A DNA stretch of 64,000 nt, taken from contig MU004234.1 in assembly GCA_010405405.1 (NCBI GenBank), positions 1,143,275 to 1,207,274 of the forward strand. The letters are read 5' to 3'. Origin of the DNA: Microthyrium microscopicum. Lineage: Eukaryota. The notes below the pieces were generated by a model. The model saw only the letters and a list, made by a program, of their open reading frames with translations, was not told the origin of the DNA and did not search any database. The translations under genes and the position numbers were made by a program. This document shows, one piece after another, positions 1-64,000 of this stretch; positions within the stretch are counted from its first letter, which is position 1, and each line of letters begins with the position of its first letter.

Positions 1-1249
1 TACTAGTATTTATATAATATAAAATATCTATACTTATTTTATATACTATGTCTCTATTAGCTATTATACTATAATAGATAAGCCTACTAGATGGAACTAC
101 TATCTTATAGAAATATCTTTAATTATAAATAACTTTTTATTTAATTTACTATTAGTATAATTATAACGTAGAATATTTTTACTATAAAAGGATTAGATCG
201 CTTTACTAACTCCTTTTATAGATTAATTAAATAGAAATAAACTGTCTCTTCTCTCTAGCCTACTATATATTCCTTCAACTTACTATATATCTAATTTAGG
301 AATACTTTATACTCTAAAATAAGAGCTTTATTATCTAGATAATTAGTATTACTACGTTATACGTAAGAAGCTTATTATAATATTAATTTATATATTTCTA
401 TTAGCAAAATAATAAATTTATAATAGGTGCTGCCCTTAACTACTAGCTGGCTACTAGCTATATATAAGATTAACTATTAAGTTAACTATTATCTCTTATA
501 TTAATACTAACCACATTTAATTATTAGCTGGCTTATTGCTTCTTTTGGATTGCTTGCTAAATATTTCGTTAATTTCTAGAAGTTAGTAACGATTATACAA
601 AATATATATTTAGTAGTACTTCTATATAAAGTCTTTTTACTAAATATCTTATTAATGTCTTGATACTAGTAGTAATTTTATAAAATACGCTACTAGTAAT
701 ATGTTTATTAAAAGCTTAATCGTTAAATTCTTTATTAGTTACTAAATATTAGAGGTAACAACGTAAAATATAAAAGTAGTAATACCTTCTATTAGAAGCT
801 ATAGTTTATATACTATATTAACCTTTAAATATTAAGGATAATAATATAGAATCTATACTTAGTATTACTTACTATCTAGAACTATTGCTATAGAGGGTAT
901 CTTATCTAACTAATATTAGTAGTAATTGTATAGAATCTCTTTTTAAGTAATACTTCTTAGTAAAAGAGCCATATTAGTTAAAATTACTTTTAGTAATTGT
1001 TTATAATAACTAGATAGTAGAATTAAAGAGTATAATTTATAAGGCTTATTCTCTACTCTAGTTAATATATTATTTATTTTTATTAAGTTAATAATATCTC
1101 TTATAGTTTAGTAGCTATAGATTATAGAAATCTTAGCTTTCTTTAGATAAAGACATCCTATAGTATATTCTTACGTATAAACTATATATAGTCTTATTAC
1201 TATCTACTTTATATTATTATATAAGATATAGCGCTTTATTAAAGTCTAA

Positions 1250-4100
1250 AACTATATAATTATATTAGACGATAATATAGAGATTTAATATATTTAATAA
1301 TGTTATAATTATAAAGAATAATATTAGAAAAATTTAAGTTTATAAGCTAGTATTATCTTCCTTAGCTATAACTAATAAGTAAGTAAAGCCTTTAAAGTAC
1401 TACTATATAGAATCTTATTAGTTATTACCTTCTACTTATATTATCTTTAGTAACTAAACTAAAGCTAAATCTAGAGCTACTAGATATTAATAGTAGCTAG
1501 AGCTAGTAAATATTATTTAACTATAATTATATCTAATAATTATAACTATATACTTCCTTATAGGTTAAGTATAGCTAGAAGATTAGCTATATTAAAGAAA
1601 GGAGCGTAAAATATTAGTAGTAAGAGGCTAGTATTAATTATTAGAACTAATCTAGGTAGCGCGGTACTATAAACTTATTCTTCGTCTCCTAAGGCAGGTA
1701 GATAAGGAATAACGTCTTTAAAATTATAGTATACGCTATTTTATATATAGTACGTATATTAACTATTTTAATATTTAGGAAAGTTAACGTACCTTATTAT
1801 TACTAGCTAGTTAATTTAGGACTAAGAATAAGGAACTACTACTAGGTAATAGAATAAGTATTAGGTATATTTTTAATTAGCTATATAGTATTTCTTATAA
1901 CTATATAAGACTATAGCTTTAATAAAAATATTAGCAATCTTAGTATTAGACTACTAAAAGATTTAAGAAAATAAGTCTATTATTAGGTATAAGATACTAG
2001 ACTTTCTAATTATATATATACGAAATAGGTTATTACTTTCTATAAGAAAACTATTTAAATAGAGAAGAATTACTTAAAGTTACTATAAGCTTAGGTCTTA
2101 ACTAAAGGTTAGTAAAATAATTCGTAATTAAAAGAATTTATACTTACGTTTATAATCTAGACTAAGACTTAAAAGATATAATAGGTTAAAGGATAGTAGA
2201 AATTAATTTAAGTATACTAGCTATTATTTAGTCTTTAGTAAACTAACTATTTACTTAGATTTTATACTATTACCTATTACTAAGTAGAGAGTAAGCTATT
2301 ATCCTTTAATCTAAGCGTAATATAAATAGCTATTATAGTAGAGAGCTAAAAGGGTAGGCTAATCTAACTAAAAGGACGTTACGTATTAACGTTAGCTTAA
2401 TATTATATACATATAAGTATCTCTTAATGCTTTCTCTCCTAGTCTAATATAAAGATAGCATAATAGTATAATATAAGTACTATAGGAATAAAACTACGCT
2501 AATTAAAATTAGCTTTAGTCTAAGACTTAGACTATACTACGTAGGGAAAGAAGTTCTACTTATAGAACTACTAAATACTCTAAATAATAAGGGGCGCATA
2601 GAAGTAAACCTAGAAATAGAGGCTAGGTATAGTACTAATAATAGACGTAGTTTAAATTATAGGTTAGTTATTAGGGGTATAGTACTTAAAGTTGTTATTA
2701 TAGTTTAGAGTTATGTTAGAATTTAAAGGTTAAGAGGTTCTTAGTAGGTTCTATGCTATTACCTAGGTAGTATAATTAGATAATAACTATAAATTAATAA
2801 TATTAATAGCTTTTCTTCTAAAATTATAAAGACTAAAGACTAATTTATTAGGTAGTTTAGGTAGCTAAAAAAGTATAAATACGCGTAAGTATATATTTAT
2901 AGAGCTAAATAAAAGTGTAAGTTATTAGAACGTAATTATAGGATAGAACTTATAGCTTTCTTATTACTAAATTAATAGATAGCTAAAGACTAAAATAGAA
3001 TTGCTTCTCTTAGCGCAAGTAGTAGAAAGAAGCGCTAGGTAATAGTAAATTATAAAAGATAAGAGATCTTTACTTTAAAGGTTAGTAGATAAGAATTTAT
3101 ATTAATAGTACTAGGTAAATAAGGTTAGTTCTTAAATAGATATAGCATAGTAGAACTTATAGTCTTTTAATATAAGGCTAAATATAAGATATTATTATAG
3201 TATATAGTAGGTAGCATAAGTAATTAAAGTAAATAAAGATAAAGAAGTTCTTACTTTTAAAGGGAGTAAGGAACTCTAATAGAGAGTTAAAGAGTAGTAT
3301 AAAGAAGTAATAAAGGTATAGATAAGTAGAAGGGTTTTATAGATAATAACCTAATTAAATAGTTGCCTGCTTAGTAAGGAATAAGTAAGAGTAATTAACG
3401 TAGCTATAGATTATAATATAACTTAAGCTAAAGTAGTGAATAACTATATAACTATCGTTATATAACGTAATAGTCTTTACTAGTATAATATTCTAAAGAA
3501 ACTTTATAATTAATATACTATAAATAGTAATAATGTCTATAAAAATAGTTATCTTTTTGTAGTAATAGTAGTAAGTATAGGTATTAGTAATATTAAAAGA
3601 GTATATAGAAGCTAGAAACTTATAGTATTAATAGAAGAACATAGACTAGAATAGCTAAAAGTAATAATAGTTAGTAATTATAGCTAGAGCATTAATATTA
3701 GCTATTATAGCAACTAAATATATAGAAAAAGGTAAGAAAATTATAGTTCTAATAGATAGTAATCTTTATAAGAAGAAGTTGCCTTCTACTAATATAAAGT
3801 AAGGTATAGTAAGAGCAAGGGTTTTAGGGAAGATAAGATAATAAATATAAGTATCTAATATAAGTAATAACTTAATAGGTATTAAGGAACTTACTTATCT
3901 AATTTTATAATTTAATATTAATATATAGTAAGTGCGTAGAGCCTATCTAGTAGTCTCTTAGTTAATAGTAATAAGTAGCTAGTAATAAATAGACTAAATT
4001 AGTATTAAAAGTGCTATCTCTATAATAAAAAGACTTAGCTAAAGTCTAGTAAATAAGAATAGTAGTATTAGTATTATAGGGGATGTATAGTAGATATAAT
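1250..4100 (-). pseudogene. RIP-degenerate intron-rich gene relic
   Basis: Minus-strand splice signals survive: GTAAGT...TACTAAC-CTTTAG (2147-2102), GTAAGA...TTTAG (3254-3178), GTAAGTT donor at 3894, GTACGT...AATAG near 1790-1736. Product unknown; limits approximate. Confidence 0.45.
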
Positions 4101-4599
4101 AGTAGCTCTTCTAAAGCTAAACTATTAAGAGTAGGGGCTATATAATTAAAGCTAAGAATACTAGGTTAATTTTCTTAGAATATATTAAAAAATATTAATT
4201 AATAGAAAAGCGTATATTTAATTAATTAGTATTTATAGCTCCTTTTCCTAACTTTATTTTATTAAATTTATATTAACTTTATTAAATCTTTATATTAGTA
4301 CTTTAATCGTATTATATTCTTTAACTTTAAGTATATAATAACTTTCCTAACTATAATAAAGTATAGCTACTTTGCCTCTTAAATTAATTTATATATAGTA
4401 TTAAATACTAATAGTTATAGTTAAATAATTATAATAAGAACAAGAACTAAGTTTATATAATTATAATAGTTTTATTTATTATAATTATATAGGATATAGA
4501 GTTTTACGATTAGGGCCGCCCTAAAACCTATAGCTATTTAGAAGAAGCTAGACTAAGCTCATAGGGCTAGGTTAAACTTTACCTTGTAAAGATAAAGTA

Positions 4600-6000
4600 T
4601 ATTAAGACGTATCTTACGATATTAAGCTATACTAGATATCTATAGTTATTTAGTAAAGTTCTATAAACTTATAAAGCTAGATTAAACTATTAATTACAAA
4701 GAATAAAATATACTTAGGTAGTTACTATTATTATACATAAAGTATATTAAAACGTTATTCTCTACTATACTATATTTATTACTACTTAAGTTAATATACT
4801 AGCTAAACCTCTACTAATAGACAAAATTACTATAAACTCTCTATATTTCTTTAGTAATCTTTCTAACGCCCTCTTTTTCTTAGTTAGTATATTTATAAGT
4901 TTAACTATATTATAACTACTCTTTAGTAGCTCTACTATATAGCATTATGAATATTAGAACCTAGGTTTTTTAAGAATATTTCTTGCCTCTAAAATATATA
5001 CTTAGTATATATAACCTCTAAGCTAGTAATGCTTATAAGCGTTATTACTAGTAAGAGTCTTATTAGCATTTATCTCTTCTATATAACTAATATAAGTCAC
5101 CTTACGCTTTTAGTTAGGTAATATAGCCTTCTACTAGTTAATAGTTACTAACTAGAAATAATCTAGTATAAGAGAGCAACTTAAAATATTGCTACTTTTG
5201 TAAAAATACTAAAGGATTTTCTTAATTAAACTATAAGCCTTAGTAATAGCTATAGCCTTTAAGTTAAAAGATCTAACTAGGCCTAAAGAAGAGGCCTTTA
5301 TAATAGTAACTACTATATAAGCTATAAGTAAGGCTTTTGTAGCTTTAACTTCCTTATTAAAGTTTATATAGGTAGTACTATTATAAGTACTAGTAGAAGA
5401 AATTAGGATAATAGAAGATAGTAAGTTAAGAAGAGATAGTATAATAATATATATAGTAAAGAAGTTTATAGCATAAGAAAAAACTTTATTAAAATATAGT
5501 ATACTAGCTAACTAAAGAGAAGGAAAAAAGAGAGAAGGAGAGCTCTAAGGCGTCTTAATAGAAGAGGTAGTAGAGCTTTCTTAAGAGTAGAGAAAAGAAG
5601 GAGACTAAGAAAGTATAAATAAATTACGATTATTATTATTATTATAATTATTATTATAGACTAGCGTATTATTTTTATTCCTATTCTATATATATAAATT
5701 CTTCTTTTCTATAGTAGGAGGAGCCTTTTTAAAGGTAAGTAAATTCTTCTCTTATAAAGTAGGTAAATTGCTATTAAAATTAGTAGGCAACGCTAAGGAC
5801 TCTTACCTAGAAGAACGTAAGAAAGTAAGTAAAGTAAGGTATTTACGCTTATTTAAAAGCTTAGGCTTAGACGATAATAGTTATTAAATTACGCCTAAAG
5901 GTATAACTACGTAAGAAGACTACTATAGTAATAGTAGTAGTAGTAGAGGAGAGGAGAGAGGAGTAGGTAGATTTAAGAGTAGTAAGCCTTAGACTATTAC
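4600..6000 (-). pseudogene. RIP-degenerate ORF relic with Pro/Ser-rich and acidic N-terminus
   Basis: Minus frame reads LNLPTPLSSPLLLLLL**SS (de-RIP ...SSPPPPPSPQQSS) and NNNYNNNNNR (DDDHDDDDDR, ~5630-5660). It continues ~450 codons with only RIP-type stops. Confidence 0.45.
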
Positions 6001-6589
6001 TTATTCTTCTTAATTATTATTACTATAATATTATTAATATTATTATTTACGATTTAATAGTAAAGGAATATACTTATTAGCGTTAAAAAAAGCGCTTAGG
6101 AAGTCTACGCGCTTATTATAATATAAACGTATTTCTTATTAACGGATCGTTCTAAATTTTATAATAATCGCTACGTAGGCCTTTAAGCTATATATCTTTT
6201 TTTTATCTTTAAAATTATGTTTAAATAAGTTAGTATAAATATATAGTACATTATAGCGTACTAAATATACTAAAGGCTAGTAATATTAAGGTATCTTTAA
6301 AAGTCTAATAGAAAGCTAATATTTATAAAAGGTATATAAAGCTAATATATATATTATTAAAGAGCTTTAAAATATAGAGCAAGGAGAGGTTTTATTATAG
6401 TAATACTCCTATTTAACCTATACTCTTATAGAAATAAAGCCTAGTTAGTTTAGGCTATTATTCCCTATTAAAGCTATCCTTAAGGATAATATCTTATTAT
6501 TCTTTCCTAAAGTATAAAGTTTTAGTAAATTGTATAAAGTTTTATAAAGATATTAGCTAATTATATGCTAGAATATCTTTATAGAAGCC

Positions 6590-8250
6590 TATTTACTATA
6601 GGAGCGTTAATAATATAAGATAGTAGATATTATAAGGTAGCCTAATTATAATAGCTTTATAATAAGATAGATCTCTTAAAGATATAGAAGGTCTATAGGT
6701 TTATTTTATAAGTACTAGAAGCGTTATAAAAATCTAGAGTACTTATTATTAATCTTAGAATTAAATATTATAGAATAAGATTAACTTACTAAAAGCTATA
6801 ATAATACTACTATTATAAGGCGTAGGATAAATAGCTACTATATAGTTTACTTCTAGGTCTTAGAATAGAAGAAGTTTAACTTAGTCTAATGGTACGTAAT
6901 ATAAATTTTAGAAGATAGTCTTTACTATATAAACTAAAGTTATTTAGATTTAGTAACTAAAATCTTACACTATAAGACTAGGATTAAATTTATAAGATTA
7001 GTAACTATATTGTTGCTTATTTATAAGTAAGTTAGTAGGATTTATATAGTGTTATCTATTAAATATTAACTACTTATTAGCTACTTATAAGCCTATGAAG
7101 ATAAGCTATAATAGGCTTAGAATAAGTAGTATTTAAGATAATAGTCTACTTAGGGTTCGTTAGGCAAATATAGATTAACCTAAGGAACTCTCTTAGTATA
7201 AGGCTTAATAAATAAGTAAAAAATATTAGACTAAATACGTATAAATAAGGACTTAATTTCTTAAGCTACTAAGCTACTAAGAAGTAGTAAATATAATTTT
7301 AAATCTAGCGCTATAAACTTAGAAGTAGTAACTAGAGATTTAATATTAGTACTATAAAGATAATAATTAGGCCTAGAGAAGTATAAGAATTAGTCTAAGA
7401 GTTAAACTTAGAAATAGACTTAAATAGCCTTATATATGTACTAACTAAAGGTTACTAAGTAAGTAAAGTAACTTAAAACTATATATAGAAAGGCATATAA
7501 GCAATATAGCATATAATATTAATATTAATATTAAACTTACTAAATATCTCTATAAGGTAAAGCTTTGTAAAGCTTAGATATAGAGTAAAGGTATAAAGAA
7601 GAGATATAAAGAATCTAGAGTAGTAGATATAGTTAAATACCTATTAAGCTTTAGTCTTAACTAGTTTAAGTAGACACTATAGTAGGCTATATTTACTTCT
7701 TATCTTTTAGCTTACTAACTCTCTTTCTATAAGTACTAATATTAACAATATTACTATATAGTAGTTAGTTCCTCCTACGTACTATAAGAATTAAGTTAAG
7801 TAAGTAGTAACTACGCTTAGCCTACTATCTTAAGCTATTACCTTATATAAAAATCTAATCTTTACTTAGACGTAGTAAGATATAATACTAAGAGTAATAT
7901 ACTATAATAAATAGGAGGCTACTAATATTATAGTAAGACCTTTAAAGAGAGAAGTAAATATATCTTCTTATGTGTTTTAAATACTATAGGGTAATGGCGT
8001 TATACTAAGGGATAGCTATACTAGTAGATAGTATATTAACTAAAAGCTTTAATAAGAGAAGTATATAATAACTTATTCTATAATTATACTTTTGCTAAAA
8101 ATATAGCAAGGGTTATTAATATATATAGCTTCTATTAATAGCATAATAATAAAATATAGTCTTGTTATTAGTAAGCCTATAGCTATATACTACTCTATCT
8201 AACTCTACTAGAAATAATATACCTAGATAGTAAAAGTTTAGTATTATTAT
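6590..8250 (+). pseudogene. RIP-degenerate ORF relic of unknown function, convergent with the helicase
   Basis: One + frame is interrupted almost only by TAA/TAG for ~550 codons and de-RIPs to protein-like text. No family recognised; limits approximate. Confidence 0.35.
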
Positions 8251-8419
8251 AATATATTTAAATTTATAAGATAATCTAATTTAATCTTAGAAGATCTTAA
8301 TTAATATTAACTAATTAGAGGGTAGCATTTTACTAATATTAGATATAGAGTAGGTAGCTTACTAAGAGCATAGAACTCTACGTACTAGTATTAAAAGATA
8401 TATTAAGCTAAAGTAATAA

Positions 8420-11400
8420 TTAGTTAGGAAAGGTAGTATTATGCTTCCCCTTTTTTGTAAGAATTAATAAACGCCTAATACGTATTTTCTAAATATAGCT
8501 TAACCTAATAATTCTTTATTAAGCTCTCTTTTCTACTTATTTAATACTAGCAATACTTAGTAACTAGGTAGCTTTTTTATAACTAGGTAGTATACTTAAA
8601 GTATCTTTTACTTACTTACTAGCTTTAGCCTAGGTTAAGCTAATAGGTAACTCTATAAGAGTACTATAATATATAGTTCTACTAGTAAATAGAAATATAG
8701 AACTACTTAGCTTAGAATCCTTAAGAATTATAGTATTAACTATAGCTTATAACGTATAGTAATAAGAAGGCTTAGGAGCTAGAGAAGAGGCTAATAGTCT
8801 TAGAGCTAAACTAGATATTAATACAGTACTAGATATGCTTATTACCTAAGATAGTAAGCCGCTTTAACAATGCTATTTTTTGTCTTATTTACACGCTATA
8901 GCTTTAAAACAAGCCTTAATGTTAGTATAGTTAGCTTCTTACTACTATCTAATAGTCTTATTAGTGTCCTTAGCTAAGTTAATCTTAATTACTTATTAAT
9001 TAGTAGATTAAGATACGCTCTAGCCTCTTATTACCTCTTTTTATTTCTTACGTTCCTACCTCTATTACTTAAGTTTAGTAAACTTTATAGGTACTAGAAT
9101 AGCTAACGCCTTAAGCTTTTTAAGTAGGTCTATACTATAATTATTATATTTATTCTAATTATAAAGAAGAGTTGCTTAACCCTTTAACTAATCTTATTCT
9201 ATTAGGGATAGTAGGTTACTAAGCTTAGTAGTACTAGAGAAAATATAAGCTAACTACTATTAAGTATAATAGCTTAGTACTATAAAAAATAATATACTAT
9301 ACTTAAATATAGTAGAGAGTAGATATAATCTCTATGCTTAGTCTTATACCTAAGCTATAATCTCTTTTAAAGTAAACTAGCTATAACTATTAAGAGCTAG
9401 AGGTTTTAGTTTAGCTAATTTGTCTTTATAAAGAGCAATCTTTAGAAGTAATAGGGCTAGGTTATATCTATTATAGTAAAGTAGTAGATCCTAAGTTAAT
9501 AAAGATAGTATTTAATCTTTACTAAGAAACTTCTAGATTATAATGCGAATATAATTAGCGTTTACTAAATTATAGAACTCTTAGGGTATTTTTACTTATT
9601 ACTTAGTCTTAGGTTTAGAAAAGAACTCTATCTTCTTTAACTTCTTTTACTTTCCTATTATATTCTAGGTTAAAGGTCTAGCCTAAGACGAACTAGCTAT
9701 AGAAGATTCTAGTTTAGTAGATTCTTATTCTATATTAGTAAGGCTATTTTTGCTAATATCTAATATATTGCCTAGTATCTATACTTATAATAGAGAATGC
9801 AATAAAGCTTGCTAGGAAAAAGCCTACTAAGACTAATGTTATTATTATATAGCGTAATGTAATAAAAGTATATAACGCGTAGTAGTCTTCTACTAGCGCG
9901 TTATAGCTATACTAGGCTTAGGTATATTTTAAATAGGTCGTTCTTTTATATATTTATTATATAAGTAATATAGGAGCTAAATTTTAATTATACTATAGTT
10001 ACTTTTACTTTGCGCACTATAACTAGCACGCTACTAGAGATTTAGTATATTATAACTAATTAGTATTTTCTAAATAATAATAAGTATAATACTAGGAATA
10101 TAGTAGCTAAGCCTAAGATAAGTTATTACTACTATAATTTAAATCTTAGAGTTAGGTTTATAGAAAGTAGTATAGTAGTAATTTTAATTATACTTAGATA
10201 ATTAAGACGTATACTTCTTAATAATTTTATTAACGTAAAATATTTTAGCCTTTAGATTATATAAGTACTTCTTAGAGTAACTATTAGGAAGATAAGAAGT
10301 AAGTATAATTAGTAAATAATAAAGGTATATAAGCGTAGTTTAGATACTAAAGATACTATTAATAAAGATAATTATCTTTAGTATCTTAGATAGACTACTA
10401 ACTTTAATCTTATAGTTAGAGTATTTATATATATGCTTATGCTTAAGTTTAGAATATTAGCTAGAACTATTAATATTAATATCTTCTTTGCCTAAATGTT
10501 TGCTATTAGTATTATTCTTATCCTCTATAGAATAAAGATTAGATTTAGGACTTGCTATATCTATACTAGTACTATACCTATTATTAGACTATACGTCTTA
10601 GCGTTAAACTTCTTATTAGCTAGTAGTTACTTTATAGTAATTCTTATTTACTAAGGTAGTAGTTTTATATACTTATTAAAATATATACTATAGAATATTA
10701 TAAAGATTATTAAAAGAAGTAAGCTTACCTTTCTTAATAAAGTGTATAATAATAGAAAGATCTAGATGATTTATACTTATTCTTAATAGAGTAGTTTACC
10801 GCTAATATTAACTTAACTATTAAAAGCTACTAAGCTAAAAAACTATTTCTTGCGTTAGTTAACTTAATATACTAGTATATCTAAACTAGATAACATCCTA
10901 TAGTAATATTGCTCTAAGCTTGCTAATTATAGTAAACTTTATTTAAAAGTTATGCTACTAATAGATAAGGTAATACTTATTAATAGTAATATATCTAATT
11001 CTTTACTAAAACTCTACGTCCTTTAAAAGTTTCTAGAAGTCTAGGAATAACACTAGCTCTAGTAATAAGAGAATATAACTAAAGTCTCTTCTTCTTATCT
11101 TACGAGTAAGATATTAAATCTTCTCTTTAGAATCTTTTATTAATAGATAAAGAGTATATTCTTCTACGTTCTTAATACTATTATACTAGTCTTTCTTAAG
11201 TCTATTAAGAAGAATAATTTAGAGTATAATCTTACTAGTTAGAGCACTATAGGTGTATAGGATTAGGCTTTTGCTAAACCTAGTTTTAGCTATTAAAAGT
11301 ATATTCCTACTACTATAGATTAATATATAAAGGGCTTAAATCTAGGCTTCTTTTAGCTTAATATTTAGATAGAATTATTTTAAAGCACTTCTTAATACGC

Positions 11401-11671
11401 TAGGCTATTTCTCTAAATAACTTTCACTCTAAGTTAAAATATTAATTATCTTATAGATAGTTTCTAGTTTTATCCTAAGTATTCTCCTAGTACGTTTATT
11501 AAGTTCTTCTAGCTCTATCTCATCTAGGTCGTATAGTAATAAAGGGTACTATATCTCTTAGCTTTTATAATAATTAGGAAAATATTCTCTATTATTAGTT
11601 TACCTATTTATAAGCTTTCTTTTAAAGCCTAGAGGCGCTTTTAGTATTCTTTTTATCTTTATAGATAGCAT
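8420..11671 (-). pseudogene. RIP-inactivated RecQ-family (SF2 DExH) helicase
   Basis: One frame from ATG 11671 reads ILLIAKTRFSKSLIL (de-RIP AKTGFGKS, Walker A, ~11267-11290); YITINKYYLIY**HNF (IAIDECHLIHQW-HDF, DECH 10970-10981); FRYTSIL (FGCTGTL); IIVVITYLRLS (IMVATTCLGLG); **RASYSAQ (WQRAGRGAR, ~10010-10036); then a C-x-R...CCDRC-like Zn motif. The 3' end is approximate. Confidence 0.88.
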
Positions 11672-11762
11672 TACTAACTTAGTTAAAAAAGTTTTAACCT
11701 AGAATATATAATAAGTATAATAGATTAGTAGTAAGGTATAGATAGAATAATTAAATATTACT

Positions 11763-11820
11763 ATAGATCTTCTAATATCTTAATAGATCTTCTAACATCT
11801 TAATAGATCTTCTAATATTA
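11763..11820. repeat. 20-bp tandem repeat, ~3 copies (ATAGATCTTCTAAYATCTTA)
   Basis: Units at 11763, 11783 and 11803, about 90 bp upstream of the helicase relic ATG. Confidence 0.9.
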
Positions 11821-12830
11821 TCTAGATCTTATAAGAAGTAGCAACTTTATTAGGCTTATTAAAGATTTTACTAACGTCTTATAGACCTTAATTAATATAT
11901 AGTACTAGAAGACTCTTAATATCTATTAAGTACTACTCTTTAATAGTTTATATATATATCCTATAATAAGGAAATAATTAACTAGGTAGGTAATAATATA
12001 GTAATTAGTAGAATAAAAATGGAGTATATACTACTACTAATAATAATAACCTAAAAATAACGTACTAGATTAAAATAGATAATAGTTTTAAGTATATTTA
12101 TATATATAAAATTATATATATTGTAGTAGTTATTTAGTAGTTAATAGTTAAAGGTGCGCTTACTAAAATATAAATACGTTAGACGTTTTTAGGTATATTA
12201 AGAGGAATAGTTAAATATTATAGTTTCGTATTAATCCTAAATAAAAATAGATTTATTAGAAAGCTAATTTCTAACTATAGGAATTAAATAGTACTGAATT
12301 TAAGCTATAGGGCTATAATTATGATAGTGTTAAGTTATTTATAAAAATAGTAAAATTGTAAAGTGAGTTGCTATAAAATTTTCCAAGTTGTCCTTAGACG
12401 CGACTATGTCGTAGCTAGCGGAGACTTGGCGCGATCTGATTGGCTGAGATAAGCAACTTCAGCAAGAGCGACCGGGGCGAACATTCTGGCCAATATCATG
12501 TCGGTCTAAACGGCAAGAGCTACCTAGGTAAGGATAGCAGGCACGATATTGAACAAAGGAAGCTACGACCGAGCCTCGAAGAAGGTGCGACCCACGACCC
12601 AACTATTGACCAAGTGACCTCTACCCGGTACTATAACAGTTCGTCTACCCAGCTTTTTTGCATTCCTCCACCTCGAGTTTCCTAGCAACAACTACTTTTC
12701 ACATATTTGCCTCTGTTGTTTAGCTATCGTCGTTTCATCGGCACTGAAATAGCTGGCTTCCCCCTCTTCTGTCAACACTTCCCTCCTCATCACCTTTGTG
12801 CTCTGGTTCCCTCATCCGCTTTAATTCACC

Positions 12831-14722
12831 ATGGCTACAAATCTCGATGAGAAGCCGTCGGAATACCCGATCACCGACCCACATGCAAACGGCGGTCATC
12901 TCGCTACAACATCTAATGTCGAAAACATCGAGGCTCCCGTTACCTGGAAGGCCTACCTGATGTGCGCCTTTGCATCCTTCGGTGGTATCTTCTTTGGATA
13001 CGACTCTGGATACATCAACGGTGTCAATGCCTCTGCAGTCTTCATCAACTTGGTTGAGGGTCCTAATGCGTCAGCCTTGACCTCACCCCATCAATCGCTC
13101 ATTGTTTCCATTCTCTCAGCTGGTACATTCTTCGGTGCAATTGCCGCCGGCGACATTTCTGACCGCATTGGCCGAAAATGGACCGTCATTCTGGGTTGCG
13201 CTATCTACTGCTTTGGTGTTGTCATTCAAATGATCACTGGACCTGAAGTAAATGCTCTAGCTTGCATCGTTGCTGGTCGTATTATCGCTGGTATTGGTGT
13301 TGGTTTTGAGTCTGCCATTGTCATTTTGTACATGTAAGCTGCGCCTTGATTCTTCTACAATAACACAGTTACTGACTTGAGCCGCAGGTCTGAAATCTGC
13401 CCTCGCAAAGTTCGTGGAGCTCTGGTCGCAGGTTATCAATTCTGTATCACCATCGGAATTTTGCTCGCATCAGGAGTCGTCTACCGCACCGAAACGCGTA
13501 CTGATACTGGCTCTTATCGCATTCCTATCGGCATCCAATTTGCTTGGGCCATTATCTTAGCCGGAGGATTGATGACATTGCCAGATTCCCCTCGTTATTT
13601 CGTCAAAAGAGGTCGTGTTGCCGACGCTACGCGCGCACTCTCCAGACTTCGTGGCCAGCCATCTGACTCTCAGTACATTCAAGTCGAACTCGCCGAAATT
13701 ATTGCCAACGAAGAGTACGAGCGCAAGATCATCCCTGATACTGGTTTCTTTGGCAGCTGGATGAATTGCTTCACTGGTTCTCTCTGGGATGGCAAATCAA
13801 ATCTTCGCCGAACAATTCTAGGAACATCCCTCCAAATGATGCAGCAATGGTGAGTACAACTATCTTCCGGAAACAACTCCGTAGTACAATCATATTAACA
13901 TATCTCTAGGACTGGTGTGAACTTCATCTTCTACTACTCTACGCCATTCCTACAGTCTACTGGTGCAATTGCCAACCCCTTCCTGATCTCTCTGATCTTC
14001 AATTTGGTCAACGTCTGCTCTACTCCAATCTCCTTCTACACCGTAGAGAAGCTTGGTCGTCGCGCATTGCTTGTTTGGGGTGCCCTTGGCATGCTTATCT
14101 GCCAGTTTCTCGTCGCCATCATTGGTGTAACCGTCGGGTTCAACCATACCCACCCCGGTCCCACAGCTGCTGATGGTACCGCTACCACCCGCGCTGACAA
14201 CGTTTCCGCTGTCAACGCGCAAATCGCATTCATTGCCATTTTCATCTTCTTCTTCGCTTCAACCTGGGGTCCAGGAGCCTGGATCGTCATTGGCGAGATC
14301 TTCCCTCTCCCAATCCGTTCCCGTGGTGTTGGTCTCTCGACCGCTTCCAACTGGCTTTGGAACACTGTAAGTTACCTCAACTGTTCATTTTCGGAATCAA
14401 TAACTAATTTCATTGCGCTCAGATCATTGCCGTCATCACTCCTTACATGGTTGGTACCACCGAAGGAAACCTTCGATCCAGCGTCTTTTTCGTCTGGGGT
14501 GGTCTCTGCACCGCCGCTTTTGTCTATGCCTACTTCCTCATCCCGGAGACCAAGGGGCTCTCTCTCGAGCAGGTTGACCGCATGATGGAAGAGTCGACTC
14601 CACGTACTTCTGCCAAGTGGCGGCCATCGGAGACATTTGCTACAGTCATGGGTACCACATCTGCCGGAAAGCTTGATCCTAAGCTCGTCCAGGATGTCGA
14701 GCGACGAGGTTCGGCTACCTAA
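12831..14722 (+). CDS. MFS sugar porter (high-affinity glucose/monosaccharide transporter, RCO-3/MstA-like)
   Basis: FGGIFFGYDSG, DRIGRK, SEICP..RG, PDSPR, QQWTGVNF, PETKGLSLE motifs. Introns 13334-13387, 13850-13909 and 14367-14422 restore the frame. Confidence 0.95.
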
Positions 14723-15101
14723 AAGGTTTTGCCTGCAATACTTGATTCAGGCAAACTCCGACCGAGAAACTTGTTGACATGCATTCGTTTTTGCAATTAC
14801 ACACTGCGTATTGTACATCTGCATAAAGTCTGCATGTTTCTATTAGGAAATAATAATAACTAATTCTTATTCACTCAATATTCTTTCACTAATGTATAAA
14901 GTCATGAATGTCAATGCTCATATAGCCTCGTTAATGCTAATGGTATGTACTATGTACATTAGACAGTAGGAAAATGCTACACAAATGTGAAAGAATCCAA
15001 ACAAATGCGCTCGCTCAGCCTCGCTAAGGCTCAAAATAACAGTCTAGTTCATCCAATCATGTGCAACAATTCTGCTCAATAACAAATGAAAATATGTCCT
15101 C

Positions 15102-18100
15102 TCAGAAGCCGTAACTAGCCACTCTCTTACGCTCCCCATCCCACGTCTTCCCCATATGCATCATCTTATACAAATGCGGATGTTTCTCTCTCCACCTCAA
15201 TCTACGCTTGCGCTCTTCCATCCTCTCATTCTCTTCAGGACGTTCCTCTCGCGTCTTCTCTTCTCCTTTAAGTGGTCCAGATTTCCGATGATTCAGTAAA
15301 CCTGCACTAGTCCCAGGACGCGGCAATTCTGGCCGCGCATCCTGCTCTGCGTCTCCGCGTTTCGGGTGGTGCAAGCTGGAATGGCGAAAGGAGGAGAATT
15401 TGATTGGCGTTTTCGGGCGTGCGGCGTGTAGGAATGCTTTCATGCTGTGGCTTGTGCCGACACGGGTTTGGGCTGCGGACATGACGCTGTCGTGGCCGTG
15501 GGAGTGGCGTGACGAGGGGCTGTTGTCAAAGTGGTCGCGCTCTTCGAGATCGATGGAGTTGTCGCTGTTGTGTGTATGTTCGGTGGAGTGAGCATGCTCG
15601 TCAAGTTGTGGTGTTTGCGAGCTGGTGGGCAGGTCTGGTGAGGATAGGAGAGTAGGCGAGGAGTGGAAGGTTGCTGATGAAATGTCCCGCGTATGATTAT
15701 GGCTGCGCGTTCTGCGTTGAATAGGGGATGCTGGAGAGTCGAGTGGAGAACCAGGTGGACTGGGAGCCAGGAATAAGCGGGAGGCTGTTGGAAGTGGTGT
15801 TGTTGGGGGACTATCAATGGTGCTGAACGCGTGTGGTGTGGTGGGCCGGGCAGTATATGTACTGCCACTAAGGAAGCGACGTGGACGGCGGGCTAGCTGT
15901 TCGGACTGTTCTGCTAGCTGGCTTTCCAGAGCGCGGATCGACGAAATGTGTTCTTCCGAATGCTGCTTGAGATTTTGGATTTGGTCGTTCTTCTCCTTCA
16001 GACGTTGCTCAAGAGATGAGATCTTCTTTTCCGCGTCGTTGGAACGCTTCTGGAGCGTTCGGAAATGCTGGTGGAATTGGGCATTCGCAGCGTCACGATC
16101 GCGTATCCTTGTTTCCAGAATAACATTGCTTTTGATGAGCGAAGCATTCTTGCCTTCCAACTCGTTAATTTTGGACTCCAGGCCGTTGGTATTTTGCTCC
16201 AATTGTGCAACATTACATTCAAGCTCAGAGATACGAGACACTTGAAGACTACCCTGCCGCCGCAGAGTGTGAAGTTCCCCATTAAGTTTGCTGATCTGAA
16301 TAGTCTCCTCAGTGAGTTGCATTCGAAGATCTCTCGACTCAGAGTGCGAGTCCGTCAAAGCATTTGACAGACGCTTGTAGTGATTTTGATGTTGATCAGC
16401 AGCATCCTTGAGAGTAGCAATCTCCCTCGAGTTGCTAGCATGTGCCTTTTCTAAGTTTGCTAGCTCGTTGACCTTTTCAGATACTGTTTGCTCCAGGTCT
16501 GTCACTTGCTGCGATTTATTCTCAACCATTTGTGCTTTGGCGGCATGCTCCTTTTTCCAACTATCGACAATGTCATTCAGCTCCGCAATTTCAGCTTCAT
16601 GCTTGCTTTGAGCGTGCTCGAGAGATTGATCCTTCTCCTGAATGATAGCAACTTTGTGTTCATGCTCCGATTTCCAGTGAGTTACTTCCATCTTCAAATC
16701 TCGTTGACAGCTTTCATGTTGCTCGCGAAGCTCAGATAGCTGCATTTCTCGAGACTGTAGTAGATCTGCAGTGGCCTCGAGTTTTTGCTTCCATTCCTTG
16801 ACCTTCGTATCCAGTTCCTGGCGCCACTTGGAGGACTCAGTATTGAAACGATGTTCGCTGTCCGCTCGGTGCGACTTGAGCCCATCAAGATCCTTCTCTT
16901 TGATTTGAAGCAAGTCGCTCGTGGCCCGATGTTTCCCCTTCCATTCCTTCACCTGGCCATCCAGCTCTCGTTCTCGGGTTTCATGCTCGGCTCTCAGCTG
17001 ATGGATTTCCTGATCCTTAGCATGGATTAAATCATCGCCGTTCCGGTGCTTGCCTGACAGCTCTTCGACTTGCTTCTCAAGGTCTTGCACTCTCGAGTCG
17101 TAATCCAAGGTCAGCTTCCGTATAGTTGCAGTCTTTTCTGAGACAATGTCGTCATATTTCGAGCAGCGGTCTTTTAGCGTGTCTATGCGTACTGCCATAG
17201 CATCTTTTGCGTCTGTAATTTGTGCATATGTCTGCCTGAGTTCTCCCATCTGCTCTTCCAGCCGCCGCTGCTGCTTTTGGCTCATTCGATGCTGCTCAGA
17301 AGCTTCCCGTCGCGAAATTTTCAAAGATTCGTACTTCGCACGAGTACTTTGCAGCGCAAGCTCGGAGTTCTGTTTCAGCGATTCTTTCCTGCCCAGTTCT
17401 CTCTTGGTCTCCGACAACTGTTGCTGAATCCAAGTCTTGTCGTGAGCTAATTGTCCCAGCTCTTTAGTCATGAGCTGTATCTTGTCCGTAAGTTCCGCTT
17501 GCTCATGAGTTAGATGGTTCATTTGAGTAGTGCGCTCCTCAAGAAGTTGATGTTGCTTTTCAGCATTGGCGTGATGGGAAGAAAGTTTACTTTCGTACTC
17601 AGTCTGCTTCTCGACAGCCTGCTGTTGGTAACTATCAAAGCTGGATTGCAAGGCATGCTTTTCTGTCATAAGCTTCGACGCTTGCTCTTCGGCAAGTTGG
17701 CGAGACTTTGTCAAAGCTGCAATCTGTTCGCGGGCATCCTTGAGGGACGCCTCAACTGTTTGGTTCGAGCTGACCATTTCGGCAATATGCTGCTCATGCG
17801 CACTTGTAGCTTGTGCAAGAATCGATTTGGTGTCTTCGAGTTTTGCGGCGAGGGTAGCCTTTTCTTCCATGCTGCTAGATATCTCTGCGTTTGACGACGA
17901 TATTTTGTTATCCAATTTCTGAATCCGTTCCTCAAGTTTTGATACAACGTCTTCATAATCAGCAATCTGCGAGTTCAATCGTGTTTTACTGTCGAGCAAT
18001 GTTCTCGTCTCGGCCTTTTGACCTTCAAGCTCCGTGCTGAGTTTGCCAGTAGACTCCACGAATGCAGCATGCATCGCCTGAATATCTGCCAGGTCTGATA

Positions 18101-19631
18101 AAGCTTTAGCTTTTGTCTTCTCAAGATCGTTGCTCGCTTCAATATGGCTATCCAGGTTCTGTTGCAGAAGTTCTTGTGAGGTTTTCAGGTCGGCGTGGGC
18201 TTCTCGTTCCAGTTGCAAACTACGCTCCGCTTCCTCAAGGGCTTCGGATGTTTTCAGTCGATCTGTATGTAGTTCTTCAACGCGAGCAAGGTGTGATTTG
18301 TCTTTGACGTCAGCTTCCTGCACAGCATCCCGCAGTTTCGTTTCCGAGAGTGCTAGCTTCTCTTCGAGCTGAGCTAGAGTGTATTTTTGGCTTGAAATCT
18401 CACTCTCCAGCTTTTCTGACTGCTCTTTAGCTGCGGCGAGTTCAGACTGGGTTTGCCTAAAGGACGAGCTGGCTTCTCGTTCTTTCGATTGGTGTGCAGC
18501 AACCACCTCGTCCATGGCGACCTTGGATTTATATAGAAGATCATGTTTCGTTTTCGCATCTTGAAGACCCTGATGCGATTGCTTGACTTCGACTTCAAAT
18601 GCTTCAATCTTTGATCTAAGCTCTTCTTGCTCAGACGTCATACGCGTTTTCTCGGATTCTTGTCGTATGATGTTGTCTTGAAGTAAGTTCCGTTCGGCTT
18701 GCATCTCCGCTATCCGATCTTGACTAGTCTGAAAGTCCACTGCTGCTTTTGAAAGCTGCTCGGTTAAATTCTTTAGCTCATCGTCTGAAGTGATCTTGTC
18801 TTTTTGCAGATCTTCAATCTCAGACTGCTTGTCAGCCACTTCTTTCTGTAATGATTTCTCCGTCTCCCGAAGCAACACCAGCGTATCGCGAGACAGCCTA
18901 CATTCCCGAAGCAATGCCTCCACACGGTAGTGACATATCTCCAAGATCTCCGAGGGCATGAATTGCAAATCGCCGGCATCCGAATTCGGAGAGTGCGTCC
19001 GCGGTGTAAATGGCGGTGAAGATATGGACGACGGATCTGTTCAGAGTACTGCTGTTAGCTATCAGTTGCTTATCAGTATGTCAGATCATAACGAACCATC
19101 TGATGTGTTCAACGCAATGCCATTCAACATTTTCAACAACCCACTGCCCTGTTTTTCATAGGTCCGTAGTGTATTTTTCAGCCGCTCTATCATGTCCTGA
19201 CTCTGTCTTCCCGAAAGATAGTCCGCCAACAACGTCTGGGCAAACATCTGCTCCTTCTTGCCTAATTGTGCGTCTCTAGAAGCCACTCGTGCAGCCAAAC
19301 GGAAGGAAAGTGCGCGATATTTTGAAGACGTAGATTTCTCTGCTGTTAAGTCGCGTTTCAGTGATTCGCGTTGGTGTCTGATGAACCCAGTATGACCGAG
19401 AGCAGTGAAATGGGTCTCCAGATCTTGTGGAAGATCTGGATTGTTCATTGAGGAAGTGTCTGGCTCGTCTTTCTTGTGATCTGGCCGACGCGTTGGTAGG
19501 CCATGTATAGATGAGGAGGCCTGATCGATATGGATAGCTCGCGTGCGGGCGGGCAATTGGAGGGATTGCGAGAGAGGGTGCGCGTGGTGGAGGTCATCTA
19601 AATCCATGGCGGTGTAGGGTTTCCCAAGCAT
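15102..19631 (-). CDS. Large coiled-coil protein (~1,490 aa) with disordered Ser/Pro/His-rich tail
   Basis: ORFs 19086-19664 and 15102-18968 join in frame through intron 19096-19037 (GTTCGT...GCTAAC...AACAG). Heptad-rich E/K/Q/L composition. Start codon uncertain. Confidence 0.8.
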
Positions 19632-21053
19632 GTACAGCTCAGTTGAAGGATTTTGTGCGGGCAATTGATACGGGCCAGTTCAATTGTATTCGTAACAGTT
19701 GATATAAAAAGAGTTATGCTAGAAGATTGTGGGTACAAAATAGCAGGGCCGTGACGAGAGATCGTTATGATGGCTATTCATCGTGAGTGAATAAGTGGGG
19801 TGAGACCTGGGCGGAAGGCAGTGAAAGATCACCAGAGAAGCCACCTGGGCATTAGATTTGACTGCAGTAGAGGGCCAGACATGAGCTGCAGTATGGTAAG
19901 TATCGAGTGAAATAGGTATTCTGGGAGACTTGGAGGTGGTGAGGTTGGAAGAGAAGGAGTTATGGTGTAAGTTTCAGATGGTGGACAGAAGAAGGCAGTC
20001 GGCAATTTCAGGTTTAAAGTGGAGGATTTAATGCACGCCAGAGTCGACCATCAGATCACTAATAACCGATTGCCTAACATCTCACAAGGACAGGACAGAG
20101 CCAATCCTTAATAAGAAGTGGAAGAAATATAAGAAACCAAAACAAACATGGCCAATTGATGGGCAGGACGTGTTCAAATACAGCCTATAGCAGAAACGGA
20201 GAATGACATAGCCAGCGACCCACGATCACCTACTTGTTGGCGCTGTCCTGTCCGAGCGGCACAACTCAATTCCTCTTCTACTTATTTTTATACCCACTAA
20301 CTATCAAAGCATTATATATAGAAAATGTCTGTAGATTCAATCTCGCAGATTATGGAAACATTCGATACTTTCATGCACCGCTTCACGGCAAGGCAGAACA
20401 GTATTGCCCATATTCAAGGTTTATGATCTTATTTTGACTTTTGGTGCCTCCAAGAGTCCAAAGGCCCAACAGAGTCAGGTACAAAGGTTGGAAGTGGATA
20501 CAAAACATTGGAAACATGCCAGAACAGCGTGATTGAAATCTTAAGCCATCGCGCGTGTTTGTGGGGTTCCTTTATGGTATCAACCGATATAATCGTGTAA
20601 TTGGACCACTCGTGGCGCCCTCGGATTCGCTCATACATACTCTAGCCAATTACTAAATGACGACACTTCCAATTACCAAGTTTGATGTTTGTTTTGCTGG
20701 CGGTTAACAACAAAGATCATGCTGGGAGAACATGACCTTTGTACTCCTTCTTGACGTGATGATTGTTTGTGTTAGCCTCGGAAGTCGGATACATCTTTGA
20801 GCAAACGAGAACTATGTAGTTTTGGACCCATCTACCTGATCTCCCCGATTATTCCCTTGGTGTAACGGGTTCTCTTGGGGCGGGCCGAAGCGATGTGGCG
20901 CAGTAGATATAGGACGTGGAGGTGGCGCAGGCTTTTTAGACTGGCACCACAGGCAAGTTTCCAAGATTGTTAACTGCATGTTTAAAGTAATCTTGTTCAT
21001 CGATTGAAAGGTCTGTGGAACTCAAATTGGTCGTTTCCTTGGCTTTAAAATGT

Positions 21054-22720
21054 TCAAGATATCCAAAAGGTGGTACACCGGCTGATATCAAACATGCTTC
21101 CTTGCATTACTCCACCAACGTAGCACTCACCAACCAGTTTGCAAATTGTAACTTGATGTTTTTTCTCGTTCGCCAAGTCCAGCCCTTCATAACATTTTCG
21201 AAGTAGGAGCGGTGTCTCCCCTCCGTGAAATAGACCAAGCTCGTCTCCCGTCTGCGCCTGGATTGGTATAATGCACATGGTGCCAGATGTAGTCGTTGTG
21301 ACTTTCCAATGCTCACTCCCTAGGAGTTGGAACATCGTTGATATTTCCATTCCTAAATTACCGGGTGGCGTTGTTACGTCCTTCAGAACATCGAAAATGA
21401 AGCCAGAAGCACTCGAATAATGAGCCAGCTCCAAGTCATAAGTCTCCACCGCATCCCCATCTTCATCGTAAAACTTGACATCGCATTTAGTCCACTCAGC
21501 TGATGCCGAGATGCCATAACGAGAGCCGATGCTAGCGCTTTGGCGCAACCGTTGACTGAGATGGCTGTGCGCCCCCGGGGTACTCCAGTCTGGGGCCCAC
21601 GATGGAAGATCAGCAGATTGTCTAGGCCATGCGCAGGCACTTAAAAGAGACAGAGATTCATATTCTGTGAAAATCTCAGCAGCGACCTTTGCGTACACTT
21701 CCCCCATAGTCTTCTTGTAGTCTACTTGTTCCAGCAGATCATAGAAATCAATAACGATAGGAAAAAGAAAACCCGGTGACATTATGCGCTCGATAAAGCG
21801 CTGATGCTCTTCGTACATCGTCGATAGGCCAGCTAGTCCGCGCAAAGCATATATCATATCATGAGGAATGGTCGAAGAGGAATCGTGGTGCCGGAGTAGT
21901 AGTTGCTGCAGACGCTCCATCGTTTTCCAAGGTTCGGCTTTCGTGAGTCTGAGTCGGTAATGGTACTCTTCTCGAGTCTGGGCAATTTGAAGCATTCTTT
22001 CAAAGCCAGGATGAGAGGTGCAAGGCGAATTGATCTTGCAAACCTTCACGAAATCATCCCAATCCACGAAATCATCGCCGCAAAACATTATAGCTTTTCG
22101 TGCTGCAGCAATTTCTTGAACAATCCAGATTCGAGTAAACCAAGGCTTGCTCAGCAGAGATAGCAGGGCACTAGAAGCTTCTTTCTCCAGTTGCAGAGCA
22201 TCAAATTCAGCACTTTAGAAGGCTCGCGCTGGAGAGTCTGATATGTTGGAATCAGAACTTTCCCTACGGCTTCGAAAGCCTTCTGCGTCCCCTCATCTCC
22301 ATCACCAAGTCAGACATGCACGTCTTTGGCTTGCTGGTAAATTTCTTTCATCATGCTGACCTGAACGCTCTTTTCCTCCAGATTCTTCTGATTAGTCGAG
22401 ATTCCATCTGCCCATACGATCAAAGGACCGTTGCCGAATGGAGCCCGGTTTGCTCTCTGTCGGACCACACTTTGCAGTGCACATTCCAGACTTTTGGAAA
22501 TATCCAAACATGATTTCGGGTCATCACAGAATATACTAACTGGGGGGAGGCCGTCACTTGCACCCCAGGCGTATGAAATTGCGGTATAGAACGGAAAGTC
22601 GGCAAGCGGAACGCTGAAGATGCGCCTGACAAGTCCCCGGCCTTCAGCAGGATTTTGAAGCCACAGGAGTCGTATCTCATCCTGGCCAACTTTTTGATAT
22701 TTGTACTGACTTCTCCTGAT
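21054..22720 (-). pseudogene. HET-domain (HET-6-like heterokaryon incompatibility) pseudogene
   Basis: EIRLL, YTAISYAWG, WADGISTNQ..LEEKSVQVSMMKEIYQQA, WFTRIWIVQEI, HDMIYALRGL, LPSWAPDWS and LVGECYVGGVMQG motifs. In-frame TGA at the conserved Trp (VHV*LG, 22310-22312), a frame change near 22215, and no in-frame ATG. Confidence 0.85.
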
Positions 22721-23186
22721 GGTCTTTTTGCCTCAGTCGCGCGTTAAAGATGTTAGGTTTGTCTTTATTATTGAATGTATGCTGAGAAGGAAAGAAGGCT
22801 CCTTTGGCAGATTTATTGAGAAGCAGCAATATTATTCAACTTGAGGGTAGAGTAGCGTCGGAATGTTGCTGCAGGCAAATACGTGGCTGATCTCGTTGCA
22901 TTTTCTGTCGAATTGAGTTCTGGTTTGAGAGTATTCCTATTATGACTATCAATATGAGTTTATATGCCTAGTAATGAGCGTCAGCGTACGAATCACTCTT
23001 TCAGTCACGTTCAGAAAATGGAGCTGAGATGATGGAAAAAAGTAATAGAATTAGAGTTACAATTCCAACCAGGATACACCACCAAGAAACAATGCTAAAG
23101 GACTAGACTATAGTACACTGAGAGTATGAGGATTTGAAAAGAGTTGCTCATGGCTTCTGCTTCCGTGATGACTTTGGACGCCTCCA

Positions 23187-23513
23187 CTACTGCGCAACCT
23201 TGCCGGTGGAATGTTCATGAAGATATTGTCTCACACGAGCTCCACTGTGTCGCTTGCGTTTCTTCTCGCTTGACTTCTCGTCATGGTACATCGCAGATGG
23301 TGCATCTGTCGAGCCGTAGGCCGGGAGGTTATCTCCGGCGTACGCCGGGAGGTTATCTCGGTCGTACGCTGGGGTCACTTCGTCCGAGGCAAGGCCATCG
23401 ACGGGCCAGACTTCTTCGATCATGCCGCGCTTGATGGCCTTTCTTTTCTTGTGTTTGCGGATTGCTTCGGCGGAGCAGTAGACGATAGCACCAACGGCTA
23501 GAACTAAAGCCAT
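23187..23513 (-). CDS. Small protein with N-terminal hydrophobic anchor and repeated (T/L)PAY motifs
   Basis: 108-aa ORF with good start context (ACAACAATGG), upstream TATAAAT on the minus strand (~23741), and a 24-bp internal tandem repeat encoding DNLPAY. Confidence 0.75.
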   Translation of the reverse strand: MALVLAVGAIVYCSAEAIRKHKKRKAIKRGMIEEVWPVDGLASDEVTPAYDRDNLPAYAGDNLPAYGSTDAPSAMYHDEKSSEKKRKRHSGARVRQYLHEHSTGKVAQ

Positions 23514-24372
23514 TGTTGTGAAGTTGTGAAGTTGAGTGGCGAAAGCTGAGAGGTTGCTGTGAGTCGGAGGGGGTTGATTATTGGATCTGATAGAGGTTGC
23601 TTTGGTGGGTGAAGGTGGCGATTATGAATGAGTAAAGGTGGCGATGATGAGGAGTATGGAGAGTTGAATTGATGCTTGTTGTATGATGGAGATGGTGATG
23701 GAGAGGTCAAAGAATTGGGAGAGCGAAAGTAAACATTTATACAGTATGGTTGGCGACACTATTCGGGAGGAACGGCAGGCGTCATACAATTTTGGGGCAG
23801 TGTTATTCAGAGATTTTGGCTGTAACTTCCATAGCTTAGAACTAATGCTGTAAAAGTAATTTGAGTTATCTTGAAGCCTTTCATTTCTAGTTGTTTTGCA
23901 TTCTTAATTATGGAGGCTATGTCTGAATACGAACAAGATGCGGTGCTTGCCCAAGTACATTTGAAATAATTCGGATATAAACTTTCAAGAGCCGCAGCAA
24001 AACTTCAAGTATTGATCTCCATACGCGTTACGGTTGTCCCTTTCGTCGAATACGCCCCTGGTCAATTTAGCGCTTCTGCGAGAGCCTTATGATACCGCAT
24101 ACCGTATGTTTCCCCTATCCACAATCCGTAGCGAGGAACAATACTGTAGAACCAAGTCGGAAGTAATTGTAAATTTGGTTCGCCCAAGCCCTCGTCTGGC
24201 AAAGGCAACTCGAAATCGTAACACAGATATCAACGAATGGTTCAACGGAAATTGCCATCTAGGAAACACAAAGTGTATACTAAAAGGAAATTAATTTAAA
24301 AAGATATCAAACCCGCTCCTTGCCGATCTATACCAGGAACTAATTGAGAATCAAAGCGCTACACTCGCGAAA

Positions 24373-25386
24373 TCAAGCAGCGTCTTTGGAAACTCTCACC
24401 AACATAGACCCAATACCTGGCACTTTGCCCCAACTTCGATGCGCTTCCTGAATATCGTCCAGATCAGTAACGCTGCGAACTGGCACCTTGATCATCCCGT
24501 CTCCCAACAACCGGAACAGCTCTTGCAGATTTGTAACAAAGTCCTTATCATCCTTCGTGATATAGTAGAACTTGGTCGTCTTGGCATTCGGTACCAAATT
24601 CCTTGCCAACAACTTCACAGTCGGGAGTATCTGAGATCGAGGCGCTTCACCTTTCAGCGAATCACTGTTTCCCCCGAATGCGACTAGAGTGCCTGTGCAG
24701 TTCAAGATCTTGTAGCTTTCGTCCCAGCTCTCGAATCCCAAGGCGTCAAAGACCGCATCAGCACCACCGAGCTCATTCATGGACTCCATCCATTTCTTGT
24801 CCGTGTAAACGAAGGGTGTGATGCCATGTTCGCGCAACAACTCGTGGTTTCGTGTTGATGCGGTGCCGTAGACTTGTGCCCCTTGGAGCCTGCAGAGAGC
24901 AGCAGTGGCATATCCAACAGCGCCGCTCACACCGTGGATGAAGACACGTTGGTCCTTCTTAACTTTGGCCGAGTTCTTGACCATGGCATATGCCGTGTTC
25001 CAGTCCAAGATGAGGGCTGTCGCTTGTTGAAGGTCTAGACCTTTAGGCACGCGGATGAGATACTTCTCGGGTAGGTTGACGAGCTCGGCATCAGCATCGT
25101 AGACTGTAAGACTTGCAACCAGGTCGTCTGGAAGGAATTTTGTTGCACCTTGGCCGTTTTGAGTTACGGTGCCGATGAGGCAGTAGCCGGGAGTGAGGGG
25201 TGCTTTCTTTTGCATTGGGTAGTGTCCTTTGCGCATGTTGACGTCTGCGCCTGTGAAGCCGGCGTAAATAGTCTTGACTTGGACATGATTGGGCTCTGGG
25301 TCGGAGATCTCTGCTGATACGACTTGGACTTTGGACTCATCGCCGAACTCTGGGATGACGACCTTGCGGATGGTTTGTGGAGACAT
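24373..25386 (-). CDS. Zn-independent MDR-family NAD(P)H oxidoreductase (quinone reductase/VAT-1-like)
   Basis: 337-aa intronless ORF with GroES-like PLTPGY...G segment and Rossmann motif VFIHGVSGAVG. Confidence 0.92.
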   Translation of the reverse strand: MSPQTIRKVVIPEFGDESKVQVVSAEISDPEPNHVQVKTIYAGFTGADVNMRKGHYPMQKKAPLTPGYCLIGTVTQNGQGATKFLPDDLVASLTVYDADAELVNLPEKYLIRVPKGLDLQQATALILDWNTAYAMVKNSAKVKKDQRVFIHGVSGAVGYATAALCRLQGAQVYGTASTRNHELLREHGITPFVYTDKKWMESMNELGGADAVFDALGFESWDESYKILNCTGTLVAFGGNSDSLKGEAPRSQILPTVKLLARNLVPNAKTTKFYYITKDDKDFVTNLQELFRLLGDGMIKVPVRSVTDLDDIQEAHRSWGKVPGIGSMLVRVSKDAA

Positions 25387-25846
25387 GTTGAGTATGATCT
25401 TTCGAGAGCTTTGAGGATGGAAATAACGAGGAGGCTGGAAAGAGTAACCTAAGTAAATGCTGGGACTATGTGTGTCAATATAGCGAAAATGATATGATTT
25501 GTTGTTGAGATAAGTTGAATTGTTGTGAGCTGATAGAGAATGGAAGTAGATTCAACTCCATCCTCTCAGGTTACCTATATACTAAAATACATTGCTACGA
25601 TCGACACAATGGTCGGTCCATGATATGGCCGGTCTTAGCGAAATCACGACCGACGGAGAGACTTTCCCAGATGAGTACTTGTCTTGTTAAGGTTGGAGGA
25701 GAGAAGGAGAGTTGAAGAAGAGATGGGAAAGCGCGTCGGAGAAGAGTCACCCCGACGTTCGGTCCATTTTCGCGCGCTATGAACATTCAATAAGCCGTGC
25801 ACGCGGGCACTTATTCTCCCGCAATTAATCTAACCACTAACAGCTA

Positions 25847-25916
25847 TCCGTGGACAACACCCACCGCCGTAGGCGGTGGGGGACGCCTGAACGCTACGGA
25901 TAGCTAAACGCTACAT
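25847..25916 (+). repeat. Left terminal inverted repeat
   Basis: TCCGTGGACAACACCCACCGCCGTAGGCGGTGGGGGACGCCTGAACGCTACGGATAGCTAAACGCTACAT is the reverse complement of 28619-28688. Confidence 0.95.
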
Positions 25917-28618
25917 GTTATAAATACTATATATTTCAATAATAATTACCTAATAAATAATTCTTAAAATAATAGTGCTATTAGATTTATTACTTTTCTA
26001 TATCTTATAAAATTTTTACGCGCTTTTAATAAGAATTATAATATTAGCTATATAGAACAATACTAATTTAGGATATATCTTAAGATAGTTTTTTTAGCTA
26101 GGTTATAGCTAATTTTACTATAATAGATATTTTTTAAATCTAAAAAAGGAAGCATAAATAGTAAGTAATAAATTATATATAGTATTAGTTTAATAAATAT
26201 TTATTATATTTTAAATAATTAATATTAAGTTAAAATTACTTAGGTTAAAAGATATTATTATTATGCTTTACTAAGATTTTACGTTTATAGGCTAAATTTA
26301 TAACTATAATGCGTCCTAGCTCTTTATATTAGAAAGATAAATTACTAAATCTACTACTACTTTTATAATACTAAACTAAAAATAATTTTATAATAAAGCT
26401 TATATATTAGTAAGAAGAGATACTTCTAGAGAGTATAATTTTATACTTATCTACTAATCTAAAGATACTTTACTATACTATAGAAAGAATATTTAAACTA
26501 CTTAAAAAAGATTAAATTTAATACTAATTCCTTAATCTCTAAGGCTCTAAATTAAAGCGTACTATAAATAACTAAAGGCTAAATAATATTTAAGATAAAG
26601 CACTATATAATTACTTTCTTAAACTCTCTAAAATTAGTATTCCTCTATAATTTAAATACTTTTAAGATACTACTAATAATATTCTTTACTATAGTATATT
26701 ACTAAATACTTTAAATCCTTTTTCTATAGGCTAAAAGTAGCCTAGACGCTTTATAAAACTATACTTATAGTTTAAGATTATAAAGTAAGAATCTTTTAAG
26801 GTTACTTATTAAAAGGCTATAAACTATAGTAATATTAAAGCTTTTATATAGAAATATAAATAGACTATTAATTAATATAAAATATAGCTTATAGATACTT
26901 AGAATATAAATAAAATAGGTATTAAAATAGGTATTAGTAAAGATTAGTAGGTAATAGTTCCTATAGGTAAAGAATATAGTTATTTTAACTACTATATTTA
27001 GAGCTTTAGAGAGAAGAAGAATATTACTATTATAGAGAGCGTATTTATAGTTAAATATATAATTAGTCTTATAATTATTACTAAAGGCTAGATAATCTAA
27101 GAGTAGTAGTTTTATAAAGTTAAAGATAAAAATCTAGCTATTAGTAAGAAGCTTTTTTATTTATATTAATAACTTACTAATTTTATACTATAAAAATATT
27201 AAAATTAGGTTATTTAAATAATATTCTTAGATTCTTATAGATATAATATTTTAATTAATTATTAGCTTAAACTTAGTAAGGAGAGTATAGATTACTACTC
27301 CTTAATAGCTATAAGAGCTATTTAATATATTTCTTTACCCTCTTTTATAACGCGCGTAAGATTATAATTCTTTAACTACTACTATATACTATATACTTCT
27401 TATAATCTCTAAATATTATAATCTTTTAGTAATAAAAGCATTTTTATACTAAATACCTTAATAAAGCTCTATAAGCTAGATTAAGTAAATTTAATAAGTA
27501 AACCTTCTTTATTACTATTAAATCTATAAGACGTAAAGTTATAAAGCTAAATTCTATTAAATCTAGCTTTAAGTATTATAGTTTTTAGCCTTTTAAACTA
27601 TTAGAGATACTATAATATTTACTTATAGATCTACTAAATCTTTATATTTTATAAGACTAGAATAATATTAAAGAAAGTAAAGATAAAGAGAAATTATCTA
27701 CTAAATAGCATACTCTTTTAAATCTATAAAAACTTTATTAGTAATTATCTTAAGTACTTAACTACCTAAGATCCTCTCCTATACTACTAAATATACTAAT
27801 ATATATATACTAAAGATTAAACTTCTAAGCTCTATAGTAAAGAATCCTTATATAGAATAATCTTTATTTAATCTTCTTAGAGTTTTATTATAACTCTTAT
27901 CTTACCTATATATATTAGAATAGATGTAACTAAGCTTAGGTTAACTTTGTTTAATAGAGAAGTATAGTTTATACTAATAATATTTCTTCTTTTTATAATA
28001 TTAATACTTTAGAGCCTATTTTAGTTAAATAATAGGCTTAGAATAATAATCTATATTAAAAAATATAGAGATTACTACTATATTACTTAGTAATTCTATA
28101 GCTACTTTAAATAATACTTAGTAAGTACTTATAACTTACCTATAAAGTAAACTAGCTTTAAAATAAAGCTAAATGTAAAGAAATTAATAAGTTAAAGTAG
28201 TATAATACTATAATTAAGAACTAGAAGTAAGAAGTTAAAGAGGTTACTTATGCATATATACTTCTATAAGTAGTAGAATATATAAGTCTATAGTTATAAT
28301 TTAGAATAGATATAAATATACTTCTTACTAATTTATAAGCTATATTTAATAAGAATATAGATTAAGAGATAATATACTATATACTACTATATTTTTATTT
28401 TAGACTAGATAATAATAAGTTATAAGAGTAAATTTAAAGAATTACTACCTTAGAATTAATCTTAATCTTAATTTTATTACTATATTATAAATTTCTTAAA
28501 CCTTAATATTTTTCTTTTAAAATAAAATATATAATAGATATAATACGTTTTAAATACCTTCTAAATTTTTATTAAATAATATTACGTAGTTATTAGATAG
28601 CTATAGTGTAGATAAAAT

Positions 28619-28688
28619 ATGTAGCGTTTAGCTATCCGTAGCGTTTAGGCGTCCCCCACCGCCTATGGCGGTGGGTGTTGTCCACGGA
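28619..28688 (-). repeat. Right terminal inverted repeat
   Basis: Matches the left TIR at 68 of 70 positions. Confidence 0.95.
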
Positions 28689-29491
28689 TAGCTTCAACGG
28701 CCATTACCCCGAACTCTCTGAAAATCGATGGCTCATTGGCCGGTTTTGGCCAATAAGGCTGAAAATGATCTGCGCACAGCATTTGATGATTCCTCATCAC
28801 TTCTGATATCGAGACACAAGAGACTTACAGTATTGCTGGGGCTCTGTGGTTGATCTGCCGCTTCGTCAGAAGTATCAAATAGCTCAGCATCTACAATACC
28901 AGGTATTACCTACAGGCTACAGCACTGTCAAAACTTCAGGGCGCAATATCCTTAGAAATACTCTTTTGAAGAAGATCTCATGAGAATAGTATGGTACAAT
29001 ACCAGAAACAAATCAAACTTATACGCTTGGAACCGGAATTAAGCAAGCATAAAAAGTTTCACGCGAGTTCAAGTGCGCAAGAAATGTTAGCCGCACTTGG
29101 CTGATCACTTATGTCTTCTTCTTCTATTTTGTGACAGAAGATATCTCAACTTTATGTTCTCGTTTGGCATATTTTTGTCGGCCTATCAACAAACAGAAAA
29201 ATGAGAGAGATTTTAACCAAAGTTACTCTGGTTGAAAGCTGAACTCTGGATGCTGTAATTGATCATCGTGTTAGGTTTCAAATAAGCACAGGCCTGGCAA
29301 TATTGCATATTAAGCTGCTATAGTTCTTCATCATTGGGAACCAGCTATTATACCATTCTATTACTGCGAATGTTATATCTCCTATCACGGAATAACATTT
29401 CTTGCCAACTTCTACTGGGGGAAAGGCAGAACGATCCTGTTTTACACAGTTGTCTTGTTATTCCCAGCGTCCTAATTTTCCTTGGAACGAA

Positions 29492-30351
29492 ATGCACAGT
29501 CTGTGGCTACTATCAACTTTTCTGCTGACCGTCTGGTCCCAACAAACGCAGACATGGCATACATTACTTGGAGAAGAATCTTTCAGTTCACAGAACGAGT
29601 TTGAAAAATCATGGGCGTATCTGTACCCATGGGGATCAGACCACAATGGCGCCGCTCGCATGGATAAAGCTCATGTCCATCTCGCCAACGGAGTAGTCAC
29701 TATAACTGCGCAAAAGATCTCCGGACAACCAGATGCTAAGCACGGCGGCAAAAACATCAAAATCAACTACTTATCAGGAGCAATTCATGCAAAACAACAC
29801 TTCAAAGTTTCGGCAAGTGGTGGACTAGACTTCATTGGCGAGTTCAAAGCTCCGGTTGCGCGAGGTACTTGGCCTGCTTTTTGGCTAACAGCAGACTCCG
29901 GATGGCCTCCGGAGGTTGATTTGGCAGAGTGGAAAGGGAGCGGCAAGATCAGCTTCAATACCTTCAACACAAGTAAGATTGTCAGTGCAAAGGATGTCGG
30001 CTATCCTAGTCCTGGAGAATGGCACAAGTTTAAAACTGAACTTCGAGCAATGAACAACAAAAAGGACGTCGAAATCAAGTTCTATATGGACTCGAAATTG
30101 GTTACCACTCAACATGCAAGCGGTTATGTTGGTAAGGGAATGTGGTTGTAAGTATCTCCCGATTTCAGTTCTTTTTCGACGTACTAACAAATGTATAAGG
30201 ATAATAAATCTTCAGATGGAAGGCTCTTCTGGCTCGCCCGGTCCCGGTGGTAGTAAGTGCTATTACTTTGACACGAATGATGAAGCTAACGGCCTCGTAA
30301 GACACCACCTACTCGGCGCGACATGTTCAGGTTTCAAGTTATGGTCAATAA
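29492..30351 (+). CDS. Secreted GH16 glycoside hydrolase (endo-beta-1,3-galactanase-like)
   Basis: Signal peptide MHSLWLLSTFLLTVWS, WPAFWL and catalytic EVDLAE. Introns 30148-30199 and 30253-30301. The subfamily is inferred from the YPWGSDHNG motif. Confidence 0.9.
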
Positions 30352-30524
30352 TAACTTAGGCTGTGACTTCTTTACGAACTTTGCATTGACCTGCTGAAGG
30401 AGGTTCAAGAACTACTTCAAATGGCAACTTCATGTCTTGGTTGGGACAAGGCTTTTATTCATTAAACTCGGTCCATATATCTGATTGAAACCATGAACTT
30501 AAATAGCATACATTTGTATGCCAA

Positions 30525-32376
30525 TCATGATTGGAGACCAACATATTTTCCAGGGGCGGGAAAGCCGCCAATCAACTCGTTCTTACCAAATCTCTCAATC
30601 AATACACTTACCTGTGCCGGCGTTACATTGTCCGTAATCGGCGCTGTATCAGTGGCTTTGACTGCTGGTGGGGAGCTGACTTTGCAAAGTCTTCCATTTT
30701 GAACTGACATATAGTCAGCCTTAACTCCTGGCGATACCCAGAAAAGATGATCGGGATCATATTTGGTCTTGATGTCTACGAGCTTCTTGTAGTTTGAGCC
30801 CCAAAAGGCCTCCTGCCAGTTTGGCTCAATGTTTGTCGCCTATTTCAGAGATGATCAGCTCTTGAGTTTTTAAAATAGTGGTTCAACGACTTACCTCGTT
30901 ACCATAAGCGCCCATTTCAGGGGCAACAGTTCGGACTGTGCTCGGCAGCCCCATTCCAACATAATGTACAACGGCCTTGCGCCATGAAGGATTAACTGAT
31001 GTTTCTTCGATGTCGCCCACACCTGGACGTGGAGCGGCCATGATCATGATCCAGCTGTTTCCTTGCTTCGATAACTGCTCCATGAGTTTGGGACTCTTGA
31101 GATGATCCGCACCAAGAAGATGGGTATCCATTGCGGCCAGTCCATAGTTTTTGGGCATTGATCCAGCAGCTCCAGGTCCATGACGCTTGAACAAGTCTCG
31201 CTTCACCTTCTTCATCATTTCATCTTCCATACCGAAAGTGGTATCATAGAATTCCTTGAAATTCTTAAAGTTATATGGCCGTGTTTGGAATTTTGTCATT
31301 CCTGGGAGGGTTTCCAATTTGTCGAGAACAGGTTTCCAGGCAGCGTTTGCTTTCACAGTACCAGATTCGTTTCCATAATGCATGGTGAATCCACGAAGAG
31401 CATGACCAGCAACAGCATATGTTGGGCCACCTATACCCTTGTTATGTAGTTCTGGCAGTTGCGAGAGTACGTAGGCCGTAGCAGCCTCGAATTGCTTTTT
31501 GCCCTCTGGAGTAGTTGGTGCTGTGGCATTGATCCACCAGTTGAATCCAGTGATAGGAGCATCAGGGTATACTTTCATGGTGGCTTCAACTACAACACCA
31601 AATGTGCCGCCTCCACCTCCACGAATGGCCCAAAAGAGATCTGGGTTCACTAATTTATTGGCGATCTTGAGACCTTCGGCAGTCACTACTTTGGCTTCGA
31701 GCCACTGGTCAACGCCGAGACCGAAGAGATGAGTGAATGCGCCGTGACCACCAAATTGTCCCCATCCTAGCAAGAGTCAGTCAAATATCACGAACCAAGC
31801 TTAGGAGCAAGACTTACCTCCTGCAACACTGACTTCACCATGACCAGCAGTCATTGGAAAAAGCTTTGAGGGATGAAGAGCATTATACAATGTGTCCGCG
31901 GTTGTACCAGCGCCGAATGTTACAGCAGCTTGAATGCCATCCTTTGGGACAATAACATTCGCCTTCTGGCCGAGAACACTCGCTTCACCTTGAGTGGTTG
32001 GAGTAAAAGACTCGTGCACTTTGATTCCCTTCAGAAGAGAAAGATCAATCAGAAGTCCAGAAGCCGCAGTGCTTCTGGCCAAAGCATCGTGACCTGAGGT
32101 AATTATAGACAGCCGAACATTGCTGTCTTTGGCGAACTTGATGGCTTTTTCAACATCGCTGGCACTTTTGACCTGTATTCTATAGTCAGGTCCGACATTG
32201 ACTGTATTGTTGTTCTTGATCACGGTTGGGAGGGCGGACTTCCAGGCTTCCGCAGAGGGAAAGTCCTCGTCGGTCGAGAGTCTCAAACATCCTTTGGGCG
32301 CTTTGGAAGATTCTAATGGAGAAGCTGCTCCAAGCAGAACCTGAATTGTCAGGACTGAAACGACAAAACACAACAT
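30525..32376 (-). CDS. Secreted BBE-like (VAO family) FAD-linked oxidoreductase
   Basis: Signal peptide, SGHD flavinylation motif, DLFWAIRGGGGGTFGVV, YGNE...FWGSNY..L..IKTKYDP BBE domain. Introns 31817-31767 and 30894-30840. Confidence 0.92.
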
Positions 32377-33456
32377 TTCTGCTATGCCAATATGGTTTAG
32401 GTTGAAAGACTTGGAACTTCGCAAGAACTTCTTATAAGTCCTTCTCCTTACTATAGCTAAGAACAGCGCTCCTCTTTCCATTCCCTTCTAGTCTTCACAT
32501 GAAATGAGCTCGTTTTGGTGTATGTAAATTAACCAAAGCAAAGTCCATTCTTTACAGTTTCCAGTTATTACCAAACGGTTTCCATCACAGTTCGAGAAGG
32601 CAGACCGAAGCACATAACATTTAGACGCTGTTTCATGATCCCGTAACAATAAAAATATTTAATCTTCTAGTACGAAATCTTACGGTAAGTCACCGTAGCT
32701 TGGCCTCTCAATCAACAACCTAGCAGGAATTATTCAAGCTCAGGGTGTTAAAGGCTCTTTTCATTGGCACTGTGTAAACTGTCAAGTAGCTGAACACATA
32801 AACATTTGATTGCTTAAAAGTTAACACTAGATGATAATCCGGGGAAGCAAAAGCAACGTATCAGGCGCTTTCTAATATCTGTAGTAGGGTTCTCAAAGTA
32901 GTCGAACTGGTCCTAAGGTATTGCATTTCAGGAACTTAAAGCAGTTTAATATATGAAGACCCATCGAGTGAGCGTTTTACGGTGTCCTGGAACAAGGCTA
33001 AAGTGACTAACCTGCATGGTTTATTTTATACCTCTAGTTCATGCCAATTGCCTCCAGAAAACGAATTTCCAATCCATACACTCTCACGCTCTCATTCCAC
33101 GGTGCCTGGTTACCCCACACACCGTTGAAGGGGATCAAGATCTAGGTACCGATGGCAATCCTTGTACGAGCATCCGGGCAATTCCTTGTACCATCAGCGG
33201 ATATGGAGGCCATCTGAAGGTCTGAATTTATAGTACTGGAGACTACAGTGTTTCAAGCCTGGGTATTCGTAGCTCTTGAATGATTCTTGCACGTCCAGAA
33301 CCAGAAAGAAGGGCGGGCCAGGTATTTTCAATAAGGTAAACTTTCGTATCGCAAACCCAGAACATGATCGTTTCATACAAGACCCTGAATTGTTGAAGTA
33401 TATCAACTTCGTGAGCTGCACTACCACTTGTTGCACCTATCCAAGACTTTGTAAAA

Positions 33457-34800
33457 ATGAAGGTTTCTGTACTCTTAACGATCTCGGCTTCGGCCAGTGC
33501 GGCGAGCGTTGGGGTTCCTCAAAACCGCCAAAAAGCTGTTCTTCGTAAGAAACCCGATCCACTACGAGGAAAGAGTTGCTGAAGTTCATTAGATCGTCGA
33601 CAACAGCTCGATGACCAGCTAGGCTATCTCACGGCCGCTGCTCCACTACTGAAGGAGATGAAGCCCTCCAAGATTGTAAATCTTCAAGCAAAGTCCGCCT
33701 TCCCAGGAGCCAAAAGGATCAAAGTGTACTATGGCCCATTCCATGTCCCTGGACAGAATGTCAGTAATCATGTCGCCTTGCAAATTTATGACACTGACTT
33801 TGTTAGGCTCCAAAGCTACCAAAGGAAGCAAATCCCATGTCCTTAGACCCCAACAGTTTCGCATGGAATAATTGGATATCTGGATTTCCCCTTGATGCGA
33901 CATATCTGGAGCAGTCAACTGGACTTGAACTCGAAAATGGAAGCATTGCGACTCTGGAAACTGGAATCTACAACCATCATTTGGCATACGTCAGCAGTAA
34001 GAAATTCTCTCCAGATTTTGCTCAGTGTGCTGGGCAACCAGCAAAGAAAACTAGGACTCCATCGACATTTGCTGGCGCAACACAAGAAAAGGGTGATGCC
34101 ATATTCTCTACCCCGGATCTGAAGTTCAAGAGCGGATTTTATATGGGGGCAGATGACAAGATTGTCGCCACAGGCGAACTCGTCAATTATGCCAACGATA
34201 CCGTTTCTGTTTTCGCTGTGACTGAGACCGAATATCTTCCAGGAAAGCCAGAAGGATTCAAAGACGTGGTCACCGAGGTCTTTTCGGTAAACCAGTGCGA
34301 TGGAGGTAACCTTGCATTACGCCCACCACCAGGTCAATTGAAGTACTCGCTGAAGAGCCAGAACATGACCATTCTTCATGACGGTTATGTGCTTGGCCGA
34401 CGGGCACATCTCCACGATGGTGGCGAGGGTCTCGAGTTTTGGGTCAATGATAAGCTTATCTGCGACAGCAAAGCTATCTATGGAGGTCCAACCGGTACGC
34501 GAAAGAGCGCAGACGGTAAAGTTTGGGAGACTATGAGTGGTGTGAAGGAGTGTGTAGACCCAGTTCAAGTCAAGAAGGGCGACAGCGTTCGGCTAGAGGC
34601 GTTTTATGACTTGATCAAGCACCCTGCGTAAGTTGGCAACGACACCCATAATACCTATTCCTTTATCCACTGACCAACTTGATAGCCGAACTCATGCAGG
34701 AGCAAAAGAAGGAGGAATGAGCCATGGCAAAGAAGGTGGGGGACATGGAGACAATATGGCTGAAGAAATGGCGATTATGAGTTTCAGTTTTGCCTTTTAG
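33457..34800 (+). CDS. Secreted protein with PHM/SURNod19-like copper-monooxygenase motifs
   Basis: Introns 33545-33592, 33760-33806 and 34628-34685 give MKVSVLLTISASASA...HRR|QQ...YNHH...AHLHDGG...HPARTH...EEMAIMSFSFAF*. The gene model is solid; the function is inferred. Confidence 0.8.
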
Positions 34801-35025
34801 TTTTAAAGCATTCTTCGTAAGATTTGAAGTGTTCAAAGTGAATACCGGTATATCTGCAACTTGAAGCGCGTCTCTACTGCGCGTCGAGGATCACTTCTTC
34901 GTATCAGTGGCGTAGGTGGCTTAAGAAACACGAGCCCCCACCGATAGAGCTTCGTTTGAATCGTTTCAGGCACTTGCAAGATCCAACGTTAAAGAAACAG
35001 TTGACAAGAATTGATTCTATCGGAC

Positions 35026-37665
35026 ATGGAGCGACCACCGTCGTTCGAAGTGCCGCCAGCCTATAATGACGCAACGGCTGCGCTTGACATCCATGAAGAT
35101 GGTCTGCACGCTCAGTCTCAGGCCACAGGTCTGTCTAACCCAGCCACATGTGTTACAATTCAGAGATGCAATATTGACCATATGTAGACGATGGGCGTCT
35201 TGATATAACTATCAGCGAGACAGATGCAAAGCTTGCGCAGCAAATACATCAGATTCATCTCGATGCTCAGCCAGAAAGCTTTGAACATTTTGCACAGCCA
35301 TTACGGAGACCAGGCCATAGCATGAATCCACCACCACTCAACATTGTCATTCAGGTTGTTGGATCAAGAGGAGATGTCCAACCATTTGTAGCCCTTGGAC
35401 AGGAGCTTAAGAACAAATTCGGCCACCGCATACGACTTGCGACTCACGGTACATTTAAGAAATTTGTGGAAGAGAATGGCCTCGAATTTTTCGAAATTGG
35501 CGGCGATCCGGCAGAGCTTATGGCGTTTATGGTGAAGAATCCAGGTCTCATTCCAGGGATCAAATCTATAAAAGATGGAGATGTAGGTCAGAGAAGAAAG
35601 GGTATTGCAGAGATCCTTCAAGGCTGTTGGAAGTCCTGTGCCGATGCTGGTGAGATCAACGAAGAGGAAGAAGACGTCCATAATCGATTAAAACCTTTTG
35701 TTGCGCATGCTATCATTGCAAACCCGCCGAGTTTTGCACATATTCACTGCGCCCAGAAACTAGGCATTCCACTACATTTGATGTTCACGTAAGTTGATGC
35801 TACACGAATCGTTTACATGCAGGTAATGATGGAACTGGCACAATCTCATTAGTGCAACACGGGCCTTTGAACAATCTTAAACTATTAGTTTATTCGAGGA
35901 TCCTCGAAATTTGTTGAGCGCTCCTGATGACGAAGAGACTCGTTTTTTTATATCTCGAAGTCCTAGAGGAAGTGCCAGTTATCATCCCCTGCTTCTGTGC
36001 ACATGAAGGCGACTATCACGATGGAACTTAATACTAACTACTCATAGAATGCCATGGTCTCCTACACAAAGCTTCCCACACCCTCTTGCAAACATCAAGT
36101 CATCTAAGACGAGTGGAAGTGTAGCCAACGAAATGACCTATTCACTGGTAGAGATGATGACGTGGGAAGGACTCGGTGATATCATCAACAAGTTTAGAAA
36201 AGAGACTCTTGACCTTGGTGAATTGTCTCAAGCATCTGCAACTAGCATGATTCATCGGCTTCGGATACCGTATACATATTGCTGGTAAGTTTTCACTATC
36301 GTTCCGCCCGAATCCGTCTAAAGTCATAATTCTAGGTCTCCAGCATTGATCCCAAAGCCACAAGATTGGGGCGCACACATCACAATCTCTGGTTTTTATT
36401 TTCTCTCGCTGGCGTCAAACTATCAACCAGATCCCGGTCTTGCCGAGTTTCTCGCAGCTGGTCCCGCCCCATTATATATTGGCTTTGGCTCCATCGTTGT
36501 TGACGATCCGAATGCAATGACAAATATGATATTCGAAGCCGTGAAGAAAACTGGACAACGGGCTTTGGTTTCCAAGGGCTGGGGTGGCCTTGGTGGTGAT
36601 GAGCTTGAGAAGCCAGAGGGTGTGTTTATGCTGGGCAACTGTCCTCACGACTGGCTCTTCAAACGAGTTTCCTGCGTTGTTCATCACGGCGGAGCAGGCA
36701 CAACTGCGGCAGGTATTGCACTCGGCCGCCCAACAGTTGTGGTTCCATTTTTTGGAGACCAGCCGTTTTGGGGAGCGATGGTAGCACGTGCAGGAGCTGG
36801 TCCTTTGCCTATACCATACAAGCAGCTTACGGCAGATAAGCTTTCTGATGCCATCCTCGAGGCACTCAAGCCAGAATCACTCGAAATGGCGAAAGAGCTC
36901 GGAGATCGGATCCGTGAAGAGAAAGGCTGTGAAGCTGGTGCCATAAGCTTCCATGAGCAGATGAACGTCGAGAGTCTCCGCTGTATGATGTCGCCTCACA
37001 AACCGGCAGTTTGGCGAGTGAAGACTGTTGGAGACAGGACGGAGGATATCAGACTGAGTGCGTTTGCAGCAACTGCTTTGGGCAATGAGGGCATGCTAGA
37101 TATCAACCAGCTCCGATTATACCGGCCCTGCGAATATCCTGTGGAGCATCTTGTGTTAGGCTCAACCTTGGGTGGCGCCAATCCGATACTAGGAACCGTA
37201 GGCTCTCTGGCGTATGGCATATCGCATTTTCCTGTGGTTATGGCCAAAAAGTTTGGAGGTGTGGTCTACGAGCCATACAAAGGAGCCCGAAAAGAAGGCT
37301 GGAAAGGCTTTGGAAAGGGTCTGGGAAGAGGACTTGGCCACTTCTTTTTCCATCGGCGAGGAATAATTGTGAATGGCAAACATTATGGAGCGCGGGCTAT
37401 CTACAATGCTATCAAGAAGCGTCTGGGTGACGATTCCTTGAGTTTCATTCTAGCCACGCACTTTTCGCAAGGATATGAAGAGGTCAAAAAGTCGACTGAT
37501 GAGGAATATCAGGAAGTTTTGAATAACTGGCGCAAGATGTCACCGGACCTAAAACCAGGAAAAGGAGATGGATCAAGCTCCCACTCGTCCGTCAATTTAA
37601 CACAGCCAGGCCAGTTGAGCGGAATGATTTCTCACGCAAGCAATGCAAGCAACAGCACTGCCTAA
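35026..37665 (+). CDS. GT1 sterol 3-beta-glucosyltransferase-like protein (no PH/GRAM domains)
   Basis: LNIVIQVVGSRGDVQPF, IIANPPSFAHIHCA, YIGFGSIV, VVHHGGAGTT and PFFGDQPFWG motifs. Introns 35129-35187, 35789-36047 and 36285-36335. Confidence 0.93.
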
Positions 37666-38116
37666 AGGCACCTAAAACCTTTTGTGGTAGCTTCAACTAG
37701 AGGAAAAACATAAGTTTTCACCGGCAGCTTCAGTTGAAGCCTGTTGTCTCTACTGACATCAGAATTGGTTCTTTTAGAAGAGACCTCCACTTCTTACCTC
37801 TGTTACCAAAGGCTCAGACAAAGTCGAACAGCTCCAGAATTTAATTGGAACACGACGATCCGTACTGAATGCAAGAACCCTTAGGACCAAATCTACAAAC
37901 TGGTGGTCTATTAACACGTAAAGCCCTTACGCCCAAATTCTTAATGCAGTCTAACACCGAGGTGTGTACTCTTTATTAGCAATGGCATATAGACACGATT
38001 AATTTCTCCATATTAACGCTCTAATTGGACTACAGTTCTTGCGAACGCGACATCGTCTAGCCACTGCATCAAATGTTGTCCAAAAGCTCCAAGTTTTTTA
38101 TTGAGTTTGTGAAAAT

Positions 38117-39747
38117 ATGAAGACAGCAGTGGCGTTGTTCCTTGTGGGACAAGCCTTGGGTAATATCAATGCTAATCCAATCCATTCTCCTGGTAAGCTT
38201 AACCCCATCTGATTGTTGCTGGATTATCTCGTGCCTGCAGCAGGAAGTGTAATACAAACTGCAAATCACGTTGTCACTGGTGGTGTGAGGATACATGGTG
38301 CTCAATTTGGCTAATGCGACAAATTGTAGGGAACCCAATATTGGGAGATGGGACTTATTACTCCGCTGATCCAGCACCATTCGTTCACAATGGTAGTCTC
38401 TATATAGTCGCTGGGAGAGACCAAGCTGCCCCAATGCAGAATGATTTCGTCATGAACGAATGGCAAATCTTCAAGACTGACGACCCAGCTACGAATGACT
38501 GGATTCACTATCCAGCAATTGCCAAGTCAAACACACTTTTCAAGTGGGCAGCACCAGGAAGAGCATACGCGGCTCAATTGGTTCCTGGAAAAGATGGAAA
38601 ATTTTACCTGTATGCGCCAGTGTCACAAGCACGATCGAGCAGCAAGGATCCATTCGGAGTTGGTGTTGGTGTATCGAACAGTCCTGTTGGGCCTTTTACA
38701 GATTTACATCCAGCGGGACCCATCGTCTCTCAAACATCGCCGCCACCTGGAAATGATATCCAGAACATTGACCCAACTGTCCTCATCGACGATGATGGTC
38801 GTGTGTACATGTACTACGGAACCTTTGGACGCCTCAAGGGAGTGGAACTTCAAAAGGATATGATCACACCAATCGGTCGCAGTAAAGACTACGGCCTACC
38901 TGGTTTCTTTGAGGCGGCTTGGTTAATGAAGCGTAAAGGAACATATTATCTGGTGTACGCTGCAAACAATGCTGGACCCACGTCGCCATGTACACCAACT
39001 TCTTACCACGCATGCCAGGCATATGCCACAGCGTCTTCTCCTCTTGGGCCCTGGACGTTCCGCGGAGTAATGCTCGATGTCGTTACAAGCACAACTAGTC
39101 ATGCTGGCGCTGTAGAGTTCAAAGGCCAGTGGTATTTTGCTTACCATACCGCCGAAGCAGTTGGTAGCACTCACTTTCGACGCAGTGTCGCGATTGACAA
39201 ACTGGAGTTTGATGACACCAAGACTCCACCACTCATCAAAAAGGTCCGAACGACACATCGCCCTAAAGCACAGGTGTCAACTCGCAATGTGGCACTCAAA
39301 GCCAAAGCATCCAGCTCTCGTCCGGTTCCAATCCAGTATTGGGTGAAGGCATTGAATGATGGTCGGATACCCGCCTCTCCTTTACCGCCGGACTACTGGA
39401 GCTCCTACGATGGAGATCGGTCACCAGCAACCAGTACTTTGACATATGAGTGGTCTTCTCCAGTGTCAATCAGTGGTACGAGAATGGCTTTCTTCGCAGA
39501 TCAGCGAGCAGGGTCTAGCATTGGGGTCGCACCACCAGCAGAATGGCATCTCGAGTATCAAAGTGGCGGTTCATGGACTAGAATTGCGGCGACGTATTCA
39601 AATGCAGTCTCCGATAATCCGCCCGAAATCAAGTTCCCAGCCGTGAATGCTCAGGCAGTCAGAGCGGTTTTGACTGCCAGTGGACAAGGCAAACATGCTG
39701 GTATTGGAATTAAAGAATGGGAGGTGTTGGCTGCAGGAGCGGCTTAG
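38117..39747 (+). CDS. Secreted GH43 glycoside hydrolase with C-terminal beta-sandwich (discoidin/CBM-like) domain
   Basis: Signal-peptide exon MKTAVALFLVGQALG at 38117. Catalytic ADPAP, IDPTV and FFEAAW motifs in ORF 38314-39747. The small 5' exon structure is approximate. Confidence 0.88.
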
Positions 39748-40506
39748 ATTTGTCTTTGTTATGGTGTAGAAGCCTTGTTAATGAATATACATTTGATATA
39801 TGATTTCAAAAGTTGACCACATAAGGATTTAATGAGCATATAAAATGTGTCCCGGATTTGACAAGTAACAACCCCCACGTTTACAGCTACTACGAAGCGA
39901 CAAAGGCCTGTCAGCACTAATCAGTAGTGATCTTTTCGATAGAACCATTGAATGTCGCAAGAAATAGGTGGCAATGATGCGAACGTATGTGATAATCAAC
40001 CTTCTTGTAAACATAGCAACATCTTCTCGTTGTGCCTTCTGGAAGTCAAAATCATGAGATTCTTATACGGCAAATCGAATCTGAGCATCCAATGACAATC
40101 GCTTGTTTCCTAAATCCCGGTGGTTGGGGATTCCGGGAATTAGATAAATCACCGCACGCATCACCCCCAAAGCCGGATCCAGAACCGGATCCAGACCAGA
40201 CAATCGGATTTGGAAGCAAAGCCTGAACATCCTACTTCAGCTAAAAGGTACGTAAAACCTAAAGCCGGAGAAGGACGCCAATAATAATAGAAATTGTAAA
40301 GCTAACCCATATCTTGGATCAAGCGGTTCGCGTCATCCATGCAACAATGTTTGGTGATAGACCAATGGGCAGTTCTCATGGGACGCTACTCATGCATTAC
40401 CACCGCCCAAGCAGCACATCATGCACGGATTACATTCTTTATCTTGGCTGCCTCTGCTGCTACGGTACAGGATGAATTTCTTTGAATCTCAATCTTCGTT
40501 TCCATC

Positions 40507-42250
40507 ATGTCGGTTGCCAATGCTGGTCCGATCGCTGCGAGCGAACCTCCACCCGTTGAGGAGCATACTCCAGGTCAAAACGACCTAGTAGAAACATTGA
40601 GCGAGGACCGGCCTATTGCTCCCGACCAATTCGATCCAAGGTACGAAACGACAAAGTGGGAGATATGGAGCTATTACAGTTACTATGTTGGCAATAACGG
40701 TCTCAGTTTGTTCAACTTTGCGCCTACATCTTTTCAGGATCTTTTATATGAAGCTGCGGGCGATCCTGGAGTCTTAAAATTCCTGGGAAGAGATCGCACT
40801 ATCAACTCCATTGTGTTGCTAGCCAATGGCATTTCATTCGCCATTCAGGTAGTTCTGTTTCTCGTCATTGGCAGTTTTGCGGATTATGGTACCTGGCGAC
40901 CATATATCTTGGTGTTCTGGTCCGTCGTGGCTTTTGCAATTGGCTTTGGGTGGCTCGGAGTACACACTGCAGACAAATGGCCAGTAGCTACAGGCCTGTA
41001 TATGGTCGGATTGATCGCATATCAGATGTGTATTACATTTTGGACTGCGGCGTTCCCAGGTCTGGCCAGAAATACTGTTGAAATGCGAGAGAAAGCCGAA
41101 CAATATGAGGCTGGAGCAATCGACAGAGACAAGTACGACTACGCAGATATGATGATGCGAAATCGGTTGCAAAACGTGGCGTTTATCATGCAATCACTAG
41201 GAGAAATCGTGATTCTGGCGATTCTAGTAGGCATACTTTTCGCTGTAAACGTCAACGCAAGTGCTGCAAACAATCTCTGGGGCTTGTCAGTACTCATTGC
41301 ATATGCCTCAGCAGTCTGGCTAGTTCTGGCACTCCCATGGTTCTGGTTCGAAAAGCATCGACCCGGCCAGCCGCTTCCTCCTGGTATGAACATTGTCAGT
41401 GTTGGATTCTGGCAGCTGTATCGAGCATTTACTCAAATATGGCGACTTAAGCAAACGCTGATATACCTCATTGGTTAGTTCAAAAATAGCTTGTCTCATC
41501 TTGCTAAGCTAACATTCTTGACTTTAGGTTATTTTCTTCTTGGCGATTCGCTGAATACCACTGTCACTGTCATTGCAACTTTACAGAACACCGTTGTAGC
41601 ATACAACACCCTTACTTTGACTTATCTTTTCATCGTGGGAATAACCGCACAATTAGCAGGTATATGGGGATTCTGGACTATACAAAAGCGCTTTCATCTT
41701 TCGACCAAAACCATGTTTGACTTCATCATGGTTGGAATCATTCTGCTTGATGGATGGGGTATGATTGGAATTTGGACTAATAAGTTCGGATTTCATCACG
41801 AATGGGAGTTCTGGGTGTACCAAGTATGTCCACTCAACTATGTGAAAGCTCAGTCTAACGATTTCCTAGGTCTGGTACGGTTTATTCGTGTGCCCTTGGT
41901 ACTCGTACTCCCAGATCATGATCAGCGAAGTGACTCCTCGAGGGAAAGAGTTTTTGTTCTTTGCTCTGTTCAGCATTATGGGAAAGACGAGTGCTTTCAT
42001 TGGTCCTATCGTTAGCAGCGCCATTATCGACGCCAGTAGCGACGGGAACAACAGTCTTCCGTTCTACTTCTTGTTTGGATTGAGTTTGCTGAGTTTCTTA
42101 CTGCTCGCTTTCTTCGTCAATCTAAAGAAGAGTCGCCAAGAACAAGAAGTATTTCTTGCCGAAGAGAGAGCTATCAAGGAGCGAAGAGCTAGTGTTGTCA
42201 GTCAAGGCGAAGTCATTTCTGAGCCAATATCTAAAGGCCCGAAGATATGA
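40507..42250 (+). CDS. atg22: Atg22-family vacuolar MFS efflux transporter
   Basis: Multi-pass membrane protein with WSYYSYYVGNNG, GSFADYG and EVTPRGKEFLFFALFSIMGKTSAFIGP. Introns 41474-41527 and 41824-41869. Confidence 0.85.
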
Positions 42251-42391
42251 AGGTAGAAGGACTTGTACGCAGTCCTGACCATTACAATTAATCATAATAG
42301 ACTTTCCATTTTCACGGGAGGGGTTTCATTGCTACTGCTTCATACTGACAGAAATAGGGAATATATTGATTCCAGGCACAACCAGAACCGC

Positions 42392-43624
42392 TTAGCTCTG
42401 CGGTGGAAGAGGGATGCTCATTACTCGATCAACTGCAGCCATCCAGTTAGGCATAGCAGCAGCATAATCTTCTCTTCCATAAGCCTCCGCCAGCTCATCG
42501 TCCGGATCCGGAACATATCTTGCAACGCACATCCTTGTACGCTCATCCATTTGCGCTTGCTCTCGCTCAGAATAGAAATTACCAATTGCTCGCTGGACGT
42601 TGTGATCCCAATCGTTCAGGAATTTCATTTTCGATTCTTCAAAGGCTTCATCTGAGCCCTTCAGAAGGTTGTTGATTTTGCCACCGTATTCTGTTCTTAT
42701 TTCCTTCATGAACTTATCGGTAAGTAGACGTTGAAAGTTCTGTTGTTCCACGTGAAAGTATACGAAGCTATAGGATGAGCTTTCTTCCTGACCTTGTTCA
42801 TTCCCAAAGAAAGCACTTCCAAAAGTCTCCATGTGGACTATCTCAGCAGATGTGCGAGACTCAAATTCTTGCCATGGACACAATGGTTCTGGGTCGCCGT
42901 ATTCAGCACCTGTGGGATCAAAAGCCCAGACTTCACCGTTGTTGAGCTTGAGTTTGTACAACCAATGGCGACAAATATCTGGCTCGGCAACATGACCAGG
43001 CCCCAAAGTGTATTTAACGACGAATTTCGGCTTTTGAATGGAAACCCAATACTCCTCGATCTCCACACATAGCTCTATGAAGGCACCGAGATTAGTGATC
43101 TTATAACACTGGATGATGACGATTTATTAGGCTCACTTACCGCCTACTGCAGGTAACAAGAGCTCTCTCGCCCATAGAAAGAGATAAAAAATCGCCTCCA
43201 TAGATCGCTGATTTACTAATGCTGCCTCCGCTGCCAGTGGATCCGTGTCCGAGGGCATCGAGAAAAGCTGGAAAGTGTCTTTGTCATCTGTATTCGGCTG
43301 CTCTGGTGTACCCCTGGGCTCCTTTCTCAGATGCAAGACTGAGTCTGATATGTGAGCAGATGCATATCTGAATCTAGTCGCATGCCGGAATATACAATAG
43401 ACGATATCCTTTAGGATCGAGGTAGCTCTTGCCAGCTGCTTGCGAGACCGAAGGCTTTTACAAATCTGTTTATGTTGATTCCAGTGAGCTTTCTGGCAGC
43501 TCGAGCTGCAATAAAAGGTATCAATATCAACGCCAGCTCCTTCATTGTATCTTGGGGCCCCTAAGCATGCGCTACATCTGGTACTCGCAGCTTTCCGGCA
43601 ATTAGCACAGAGTTTCGAAGCCAT
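42392..43624 (-). CDS. MYND zinc-finger protein
   Basis: CANC...CSAC...YCSSSCQKAHWNQHKQIC at the N-terminus. Intron 43140-43075. C-terminal H-x-L...WAFDPTGAEYG motif. Confidence 0.88.
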
Positions 43625-44617
43625 GGCTCAATCCTCTCATTCGATGTACCCAGACTCGACTATGATTGAATTTACAGATGATTTCAAGCAATGGAGGAAC
43701 CAGGAGTTGAGAAAGTATCAGAGGACACCAGCTTTTTGACCACAAAGTGGACACGCTAGGCCTATTTCGGGATAGACGGATCTCTTGATATGATCGTTGG
43801 GGAACCAGGACTTCTGGAAGACAGGTTGAACTTTGAAAGGTGCTACGGCTTCTTTAGATACAGATGTAATACAGTACTAACGAAGGTTTTGTGGGTGGAA
43901 TGCAATCAAAGACGAATACGTTCAGAAAGTCTGGCAATTCTGACATCCATAAAATAGTCGGAATAAGACGAGGTTGAGAACTATCTTTTACCGATACATG
44001 TATGAATGAAACTCGTTCAGCTTTCTTTGTGTTTTTGATTGGTCTTTCTACTTTCATAGCTAATTTTGTTATCGTTCTGTGTTTTGATTAATATTGTTGT
44101 ATTGCATCGCACTGCTCCATTATATTCAATGTCATACAAACAGCGGCTGTAAGGCTGTTCAAAAAATCGGGCCATATGAATGTCAGAGGCATAACGAACT
44201 TGTTTCAAACCCAGGTCTTTTTAAAAGATGAGAAACAAGGTGCTATTTCATGGGTTCCTTCTAACTGTCAACTAAAACCTTTCAATAGGCATCAGTAAAC
44301 TATTGTAGGCATTCTAGTTTTGGAGTATTGCTGCAGCCATTTAATTGGAAATATTGTTCACCTCTGCTTAAAGCCGCGACACCTGACCAGCCCTACGCCT
44401 CTCTTTGTATCAAGGCTCCACTATCTCTTATCTTCACATTGTAAAACAAGATATATATTTACTTTTTTTTTGCCAAGACTCAGCCTTCCCATCTATCAAC
44501 AAGTGCAACGAGTTCCATCCGATCGAATCTACCTGTAAACGATCGACATCGTGGACCCTGAAAATTAGCACGCGAACCTGTGCATCAATAGGTTCAGAAA
44601 CCTCTCGTCCTCTCAAC

Positions 44618-45435
44618 ATGACGTCCTCTTCGGTGCAATTCCACCCAGACACTGAGAATGCGCCTCTTCTTCGCAAAAAATCATGGGGCGCGCCGTTCAA
44701 GCTCGATTACGCGTCTATCAATCTAGAGCATTGGTACTCCCATCCTTTCCGTGGCGATGGCACCATGGTTTCAACCACGCGAGAGAAGACGCGGCGCCTG
44801 CTTAGTTCAAAGTTTGGCCATTACTCTGTTTTAACACTCGTTACGCTGGATGTGATGGGTATCATTGCCGGTGAATTTTCCCATAGACCGATGTGCTGAT
44901 AAGGACTGATGAGAATAGATTTTATTCTTAGACTTTTCAAATGTGAAAACGCAAAGAATGGTCAAGATTGGGACACAGCCTTGGATGTTTTGGGAGTTGT
45001 TAGTTTGGTGTTCTCATCACTATTCATGCTGGAATTAATTGCTAGCATTTGGGCGTTTGGGATGCCGTATGTTCTCCATATATTCACGCTTCAGCAAGAT
45101 CTAACATATTTAGGTATTTCGACTCCTGGTTCCATTGCTTGGACGCCGCAGTAGTGATGGGAGGTTTCATTCTCGACATCTTGTTACATGGGACCATCGA
45201 AGAGGCAGCTTCATTGATCGTCATCTTGCGGCTATGGCGCGTGTTCAAGATCATTGAAGAGCTCAGTCTTGGTGCACAAGAGCAATCGGACAACATGGAG
45301 CGAATGATGCAGCAAATCAAAGTAGACAATGAGCTGCTACGGAAGGAATGCGTTCATCTGAAAAGGACAATGGTGAAAGCGGGAGTGAAAGCTGACGATG
45401 GACACAATACACCACCTAATGAGCATGCAGGATGA
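44618..45435 (+). CDS. Voltage-gated proton channel Hv1-like protein
   Basis: Four TM helices, S1 LVTLDV (selectivity Asp), S4 LRLWRVFKI, C-terminal coiled coil, no pore domain. Introns 44871-44918 and 45067-45113. Confidence 0.88.
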
Positions 45436-45789
45436 CCTGTATTGATAGACACTGTACTGATGCGATGCTTGTATTTTCTTGGGCGTTTGAAGCGATTTGG
45501 TACCACCGGAGCGATGCCATCACTCTTTTGCATCCCGCTTCAACTTAACAATCGAACGATATCTAGGAAATCCATTGCATTGATGGGCATGACAGGTATA
45601 ACCATATATCAGTCACCGCGACCTGCCTTGCATATTAGCAAGCACGCTGATTCCCATCAAACTTGTCATTTCCTCACGCGCTCAAAACTGTGAGCCTTTG
45701 CAACCTATTTCCAGCACCAGAAACCAACCCACCGCCCGAGGCGCATATATCATATAAACACCACAGTAAACCGCCAGCCTTTCATAATC

Positions 45790-46068
45790 ATGGGTCTATC
45801 TCAATCGCGCGAGGTGCTCGCAGCCCAAAATGCGCGAATTCTCCGCGAAGAGAGGTACAAGTCAGGAGATATTACACCCGACAAACCGCCTTCGCCAGGC
45901 ATGGTTCGTCTAGAGTTTTTCGACACTGGGGAGAAGATTGAAGTGGCAGAAGGCACGGAACACAAAGCGATAGGCAATCGGAGCTGCGCCATAACCTATC
46001 CATACACAAAACGTGCCGAGAAGCCGGAAAAGAGAGGATTTTGGAGAAAATTTGGGCGATTGGAGTAG
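45790..46068 (+). CDS. Small hypothetical protein, possible N-myristoylation (MGLSQS)
   Basis: 92-aa ATG ORF, upstream TATAAA (~45753), good start context. Confidence 0.6.
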   Translation: MGLSQSREVLAAQNARILREERYKSGDITPDKPPSPGMVRLEFFDTGEKIEVAEGTEHKAIGNRSCAITYPYTKRAEKPEKRGFWRKFGRLE

Positions 46069-46209
46069 AAGTTATGTATCATAGATGAACCTTAGGGGAG
46101 ACGAGGACAACCTTTGAAAGCGAGATGTAGGAAGGCCGTCATTTTTATTTTATATACCAGCTAGAGATGCATGTCATCCAATCATATTCATATGCCGTAA
46201 CTTTCGAAT

Positions 46210-48902
46210 TCACTCCACGATTCCAGTTGCCACTGTTGCTCCACGCTGTCGTAAAACAATCTTCCAGCCTGCCTCAATGGGCATTGGTCGATCCAAGCTG
46301 ATCACGACACGACCGACGCTGCCCGGTGATAATCTACGTGGGTTCTTCTTCTCAATTTCGCCCGTAGTCTTGTCCAGCGATGCCACTAGCTTCTTGACTG
46401 TACCAGGTGCTGCGAATCGCCCGCGAAGCACTTCGACGATGCTTGGCATGATGAACTCAAAGGCGAGGATTTTGACTGTGACCTCCGTCAACATGGGAAT
46501 GGGGTCCTTGGCCGAACAAACAATATCGCCGCGCTTGATGTCCTCCGCGCTGGCTGTGACCAAGCTTAGCTTGACCATTTGGCCGGCAACAGCCCACTCA
46601 GCAGGTTCCCAGTCAGCTTCAATGACTTTGATCGTGGCGAGCTCGTTTCCAGGACGTGCAATAATTTGGTCGCCGACTTGCAGAGAGCCCGAGTCAATCT
46701 TGCCGCTGATGGTCATGTCGGAGCCGTGCACACTGTTGCTGACCTCGGAAACCACCATACGAAGTGCCTTTTCGATGGCACGATTCTTGGAGTCGCCTTT
46801 CTCTAGCTCTTCGATGAGCGTTGGGCCAGTATACCACTTGGCTTCAGGCGCGGTAATGCGCATGAGCACATTCTCTCCTGATAGGCCTGCGCAAGGGATG
46901 TACCTCACGGACTTCGCCGAGAAGTTGGCGGTAGTCAAGAAGCCAGCCATGGCAGTCTTTATCTCTTCAAATCGCTCTTGCGACCAGTCAACTCTATCCA
47001 TCTTGTTGACAGCGACAATGAGACGCGTTACTCCCATGCTTCTAACCAGAAGCGCGTGTTCCTTGGTCTGCCCTCTCAGCCCAGATTCAAAGCTGTTTAT
47101 TCCAGCATCGATGACTAGCACTGCGAAGTCTGCTTGTTGCGCGCCAACGATCATATTTGGTATAAAGTCTTGATGTCCTGGAGCATCGAGGATGGTGAAT
47201 CGAGTGGTTTCGGTTTCGAATGACTTTGTTGCCGTGTCCACCGTTATTCCTCGCGCACGTTCATCGGCGGACGTATCCATAACCCAGGCTAGAGCAAATG
47301 AACCCTTGCCAATAGCTTCTGATTCTTTCCGGAACTTTCGCATCGTGTTTTCGTCGACTGCTTTGGAATCGTAGAGTAATCGACCCATGAGCGTGCTTTT
47401 GCCATGATCAACATGCCCTATGGAGTGTTCAGCATCGAGACAGGAAACTAGAGTTACCTGGGAAGTTAGAACTTACCGACAACGACAAAAGCCGCCGTCT
47501 TCTTCATTTTCGCATGTTGATATTCCTCTTCCACATTGAGATTTTTAGACACCACTCTGGATTTGCCTAACGAAAGCTGAGCCACGCTGTCCGAAAGTGT
47601 GCTCGCACTGTTGGAAGGCGAATGTGAGGGTGATAATTTTTGTGCTTTGCCTGTTGTAGATTGTACAGACCCTGAAACGCTACATTAGCTATGATCGAAA
47701 CGTACTCTTGCTCTGTGCATTCAAAACGATGTCATCTGGGCTTGGTTTGGCAAACGGGTCCGCAGACTTGAAAGTCTCGCTTTCCGCGTATGGGAGATCA
47801 AAATTTTGCAATAAACGTTTTCTCTTCGTTGCGGTCGTGCCATCGGACGTAAGTGTGACACCTCCGGGCTCGCGTTTGGAACCGAACAAGACGTTCGCAA
47901 ATATAGAGGGTTGACCTTTGACATCTTGATCTGGTTTGGCAGGAGTTGTATTTGGCAGTTCCAACTCGGACGCCGTCTGCTCAGGGGGCACTTGTATGGG
48001 TTTCGAAGGCTCTTTTCGAAAGGTCAGAGACACGGGAGCGGGAATGGGCGACTCCTGCTTATTGTGCAGTGATGACTTTGAGGGCGCGGTCTTGTTGACT
48101 AGTCGATCCAATAGACTGCTCTTTTCGCCAGAATCCATGGAATTTGAGCCACCTGCTTGCTTTGATTCGGCATCTCTCTTCTTTGCAGCCGCGAGCGCTG
48201 CCAATTTTGAGATTTTTGGAGCACCGCCGAGTAGACCACCACGCGGTATCATACTGAGATGCTCGAATGTCGACAGCCTTTCTTTAGGAATCGAACCCCA
48301 AGGAAAATCCCAAAACGGAGTCTGTGATGCGCCGATGCCAGAAAGGGAGGACTCCACGAAAGACAAACCAAAGACGTCTGAACAATCAGTCTCCAGCTTC
48401 ACCAGAGGCAGAACCACTTGACAACCAGAGCTCACCAAGTCTAGCAAGAGAGTGATGAAGAAAAGACTTACCACTAATTTGTTCGTTGGCAGCTTTTGCA
48501 GGTGTATCGCCCGTTTGTTTCTTCTTCTTCTTAGATCCAGACTTGTTTGTCTTTCTGAGACCTGCCCCGTGATTAGCCTAGAAAGCAAAAAACACAAGAC
48601 TATCGTACTTTTCAGGTGTGCAACCGACTGGTCAATATCATAGAAGAAATTCCAGAGAGCGTCACGAATTTCTCTATCTGTTACTGGAAAGTCTGAGCCC
48701 AGAGCTGCCTTGACTTTGAGTGTGCCTTCATGCATTTGCGCTTCGTCCTCAGGGCTGAGTTCTACATTTGTTAGTGACAAGGGCCGCGAAACTGTTAGGC
48801 TGGCAGAATACCTTCTTCTTGGTCTTCACTATAATACTCTTCGTCATCGAAGGTATCATCAAGATCGTCATACGCGACGTTCTTTGCTCGTGCGTAAGAC
48901 AT
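46210..48902 (-). CDS. HBS1: HBS1-like translational GTPase (with alternative Ski7-type exon)
   Basis: HBS1 N-domain (REIRDALWNFFYDID), GHVDHGKST, ERARGITVD, DAPGH, NKMD. Introns 48811-48762, 48608-48562, 48471-47672 (or 48471-48378) and 47476-47418. Confidence 0.92.
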
Positions 48903-50481
48903 GGTAGCTGTTGCGTAGCGTGGAAATTGAGTAAACCTTCAACACTAGACCAATGAGGCAACTAGAGTAGTGCGCTTAGAATTCGATCTGATGATCAGCT
49001 ATTGTTGCGATGAAGTCGTCAGATGGAGTGACGCAGTAAGGTTGTTGAATGGAGAGGGGCGATTTGAAGGAGTGGATGTCAGCTAGGTGTATTTATACGT
49101 TGAAGACATATGACTTAGTCAGAAGGTCGATAGGGAGTATGGAAGAGCTATAGAACCAAGGTTGAGTTTAGTATATTAGAGTCATGGAGAGCCCAACCAA
49201 AGATTCCTCGTCACATTCGGTGCCTGGCAAAGTAGCCTGCCCCGCTGCCTATCGATCGGCACTGATCCAAAACGTCTGTGCGCTGCTGAATGCATGGACC
49301 TCGTTGGCTGAGATGCTCACGCTATGCGGGCCGTCCCGCTTTCTAGCGTCATCTCAATGTCTCAGCCTCATCGCGCCTTGTCATGACGCCCAACACCACC
49401 TCCCTCCAGAATATCGCTCCCGGTCGGCCATTGAGCTTTCCTCGTATATGTAGAGAGGTTCTGTCAATATCTGCCTCAATTGACTAGCCAGGCTCAATAG
49501 AAATAATTTTCATTTCCATAAGACAACCAAACCTTAGTCTAAAATCTTCAAGTTCTACGCACATCGTATACTCCACCACCATGGGAAAAGTTGCTGATGG
49601 AAATTACCCAGAGCGAATTTGAAAACTCATATGGAGGACAATGATACAGTGGATTCATGGCGCCGAGATGATTAGGTAGCGCATTGGCGCACTTCACCTA
49701 AAAAAAATTGGTTGTCGTATTGTTCAATGCTAGCTTCGCACACTGCAACTTTTTGACCCTTACTCGCACGAAATATGACATGAAGTCTGAGGATCTTGAT
49801 TTATGAGCAGCTTGTCCTCGAAGGAACGCGGTATTAATTCAAAAATCCCACAAATTTCGGCATTCAATTTCCATGCCTCCTGGGTACAGTGGTATGCTCC
49901 GGCTGCTTCACTTTTATAAAACAAGTCTAAGTATTTATAACAAGCACCAAGCTAACGCTAATCAGGTTCTTCGGGCCACCGCTTGCTGCTCTTGGGGCGC
50001 CTTGAGCACAGCTAAAAAGACTTGCTCTGGTAACGCAACCATCAAGTCAATACACCCAGCTACACAGGCATAATGGGGCCTAACCTCTCGGTTAAGAGGT
50101 TAGGAAATCCCGGGTGAGTACATTGGGACAATTACTACCCCCAATTGTACGCTCAAGAAATAAGCCACCAAATCTACGACCTCACATCCCGAGGTCGCTT
50201 AGAAATGGACCTTTGGTTTTTTCGGCTGGTCCTAGTCGGCTCACCGCGTAAGGCCCTGCGCAAGAGTATAAAGACAAAATGCGTATACAGAGACCTACGG
50301 CGTTTTAACACACCAGTTTTTTTTGTCTGTTGGATCTATCGAATTCTATTTTGCTTACTCGAACGCGAGGCCTGTAAGGGTGCCCCACGATCTAGCTACG
50401 CGTAGGCTGCGACCATTATTTTGTTCATCCGTTGACAGTAATCAAGGACGTTATTCAATTTGCCTACCGCTACATGTAATA

Positions 50482-51759
50482 CTAATACGCCCAATGTTGA
50501 GCAGCGCGAGTTCGACGCCTTCGAAACCCTGCACGAGCTTTTGTAATTGAGAAGCACCAGTACTTCCTCCACCCTGTTGGCTTGTCGCTGTCCTCCGAAA
50601 CCTCATCAGGTTGCCGTTCGCGTAAAGCCGTGCTCCTGTCCTGCTGAGTGACTTGTGCAGCTTGTTGGGCGGAACTCCTACGAATAGCCTGTCGCTGCTG
50701 GCTAGCGAGCACGCGATCAACTGCCCACAGCCGCCTTTCTAGTTGCCGCTGCTGGTTCTCTAGCCCTGTGAAGCGTCCATTGATGTTGTGGATATTTGCC
50801 CATAGTTCTTGCACTATAGCCGAGGGTGGATCATCATCATCGACATACTCTTCCGCCGAGTCTCTCTGCGCTATGGATTCATGTGGCACATGTATGTCTC
50901 GTAGGCTGCTGTCTGCTTCAGAATGTCGTGGTCGATAGTCGTTATTCGTTCCCGAGTTTCTCAGCGCACGAGCAAGTGGATGTTCAAGCATATAGTCCTC
51001 ATGTGGTCCTCTATCATTAGCGGATATCTCCTGATCAATCGGATTTGTATGCAGATTTCCACGACTCGAGTCTCGTCCATGTCCTGATTTCCGTATGCCT
51101 TCTAGTCCGTCTGTATCTACTCGAGCGACAGGAAATACATCAAACGTCCCCTCAATACACCAAGGAGCCAGCGTTTGACACAAGAGCTCCAGACCTGTAG
51201 CAAGTTGATTCAGCTTGTCCGCCACCTGTAGATATTGCTCCGGATGATTTGTGGCGAATTCTTGATGACTTGGCCAAGCGATTGTAAGTCGCCGGCACAC
51301 CTCCACATGAGTGGCTACTATATCTTGAACTTGCGAAGAGAGGGTACCCAGCAGCTCTTCATCTGTATCATATTCTGCACTGATTAAAGGAGAATCAACT
51401 TCATCCTCATCGTGCTCAAGACGTGCCTTTCCCTTGCTCCGTGTAGAGGGACCCGCTTCGTCTTCGATCATAGTACGTCTTGCGCTTTCGGCGACTGTAG
51501 TTAGAACAGATTGTCGTGACATACTGCTGCTGGGCTCTGTCGTGTATCGATTCGAATCATGGGCTGCTTTTGCCTTCTGAACTCTTAACATTGCTGGTAT
51601 CATAGTGAGGTCAATCTCCTCTTCGTCCATTATAACAGACTGGTAGTGTTTATTCGAGCCGAGACGCTCAAATATCGTTTCTTTGATTCTTGAAGAACCA
51701 GCATTCGCTGAATAGTCTCGAAGTGGAAGAAGTTTGTCGAACGCGCTTCGCGATCCCAT
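50482..51759 (-). CDS. Hypothetical protein (425 aa)
   Basis: Long ATG-initiated ORF; no recognised domain; short coiled-coil-like segment near the C-terminus. Confidence 0.65.
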   Translation of the reverse strand: MGSRSAFDKLLPLRDYSANAGSSRIKETIFERLGSNKHYQSVIMDEEEIDLTMIPAMLRVQKAKAAHDSNRYTTEPSSSMSRQSVLTTVAESARRTMIEDEAGPSTRSKGKARLEHDEDEVDSPLISAEYDTDEELLGTLSSQVQDIVATHVEVCRRLTIAWPSHQEFATNHPEQYLQVADKLNQLATGLELLCQTLAPWCIEGTFDVFPVARVDTDGLEGIRKSGHGRDSSRGNLHTNPIDQEISANDRGPHEDYMLEHPLARALRNSGTNNDYRPRHSEADSSLRDIHVPHESIAQRDSAEEYVDDDDPPSAIVQELWANIHNINGRFTGLENQQRQLERRLWAVDRVLASQQRQAIRRSSAQQAAQVTQQDRSTALRERQPDEVSEDSDKPTGWRKYWCFSITKARAGFRRRRTRAAQHWAY

Positions 51760-52578
51760 GGATTACGACAAAAGATATGTTCTGTTTAATCTATATCTCA
51801 TCTACTCGCTCTGACGAGCTACATTATATAGCAAATGATGATAGCTCTCTATCGTGTAGGTAATGCCTTTTGGCTGATGACAGTGAGTCAATCCCATCGG
51901 TATCCTCGTTTGCTACAGTATCTGTCTCCATTGCCGGATATGGTGGCTACCAGATCTGAGCAGATGATAGAAATACCATCCTTTAGTTCCCAGAACAGTA
52001 CCATTATCAGAAATGGATGATAACAGAGTACGGATGAAGGTCTTAACGCAGAAGAAATGAACCCATCTAGTTGCTTGTGTAACAACCAGAATCACCTTCA
52101 GAATCTACTATCATCAACCGAGTCCGACTGACGAACTCATTTACTGACGTACGCTGACGGAAGCTCATACCTCGGAACGTATTATCTTGAAAAACTCCTT
52201 GACATCGCCCCTTACACGTCGCACAACAACCCAGTCACACACCCCATGCCCACCATCACCACCACAAACAATCAAATGTGCAAATCTCGTTTTCGTTTGC
52301 ACTACTACTCTAATATACAAGAGAGAAACATCATCCCCATCGGCATCAGGCATTCTAGCCGGCCGTTCCAATAAGCGCCAATCAAGAACCATCAGCAACA
52401 AACGACACCACGTGGGTATTCATACAAACATAACATTCCTCTATAATCCAAGGATTCTTTTTCCCACAACTCTAGGGAATTGTCCACAATCCGAGGGCTC
52501 ATCCATCCCATGGCTCTCGCATCAAACCACTGCGATGGGTCACTAAACGCTGCGTTAATGACTGCGATCTAAAATCAT

Positions 52579-55500
52579 TCATTCAATCGGCGCTGGGCTT
52601 TCCACCGGCCCCTTTTCCGTGATAGTTCCTCCAGACCCACTGCTATCGCCCTGCATAGGCGGTCTTAACTGCGGCGCGCTCCGACTCTTCAACATTTCAA
52701 GCTGTGGGCCCTCCGATTCCAGCTGCTGCTTCGGCTTGGCGACATCGAACCAGCCACCGCGCTCCCACTCGCCTGGCGTGTACAGCGCCGCAGAGCGAGC
52801 CTCGGGGTCGATTATACCCTGCAAGAGTTCGCCCAAACGCGCAAAGTTAGTCGGTTTGAGGATCCATGCATCGCAGCCAGCGTCAATATATTCCTGGCGC
52901 TTGGACTCGACGAGGGTGGCGGAGACAGCGATGATGGGCAGACGACCATTAAGCGAGGCGCGCGGAGACAAATGTGCGGTGCCGGGCTGCGTGGCTTCAA
53001 AGTCGCGGATCATCTTCGCGGATTCGAGACCGCCTACTAGAGGCATCTGAAAAACGGGTTAGTAACAGTGGGACAAAATGAGTCTATTAGTGCTTACGTT
53101 CAAATCCATGAGGACGACATCGTAGCTGGATGGATTGGCGCGGTGAGCGGTCGCGCATTCGGCGCCGTTGAGGGTAATTTTGACTTTGTGGCCTTGTTTG
53201 GTGAGCCGTTTGTCGAGGATCTTGTTATTGATAGGGTCATCCTCTGCTGCGAGAACGCTGAGATTATTCGCTGTGAATTCGGGCTCAATTCGAGATGGTC
53301 CGCCAACCTCGCCTGTAATTGCGCCTTGGATTGGGGCTTCCATGAGCGGAATACCTTCTGGCTCTGGGATTTTGACCGCTTTTACAGGCTGACCGGAGAA
53401 GCGTACGGGCGATTCACCCGGACGATTACCAGTTTCTGCAGAACCGACGGGCGATTTCAGCGCCGCTGATTCGAAACTAAAGCTGGTTGATGCAGAGCGC
53501 TGACCAGATGGACCGCCATAGGTTTTCCTGGTCTCCAATGGTGGTCGTCTCGACTCGAGACTTTCTTGTGTTACGAGATCTGATCGTCTTTTATTCTCCA
53601 CCATGTGCGGCTCTTGTAGTGCTTCAATTAGTCTATCAACATCGCTTCGGTTGCTACCCACGCTGTTCATGCTCTTAAGACTCCTAGTTAGACTTTCTGA
53701 ACTATTTTTGCGACTCATACGAGAAGGTGAGTGTGTTGAGCTCCGAGGTAACGAGTCTCTATCAACCAAGAGCACTTCTTTTGCGACGGTAGTCGAAAGT
53801 GGAGTGGGGGACCGCCCCTGTTCTACTGGAGGAGTTGTTGTAGGAGCTTGTTTGGCATCCGGTGGAACTTCAAATGGAAATTGGATCACAAATCTTGATC
53901 CTTTGCCCTCCTCCGACTTCAGGCGAAGTTGACCATTCATGTTTTTAACAATTCGCGCAACAATTGCAAGACCTAGACCCAGTGCACCATCTCTTGAGGT
54001 GGGTGAATTCGGGTCTTGACCATGCGGTTGTTCTTCATCTAACATTGAAGGGTCAGAAGAAACCTGTTCCAAGTCTCTAAATAGCGAGTCAACTTTCTTT
54101 TCGCTCATGCCGGATCCAGTGTCTTCAACAACGACGTCAACTGTAATGCACCTCTCATCCACAGATACCAGATATGTTTCCACTGTGACGGATCCTTCGT
54201 CGGTATGCTTGAATGCGTTGGCGATGAGGTTAGAAATGGCTTGCCGAACTTTGCGATGGTCCCCAAGAACTTCATGAGGTATTCCAGGATATGCTTTGAC
54301 AATATATTCAATCTTTTTGCGTTTTGCATCGCCATTGAAAGAGGCTGTGGTTTCAACAAAGAGCTTTTCGAAATCCATAGAGTCGACGCTGATCAAGTTG
54401 ACGCCTTCTTCAGTCTTGGTGAGATCTAGCAAGTCGTTGATTACGTAGATCAAAGACTTTGATGCAGAGTGAGATTGAGAGAGTACGGATCTCGTTTCTG
54501 TATCGAGCTGACCTTCTAGGGCAATTTCGAGGTAGTTGACGATTGCGTTGAGAGGTGTGCGAACTTCATGGGCCTGATTTGCCAAAAGTAGCTTCGTGAG
54601 ATTACTGCTTTGCAGCGCGGCTTCTTTTTGCCTCCAGACTTCGATGAACTTTCCATATACAAGACATAAAACCGCCGCGGTTTCCGTTTCTTCTTCAGTC
54701 CAGTCGCGGCATCTCCCTACAACAGTCTCCGACCAGATTTTGAAACTCTTTCTTGGTTCAAGAAATGCATGCGTGCCTTCTCGGATCGTTTTTTCATAGG
54801 GATTTCCGGCCCACTTCACTTCACTGAGTTGGCCGCGACGAAAAAATGCAATGAAGTCGTCACCGGTGGAGGATAAGGGGACTAGTAGCATTCCTGCGAG
54901 AACGATGAATCCTGGCGGATAGTTCAAGTCCGGAAAGTCTAATTTGATATCTGTGGAAGTCATTACTGTAGTGATTTTGCGCATTTTGAGATATTCAAGC
55001 ATTGCAAGCGCTTCCTGTGACCGTTCCAGTTGTCCAAGCATTTTTGTTTCATTGTGAATGCAGAGTAACCCAAAATCCGCATTGAACAACTTTAGCAAAT
55101 CATCTGACGAGGCAATAATGTAACCAGACGGCTTGTATTTTGTCGGTACGGTGTTAATGAGCTTCCTGGCTTGTAATCTTGAGGCATAAGATAGACGTTC
55201 GATATTGCGGGATGCTGTGTCCCCGACCAGCCGACACATTTTTCGGATAGGAAAGGAGACTCGCATGCCACGATTGCCATAAGAATGACATGATATGAGG
55301 CCCCATAGCTCATCAAAAGCGTTGATTGATATCGACATGGATCCTCGAACGGACATGTTTGCAAGATATTTGATATGTATTGGGGACATTGCGCGCAAAT
55401 AGGAATGTGTCAAGTCTAGCGGCTCCTCTAGGTCCTCCGTAGTACGGCAAACAAGTCGGGCGGTTTCTTGGTCTCTGTCGTATAAAAGACGAACGCGGTT

Positions 55501-56937
55501 TACCTTGTACAGCTCTCGAGCTTGTACAGGTATGTCAGAGGCTGGAAAATTCAGGCCTTTATAGAGGTCCTTGGTTGCTCGTGGGTCCAAGAGCTCGGTT
55601 GTTACTCGGCCATTCCATGATTTATCGAATTGATAAATCATGACCCGATGAAATCCAGTCAATTCTTTGACCACACCAACTAGAACCCGGAGGAATAATT
55701 CGAGTGAGTCGGCTGAGGCCAATTGTTCTTGAATTTGAGACATGATATTGAAGACTTCCATGGCAGCAGCTTCCCCACGGCGTTTTCGCGCGCTTCTAAG
55801 TACGCGTAAAGGTTTGCTAATGTTGAGGGTACTTTGCTGATATTCTTCTTCGGATGGGTTGCTGTTCAGCGTGTCCTCAGGCATGTCAGGTGTCATTTCG
55901 CTTGGATGAACAGGTGGGTTTATCTTGTCATTTTCGAGTTCTAATTCGCAGATGATCAAGCGAGAATTTCGTTGATTAACGTGCATAGCGCACCACATTT
56001 TGATGGATTTTCCGTCCTTGCCGCGAATGGAGACAGTGAAAAGCTCGGGGCCGTTTTGCATGATATCGTTGTCCTCCTCACGAACAAAGTCGACATGATC
56101 GAGAAAATTGTCGGCTTGCTCGTCACTGAGTATATCCGAGAAAGTATCGAGTGTGAACAATTCACGGGGGCTGTAGCCAATCATGCCATGCGAGTTCTCA
56201 CTCACAATGCGTACTACTAGCTTGCTGTCTTCATCTTGTAAAGCGATCAGTAGACCATAGCTTTGTATGGCGCCAGGCATATGGATTGGTTCGTCTTCGC
56301 AACGCTGTATAGGTTCTCCATCTCGGCCAGTAATGATCGCATGACCATCATCGGTTATAACGTGGGAGAACCTGGTGGTGACGACCCCGAGACCAAAGTC
56401 ATTAGGGTCAGTACTTGGTTTATCTCTGACGGAACCGGAAATTGATTCTACATCGTCCTTTTCGGCGACAATATCATCGATCATGTCAGGAGCCAGCCGT
56501 TGATGTGAATCATCTTGATAAGGGTAAGGTGAGGTTGATGGAGTTTCGCCATAAAGACCCTCTATTGTCCTTCTCGTCGCAGAGTTACTGGCGACTCGAT
56601 GTCTGGAATTAGAGTCGGAGAGGCCTCCGAAGTAGCCTTCTTGACGTTCAGTTCGTGGTGCAGGTGTTGATGAGGGATCAACGGTAACAACACTGCGTAT
56701 TGGAAAAACATGATCGGTGACCATGGGGCTCATTGGTCCGAGACGTTGTGATTGTACAGGAGGAGAGGTAAGAGGTGTGCGATTGGGCCGTCTTGCAGAC
56801 TCGATTTGAGTTTGAAGAGCGGGACGATTTGAAGTTGTAGAGGTGTTTGTAGCATCTTCGTTCTGATGGGACTGCTGAGATGGTGGTGGTTGATGACCAG
56901 GAGAGTCAGGGTGCTCTTCCTCGCGGGGAGCATCCAT
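52579..56937 (-). CDS. fphA: Fungal phytochrome (PAS-GAF-PHY, histidine kinase, receiver)
   Basis: RCEDEPIH (bilin Cys), PASDIPVQAR, LRAMSPIH, HEVRTPLNAI, DTGSGM/GLGLAI and receiver AEDD...LMD...K. Intron 53097-53047. Confidence 0.96.
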
Positions 56938-59222
56938 GATGCGAGAGATAGAGGTAGTGGAGTGTTTGCAACGATCTAGTTGATTATTGGGTCAAGCATG
57001 CGGATTATGGGTCTTGGAAGAACAGCTAGCACTGTTTCGAGTAGTGGATTGAGACAAGCCCAGCAGGACTATTTGGCAGGTCAATCGACCATAGGAAGGG
57101 GCGCTGGAGGTAGTGTCCTCCAAGCGTATGGAGCCAGGAGAGTTATGGCCTGTGGAGCGGTAGGATAACCTAAGGCAGATGGCAGCGCGTGGGTGTAGTA
57201 GTAAGTTGAAGTTAGGAGAGGGGAGGCAACAGAAACTGTAGAGTGCTCAGAGTAGTAGGTAATGACGGCCAGACCTAGTAGAATGGCCAAACCGGAGATG
57301 GGATAGATCTGCAAAGAGGTGATAGCGCTCCTTGGGATATGACTGTGGCTAGTGATTGGAGAAGCGCAGAATTAGGGAAGTGTAGGTTTTGAAATGTAAT
57401 TGAAAAAATTGCAAAGCTGAGCAAAGGGTAAAAGGGTAAAAGCGATAGCTCCCAGCTGGTCAATGTTGTTCTGGACAGTCTGTGGTCTGGAAGCTGGAGA
57501 GAGAGTCGAATAATGGGAGTGTCCAGGTGCAGGCGGGAAATGGAAAAGTGGCGTCACGATCAAGGTCCAAGGAAGCGTCACGGTTCATACACATCAAATG
57601 TACCAGGGCCCACTTGCATCCAACCACACACCACATCGCGCCGCCAGCCAGCTAGGTAACACCCATACAACAAAATACTCGGTAAACAATTTAAAGGTAA
57701 AGTTGGCACAGGCACATTATTTGGGGAAAATAACATGGTCTTTGGGCTGTTGGGCCGCATTAGCCACTTTCAAAACCTGAAATCCCATCAAACCATCACG
57801 ATCAAATTCCATCTGTGGCGCATTCAATCTTTCCGACTCCCGATTTCAGTCTGTTCCAGAATCCAGGTATTACCAGTACTTCAGGGTAAAGTCTCTTTTG
57901 AATACCATAATTCTCCTCTTTCTCCGTGCTTATTAGAACTTGGTTGGTAAAATACTATCATCAAATCGCGAATTGAATGGGCTAGAACTTAGAAGAGTCG
58001 TTCAGCGAGTGACTCCCCGGCAATGCTTTCCGTTCGACTTTTATCCACTACTCTACACCTGGAGCAGACTTTTACGGCATCCTCCTTCAACATGTTTTAG
58101 CGTTGATCTAAACAATTTGCCGAGTATGAAATTATCCTGGTGCTAACTAGACTGGCATGAGGCAGACGAAATATCATAGTGTACTCATGTGTCAACTCAA
58201 ACATTAACTATAGTCTATATCGCGCCTGCTTTCATCTTCTGAGAAACTTGCGTCGCATCACTCTACAAGCGATTGAATGCGATCATGTAACGATACAGCT
58301 TTACCTTGGCCGCAAGTTGCACGATGCTCAATTGTTTGTTTCAACTACCAACTCTATTGAAGAGTAGACCCTTTCGGCAAAAACCATCGCATTGGTACAA
58401 GTTCTCTCCATAAACAAGCGCGCAATAGAGATAGGGCCAGAACTTCGATCTAGACTCTGATTTCCGATTCACATCGGAAATGCCCAAAGCAGGCACGGCC
58501 TGCTCACCCGCTATTTTTCTTAAACCCTTTCAAATGCTCTTCCCACCCGCACTTTGTCATTTTGAACTGCATAAGTTAATCACCTAGCAACTCTATCATT
58601 TATTATCTCGATATCAATTGATATGACATTCAGTACCTGAAATATTCACAGCCACAATGACGGCGGAATGACGTTTTGCCCTGCATTTCGACGTCATGTT
58701 CGTGCCGGGATAAAGCACCGCCCCGGAATTCGAGACGGCCGATTGGGTTCAAAGAATGGGTGTGGAAGCGCGATCGCCTTTTGCCTTGTTGCCTCAGGCT
58801 CTCAGCCTCTTCTTCGAGAACATTGAATGTTGAACATTGAACCAAGGAGAACATCGAACAGGAGTTGACTTGAGAGGCTGCCATTGAAGCACGACACCAT
58901 TGCAATTCCATTAGACCTCAGATAGATTCGATAGCCATTTTCATACCGTAAAGGGCTCGAGCTAGAGATGATCAATGTATGAGAAACATTTCTTGCGCTT
59001 TTCGTAGAGGCACATCTGATTTATACAGCTTGGTGCTCTTGTTTGGAAGGTAAGCAATATAAAGCTATGGCTTAAGGGTGCTTTCGAAACATCAAATGCT
59101 CCCAAGCAATGTAGATGGCATAAAGGAGATAGGCCAATAAATAAAATGATAGTAGTTGCTTCTTCGTACTGCACGCCGCAAAGTGAAAAGAAGGAAGGAA
59201 CGAATGGAGTGGTCTGGCATGG

Positions 59223-59282
59223 GTCGCGACTGCACTTTATCCCCCACCTCTATCACGCGTACTTCTCGCGTCCCAAACGCGT
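59223..59282 (+). promoter_or_regulatory. Cluster of MCB (MluI cell-cycle box) elements
   Basis: ACGCGT at 59255 and 59277, TCGCGT at 59266 and TCGCGA at 59224, 120-180 bp upstream of the DNA polymerase delta ATG. Confidence 0.75.
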
Positions 59283-59401
59283 TACCTTTCTCCATGTCCC
59301 ATTACATCTCTCAGCCAATATTTCCGTTGCTTGTTTATCAAGTATACTCTCACTTCACCTTCTAATCAGCTTCTCACCATAGCGCTTTGGTGTGTTTCGC
59401 C

Positions 59402-62400
59402 ATGTCTACTGCCACTATGACGCCGGCCAAGCGAGTGCTTGCTGAAGCAACCAGCAGTCACAATCACCTATCCCCTCATAATGCCGCATCCAAAAAGCGC
59501 AAACTTGATCGTGAACCTAGTATCAGTGGCAAGGAAAACACCAAGCTGTTATCCAGTCAGTCCAAGACTCGGTTTGAAGAACATCTTGAGAGCTTGACCC
59601 AAGATATCAGAGGGCTCAAGCGGAACAATGAAGAACAGGATCAAAAATGGGACCGCCCTGACCTTCACGACTTTGATTCAGATCATGATAACCTCTGCTT
59701 CCAGCAGATTGATGCTGAAGAGGGTACTATCTCTGGTGGCAAGCAGACAGTCCGTCTATTTGGTGTCACAGAGGTAAGTCTTCCTGTCGCTTCTGATCTT
59801 CCATCCTGACACTCCTTAGACTGGCCACTCCACCCTCCTACATGTTACCGGCTTCCTTCATTATCTCTATATAGCTGCCCCTATCAACTTTACCCAAGCA
59901 GACTGCAAAGGCTTCCAAGGCTATCTCGAAACCCGCATCGGTAGAAATTACCCCGTCATCCACTCCGTAGGACTCACGATGAAGGAAAATATGTATGGAT
60001 ATCAGGGCAACTTCAAATCGCCATACATCAAGATTACCGTGAGCGATCACAAGGCCATCAACAGTCTTCGAAGCAATTTGGAAAAAGGAGGTTGCAATTA
60101 TAAAGGTCTTTGGGCCAGCGTTGCATCGGAAGGTATCAAGACCTTTGACAGCATCCAATATTTACTTCGATTCATGATTGATCTCGGCATCGCTGGCATG
60201 TCTTGGGTCGAAGCCCCTTGTGGAAAATACAAAATGATCCCAGAATCAGAGAAACAGTCAACCTGCCAGATTGAAGCCCAGGTGCATTGGGAAGATCTGA
60301 TCGCACATCCAGTCGATGGCGAATGGGCTAAAATGGCTCCTCTACGAATTCTTTCTTTTGATATCGAATGCGCTGGCCGCAAAGGTATCTTCCCCGAACC
60401 TGACAAAGATCCGGTCATTCAAATTGGCAATGTCGTTACGCGCTTTGGAGAGCCGAAGCCATTCGTTCGCAATGTCTTTGTCCTGGGTGGTTGTAGTCCC
60501 ATTGCCAACACTCAAATTCTCGCCCACAAGACCGAAGAGGCGCTGCTCGCTGACTGGCGAGCCTTTGTGCAAAAAGCCGATCCCGATGTGGTCATTGGAT
60601 ACAATATTTCCAACTTCGATTTCCCCTATCTACTAGATCGAGCAAAGCATCTAAAAGTGCAGAAGTTTGCGTACCTCAGTCGTATGAAAAATGTCCCGTC
60701 CAAATCTGAGAAGACAAACTTTTCTAGCAAGCAAATGGGCAATCGAGACACGCATGCAACAAATACCAATGGTCGAATTCAGTTGGACATGTTGCAACTT
60801 GTCCAGCGAGATTATCAACTCCGAAGCTACACTCTCAACTCCGTATGTGCGGAGTTTCTCAACGAACAGAAAGAAGATGTTCATCATTCAGTCATTACTG
60901 ATCTCCACAACGGTGATGAAAACTCGAGACGTCGATTAGCTGTGTACTGTTTGAAGGATTCTTTCCTCCCTCAACGACTTATGGACAAGTTAATGAGCTT
61001 GGTCAATTACACTGAGATGGCGAGAGTTACGGGAGTTCCTTTCAACTATCTTCTCTCACGTGGACAGCAAGTCAAATTCATCAGTCAACTCTTCCGCAAA
61101 ACTCGACAGCAAGATCTTGTCATCCCAAATGAGGGTGGAGAGAAGAGCGGTGGTGCAGATGCTGCCTACGAAGGTGCTACAGTCATTGAACCCATCCGAA
61201 AGTACTATGATGTGCCTATCGCCACTCTCGATTTCGCTTCTCTATACCCAAGTATCATGCAAGCACACAACTTGTGCTACACGACACTGATCAAAGATCA
61301 CCGCGCTGTAGAAAAGTTCGGTCTGAAACTCAACGAGGATTACGTCGTCACCCCGCATGGTGATTGGTTCTGCACCACGAAAGTTCGCAAAGGACTCTTG
61401 TCTCAAATTTTGGAAGAACTCATTGGTGCTCGTAAACGTGCCAAGAAAGAGCTTGCTGTGGAAACCGATGACTTCAAGAAAGCTGTACTGAATGGTCGTC
61501 AGTTGGCCTTGAAGATCAGCGCAAATTCAGTCTACGGCCTCACTGGAGCTAGCAACGGCAAACTTCCTTGCCTGGAGATTGCCAGTAGCACAACAGCTTA
61601 TGGTCGTCAAATGATTGAAAAGACTCGCGATGAGGTGCAAAAGCAGTTCACTATAGCCAACGGCTATTCTCATGACGCCGAAGTTATCTATGGTGACACT
61701 GATTCCGTCATGGTTAAATTCGGGCCAGGCGATTTAGAGACTGCTATGAGACTCGGTAACGAGGCCGCAGATTTTGTGTCTGGTCAATTCACAAAACCCA
61801 TCAAACTCGAATTCGAAAAAGTCTACTATCCATATCTTCTCATCAACAAAAAACGATACGCTGGTCTGTATTGGACTAGAACTGACAAGTATGACAAGAT
61901 GGACACCAAAGGTATTGAGACTGTTCGACGTGACAACTGTCGCCTCGTCCAAACTGTCATCGACACTTCGTTACGAATGCTTCTCATTGATCGTGACCCC
62001 GAGGGTGCTCAACAATTTGTCAAAGACACCATCTCTGATCTCCTTATGAACAAAGTCGATATGTCAAACTTGGTTATCACGAAAGCTTTGACCAAGGAAG
62101 GTTACAATGGCGATGATGATGAGAATACTGCGGCGACCGGCAAGAAGAAGACTGATGGCTACAAGGGCAAACAGGCCCACGTGGAACTCGCTGAACGTAT
62201 GAAGAAGCGGGATGCTGGTTCTGCGCCTGCCCTTGGTGATCGTGTCGCATATGTCATGATCAAAGGCGCTGGTGGTGCAAAGAACTACGAAAAGTCTGAA
62301 GACCCCATCTATGTCCTGGAGCACAACCTTCCTATCGATACGAAGTACTACCTAGAGAATCAGCTTTCCAAACCTCTTGTGCGTATCTTCGAACCGATTA

Positions 62401-62810
62401 TTGGAGAAACCAAGGCTCAGTCCCTTCTTACTGGCGACCACACTCGAACCATCTCCGTCGCTGCGCCCACCCACGGAGGTCTAATGAAGTTTGCAAAGAA
62501 AACCATGACATGTCTCGGCTGCAAGAAGCCATTGACCAACGCCGAAGAGAAAGATGGCGCAGTCTGTGTCAACTGTCGCGGCCGATTTGCGGAATTGCAC
62601 AACAAATCTTTGACTAAAGTCAGCCAGCTGGAAGTCAAGTTCGCTCGGCTTTGGACACAATGCCAACGCTGCCAAGGGAGCATACATAACGAAGTTATCT
62701 GCTCCAGTCGCGATTGCCCTATCTTTTATATGCGCATGAAGGCGGCTAAAGATGTTGAGGATGGTTCGAAAGAACTGGCACGCTTTGATCGCGATAAAGC
62801 TATTTGGTAG
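59402..62810 (+). CDS. POL3: DNA polymerase delta catalytic subunit
   Basis: SFDIEC exonuclease, LDFASLYPSI, KISANSVYG, YGDTDS and C-terminal CysA/CysB motifs. Intron 59774-59819. Confidence 0.98.
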
Positions 62811-62943
62811 ACGCGTAGTCGTCTTGAGCATCGTTTGGAGTTATGGGTTCATTTGGGCATGGCATGAGTAGCATCGTTATGTATATCTACAGATACTTAT
62901 TTACACTTTTCTGCATAGGACCTCTAATACAGAGAATATCATC

Positions 62944-63699
62944 CTAATAATTTCCCTCAAACGTATCCTCCCTCTTCTCCACAACCCGCGCAACCGCCTC
63001 CTCAATCGCCATCTCTCCCCCAACAACATCAAACGCCAACCCAACCGTCCCCTCATTCCCCAAAACCTCCACAATCACCCTCGCCACATCTTCCCGACTA
63101 ATCGATCTCGTAAAATCAACCTTCCCCGCCTCAACCTTCCCCGTCCCCTTATCCTCCGTCAACGCACTCGGTCTCACTATCGTATATTCCAACTTCCGCT
63201 CCCCATTCCCCGTCACCAACGCCCGATCCGCCGCCAACTTCGCTGCCATATACCGCCCTATCGCTCCCCATCCCTTGTCGCTTCGCTCCTTCATCTCCTT
63301 CGAATACCAGCCCGGCGCACCCTTCTCCCGGTCTCGTACATCAACTGCGCTCACCATAATAAACCTCTTCACGCCAGCGCTCGCACACGCATCCATTACG
63401 TCAATGGCGCCCTGCTGGTCTACGCGCTCCACTCTACTGGGATCGCCTTTTCCGCCGGCGCCTGCGGACCAGATTACGGAGGTCGGGTTATGTTCGCGCA
63501 AGAGGGTGGTCATGTCTGAGGAACTAGAGGATTCTATGGAGGCGATGATGGGTGTTCCGCCGGCGGAGGTTATGGCGTCGTTGTGGTTGGAGGAACGGGT
63601 TATGTTGAGGACGGCGTGGGGTGGTTTGGCGGTGCTGAGGAGGTGGGTTATGTGCAGGGCGATTTTGCCGGAGCCGCCGAAGATGAGGGTTTTGGACAT
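62944..63699 (-). CDS. Atypical SDR NAD(P)-binding protein (UPF0659/YMR090W-like)
   Basis: GGSGKIA Rossmann motif, WSAGAGG, Y..AK..AD, YTIVRP and ISREDVA. Confidence 0.9.
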   Translation of the reverse strand: MSKTLIFGGSGKIALHITHLLSTAKPPHAVLNITRSSNHNDAITSAGGTPIIASIESSSSSDMTTLLREHNPTSVIWSAGAGGKGDPSRVERVDQQGAIDVMDACASAGVKRFIMVSAVDVRDREKGAPGWYSKEMKERSDKGWGAIGRYMAAKLAADRALVTGNGERKLEYTIVRPSALTEDKGTGKVEAGKVDFTRSISREDVARVIVEVLGNEGTVGLAFDVVGGEMAIEEAVARVVEKREDTFEGNY

Positions 63700-64000
63700 G
63701 GTGGTGGTGTGATGGGTTGGGGTTTCGGTGGTGTTGGTTATGGGATGTTTGGTTGTTGTTGGTTTGGTGTATTGCTGAGTTGCTTGGTTTCCTGGCTCTT
63801 TTGGTATTCTCCAAGGTTTGCTTTTCTTTAAAACAGGATATATGATTTTTTACCTGGTCGGCTGTACTTTGGTTTGGGGAAGTGGTGTCTTGATAATCGA
63901 GTGTGGGATGCGGAGGGTTGCAGGACTTTATGTCTCTAAGATGTTTTGTATTTGGTGTGGAGTGGCAAGTTTGACGTCTGAGATGTAATCAGTCAGTGTG

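What the first reader, a model, noticed from the sequence alone, without database searches (positions are those of the whole stretch)
1250..8250. Several non-transposase cargo-like genes fossilised in the same RIP block
Seen: behind the helicase lie a ~550-codon + relic (6590-8250) and a divergent Pro/Asp-rich relic (6000-4600), separated by a CpG-retaining promoter-like spacer (~6060-6190). A further intron-rich relic follows (4100-1250). I found no RT, integrase, DDE or tyrosine-recombinase motifs in them. Inference: the repeated unit carries host-like cargo genes, which would be unusual for an AcademH-type element and could mark a non-Starship gene-carrying giant transposon.
Basis: partly seen in the sequence, partly recalled or inferred. 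Interest (0 to 1): 0.7.

Follow-up and report, generated by a model that had tools for sequence, protein, structure and literature searches.

The report
30-kb helicase transposon with cysteine genes
The mutated block is part of a dead copy of an unusually long fungal jumping gene whose extra genes are not captured host genes but small cysteine-rich proteins of a type that fungal transposons carry, one of them conserved between the transposase and the helicase in many related elements.

Summary
Window 1-12452 is the right 40% of a 29.8-kb RIP-killed DNA transposon: DUF6589 transposase, RecQ-like helicase, 9-bp TIR, 8-bp TSD. Eight copies have both ends. One copy (G000:C6) escaped RIP, so the genes were read directly. 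Two of the three claimed relics are real genes. orfB (2630-1540, 346 aa, intron seen spliced) is DUF3716-like. orfC (6294-4786, 485 aa, intron predicted) is Pro/acidic-rich with a six-cysteine domain. The '550-codon + relic' (6590-8250) has no reading frame even in the intact copy. The 'promoter-like CpG spacer' is exon 1 of orfC. Both genes are collinear with the helicase in 9 of 9 long copies. An orfC homologue lies between transposase and helicase in 8 of 12 metagenome relatives that hold both genes. So these are transposon accessory genes, not host cargo, and the element is not a Starship. It works like AcademH but differs in TSD (8 bp against a reported 9-10), size and accessory genes. 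Earlier scan notes (unchecked) describe oversized relatives in this genome, 8-bp TSDs and six-cysteine transposon genes in other genomes. Verdict: new variant of a known kind.

The parts
1..12452 (.). Right 40% of a 29,804-bp RIP-killed DUF6589 + RecQ-helicase DNA transposon; the left end lies 17,351 bp upstream of window base 1 (G000:C5:1125923)
   Evidence: Collinear BLAST to 8 other long copies; ends and TSDs; length
1540..2630 (-). orfB relic: two-exon gene for a 346-aa DUF3716-like six-cysteine protein; exon 1 2630-2148, intron 2147-2098, exon 2 2097-1540. Broken here by 25 + 17 in-frame stops
   Evidence: Splice joint in run X1 contigs laid on the intact copy; spliced frame; identical 346-aa database protein P0006 = KAF2669321.1; Pfam DUF3716 E 0.0034, under the cut-off; stops
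2856..4073 (-). Stretch upstream of orfB with one spliced minus-strand intron (about 3160-3111) but no ORF over 83 aa: long 5' leader or non-coding transcript, not a gene relic
   Evidence: Joint and contig piece; translation; best spliced ORF 83 aa, 20 of 40 shuffles as long
4786..6294 (-). orfC relic: predicted two-exon gene for a 485-aa protein, low-complexity Pro/Ser/Asp-rich N-part plus a conserved C-terminal six-cysteine domain; exon 1 6294-6074, intron 6073-6023 (predicted, not seen spliced), exon 2 6022-4786. Broken here by 23 stops in exon 2
   Evidence: stops; homologues in 14 of 23 related loci; six invariant Cys
6060..6190 (-).
6590..8250 (.). Non-coding spacer between the helicase stop and the orfC start (carried in all long copies); not a 550-codon gene
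   Evidence: no match outside element copies or in 23 related loci
8420..11671 (-). RecQ-like SF2 helicase relic (1,083 aa in the intact copy)
   Evidence: (DEAD E 1.6e-12, Helicase_C E 1.1e-7)
12444..12452 (.). Right terminal inverted repeat (CTGAGATAA; the left end reads TTATCTCAG)
12453..12460 (.). 8-bp target-site duplication GCAACTTC, identical at the left end

Best explanation
This is one dead copy of a ~30-kb cut-and-paste DNA transposon of the AcademH type. A DUF6589 transposase at the left end and a RecQ-like helicase at the right end point inward between short TIRs, and insertion duplicates 8 bp of target. Between them lie three minus-strand genes for six-cysteine proteins: orfD (upstream of the window), orfB and orfC. 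They are the element's own accessory genes, not captured host enzymes. orfC is an old companion of this transposase-helicase lineage; orfB and orfD are DUF3716-type genes gained by this family. SHOWN: ends, TSDs, co-travel in all long copies, intact frames in the un-RIP'd copy, orfB splicing, orfC homologues in relatives, RIP as the cause of decay. INFERRED: the six-Cys domains bind zinc like a fungal Zn2Cys6 cluster and bind DNA; orfC, with its acidic/Pro-rich tail, most likely regulates the element's own transcription or helps assemble the transpososome on internal repeat arrays (about 55% for a DNA-binding regulatory role); the helicase aids excision or repair; DUF6589 is the DDE enzyme.
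For: 8 copies have both ends with 8-bp TSDs, 6 exact and 2 with one C/T mismatch. orfB-orfC-helicase are collinear in 9 of 9 long copies. The intact copy has open frames for all genes, and the public annotation numbers orfD, orfB and the helicase KAF2669320, -21 and -23, leaving room for one gene between orfB and the helicase. tblastn with the intact orfC exon 2 alone hits 9 of 23 related metagenome loci (E 1e-5 to 2e-17); with its paralogue and a profile, 14 of 23, of which 7 were in the training alignment. Of 12 loci holding both transposase and helicase, 8 have it between them on the helicase strand. The domain has six invariant Cys spaced CxxC-x6-C...CxxC...C. Atlas first hits are DUF3716 clusters: 0.90 for the orfC domain (a cluster where 28% carry DUF3716) and 0.83 for orfB, a lead only. 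The orfD domain passes the DUF3716 cut-off in the six-frame search, 22.3 bits. DUF3716 genes sit on the REP9 transposon (PMC8232023, passages and section 14). In the transposase model the only long alignments among 50 rows are Hermes (Z 5.5, rmsd 8.0, 272 aligned) and P element transposase (Z 5.5, rmsd 5.4, 280 aligned), weak support.
Against: Pfam DUF3716 hits on the whole proteins are under the cut-off (17.7-18.8 bits against 22), and orfC itself has none. The orfC intron was not among the four joints seen; the contig crosses it unspliced. 4 of the 12 relatives with both genes lack orfC (L124, L131, L134, L136), so it is dispensable. Two intact orfC paralogues lie in GC-normal DNA on C3, so a host origin is not excluded. 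orfB and orfD have no match in the 23 relatives. The TSD is 8 bp, not the 9-10 bp reported for AcademH (PMC10045372, passage). The defining AcademH paper could not be read. No DNA binding or transposition was tested.
Confidence: 0.8

Rival explanations
1. The element captured real host genes: orfC or orfB came from chromosomal genes and give the fungus a function, as Starship cargo does.
For: Intact orfC paralogues at G000:C3:724622-726457 and C3:2491402-2492565 lie in non-RIP DNA. The transposase-helicase gap is 22.3 kb against 2.4-6.2 kb in six relatives. A DUF3716 transposon gene changes a host phenotype in Zymoseptoria (PMC8232023, section 14).
Against: No internal ORF hits an enzyme, transporter or other host family. 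orfC homologues are element-linked in many relatives. The C3 paralogues are only 29-36% identical over the Cys domain. The 10.9-kb middle gave no spliced ORF over 144 aa and those found are mostly tandem-repeat frames.
Confidence: 0.12
2. The relics are separate nested transposons or debris inside an ordinary AcademH copy.
For: DUF3716 genes occur on other elements (PMC8232023). Several copies do carry private insertions, for example about 870 bp at window 3511 in the C14 copy.
Against: The same internal sequence is collinear in all long copies and was not found elsewhere in the genome. No internal transposase or RT. Non-RIP differences are only 3-24 transversions per 7.4 kb.
Confidence: 0.05
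3. The block is cargo of a Starship or a subtelomeric RecQ (telomere-linked helicase) repeat.
For: RecQ-like helicase repeats under RIP are known at fungal subtelomeres (X26, PMC3017866, passages).
Against: The unit ends exactly at TIRs with its own TSD at eight unrelated, mostly interstitial sites flanked by ordinary GC-normal DNA. The first gene inside the left end is DUF6589.
Confidence: 0.03

Closest known systems
AcademH lineage of Academ DNA transposons (Kojima 2020, Mob DNA 11:15; paper not held, known through passages of PMC10045372 and PMC10799480 and from recall)
   Same: Putative DDE transposase plus DEAD/Helicase_C helicase between terminal inverted repeats; low-copy; found in Ascomycota.
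   Different: TSD 8 bp against a reported 9-10 bp; 30 kb against about 7-12 kb gene spans in the relatives fetched here; three six-cysteine accessory genes, which the passages I saw do not mention.
REP9 / Styx of Zymoseptoria (PMC8232023 passages and section 14; PMC10853768 passages)
   Same: A fungal TIR transposon with extra genes; two of its four genes carry DUF3716; many copies are RIP-damaged.
   Different: IS3EU-like transposase, 7.9 kb, 6-bp TSD, 43-bp TIR, no helicase.
KolobokH (PMC9587614, passages)
   Same: Fungal DDE transposon with a RecQ helicase.
   Different: There the helicase is described downstream of the transposase domain; here it is a separate convergent gene. The 8-bp TSDs vary in sequence, whereas Kolobok duplicates TTAA (recalled).
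Starships (recalled; no paper read)
   Same: Large fungal mobile element with several genes.
   Different: No DUF3435 captain at the 5' end; TIR plus 8-bp TSD; no metabolic or host-interaction cargo found.

Membership tests
AcademH | Encodes a superfamily-2 (RecQ-like) helicase besides the transposase | tested here: met
   DEAD and Helicase_C hits on the 1,083-aa ORF of the intact copy
AcademH | TSD of 9 or 10 bp (PMC10045372, passage) | tested here: not met
   8 bp in 8 of 8 two-ended copies (2 with one C/T mismatch), in three short non-autonomous elements and in two large elements of a second family
AcademH | Transposase clusters with Academ transposases in a phylogeny or matches an Academ profile | not testable with these tools
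   No Repbase or Academ profile held; the link DUF6589 = Academ transposase is recalled
AcademH | RNase H-like DDE catalytic fold | tested here: inconclusive
   Model pLDDT 56; invariant acidic residues in YDN, GDQL and LEH motifs in 12 of 12 sequences; Hermes and P transposases at Z 5.5 only
AcademH | Terminal inverted repeats | tested here: met
   9-bp TIR in the window family; the same first nine bases at ends of relatives L124, L126, L135
Starship | DUF3435 tyrosine recombinase as first gene inside the 5' end | tested here: not met
   First gene is DUF6589, last gene is the helicase
Starship | Element lies inside a larger DUF3435-headed unit | tested here: inconclusive
   Genome search with PF11917 rang nowhere, controls included; but each copy has its own TSD and unrelated flanks
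KolobokH | TTAA target duplication (recalled) | tested here: not met
   Eight different 8-bp TSDs
DUF3716 (PF12511) for orfB and orfC | Score over the Pfam gathering cut-off of 22 bits | tested here: not met
   orfB 17.7 bits; orfC no hit; 3 of 10 orfC-family members hit weakly, best E 0.005; orfD 18.8 as a protein, 22.3 in the six-frame search
Zn2Cys6 binuclear cluster (PF00172) for orfC | CxxC-x6-C ... CxxC ... C spacing and Gal4-like fold | tested here: inconclusive
   Six invariant Cys with a longer third loop; 2 of 10 members hit Zn_clus at E 0.028; Pho7 and Gal4 appear only at E 4-9 in Foldseek

The most novel reading that the evidence does not exclude
This DUF6589-helicase lineage is a second, Starship-independent class of size-unconstrained fungal transposons that collects zinc-cluster regulators (a conserved orfC plus lineage-specific DUF3716 genes) which bind its own repeat arrays or host promoters and help copies stay expressed or escape silencing; the intact copy is still moving.
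Probability: 0.15. Interest if true: 0.75.

Novelty: new variant of a known kind. Interest (0 to 1): 0.45.

Why it matters
It gives an intact, probably recently mobile 30-kb member of a poorly studied transposon group, with exact ends and its RIP-killed sisters in one genome. It shows a recurring third gene (orfC) between transposase and helicase in related fungal elements, which my searches did not find described ('AcademH' 8 papers, 'DUF6589' 1, 'DUF3716' 2, listings; the defining paper was not held, and most subscription journals are not searched). That makes the role of DUF3716-type proteins on fungal transposons testable. It does not show capture of host genes.

Tried and rejected
Permissive blastn among RIP'd blocks gave only ~58% compositional noise. 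The first own-genome DNA search missed the long copies because only the best candidates are scored; searches with the upstream part found them. A gene at 6590-8250 was rejected by stop counts, shuffles, spliced-ORF search and lack of homologues. CpG protection of a promoter was rejected: pooled retention in the other seven copies is 21 of 119 against 400 of 2,761 region-wide (my sums). Homologue search with the whole orfC exon 2 returned nothing among 8,000 scored candidates, probably because of low-complexity words. Fold searches with the orfC domain model (pLDDT 77) gave no match at Z>=2 or E<=0.001, and a profile search of PDB sequences gave only chance hits; this shows neither a new fold nor a different one. 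Foldseek with the transposase model gave nothing under E 0.001. No relative in viral contigs. No RNA holder on record was listed; the one run, X1, is a guessed RNA run kept as contigs and may come from the same source as the assembly. The orfC profile did not detect orfC in the more divergent RIP'd elements fetched, but it also scored only 8-27 bits on four and missed the others of the known RIP'd copies, so that blank says nothing. TSDs could not be established for metagenome relatives: L135 has 189-nt TIRs but unmatched flanks. The PF11917 search was uninformative. Supplements of the cited papers were not opened; those of the AcademH paper (family tables, TSDs, extra ORFs) may bear on the novelty claims.
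Full report
The block. Window 1 to about 12,400 has GC 0.22-0.28 and a composite RIP index of 1.1-2.0, against GC 0.42-0.54 and negative values in the genes beyond. The window is G000:C5:1143275-1207274 of a 37-Mb fungal assembly. The AT-rich block continues about 17 kb upstream. Searches with the upstream part found long copies on C2 (four), C11, C13, C14 and C6, which I fetched.

One element with exact ends. All these copies align collinearly with the block from window position -17351 to 12452; C11 was aligned only from -4218, and two C2 copies are interrupted by large insertions. Eight copies have both ends. They begin TTATCTCAG and end CTGAGATAA (single RIP-type changes in two), and are flanked by 8-bp duplications that differ from site to site: six exact, two with one C/T mismatch. 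The window copy is 29,804 bp with TSD GCAACTTC. The C6 copy has GC about 47%. Over window 1250-8250 it differs from the window by 1,840 RIP-type transitions, 8 reverse transitions and 12 transversions. Across 7.4 kb the eight RIP'd copies show only 3-24 transversions against it. It therefore stands in for the pre-RIP sequence, and no deRIP guess was needed. It is a close sister rather than the literal parent, since 38 sites differ in non-RIP ways in two or more copies.

Terminal genes. The left end encodes a 1,062-aa DUF6589 protein (E 8e-62). The right end encodes, on the minus strand, a 1,083-aa DEAD/Helicase_C protein whose relatives are labelled RecQ-like. Database records identical to these proteins are labelled Microthyrium microscopicum. 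A model of the transposase is mediocre (pLDDT 56). Among the 50 rows of the wide fold search the only alignments over about 100 residues are Hermes and P-element transposases, both Z 5.5, weak support for a DDE enzyme.

Claim 1, a 550-codon + relic at 6590-8250: not there. In the intact copy every frame has 17-29 stops in 554 codons, like shuffles (28 +/- 5). Correcting the 38 shared sites does not open a frame. A spliced-ORF search finds 117 aa at best, 11 of 40 shuffles doing as well, while recovering both real genes with 0 of 40. The stretch matches only element copies in the genome (11 matches) and nothing in 23 related loci. A contig of run X1 crosses it without a joint. The annotation numbers leave one gene between orfB and the helicase (KAF2669321 and -23), which orfC fills; that is an inference from numbering.

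Claim 2, the Pro/Asp-rich relic and the CpG spacer. The intact copy has a 415-codon minus-strand frame at 6033-4786. A canonical 51-nt intron at 6073-6023 joins it to an exon starting at 6294, giving 485 aa. This intron was not among the four joints in X1, so it is predicted only. The 'spacer' 6060-6190 is the Arg-rich end of exon 1. It keeps 9 of 17 CpG in this copy against 70 of 399 over the region, but 0-6 of 17 in the other seven copies, so there is no shared protection. The C-terminal 110 residues form a conserved domain with six invariant cysteines.

Claim 3, the intron-rich relic at 4100-1250. The gene is shorter: two exons at 2630-2148 and 2097-1540, 346 aa. Its intron is seen as a joint with canonical ends, and the identical protein is in the database. 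Upstream, 2856-4073 is covered by a contig with one minus-strand intron but no ORF over 83 aa. Two further joints have plus-strand GT..AG ends (window 167/222 and 2801/2856), hinting at antisense transcripts. X1 is a single run, its RNA nature is a guess supported by these joints, and contigs show neither strand nor level.

What the genes are. orfB and the upstream orfD (554 aa, window -1346 to -3007 by the map) hit DUF3716 just under the cut-off; orfD passes it in the six-frame search. The Atlas puts both orfB and the orfC domain nearest DUF3716 clusters (0.83 and 0.90; leads). All three share CxxC...CxxC...C. No internal ORF hit an enzyme or other host family. DUF3716 is known from REP9-1 and REP9-2 on the REP9/Styx transposon of Zymoseptoria, where REP9-1 expression lowers pycnidia number (PMC8232023, passages and section 14); a later paper describes two Styx genes as putative DNA-binding (PMC10853768, passages). 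orfB has almost no sequence relatives: itself and one 86-aa fragment among 1.84 billion representatives.

Do they travel with the helicase? In this genome, yes: 9 of 9 long copies. Elsewhere, a transposase scan of metagenome contigs gave 23 loci. orfC exon 2 alone hits 9 of them; its paralogue and a profile raise this to 14, of which 7 were in the training alignment and several are near-duplicates (about 10 distinct elements). In 13 of the 14 it lies opposite to the transposase. Of the 12 loci that hold both transposase and helicase, 8 have it between them and 4 lack it. orfB and orfD have no match in any. The transposase-helicase gap is 2.4-6.2 kb in six relatives and 22.3 kb here. The extra length is largely non-coding, with arrays of 80-98-bp repeats and no spliced ORF over 144 aa in the 10.9-kb middle, although the annotation numbers three models there (KAF2669317-19, inferred) that I could not retrieve.

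Mechanism. Shown: a TIR element that inserted at least eight times with 8-bp duplications, carried its whole interior each time, and was inactivated by RIP except for one copy. Inferred: the transposase cuts and pastes, the helicase assists, and the six-Cys proteins bind zinc and DNA. orfC looks like a Zn2Cys6-type domain with an acidic, proline-rich tail, so a regulator of the element's own genes or ends is my best guess (about 55%). Short repeat arrays sit beside the genes in the relatives and in the transposase intron and before the helicase here; they are candidate sites. Fold searches did not confirm the Gal4-like fold.

Comparison. It works like AcademH (helicase plus transposase, low copy, Ascomycota; PMC10799480 passages), but the reported TSD is 9-10 bp (PMC10045372 passage) and here it is 8, so I do not file it as a plain member. 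The defining paper was not held. It is not a Starship, a KolobokH or a subtelomeric RecQ repeat (membership table). Earlier notes of this scan, unchecked AI notes, report the intact copy, other oversized elements in this genome, 8-bp TSDs and six-cysteine transposon genes elsewhere. I had found the intact copy and the TSD before reading them, and I confirmed two large elements of a second family with 8-bp TSDs, 28.1 kb on C9 and 49.5 kb on C3.

Verdict. Observation partly confirmed, interpretation partly supported. A 30-kb AcademH-like element with its own six-cysteine accessory genes, one conserved across relatives; no evidence of host-gene cargo. New variant of a known kind, interest 0.45.

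Noticed in passing
G000:C6:1228614-1228821 and C11:684537-684631 (L079, L099): The intact copy has two left ends separated by an assembly gap. The outer one carries the TSD that matches the right end; the inner one is flanked by 95 bp identical to an empty site on C11. This suggests a second intact copy collapsed in assembly or a new insertion in part of the culture; an assembly artefact is not excluded.
   Followed up: partly
G000:C1:118220-118943, C10:741801-about 742525, C8:1943169-1943887: Short (~720 bp) non-autonomous elements with the same terminal sequence and 8-bp TSDs.
   Followed up: partly
G000:C9:381805-409910 and C3:1783799-1833282: RIP'd elements of a second, divergent family with transposase and helicase relics at the ends, 28.1 and 49.5 kb, 8-bp TSDs (one mismatch on C9); interiors not read.
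   Followed up: partly
L107:2622-4457 (C3:724622-726457) and L108:2402-3565 (C3:2491402-2492565): Intact orfC-domain genes in GC-normal DNA, apparently outside any RIP'd element; domesticated copies or the host source.
   Followed up: partly
window 167-222 and 2801-2856 (L081:1494-1549, 4128-4183): Splice joints with plus-strand GT..AG ends in a region whose genes are on the minus strand: possible antisense transcripts over orfB.
   Followed up: no
window 1250-8250: Mutation rate by original context: CpA 95%, CpG 79%, CpC 22%, CpT 10%; CpG loss is high, though contexts shift as RIP proceeds.
   Followed up: no
G000:C6:1236775-1241740 and 1245447-1245793: Arrays of 80-98-bp tandem repeats inside the element whose unit numbers differ between copies.
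   Followed up: no
L120, L121, L125, L129, L130, L135: Arrays of 9-10-bp repeats ending in a CCAAT-like word, in inverted orientation beside the genes of related elements.
   Followed up: no
L121:4453-5785: A related element carries a further Cys-rich frame and other ORF scraps besides orfC.
   Followed up: no
window about 26000-28500: A second, short RIP-mutated block (GC 0.19-0.20), not examined.
   Followed up: no
G000:C14:115053-115178: A stronger DUF3716 match (44 bits, one stop) outside this element family.
   Followed up: no

What the first reader, a model, noticed from the sequence alone, without database searches (positions are those of the whole stretch)
8420..12350. Hidden RecQ helicase leads inward from the edge of a large RIP-erased multigene element
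Seen: the ORF-free AT block hides a collinear set of RecQ motifs (Walker A, DECH, motif III, V, VI, Zn module) in one frame. It starts ~700 bp from the block edge and points inward, where Starships carry their tyrosine recombinase. Known: RIP needs duplicated DNA; RecQ helicases occur in AcademH transposons and as telomere-linked helicases (TLH). Inference: this is one end of a >12-kb multicopy helicase-bearing element. The QRAGRGAR motif VI and lack of telomeric repeats fit AcademH better than TLH.
Basis: partly seen in the sequence, partly recalled or inferred. Interest (0 to 1): 0.8.

Follow-up and report, generated by a model that had tools for sequence, protein, structure and literature searches.

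The report
RIP-killed RecQ-like helicase in repeat
An AT-rich, gene-free stretch of this fungal genome hides a mutated, dead copy of a 1,083-residue RecQ-type DNA helicase gene that belongs to a large repeated DNA unit, of which an undamaged copy still exists in the same organism.

Summary
On the minus strand, 11671..8423 (stop 8422-8420), lies an intronless helicase ORF destroyed by repeat-induced point mutation (RIP). Codon by codon and without gaps, 1074 of 1083 codons derive by C>T/G>A changes alone from one annotated protein, P0123 (Microthyrium microscopicum, DEAD+Helicase_C); shifted controls give 16-20%. Its sequence, profile and predicted fold match only RecQ-family helicases.

Contigs from sequencing runs of the probable source sample show many diverged copies of the whole 12.4-kb block, with about 95% of differences being transitions. 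They also show an un-mutated copy and a shared right boundary at 12452 followed by unrelated flanks.

The class of the element is unresolved. TLH-specific N-terminal C2H2 motifs are absent, and the KolobokH gene order does not fit. The defining AcademH features (transposase, TIRs, TSD) could not be tested, and the left 8.4 kb stays unidentified. RIP-affected multicopy RecQ genes are already described in other Dothideomycetes. I read this as a new member of a known kind, of moderate interest.

The parts
1..12452 (.). RIP-mutated copy of a multicopy repeat unit. Its left end lies beyond the window; its right end is at about 12452.
   Evidence: RIP indices. In runs X1 and X2, 1344 and 1522 contigs laid at 80-99% likeness, with 95.9% and 95.3% of listed differences being transitions. 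GC-rich contig continuations at 1430, 2415, 3919 and 9500 are the un-mutated form of the window (119 of 120 positions). At 12452, 4 contigs (X1) and 5 contigs (X2) run on into unlike sequence.
8420..11671 (-). RIP-inactivated, intronless ORF of a 1,083-residue RecQ-like SF2 helicase (11671..8423) plus its stop codon (8422-8420). It holds 100 RIP-made stops and has 25.3% GC.
   Evidence: RIP-aware profile; P0123 hit; 1074 of 1083 codons RIP-compatible, gap-free, same stop position
11267..11290 (-). Walker A / motif I. The window reads AKTRFSKS; the intact copy reads AKTGFGKS.
10943..10987 (-). Motif II DECH and the RecQ aromatic-rich loop. The window reads TINKYYLIY**HNF*; the intact copy reads AIDECHLVHQWRNFR.
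10010..10036 (-). Motif VI. The window reads **RASYSAQ; the intact copy reads WQRAGRGAR.
10106..10135 (-). Motif V. The window reads IVVITYLRLS; the intact copy reads MVATTCLGLG.
9464..9553 (-). Four-cysteine (C-x24-CC-x2-C) zinc-module region. All four Cys codons now read Tyr.
   Evidence: C707, C732 and C733 invariant, C736 in at least 90%, of 25 family members
11672..12452 (-). 781-bp terminal region upstream of the ORF. It holds a 20-nt tandem repeat (2.8 copies) at 11763-11818. The last ~100 bp (12350-12452) are not AT-rich.
   Evidence: A diverged paralogous contig is collinear from 10862 to 12432 (record 11).
1..8419 (.). Remainder of the RIP-mutated repeat. Its coding content is not identified.
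   Evidence: nothing found. One search shows that Pfam is blind to RIP-mutated translations.

Best explanation
The AT-rich block is one copy of a discrete, multicopy DNA unit longer than 12.4 kb, in a Dothideomycete genome (probably Microthyrium microscopicum or a close relative).

The unit's first gene from its right end is an intronless gene for a 1,083-residue RecQ-like helicase. It starts 781 bp inside the end and reads inward.

This copy was duplicated DNA and was therefore hit by repeat-induced point mutation. C>T and G>A changes turned 100 Gln, Arg or Trp codons (one of them a Glu codon) into stops and lowered GC to about 24%, so the gene here is dead.

At least one un-mutated copy, encoding P0123, persists in the same organism.

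Shown:
- the gene, its RecQ-family nature and its inactivation by RIP
- multiple diverged copies
- an intact copy that covers at least 1430..11671
- a shared right boundary at 12452

Inferred:
- The unit is mobile, most likely a large helicase-bearing DNA transposon or a comparable selfish repeat.
- Repeated rounds of copying, RIP in sexual cycles and segregation left dead relics, while an intact master copy survived.

The class of the element is not settled.
For: - RIP indices.
- RIP-aware RecQ profile: 54.6 bits against a shuffle maximum of 24.0.
- P0123 hit.
- 1074 of 1083 codons RIP-compatible, against 16-20% for shifted alignments, with no gaps and the same stop position.
- PDB sequence search: 35 of 35 hits are RecQ-family helicases, best WRN at 7.9e-14.
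- Profile-profile match to canonical RecQ: probability 99.9%, E 3.7e-34, 337 columns.
- Predicted fold: every listed Foldseek hit is a RecQ-family helicase (BLM, RecQ, WRN, RECQL5, RECQ1).
- Multicopy: 1344 and 1522 contigs laid on 1..20000 in X1 and X2, about 95-96% of listed differences are transitions, and summed depth over the block is about 3-8 times that of the flank in X2. The tool warns that depth is not a copy number.
- Intact copy: four GC-rich loose ends are the exact pre-RIP form of the window.
- Boundary: 4 and 5 contigs leave the window sequence at 12452. Agreement among them is 0.52-0.53, about what unrelated flanks give. The consensus flank matches the window in 13 of 30 purine/pyrimidine positions, which is chance level.
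- The family: 133 representative clusters at E<=1e-30. Many members are fragments or sit on short contigs.
Against: - No transposase, TIR or TSD was found, and the left end of the unit is outside the window.
- The left 8.4 kb gave no recognisable gene.
- Runs X1-X4 come from one sample that may be the source of the window. They show copies within that genome but are not independent support.
- The boundary evidence comes from short-read contigs, not from aligned full copies.
- Depth figures are not copy numbers.
- P0123's cluster has one member on one contig, so only one intact gene model is on record.
- A sharp boundary could also arise in a subtelomeric block.
Confidence: 0.8

Rival explanations
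1. It is specifically an AcademH DNA transposon: an Academ-type DDE transposase plus a helicase, with TIRs and 9-10-bp target-site duplications. The transposase gene would lie further left.
For: - A stand-alone DEAD+Helicase_C helicase, which is the pair of domains attributed to AcademH in PMC10799480 (passages).
- A large, low-copy unit with a sharp end.
- Language-model look-alike clusters include Basidiomycota and Cnidaria (a lead only). This recalls the 'animals and fungi' of the AcademH paper's title.
Against: - None of the defining features could be examined.
- No coding signal resembling a large ORF was recovered in 1..8419. The best candidate frame gave no homologue.
- The AcademH paper is not held and no Academ sequence was available for a tree.
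Confidence: 0.2
2. It belongs to the telomere-associated (subtelomeric) RecQ helicase repeats known in Dothideomycetes and other fungi. These are spread among chromosome ends by recombination rather than by transposition.
For: - Published precedents match closely in size and state. S. nodorum sub-telomeric repeat X26 contains a RecQ helicase, is strongly RIP-affected, and the genome has 26 RecQ gene models (PMC3017866 passages).
- The Z. tritici subtelomeric RecQ gene is 3,480 bp, 34.7% GC, with 13 copies (PMC4522978 passages).
- L. maculans repeats include a 'RecQ telomere-linked helicase' (PMC3105345 table note).
- The AT block runs off the left edge of the window, so a chromosome end further left is not excluded.
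Against: - No telomere-type arrays in 12.4 kb, even in the RIP-invariant purine/pyrimidine alphabet (longest run 2 units).
- P0123 and 25 relatives (0 of 26) have neither of the two TLH-type C2H2 patterns, and P0123 has only about 100 residues before the helicase core (patterns from bioRxiv 10.1101/2024.02.27.582403).
- Of the 20 relatives whose clusters carry a source name (10 of the 30 clusters looked up), none is called telomere-associated.
- Other copies leave the shared sequence at one point into unrelated, GC-normal flanks.
Confidence: 0.3
3. It is an ordinary host gene region that was segmentally duplicated a few times and then RIP-mutated. No mobility is involved.
For: P0123 is annotated as a normal gene on a 2.5-Mb contig, and its cluster has a single member.
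Against: - Many diverged copies.
- A common boundary with several unrelated flanks.
- A family rich in fragments and short-contig copies in many samples.
Confidence: 0.08
4. The motif series is a chance pattern in AT-rich DNA.
For: AT-rich codons allow many 'possible ancestors', and naive Pfam scans find nothing.
Against: and above all 28 (99.2% of codons against 16-20% in controls).
Confidence: 0

Closest known systems
Sub-telomeric repeat X26 / RecQ gene family of Stagonospora (Parastagonospora) nodorum (PMC3017866, passages read)
   Same: A Dothideomycete with a multicopy RecQ-type helicase. Some copies are heavily RIP-mutated while other gene models stay intact. The helicase was recognised only after RIP was allowed for.
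   Different: X26 is described as sub-telomeric. Here no telomere repeat is seen within 12.4 kb and the flank is an ordinary sugar-transporter gene. Sequence relatedness to X26 could not be tested.
Subtelomeric RecQ genes of Zymoseptoria tritici (PMC4522978, passages read)
   Same: An ORF of about 3.2-3.5 kb, very low GC and about a dozen full or truncated copies.
   Different: Those ORFs are still open at 34.7% GC. This copy has 100 stops at 25% GC. Location relative to telomeres is unknown here.
Telomere-linked helicases (TLH) of Magnaporthe, Fusarium, S. pombe and Ustilago (bioRxiv 10.1101/2024.02.27.582403, passages read)
   Same: RecQ motifs in a multicopy family.
   Different: The TLH domain and the two N-terminal C2H2 motifs are absent (0 of 26). 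The helicase core starts at about residue 100. No telomere repeats are adjacent in the window.
AcademH DNA transposons (Kojima 2020; paper not held, known here only through citing papers)
   Same: A large, low-copy fungal element with a DEAD/Helicase_C helicase gene.
   Different: Transposase, TIRs and the 9-10-bp TSD were not observed or not observable.
KolobokH (PMC9587614, passage read)
   Same: A fungal transposon lineage that carries a RecQ helicase.
   Different: There the helicase lies downstream of the transposase domain. Here only 781 bp and about 100 residues precede the helicase core, and 30 of 30 relatives scanned have no further domain.
Canonical RecQ, BLM/Sgs1 and WRN helicases
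   Same: All helicase motifs, motif 0, the aromatic-rich loop, a four-Cys module and the fold.
   Different: About 21% identity in the core. No Pfam RQC or HRDC hit, and RecQ_Zn_bind below threshold. Large disordered inserts at 358-420 and 586-677. A separate clade in a quick tree.

Membership tests
RecQ-family SF2 helicases | Helicase motifs I, Ia, II (DExH), III, V and VI in order | tested here: met
   P0123 and the window codons; Pfam DEAD 1.9e-12 and Helicase_C 1.3e-07
RecQ-family SF2 helicases | RecQ-specific motif 0 and the aromatic-rich loop after motif II (recalled as defining) | tested here: met
   hhalign of family A1 against canonical RecQ A2: probability 99.9%, E 3.7e-34. 'PRxEQ' aligns to 'FRPNQ' and 'DECHLVxQW..FR' aligns to 'DEAHCVSQWGHDFR'.
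RecQ-family SF2 helicases | Zinc-binding four-Cys module after the helicase core | tested here: inconclusive
   C707, C732 and C733 are invariant and C736 is in at least 90% of 25 members. The spacing resembles RecQ. Pfam RecQ_Zn_bind is not found in P0123 and is only weak (below cut-off) in 1 of 30 relatives.
RecQ-family SF2 helicases | Closest solved structures and sequences are RecQ helicases | tested here: met
   35 of 35 PDB sequence hits. All listed Foldseek hits are RecQ family, with target TM-scores of 0.42-0.74. The model has mean pLDDT 68.9.
Sgs1/BLM orthologue | Groups with eukaryotic BLM/Sgs1-type RecQ in a tree | tested here: not met
   Quick ML tree of 49 rows that I chose (28 family, 9 bacterial, 12 eukaryotic). 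The family is split from all canonical RecQ with SH-aLRT 100.
Telomere-linked helicase (TLH) | N-terminal TLH domain with two C2H2 motifs | tested here: not met
   Neither pattern from the Fusarium TLH preprint occurs in P0123 or 25 relatives (0 of 26). The first Cys of P0123 is residue 163.
Telomere-linked helicase (TLH) | Lies next to terminal telomere repeats | tested here: inconclusive
   No arrays in 1..12460, also none in the purine/pyrimidine alphabet. The block runs off the window's left edge.
AcademH | Academ-type DDE transposase in the same element | not testable with these tools
   Pfam has no model for it (PMC5751038 passage). Pfam cannot read RIP-mutated frames in any case. No Academ sequence could be fetched.
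AcademH | Terminal inverted repeats and a 9-10-bp TSD | not testable with these tools
   Only the right end (12452) is in the window. The TSD length comes from a PMC10045372 passage.
KolobokH | RecQ helicase downstream of the Kolobok transposase domain | tested here: not met
   781 bp lie between the ORF start and the unit's end, and about 100 residues precede the helicase core. 30 of 30 relatives have only DEAD and Helicase_C above Pfam's cut-offs, with ResIII in 6.
Starship | DUF3435 tyrosine-recombinase 'captain' as the first gene at the end | tested here: not met
   At the end that is visible, the first gene is the helicase. The other end is unseen.
RIP-mutated repeat | High TpA/ApT, low (CpA+TpG)/(ApC+GpT), differences from the intact copy that are C>T/G>A only, and duplicated DNA | tested here: met

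The most novel reading that the evidence does not exclude
The block is the end of a so far unclassified large (>12 kb) mobile element of Dothideomycetes. Its terminal gene is a RecQ-like helicase of a distinct clade that is neither TLH nor Sgs1/BLM. One master copy is still intact, and possibly active, in a RIP-competent genome. The 'telomere-associated RecQ' repeats reported in related fungi would then be the same kind of element, misread as subtelomeric host genes.
Probability: 0.2. Interest if true: 0.6.

Novelty: new member of a known kind. Interest (0 to 1): 0.4.

Why it matters
- Method: a gene that ordinary searches cannot see (0 Pfam hits) can be recovered exactly from RIP-saturated DNA. 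This needs RIP to be modelled, or a read-through translation to be searched against proteins of the same species.
- Biology: one genome holds both RIP-destroyed relics and an intact copy of a multicopy RecQ-like helicase unit. How some copies of such families stay functional under RIP was stated as an open question for S. nodorum (PMC3017866). This locus, with a defined boundary next to a sugar-transporter gene, is a concrete case for studying it.
- Classification: it also bears on whether fungal 'telomere-associated RecQ' repeats are host genes or mobile elements.

It does not reveal a new kind of system.

Tried and rejected
- Pfam on six read-through frames of 1..12600 gave 0 families at E<=1. 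Pfam on the known helicase ORF in three pieces gave no DEAD or Helicase_C hit, only chance hits at E 0.12-5. Pfam silence on the left 8.4 kb therefore says nothing.
- No whole genome is held for this window.
- A purine/pyrimidine self-comparison of 1..12400 (exact 28-mers) found no LTR or TIR pair inside the block. The repeat finder found only short chance families there.
- Frame finding in 1..8419: stop density and a purine/pyrimidine hexamer model trained on the window's intact ORFs were too weak even on the known ORF. A codon model trained on the RIP-mutated helicase picked the true frame in 13 of 16 cross-validation windows. It gave only a faint signal for one minus-strand frame at about 4650-5850.
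- Searching that frame (5898..3901, residues 1-440, candidate lengths 366-1166) found nothing.
- RIP-aware alignment of all 128 ORFs of 100 aa or more from 13 related metagenome loci against the six frames of the block (768 comparisons) matched only the helicase region and its antisense mirror, apart from scattered matches of the low-complexity ORFs of L013 (at most 46 bits), which I took as chance.
- Neighbours of helicase fragments in loci L004 and L008 (DUF6589, Tc1-type DDE_3/HTH, amino-acid permease) have no counterpart in the block.
- The second AT block (25.8-28.7 kb) is unrelated to the first.
- Joints that would skip the helicase (8202>11916 and 5942>12028) rest on 21-26 letters on one side and were not used.
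- Runs X5 and X6 (organism B, shares 0.13 and 0.06) hold short exact pieces of the flanking genes and some diverged pieces of the block at low depth. I drew no conclusion from them.
- Earlier-findings look-ups returned nothing.
- The AcademH paper PMC7165386 is not held. PMC9970103 only cites it.
- Names of 30 relatives' clusters gave no element class.
Full report
**What is there**

The first 12.35 kb of the window are 23.7% GC. TpA/ApT is 1.74 and (CpA+TpG)/(ApC+GpT) is 0.14, while the rest of the window has 47-48% GC and indices of 0.64-0.66 and 1.32-1.34. This is the signature of repeat-induced point mutation (RIP).

No ORF of 80 aa or more exists in the block. A Pfam scan of all six frames, with stops read through, finds nothing at E<=1.

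RIP only makes C>T and G>A changes. I therefore wrote a scoring scheme in which every T may have been C and every A may have been G, with higher odds in TpA. Each codon then gives a probability distribution over ancestral residues, which is scored against a profile.

The profile was built from E. coli RecQ, fetched from the K-12 record, and 120 longer homologues.

- One minus-strand frame scored 54.6 bits at 11320..10901. The match covers Walker A, motif Ia, and DExH with the following W..HDFR loop.
- The other five frames scored 14.6-19.4 bits.
- Sixty dinucleotide-preserving shuffles gave a best-of-six-frames mean of 18.6, sd 1.7, max 24.0.
- The reversed profile gave 14.3-17.2 bits.
- A second match in the same frame (10279..9887, 17.7 bits) carries motifs V and VI.

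**The decisive result**

The read-through translation of 11698..8420 found exactly one protein among 7,999 scored candidates: P0123. It has 1,083 aa and is named by its source 'P-loop containing nucleoside triphosphate hydrolase protein [Microthyrium microscopicum]'. Identity is 58% and coverage 99%. Pfam finds DEAD and Helicase_C in it.

Laid codon by codon on 11671..8423 without a single gap:

- 573 residues are identical.
- 1074 of 1083 codons can be derived from a codon of the P0123 residue by C>T/G>A alone.
- Alignments shifted by 1 to 100 residues reach only 16-20%.
- The start codon ATG is kept, and the stop follows the last residue at 8422-8420.
- The 100 in-frame stops (52 TAA, 48 TAG) lie at Q (56), R (28), W (15) and E (1) of P0123.

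The window therefore holds a RIP-destroyed, intronless copy of the gene for P0123 or a near-identical protein. The organism is probably that species or a close relative (inference).

A Cys-rich-looking stretch near the 3' end of the window ORF is an artefact, because there Arg codons became Cys codons.

**What the protein is**

- A PDB sequence search gives 35 hits, all RecQ-family helicases: WRN 7.9e-14, then RECQ5, RecQ, RECQ1 and BLM.
- A 25-member alignment of P0123 and its relatives (A1) matches an alignment of 16 canonical RecQ proteins (A2) with probability 99.9% and E 3.7e-34 over 337 columns at 21% identity. The match includes motif 0 and the aromatic-rich loop.
- C707, C732 and C733 are invariant, and C736 is present in at least 90% of the family.
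- An AlphaFold2 model (mean pLDDT 68.9) is confident in 50-340, 420-580 and 680-890, and disordered in 1-46, 358-420, 586-677 and 937-1069. Its listed Foldseek matches are all to RecQ-family structures.
- Pfam does not find RecQ_Zn_bind, RQC or HRDC in P0123.
- An exhaustive search of 1.84 billion representatives finds 133 clusters at E<=1e-30. The best 150 are 176-1152 aa long.
- Thirty of 30 full-length relatives scanned show only DEAD and Helicase_C above Pfam's cut-offs, with ResIII above its cut-off in 6. Sub-threshold ResIII, Cas3-like_C_2 and, in one relative, RecQ_Zn_bind hits also appear. There is no fused transposase.
- Named relatives come from Verruconis gallopava (on a 3.7-kb contig) and Histoplasma capsulatum. 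Most others are unnamed and sit on short metagenome contigs.
- In a quick ML tree of 49 rows that I selected, the family is separated from bacterial RecQ and from eukaryotic BLM/Sgs1-type proteins (SH-aLRT 100). It is therefore not an Sgs1 orthologue.

**Is the block repeated, and where does it end?**

Six public runs hold parts of 9001..16000. Four come from one sample of 'organism A', which may be the window's own source. I laid contigs of X1 and X2 (organism A) and X5 and X6 (organism B) on 1..20000 at 80% likeness or more.

- In X1 and X2, 1344 and 1522 contigs were laid, spread over all likeness classes.
- Transitions make up 2134 of 2226 listed differences in X1 and 2054 of 2155 in X2.
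- Summed depth over the block is about 300-880 in X2 against 110 for the unique flank. The tool warns that this is not a copy number.
- One 4,120-nt contig is a diverged copy, collinear with 10862..12432.

Four contigs run from the block into GC-rich sequence at 1430, 2415, 3919 and 9500. Compared with the window, these 30-letter continuations match in 120 of 120 purine/pyrimidine positions. The window is derivable from them by C>T/G>A at 119 of 120 positions. They are the un-mutated form of the same DNA. The sample therefore also holds an intact copy of the unit from at least 1430 to 9500, and through P0123 to 11671.

At 12452, 4 contigs (X1) and 5 contigs (X2) leave the window sequence. Agreement among their continuations is 0.52-0.53, about what unrelated sequences give. 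Their consensus is unrelated to the window (13 of 30 purine/pyrimidine matches).

The copies thus share a right boundary at about 12452, which is 781 bp upstream of the helicase start and about 100 bp beyond the AT-rich edge. The last 100 bp are not AT-rich. The same holds for the termini of the unrelated TIR element at 25.8-28.7 kb.

Inside the block there is no GC-normal island that would mark junctions of nested elements. To the right follows a three-exon sugar-transporter gene at 12831-14585.

**What kind of unit is it?**

I could not identify anything in 1..8419. Pfam is blind to RIP-mutated frames, as shown on the helicase itself. Frame-finding gave only one faint candidate, and its search found nothing. 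ORFs flanking relatives in metagenome contigs have no counterpart in the block. The class is therefore open.

- **TLH.** By the passages of the Fusarium TLH preprint, TLH proteins have an N-terminal TLH domain with two C2H2 motifs and lie next to telomere repeats. Neither C2H2 pattern occurs in P0123 or in 25 relatives (0 of 26), and P0123's first Cys is residue 163. No telomere-type arrays occur in the block, even in the RIP-invariant alphabet. The block does run off the window's left edge.
[quoted passage not shown] That does not fit a helicase that is the first gene from the end.
- **AcademH.** It makes 9-10-bp TSDs (PMC10045372) and carries a DEAD/Helicase_C helicase (PMC10799480). Its transposase has no Pfam model (PMC5751038), its paper is not held, and the left end is unseen, so nothing decisive could be tested.
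RIP-affected multicopy RecQ genes are already described in Dothideomycetes. S. nodorum has the sub-telomeric repeat X26 and 26 RecQ gene models, and the authors ask how some copies stay functional (PMC3017866). Z. tritici has a subtelomeric RecQ gene of 3,480 bp, 34.7% GC and 13 copies (PMC4522978). L. maculans has one as well (PMC3105345). Their size and state resemble this case closely. Whether they are the same family could not be tested.

**Most likely mechanism**

Shown: a duplicated unit carrying a RecQ-like helicase was mutated by RIP until the gene here was dead. Other copies were mutated independently. One intact copy remains.

Inferred: the unit multiplies as a discrete piece of DNA, because of the common end with unrelated, GC-normal flanks. 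I take it to be a large helicase-bearing mobile element. Each new copy makes the DNA a RIP target in the next sexual cycle. Segregation can then reunite a dead relic with an intact master copy from the other parent. Once relics have diverged far enough, they no longer expose the master copy to RIP.

A subtelomeric recombination-spread block is the main rival (0.3). AcademH specifically gets 0.2.

**Verdict**

It is a new member of a known kind and of moderate interest.

Noticed in passing
window 25842-28693: A second, separate RIP-mutated block (18.7% GC, TpA/ApT 1.55) is bounded by 114-nt inverted repeats, 87% complementary, whose outer parts are GC-rich. It looks like a ~2.85-kb TIR DNA transposon relic and is unrelated to the helicase block.
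   Followed up: partly
window 12831-14585 (+) and 15102-18968 (-): A three-exon MFS sugar-transporter gene (Pfam Sugar_tr, three pieces) starts 380 bp beyond the repeat's end. Next to it is a 1,288-aa ORF with a weak ATG16-like coiled-coil match.
   Followed up: partly
window 12350-12452 and 25842-25955 / 28580-28693: In both RIP-mutated elements the outermost ~100 bp keep normal GC content while the interior is saturated with RIP changes. RIP seems to taper off before the end of the repeated unit.
   Followed up: no
window 8202/11916 and 5942/12028 (joints): Contigs in X1 and X2 appear to join these points, which would give copies lacking the helicase gene. Only 21-26 letters lie on one side of each joint, so this is unreliable.
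   Followed up: no
window 11763-11818: A 20-nt tandem repeat (2.8 copies, 94% matches) lies about 100 bp upstream of the helicase start codon, inside the terminal region of the unit.
   Followed up: no
locus L004 10702-11958 (-): In a metagenome contig, a fragment of a related helicase (residues 23-278) abuts a DUF6589 (PF20231) gene on the other strand. No counterpart was found in the window.
   Followed up: partly
window 5629-5657 and 5995-6047: Trinucleotide microsatellites, (ATT)n and (TAT)n, lie inside the RIP-mutated block.
   Followed up: no
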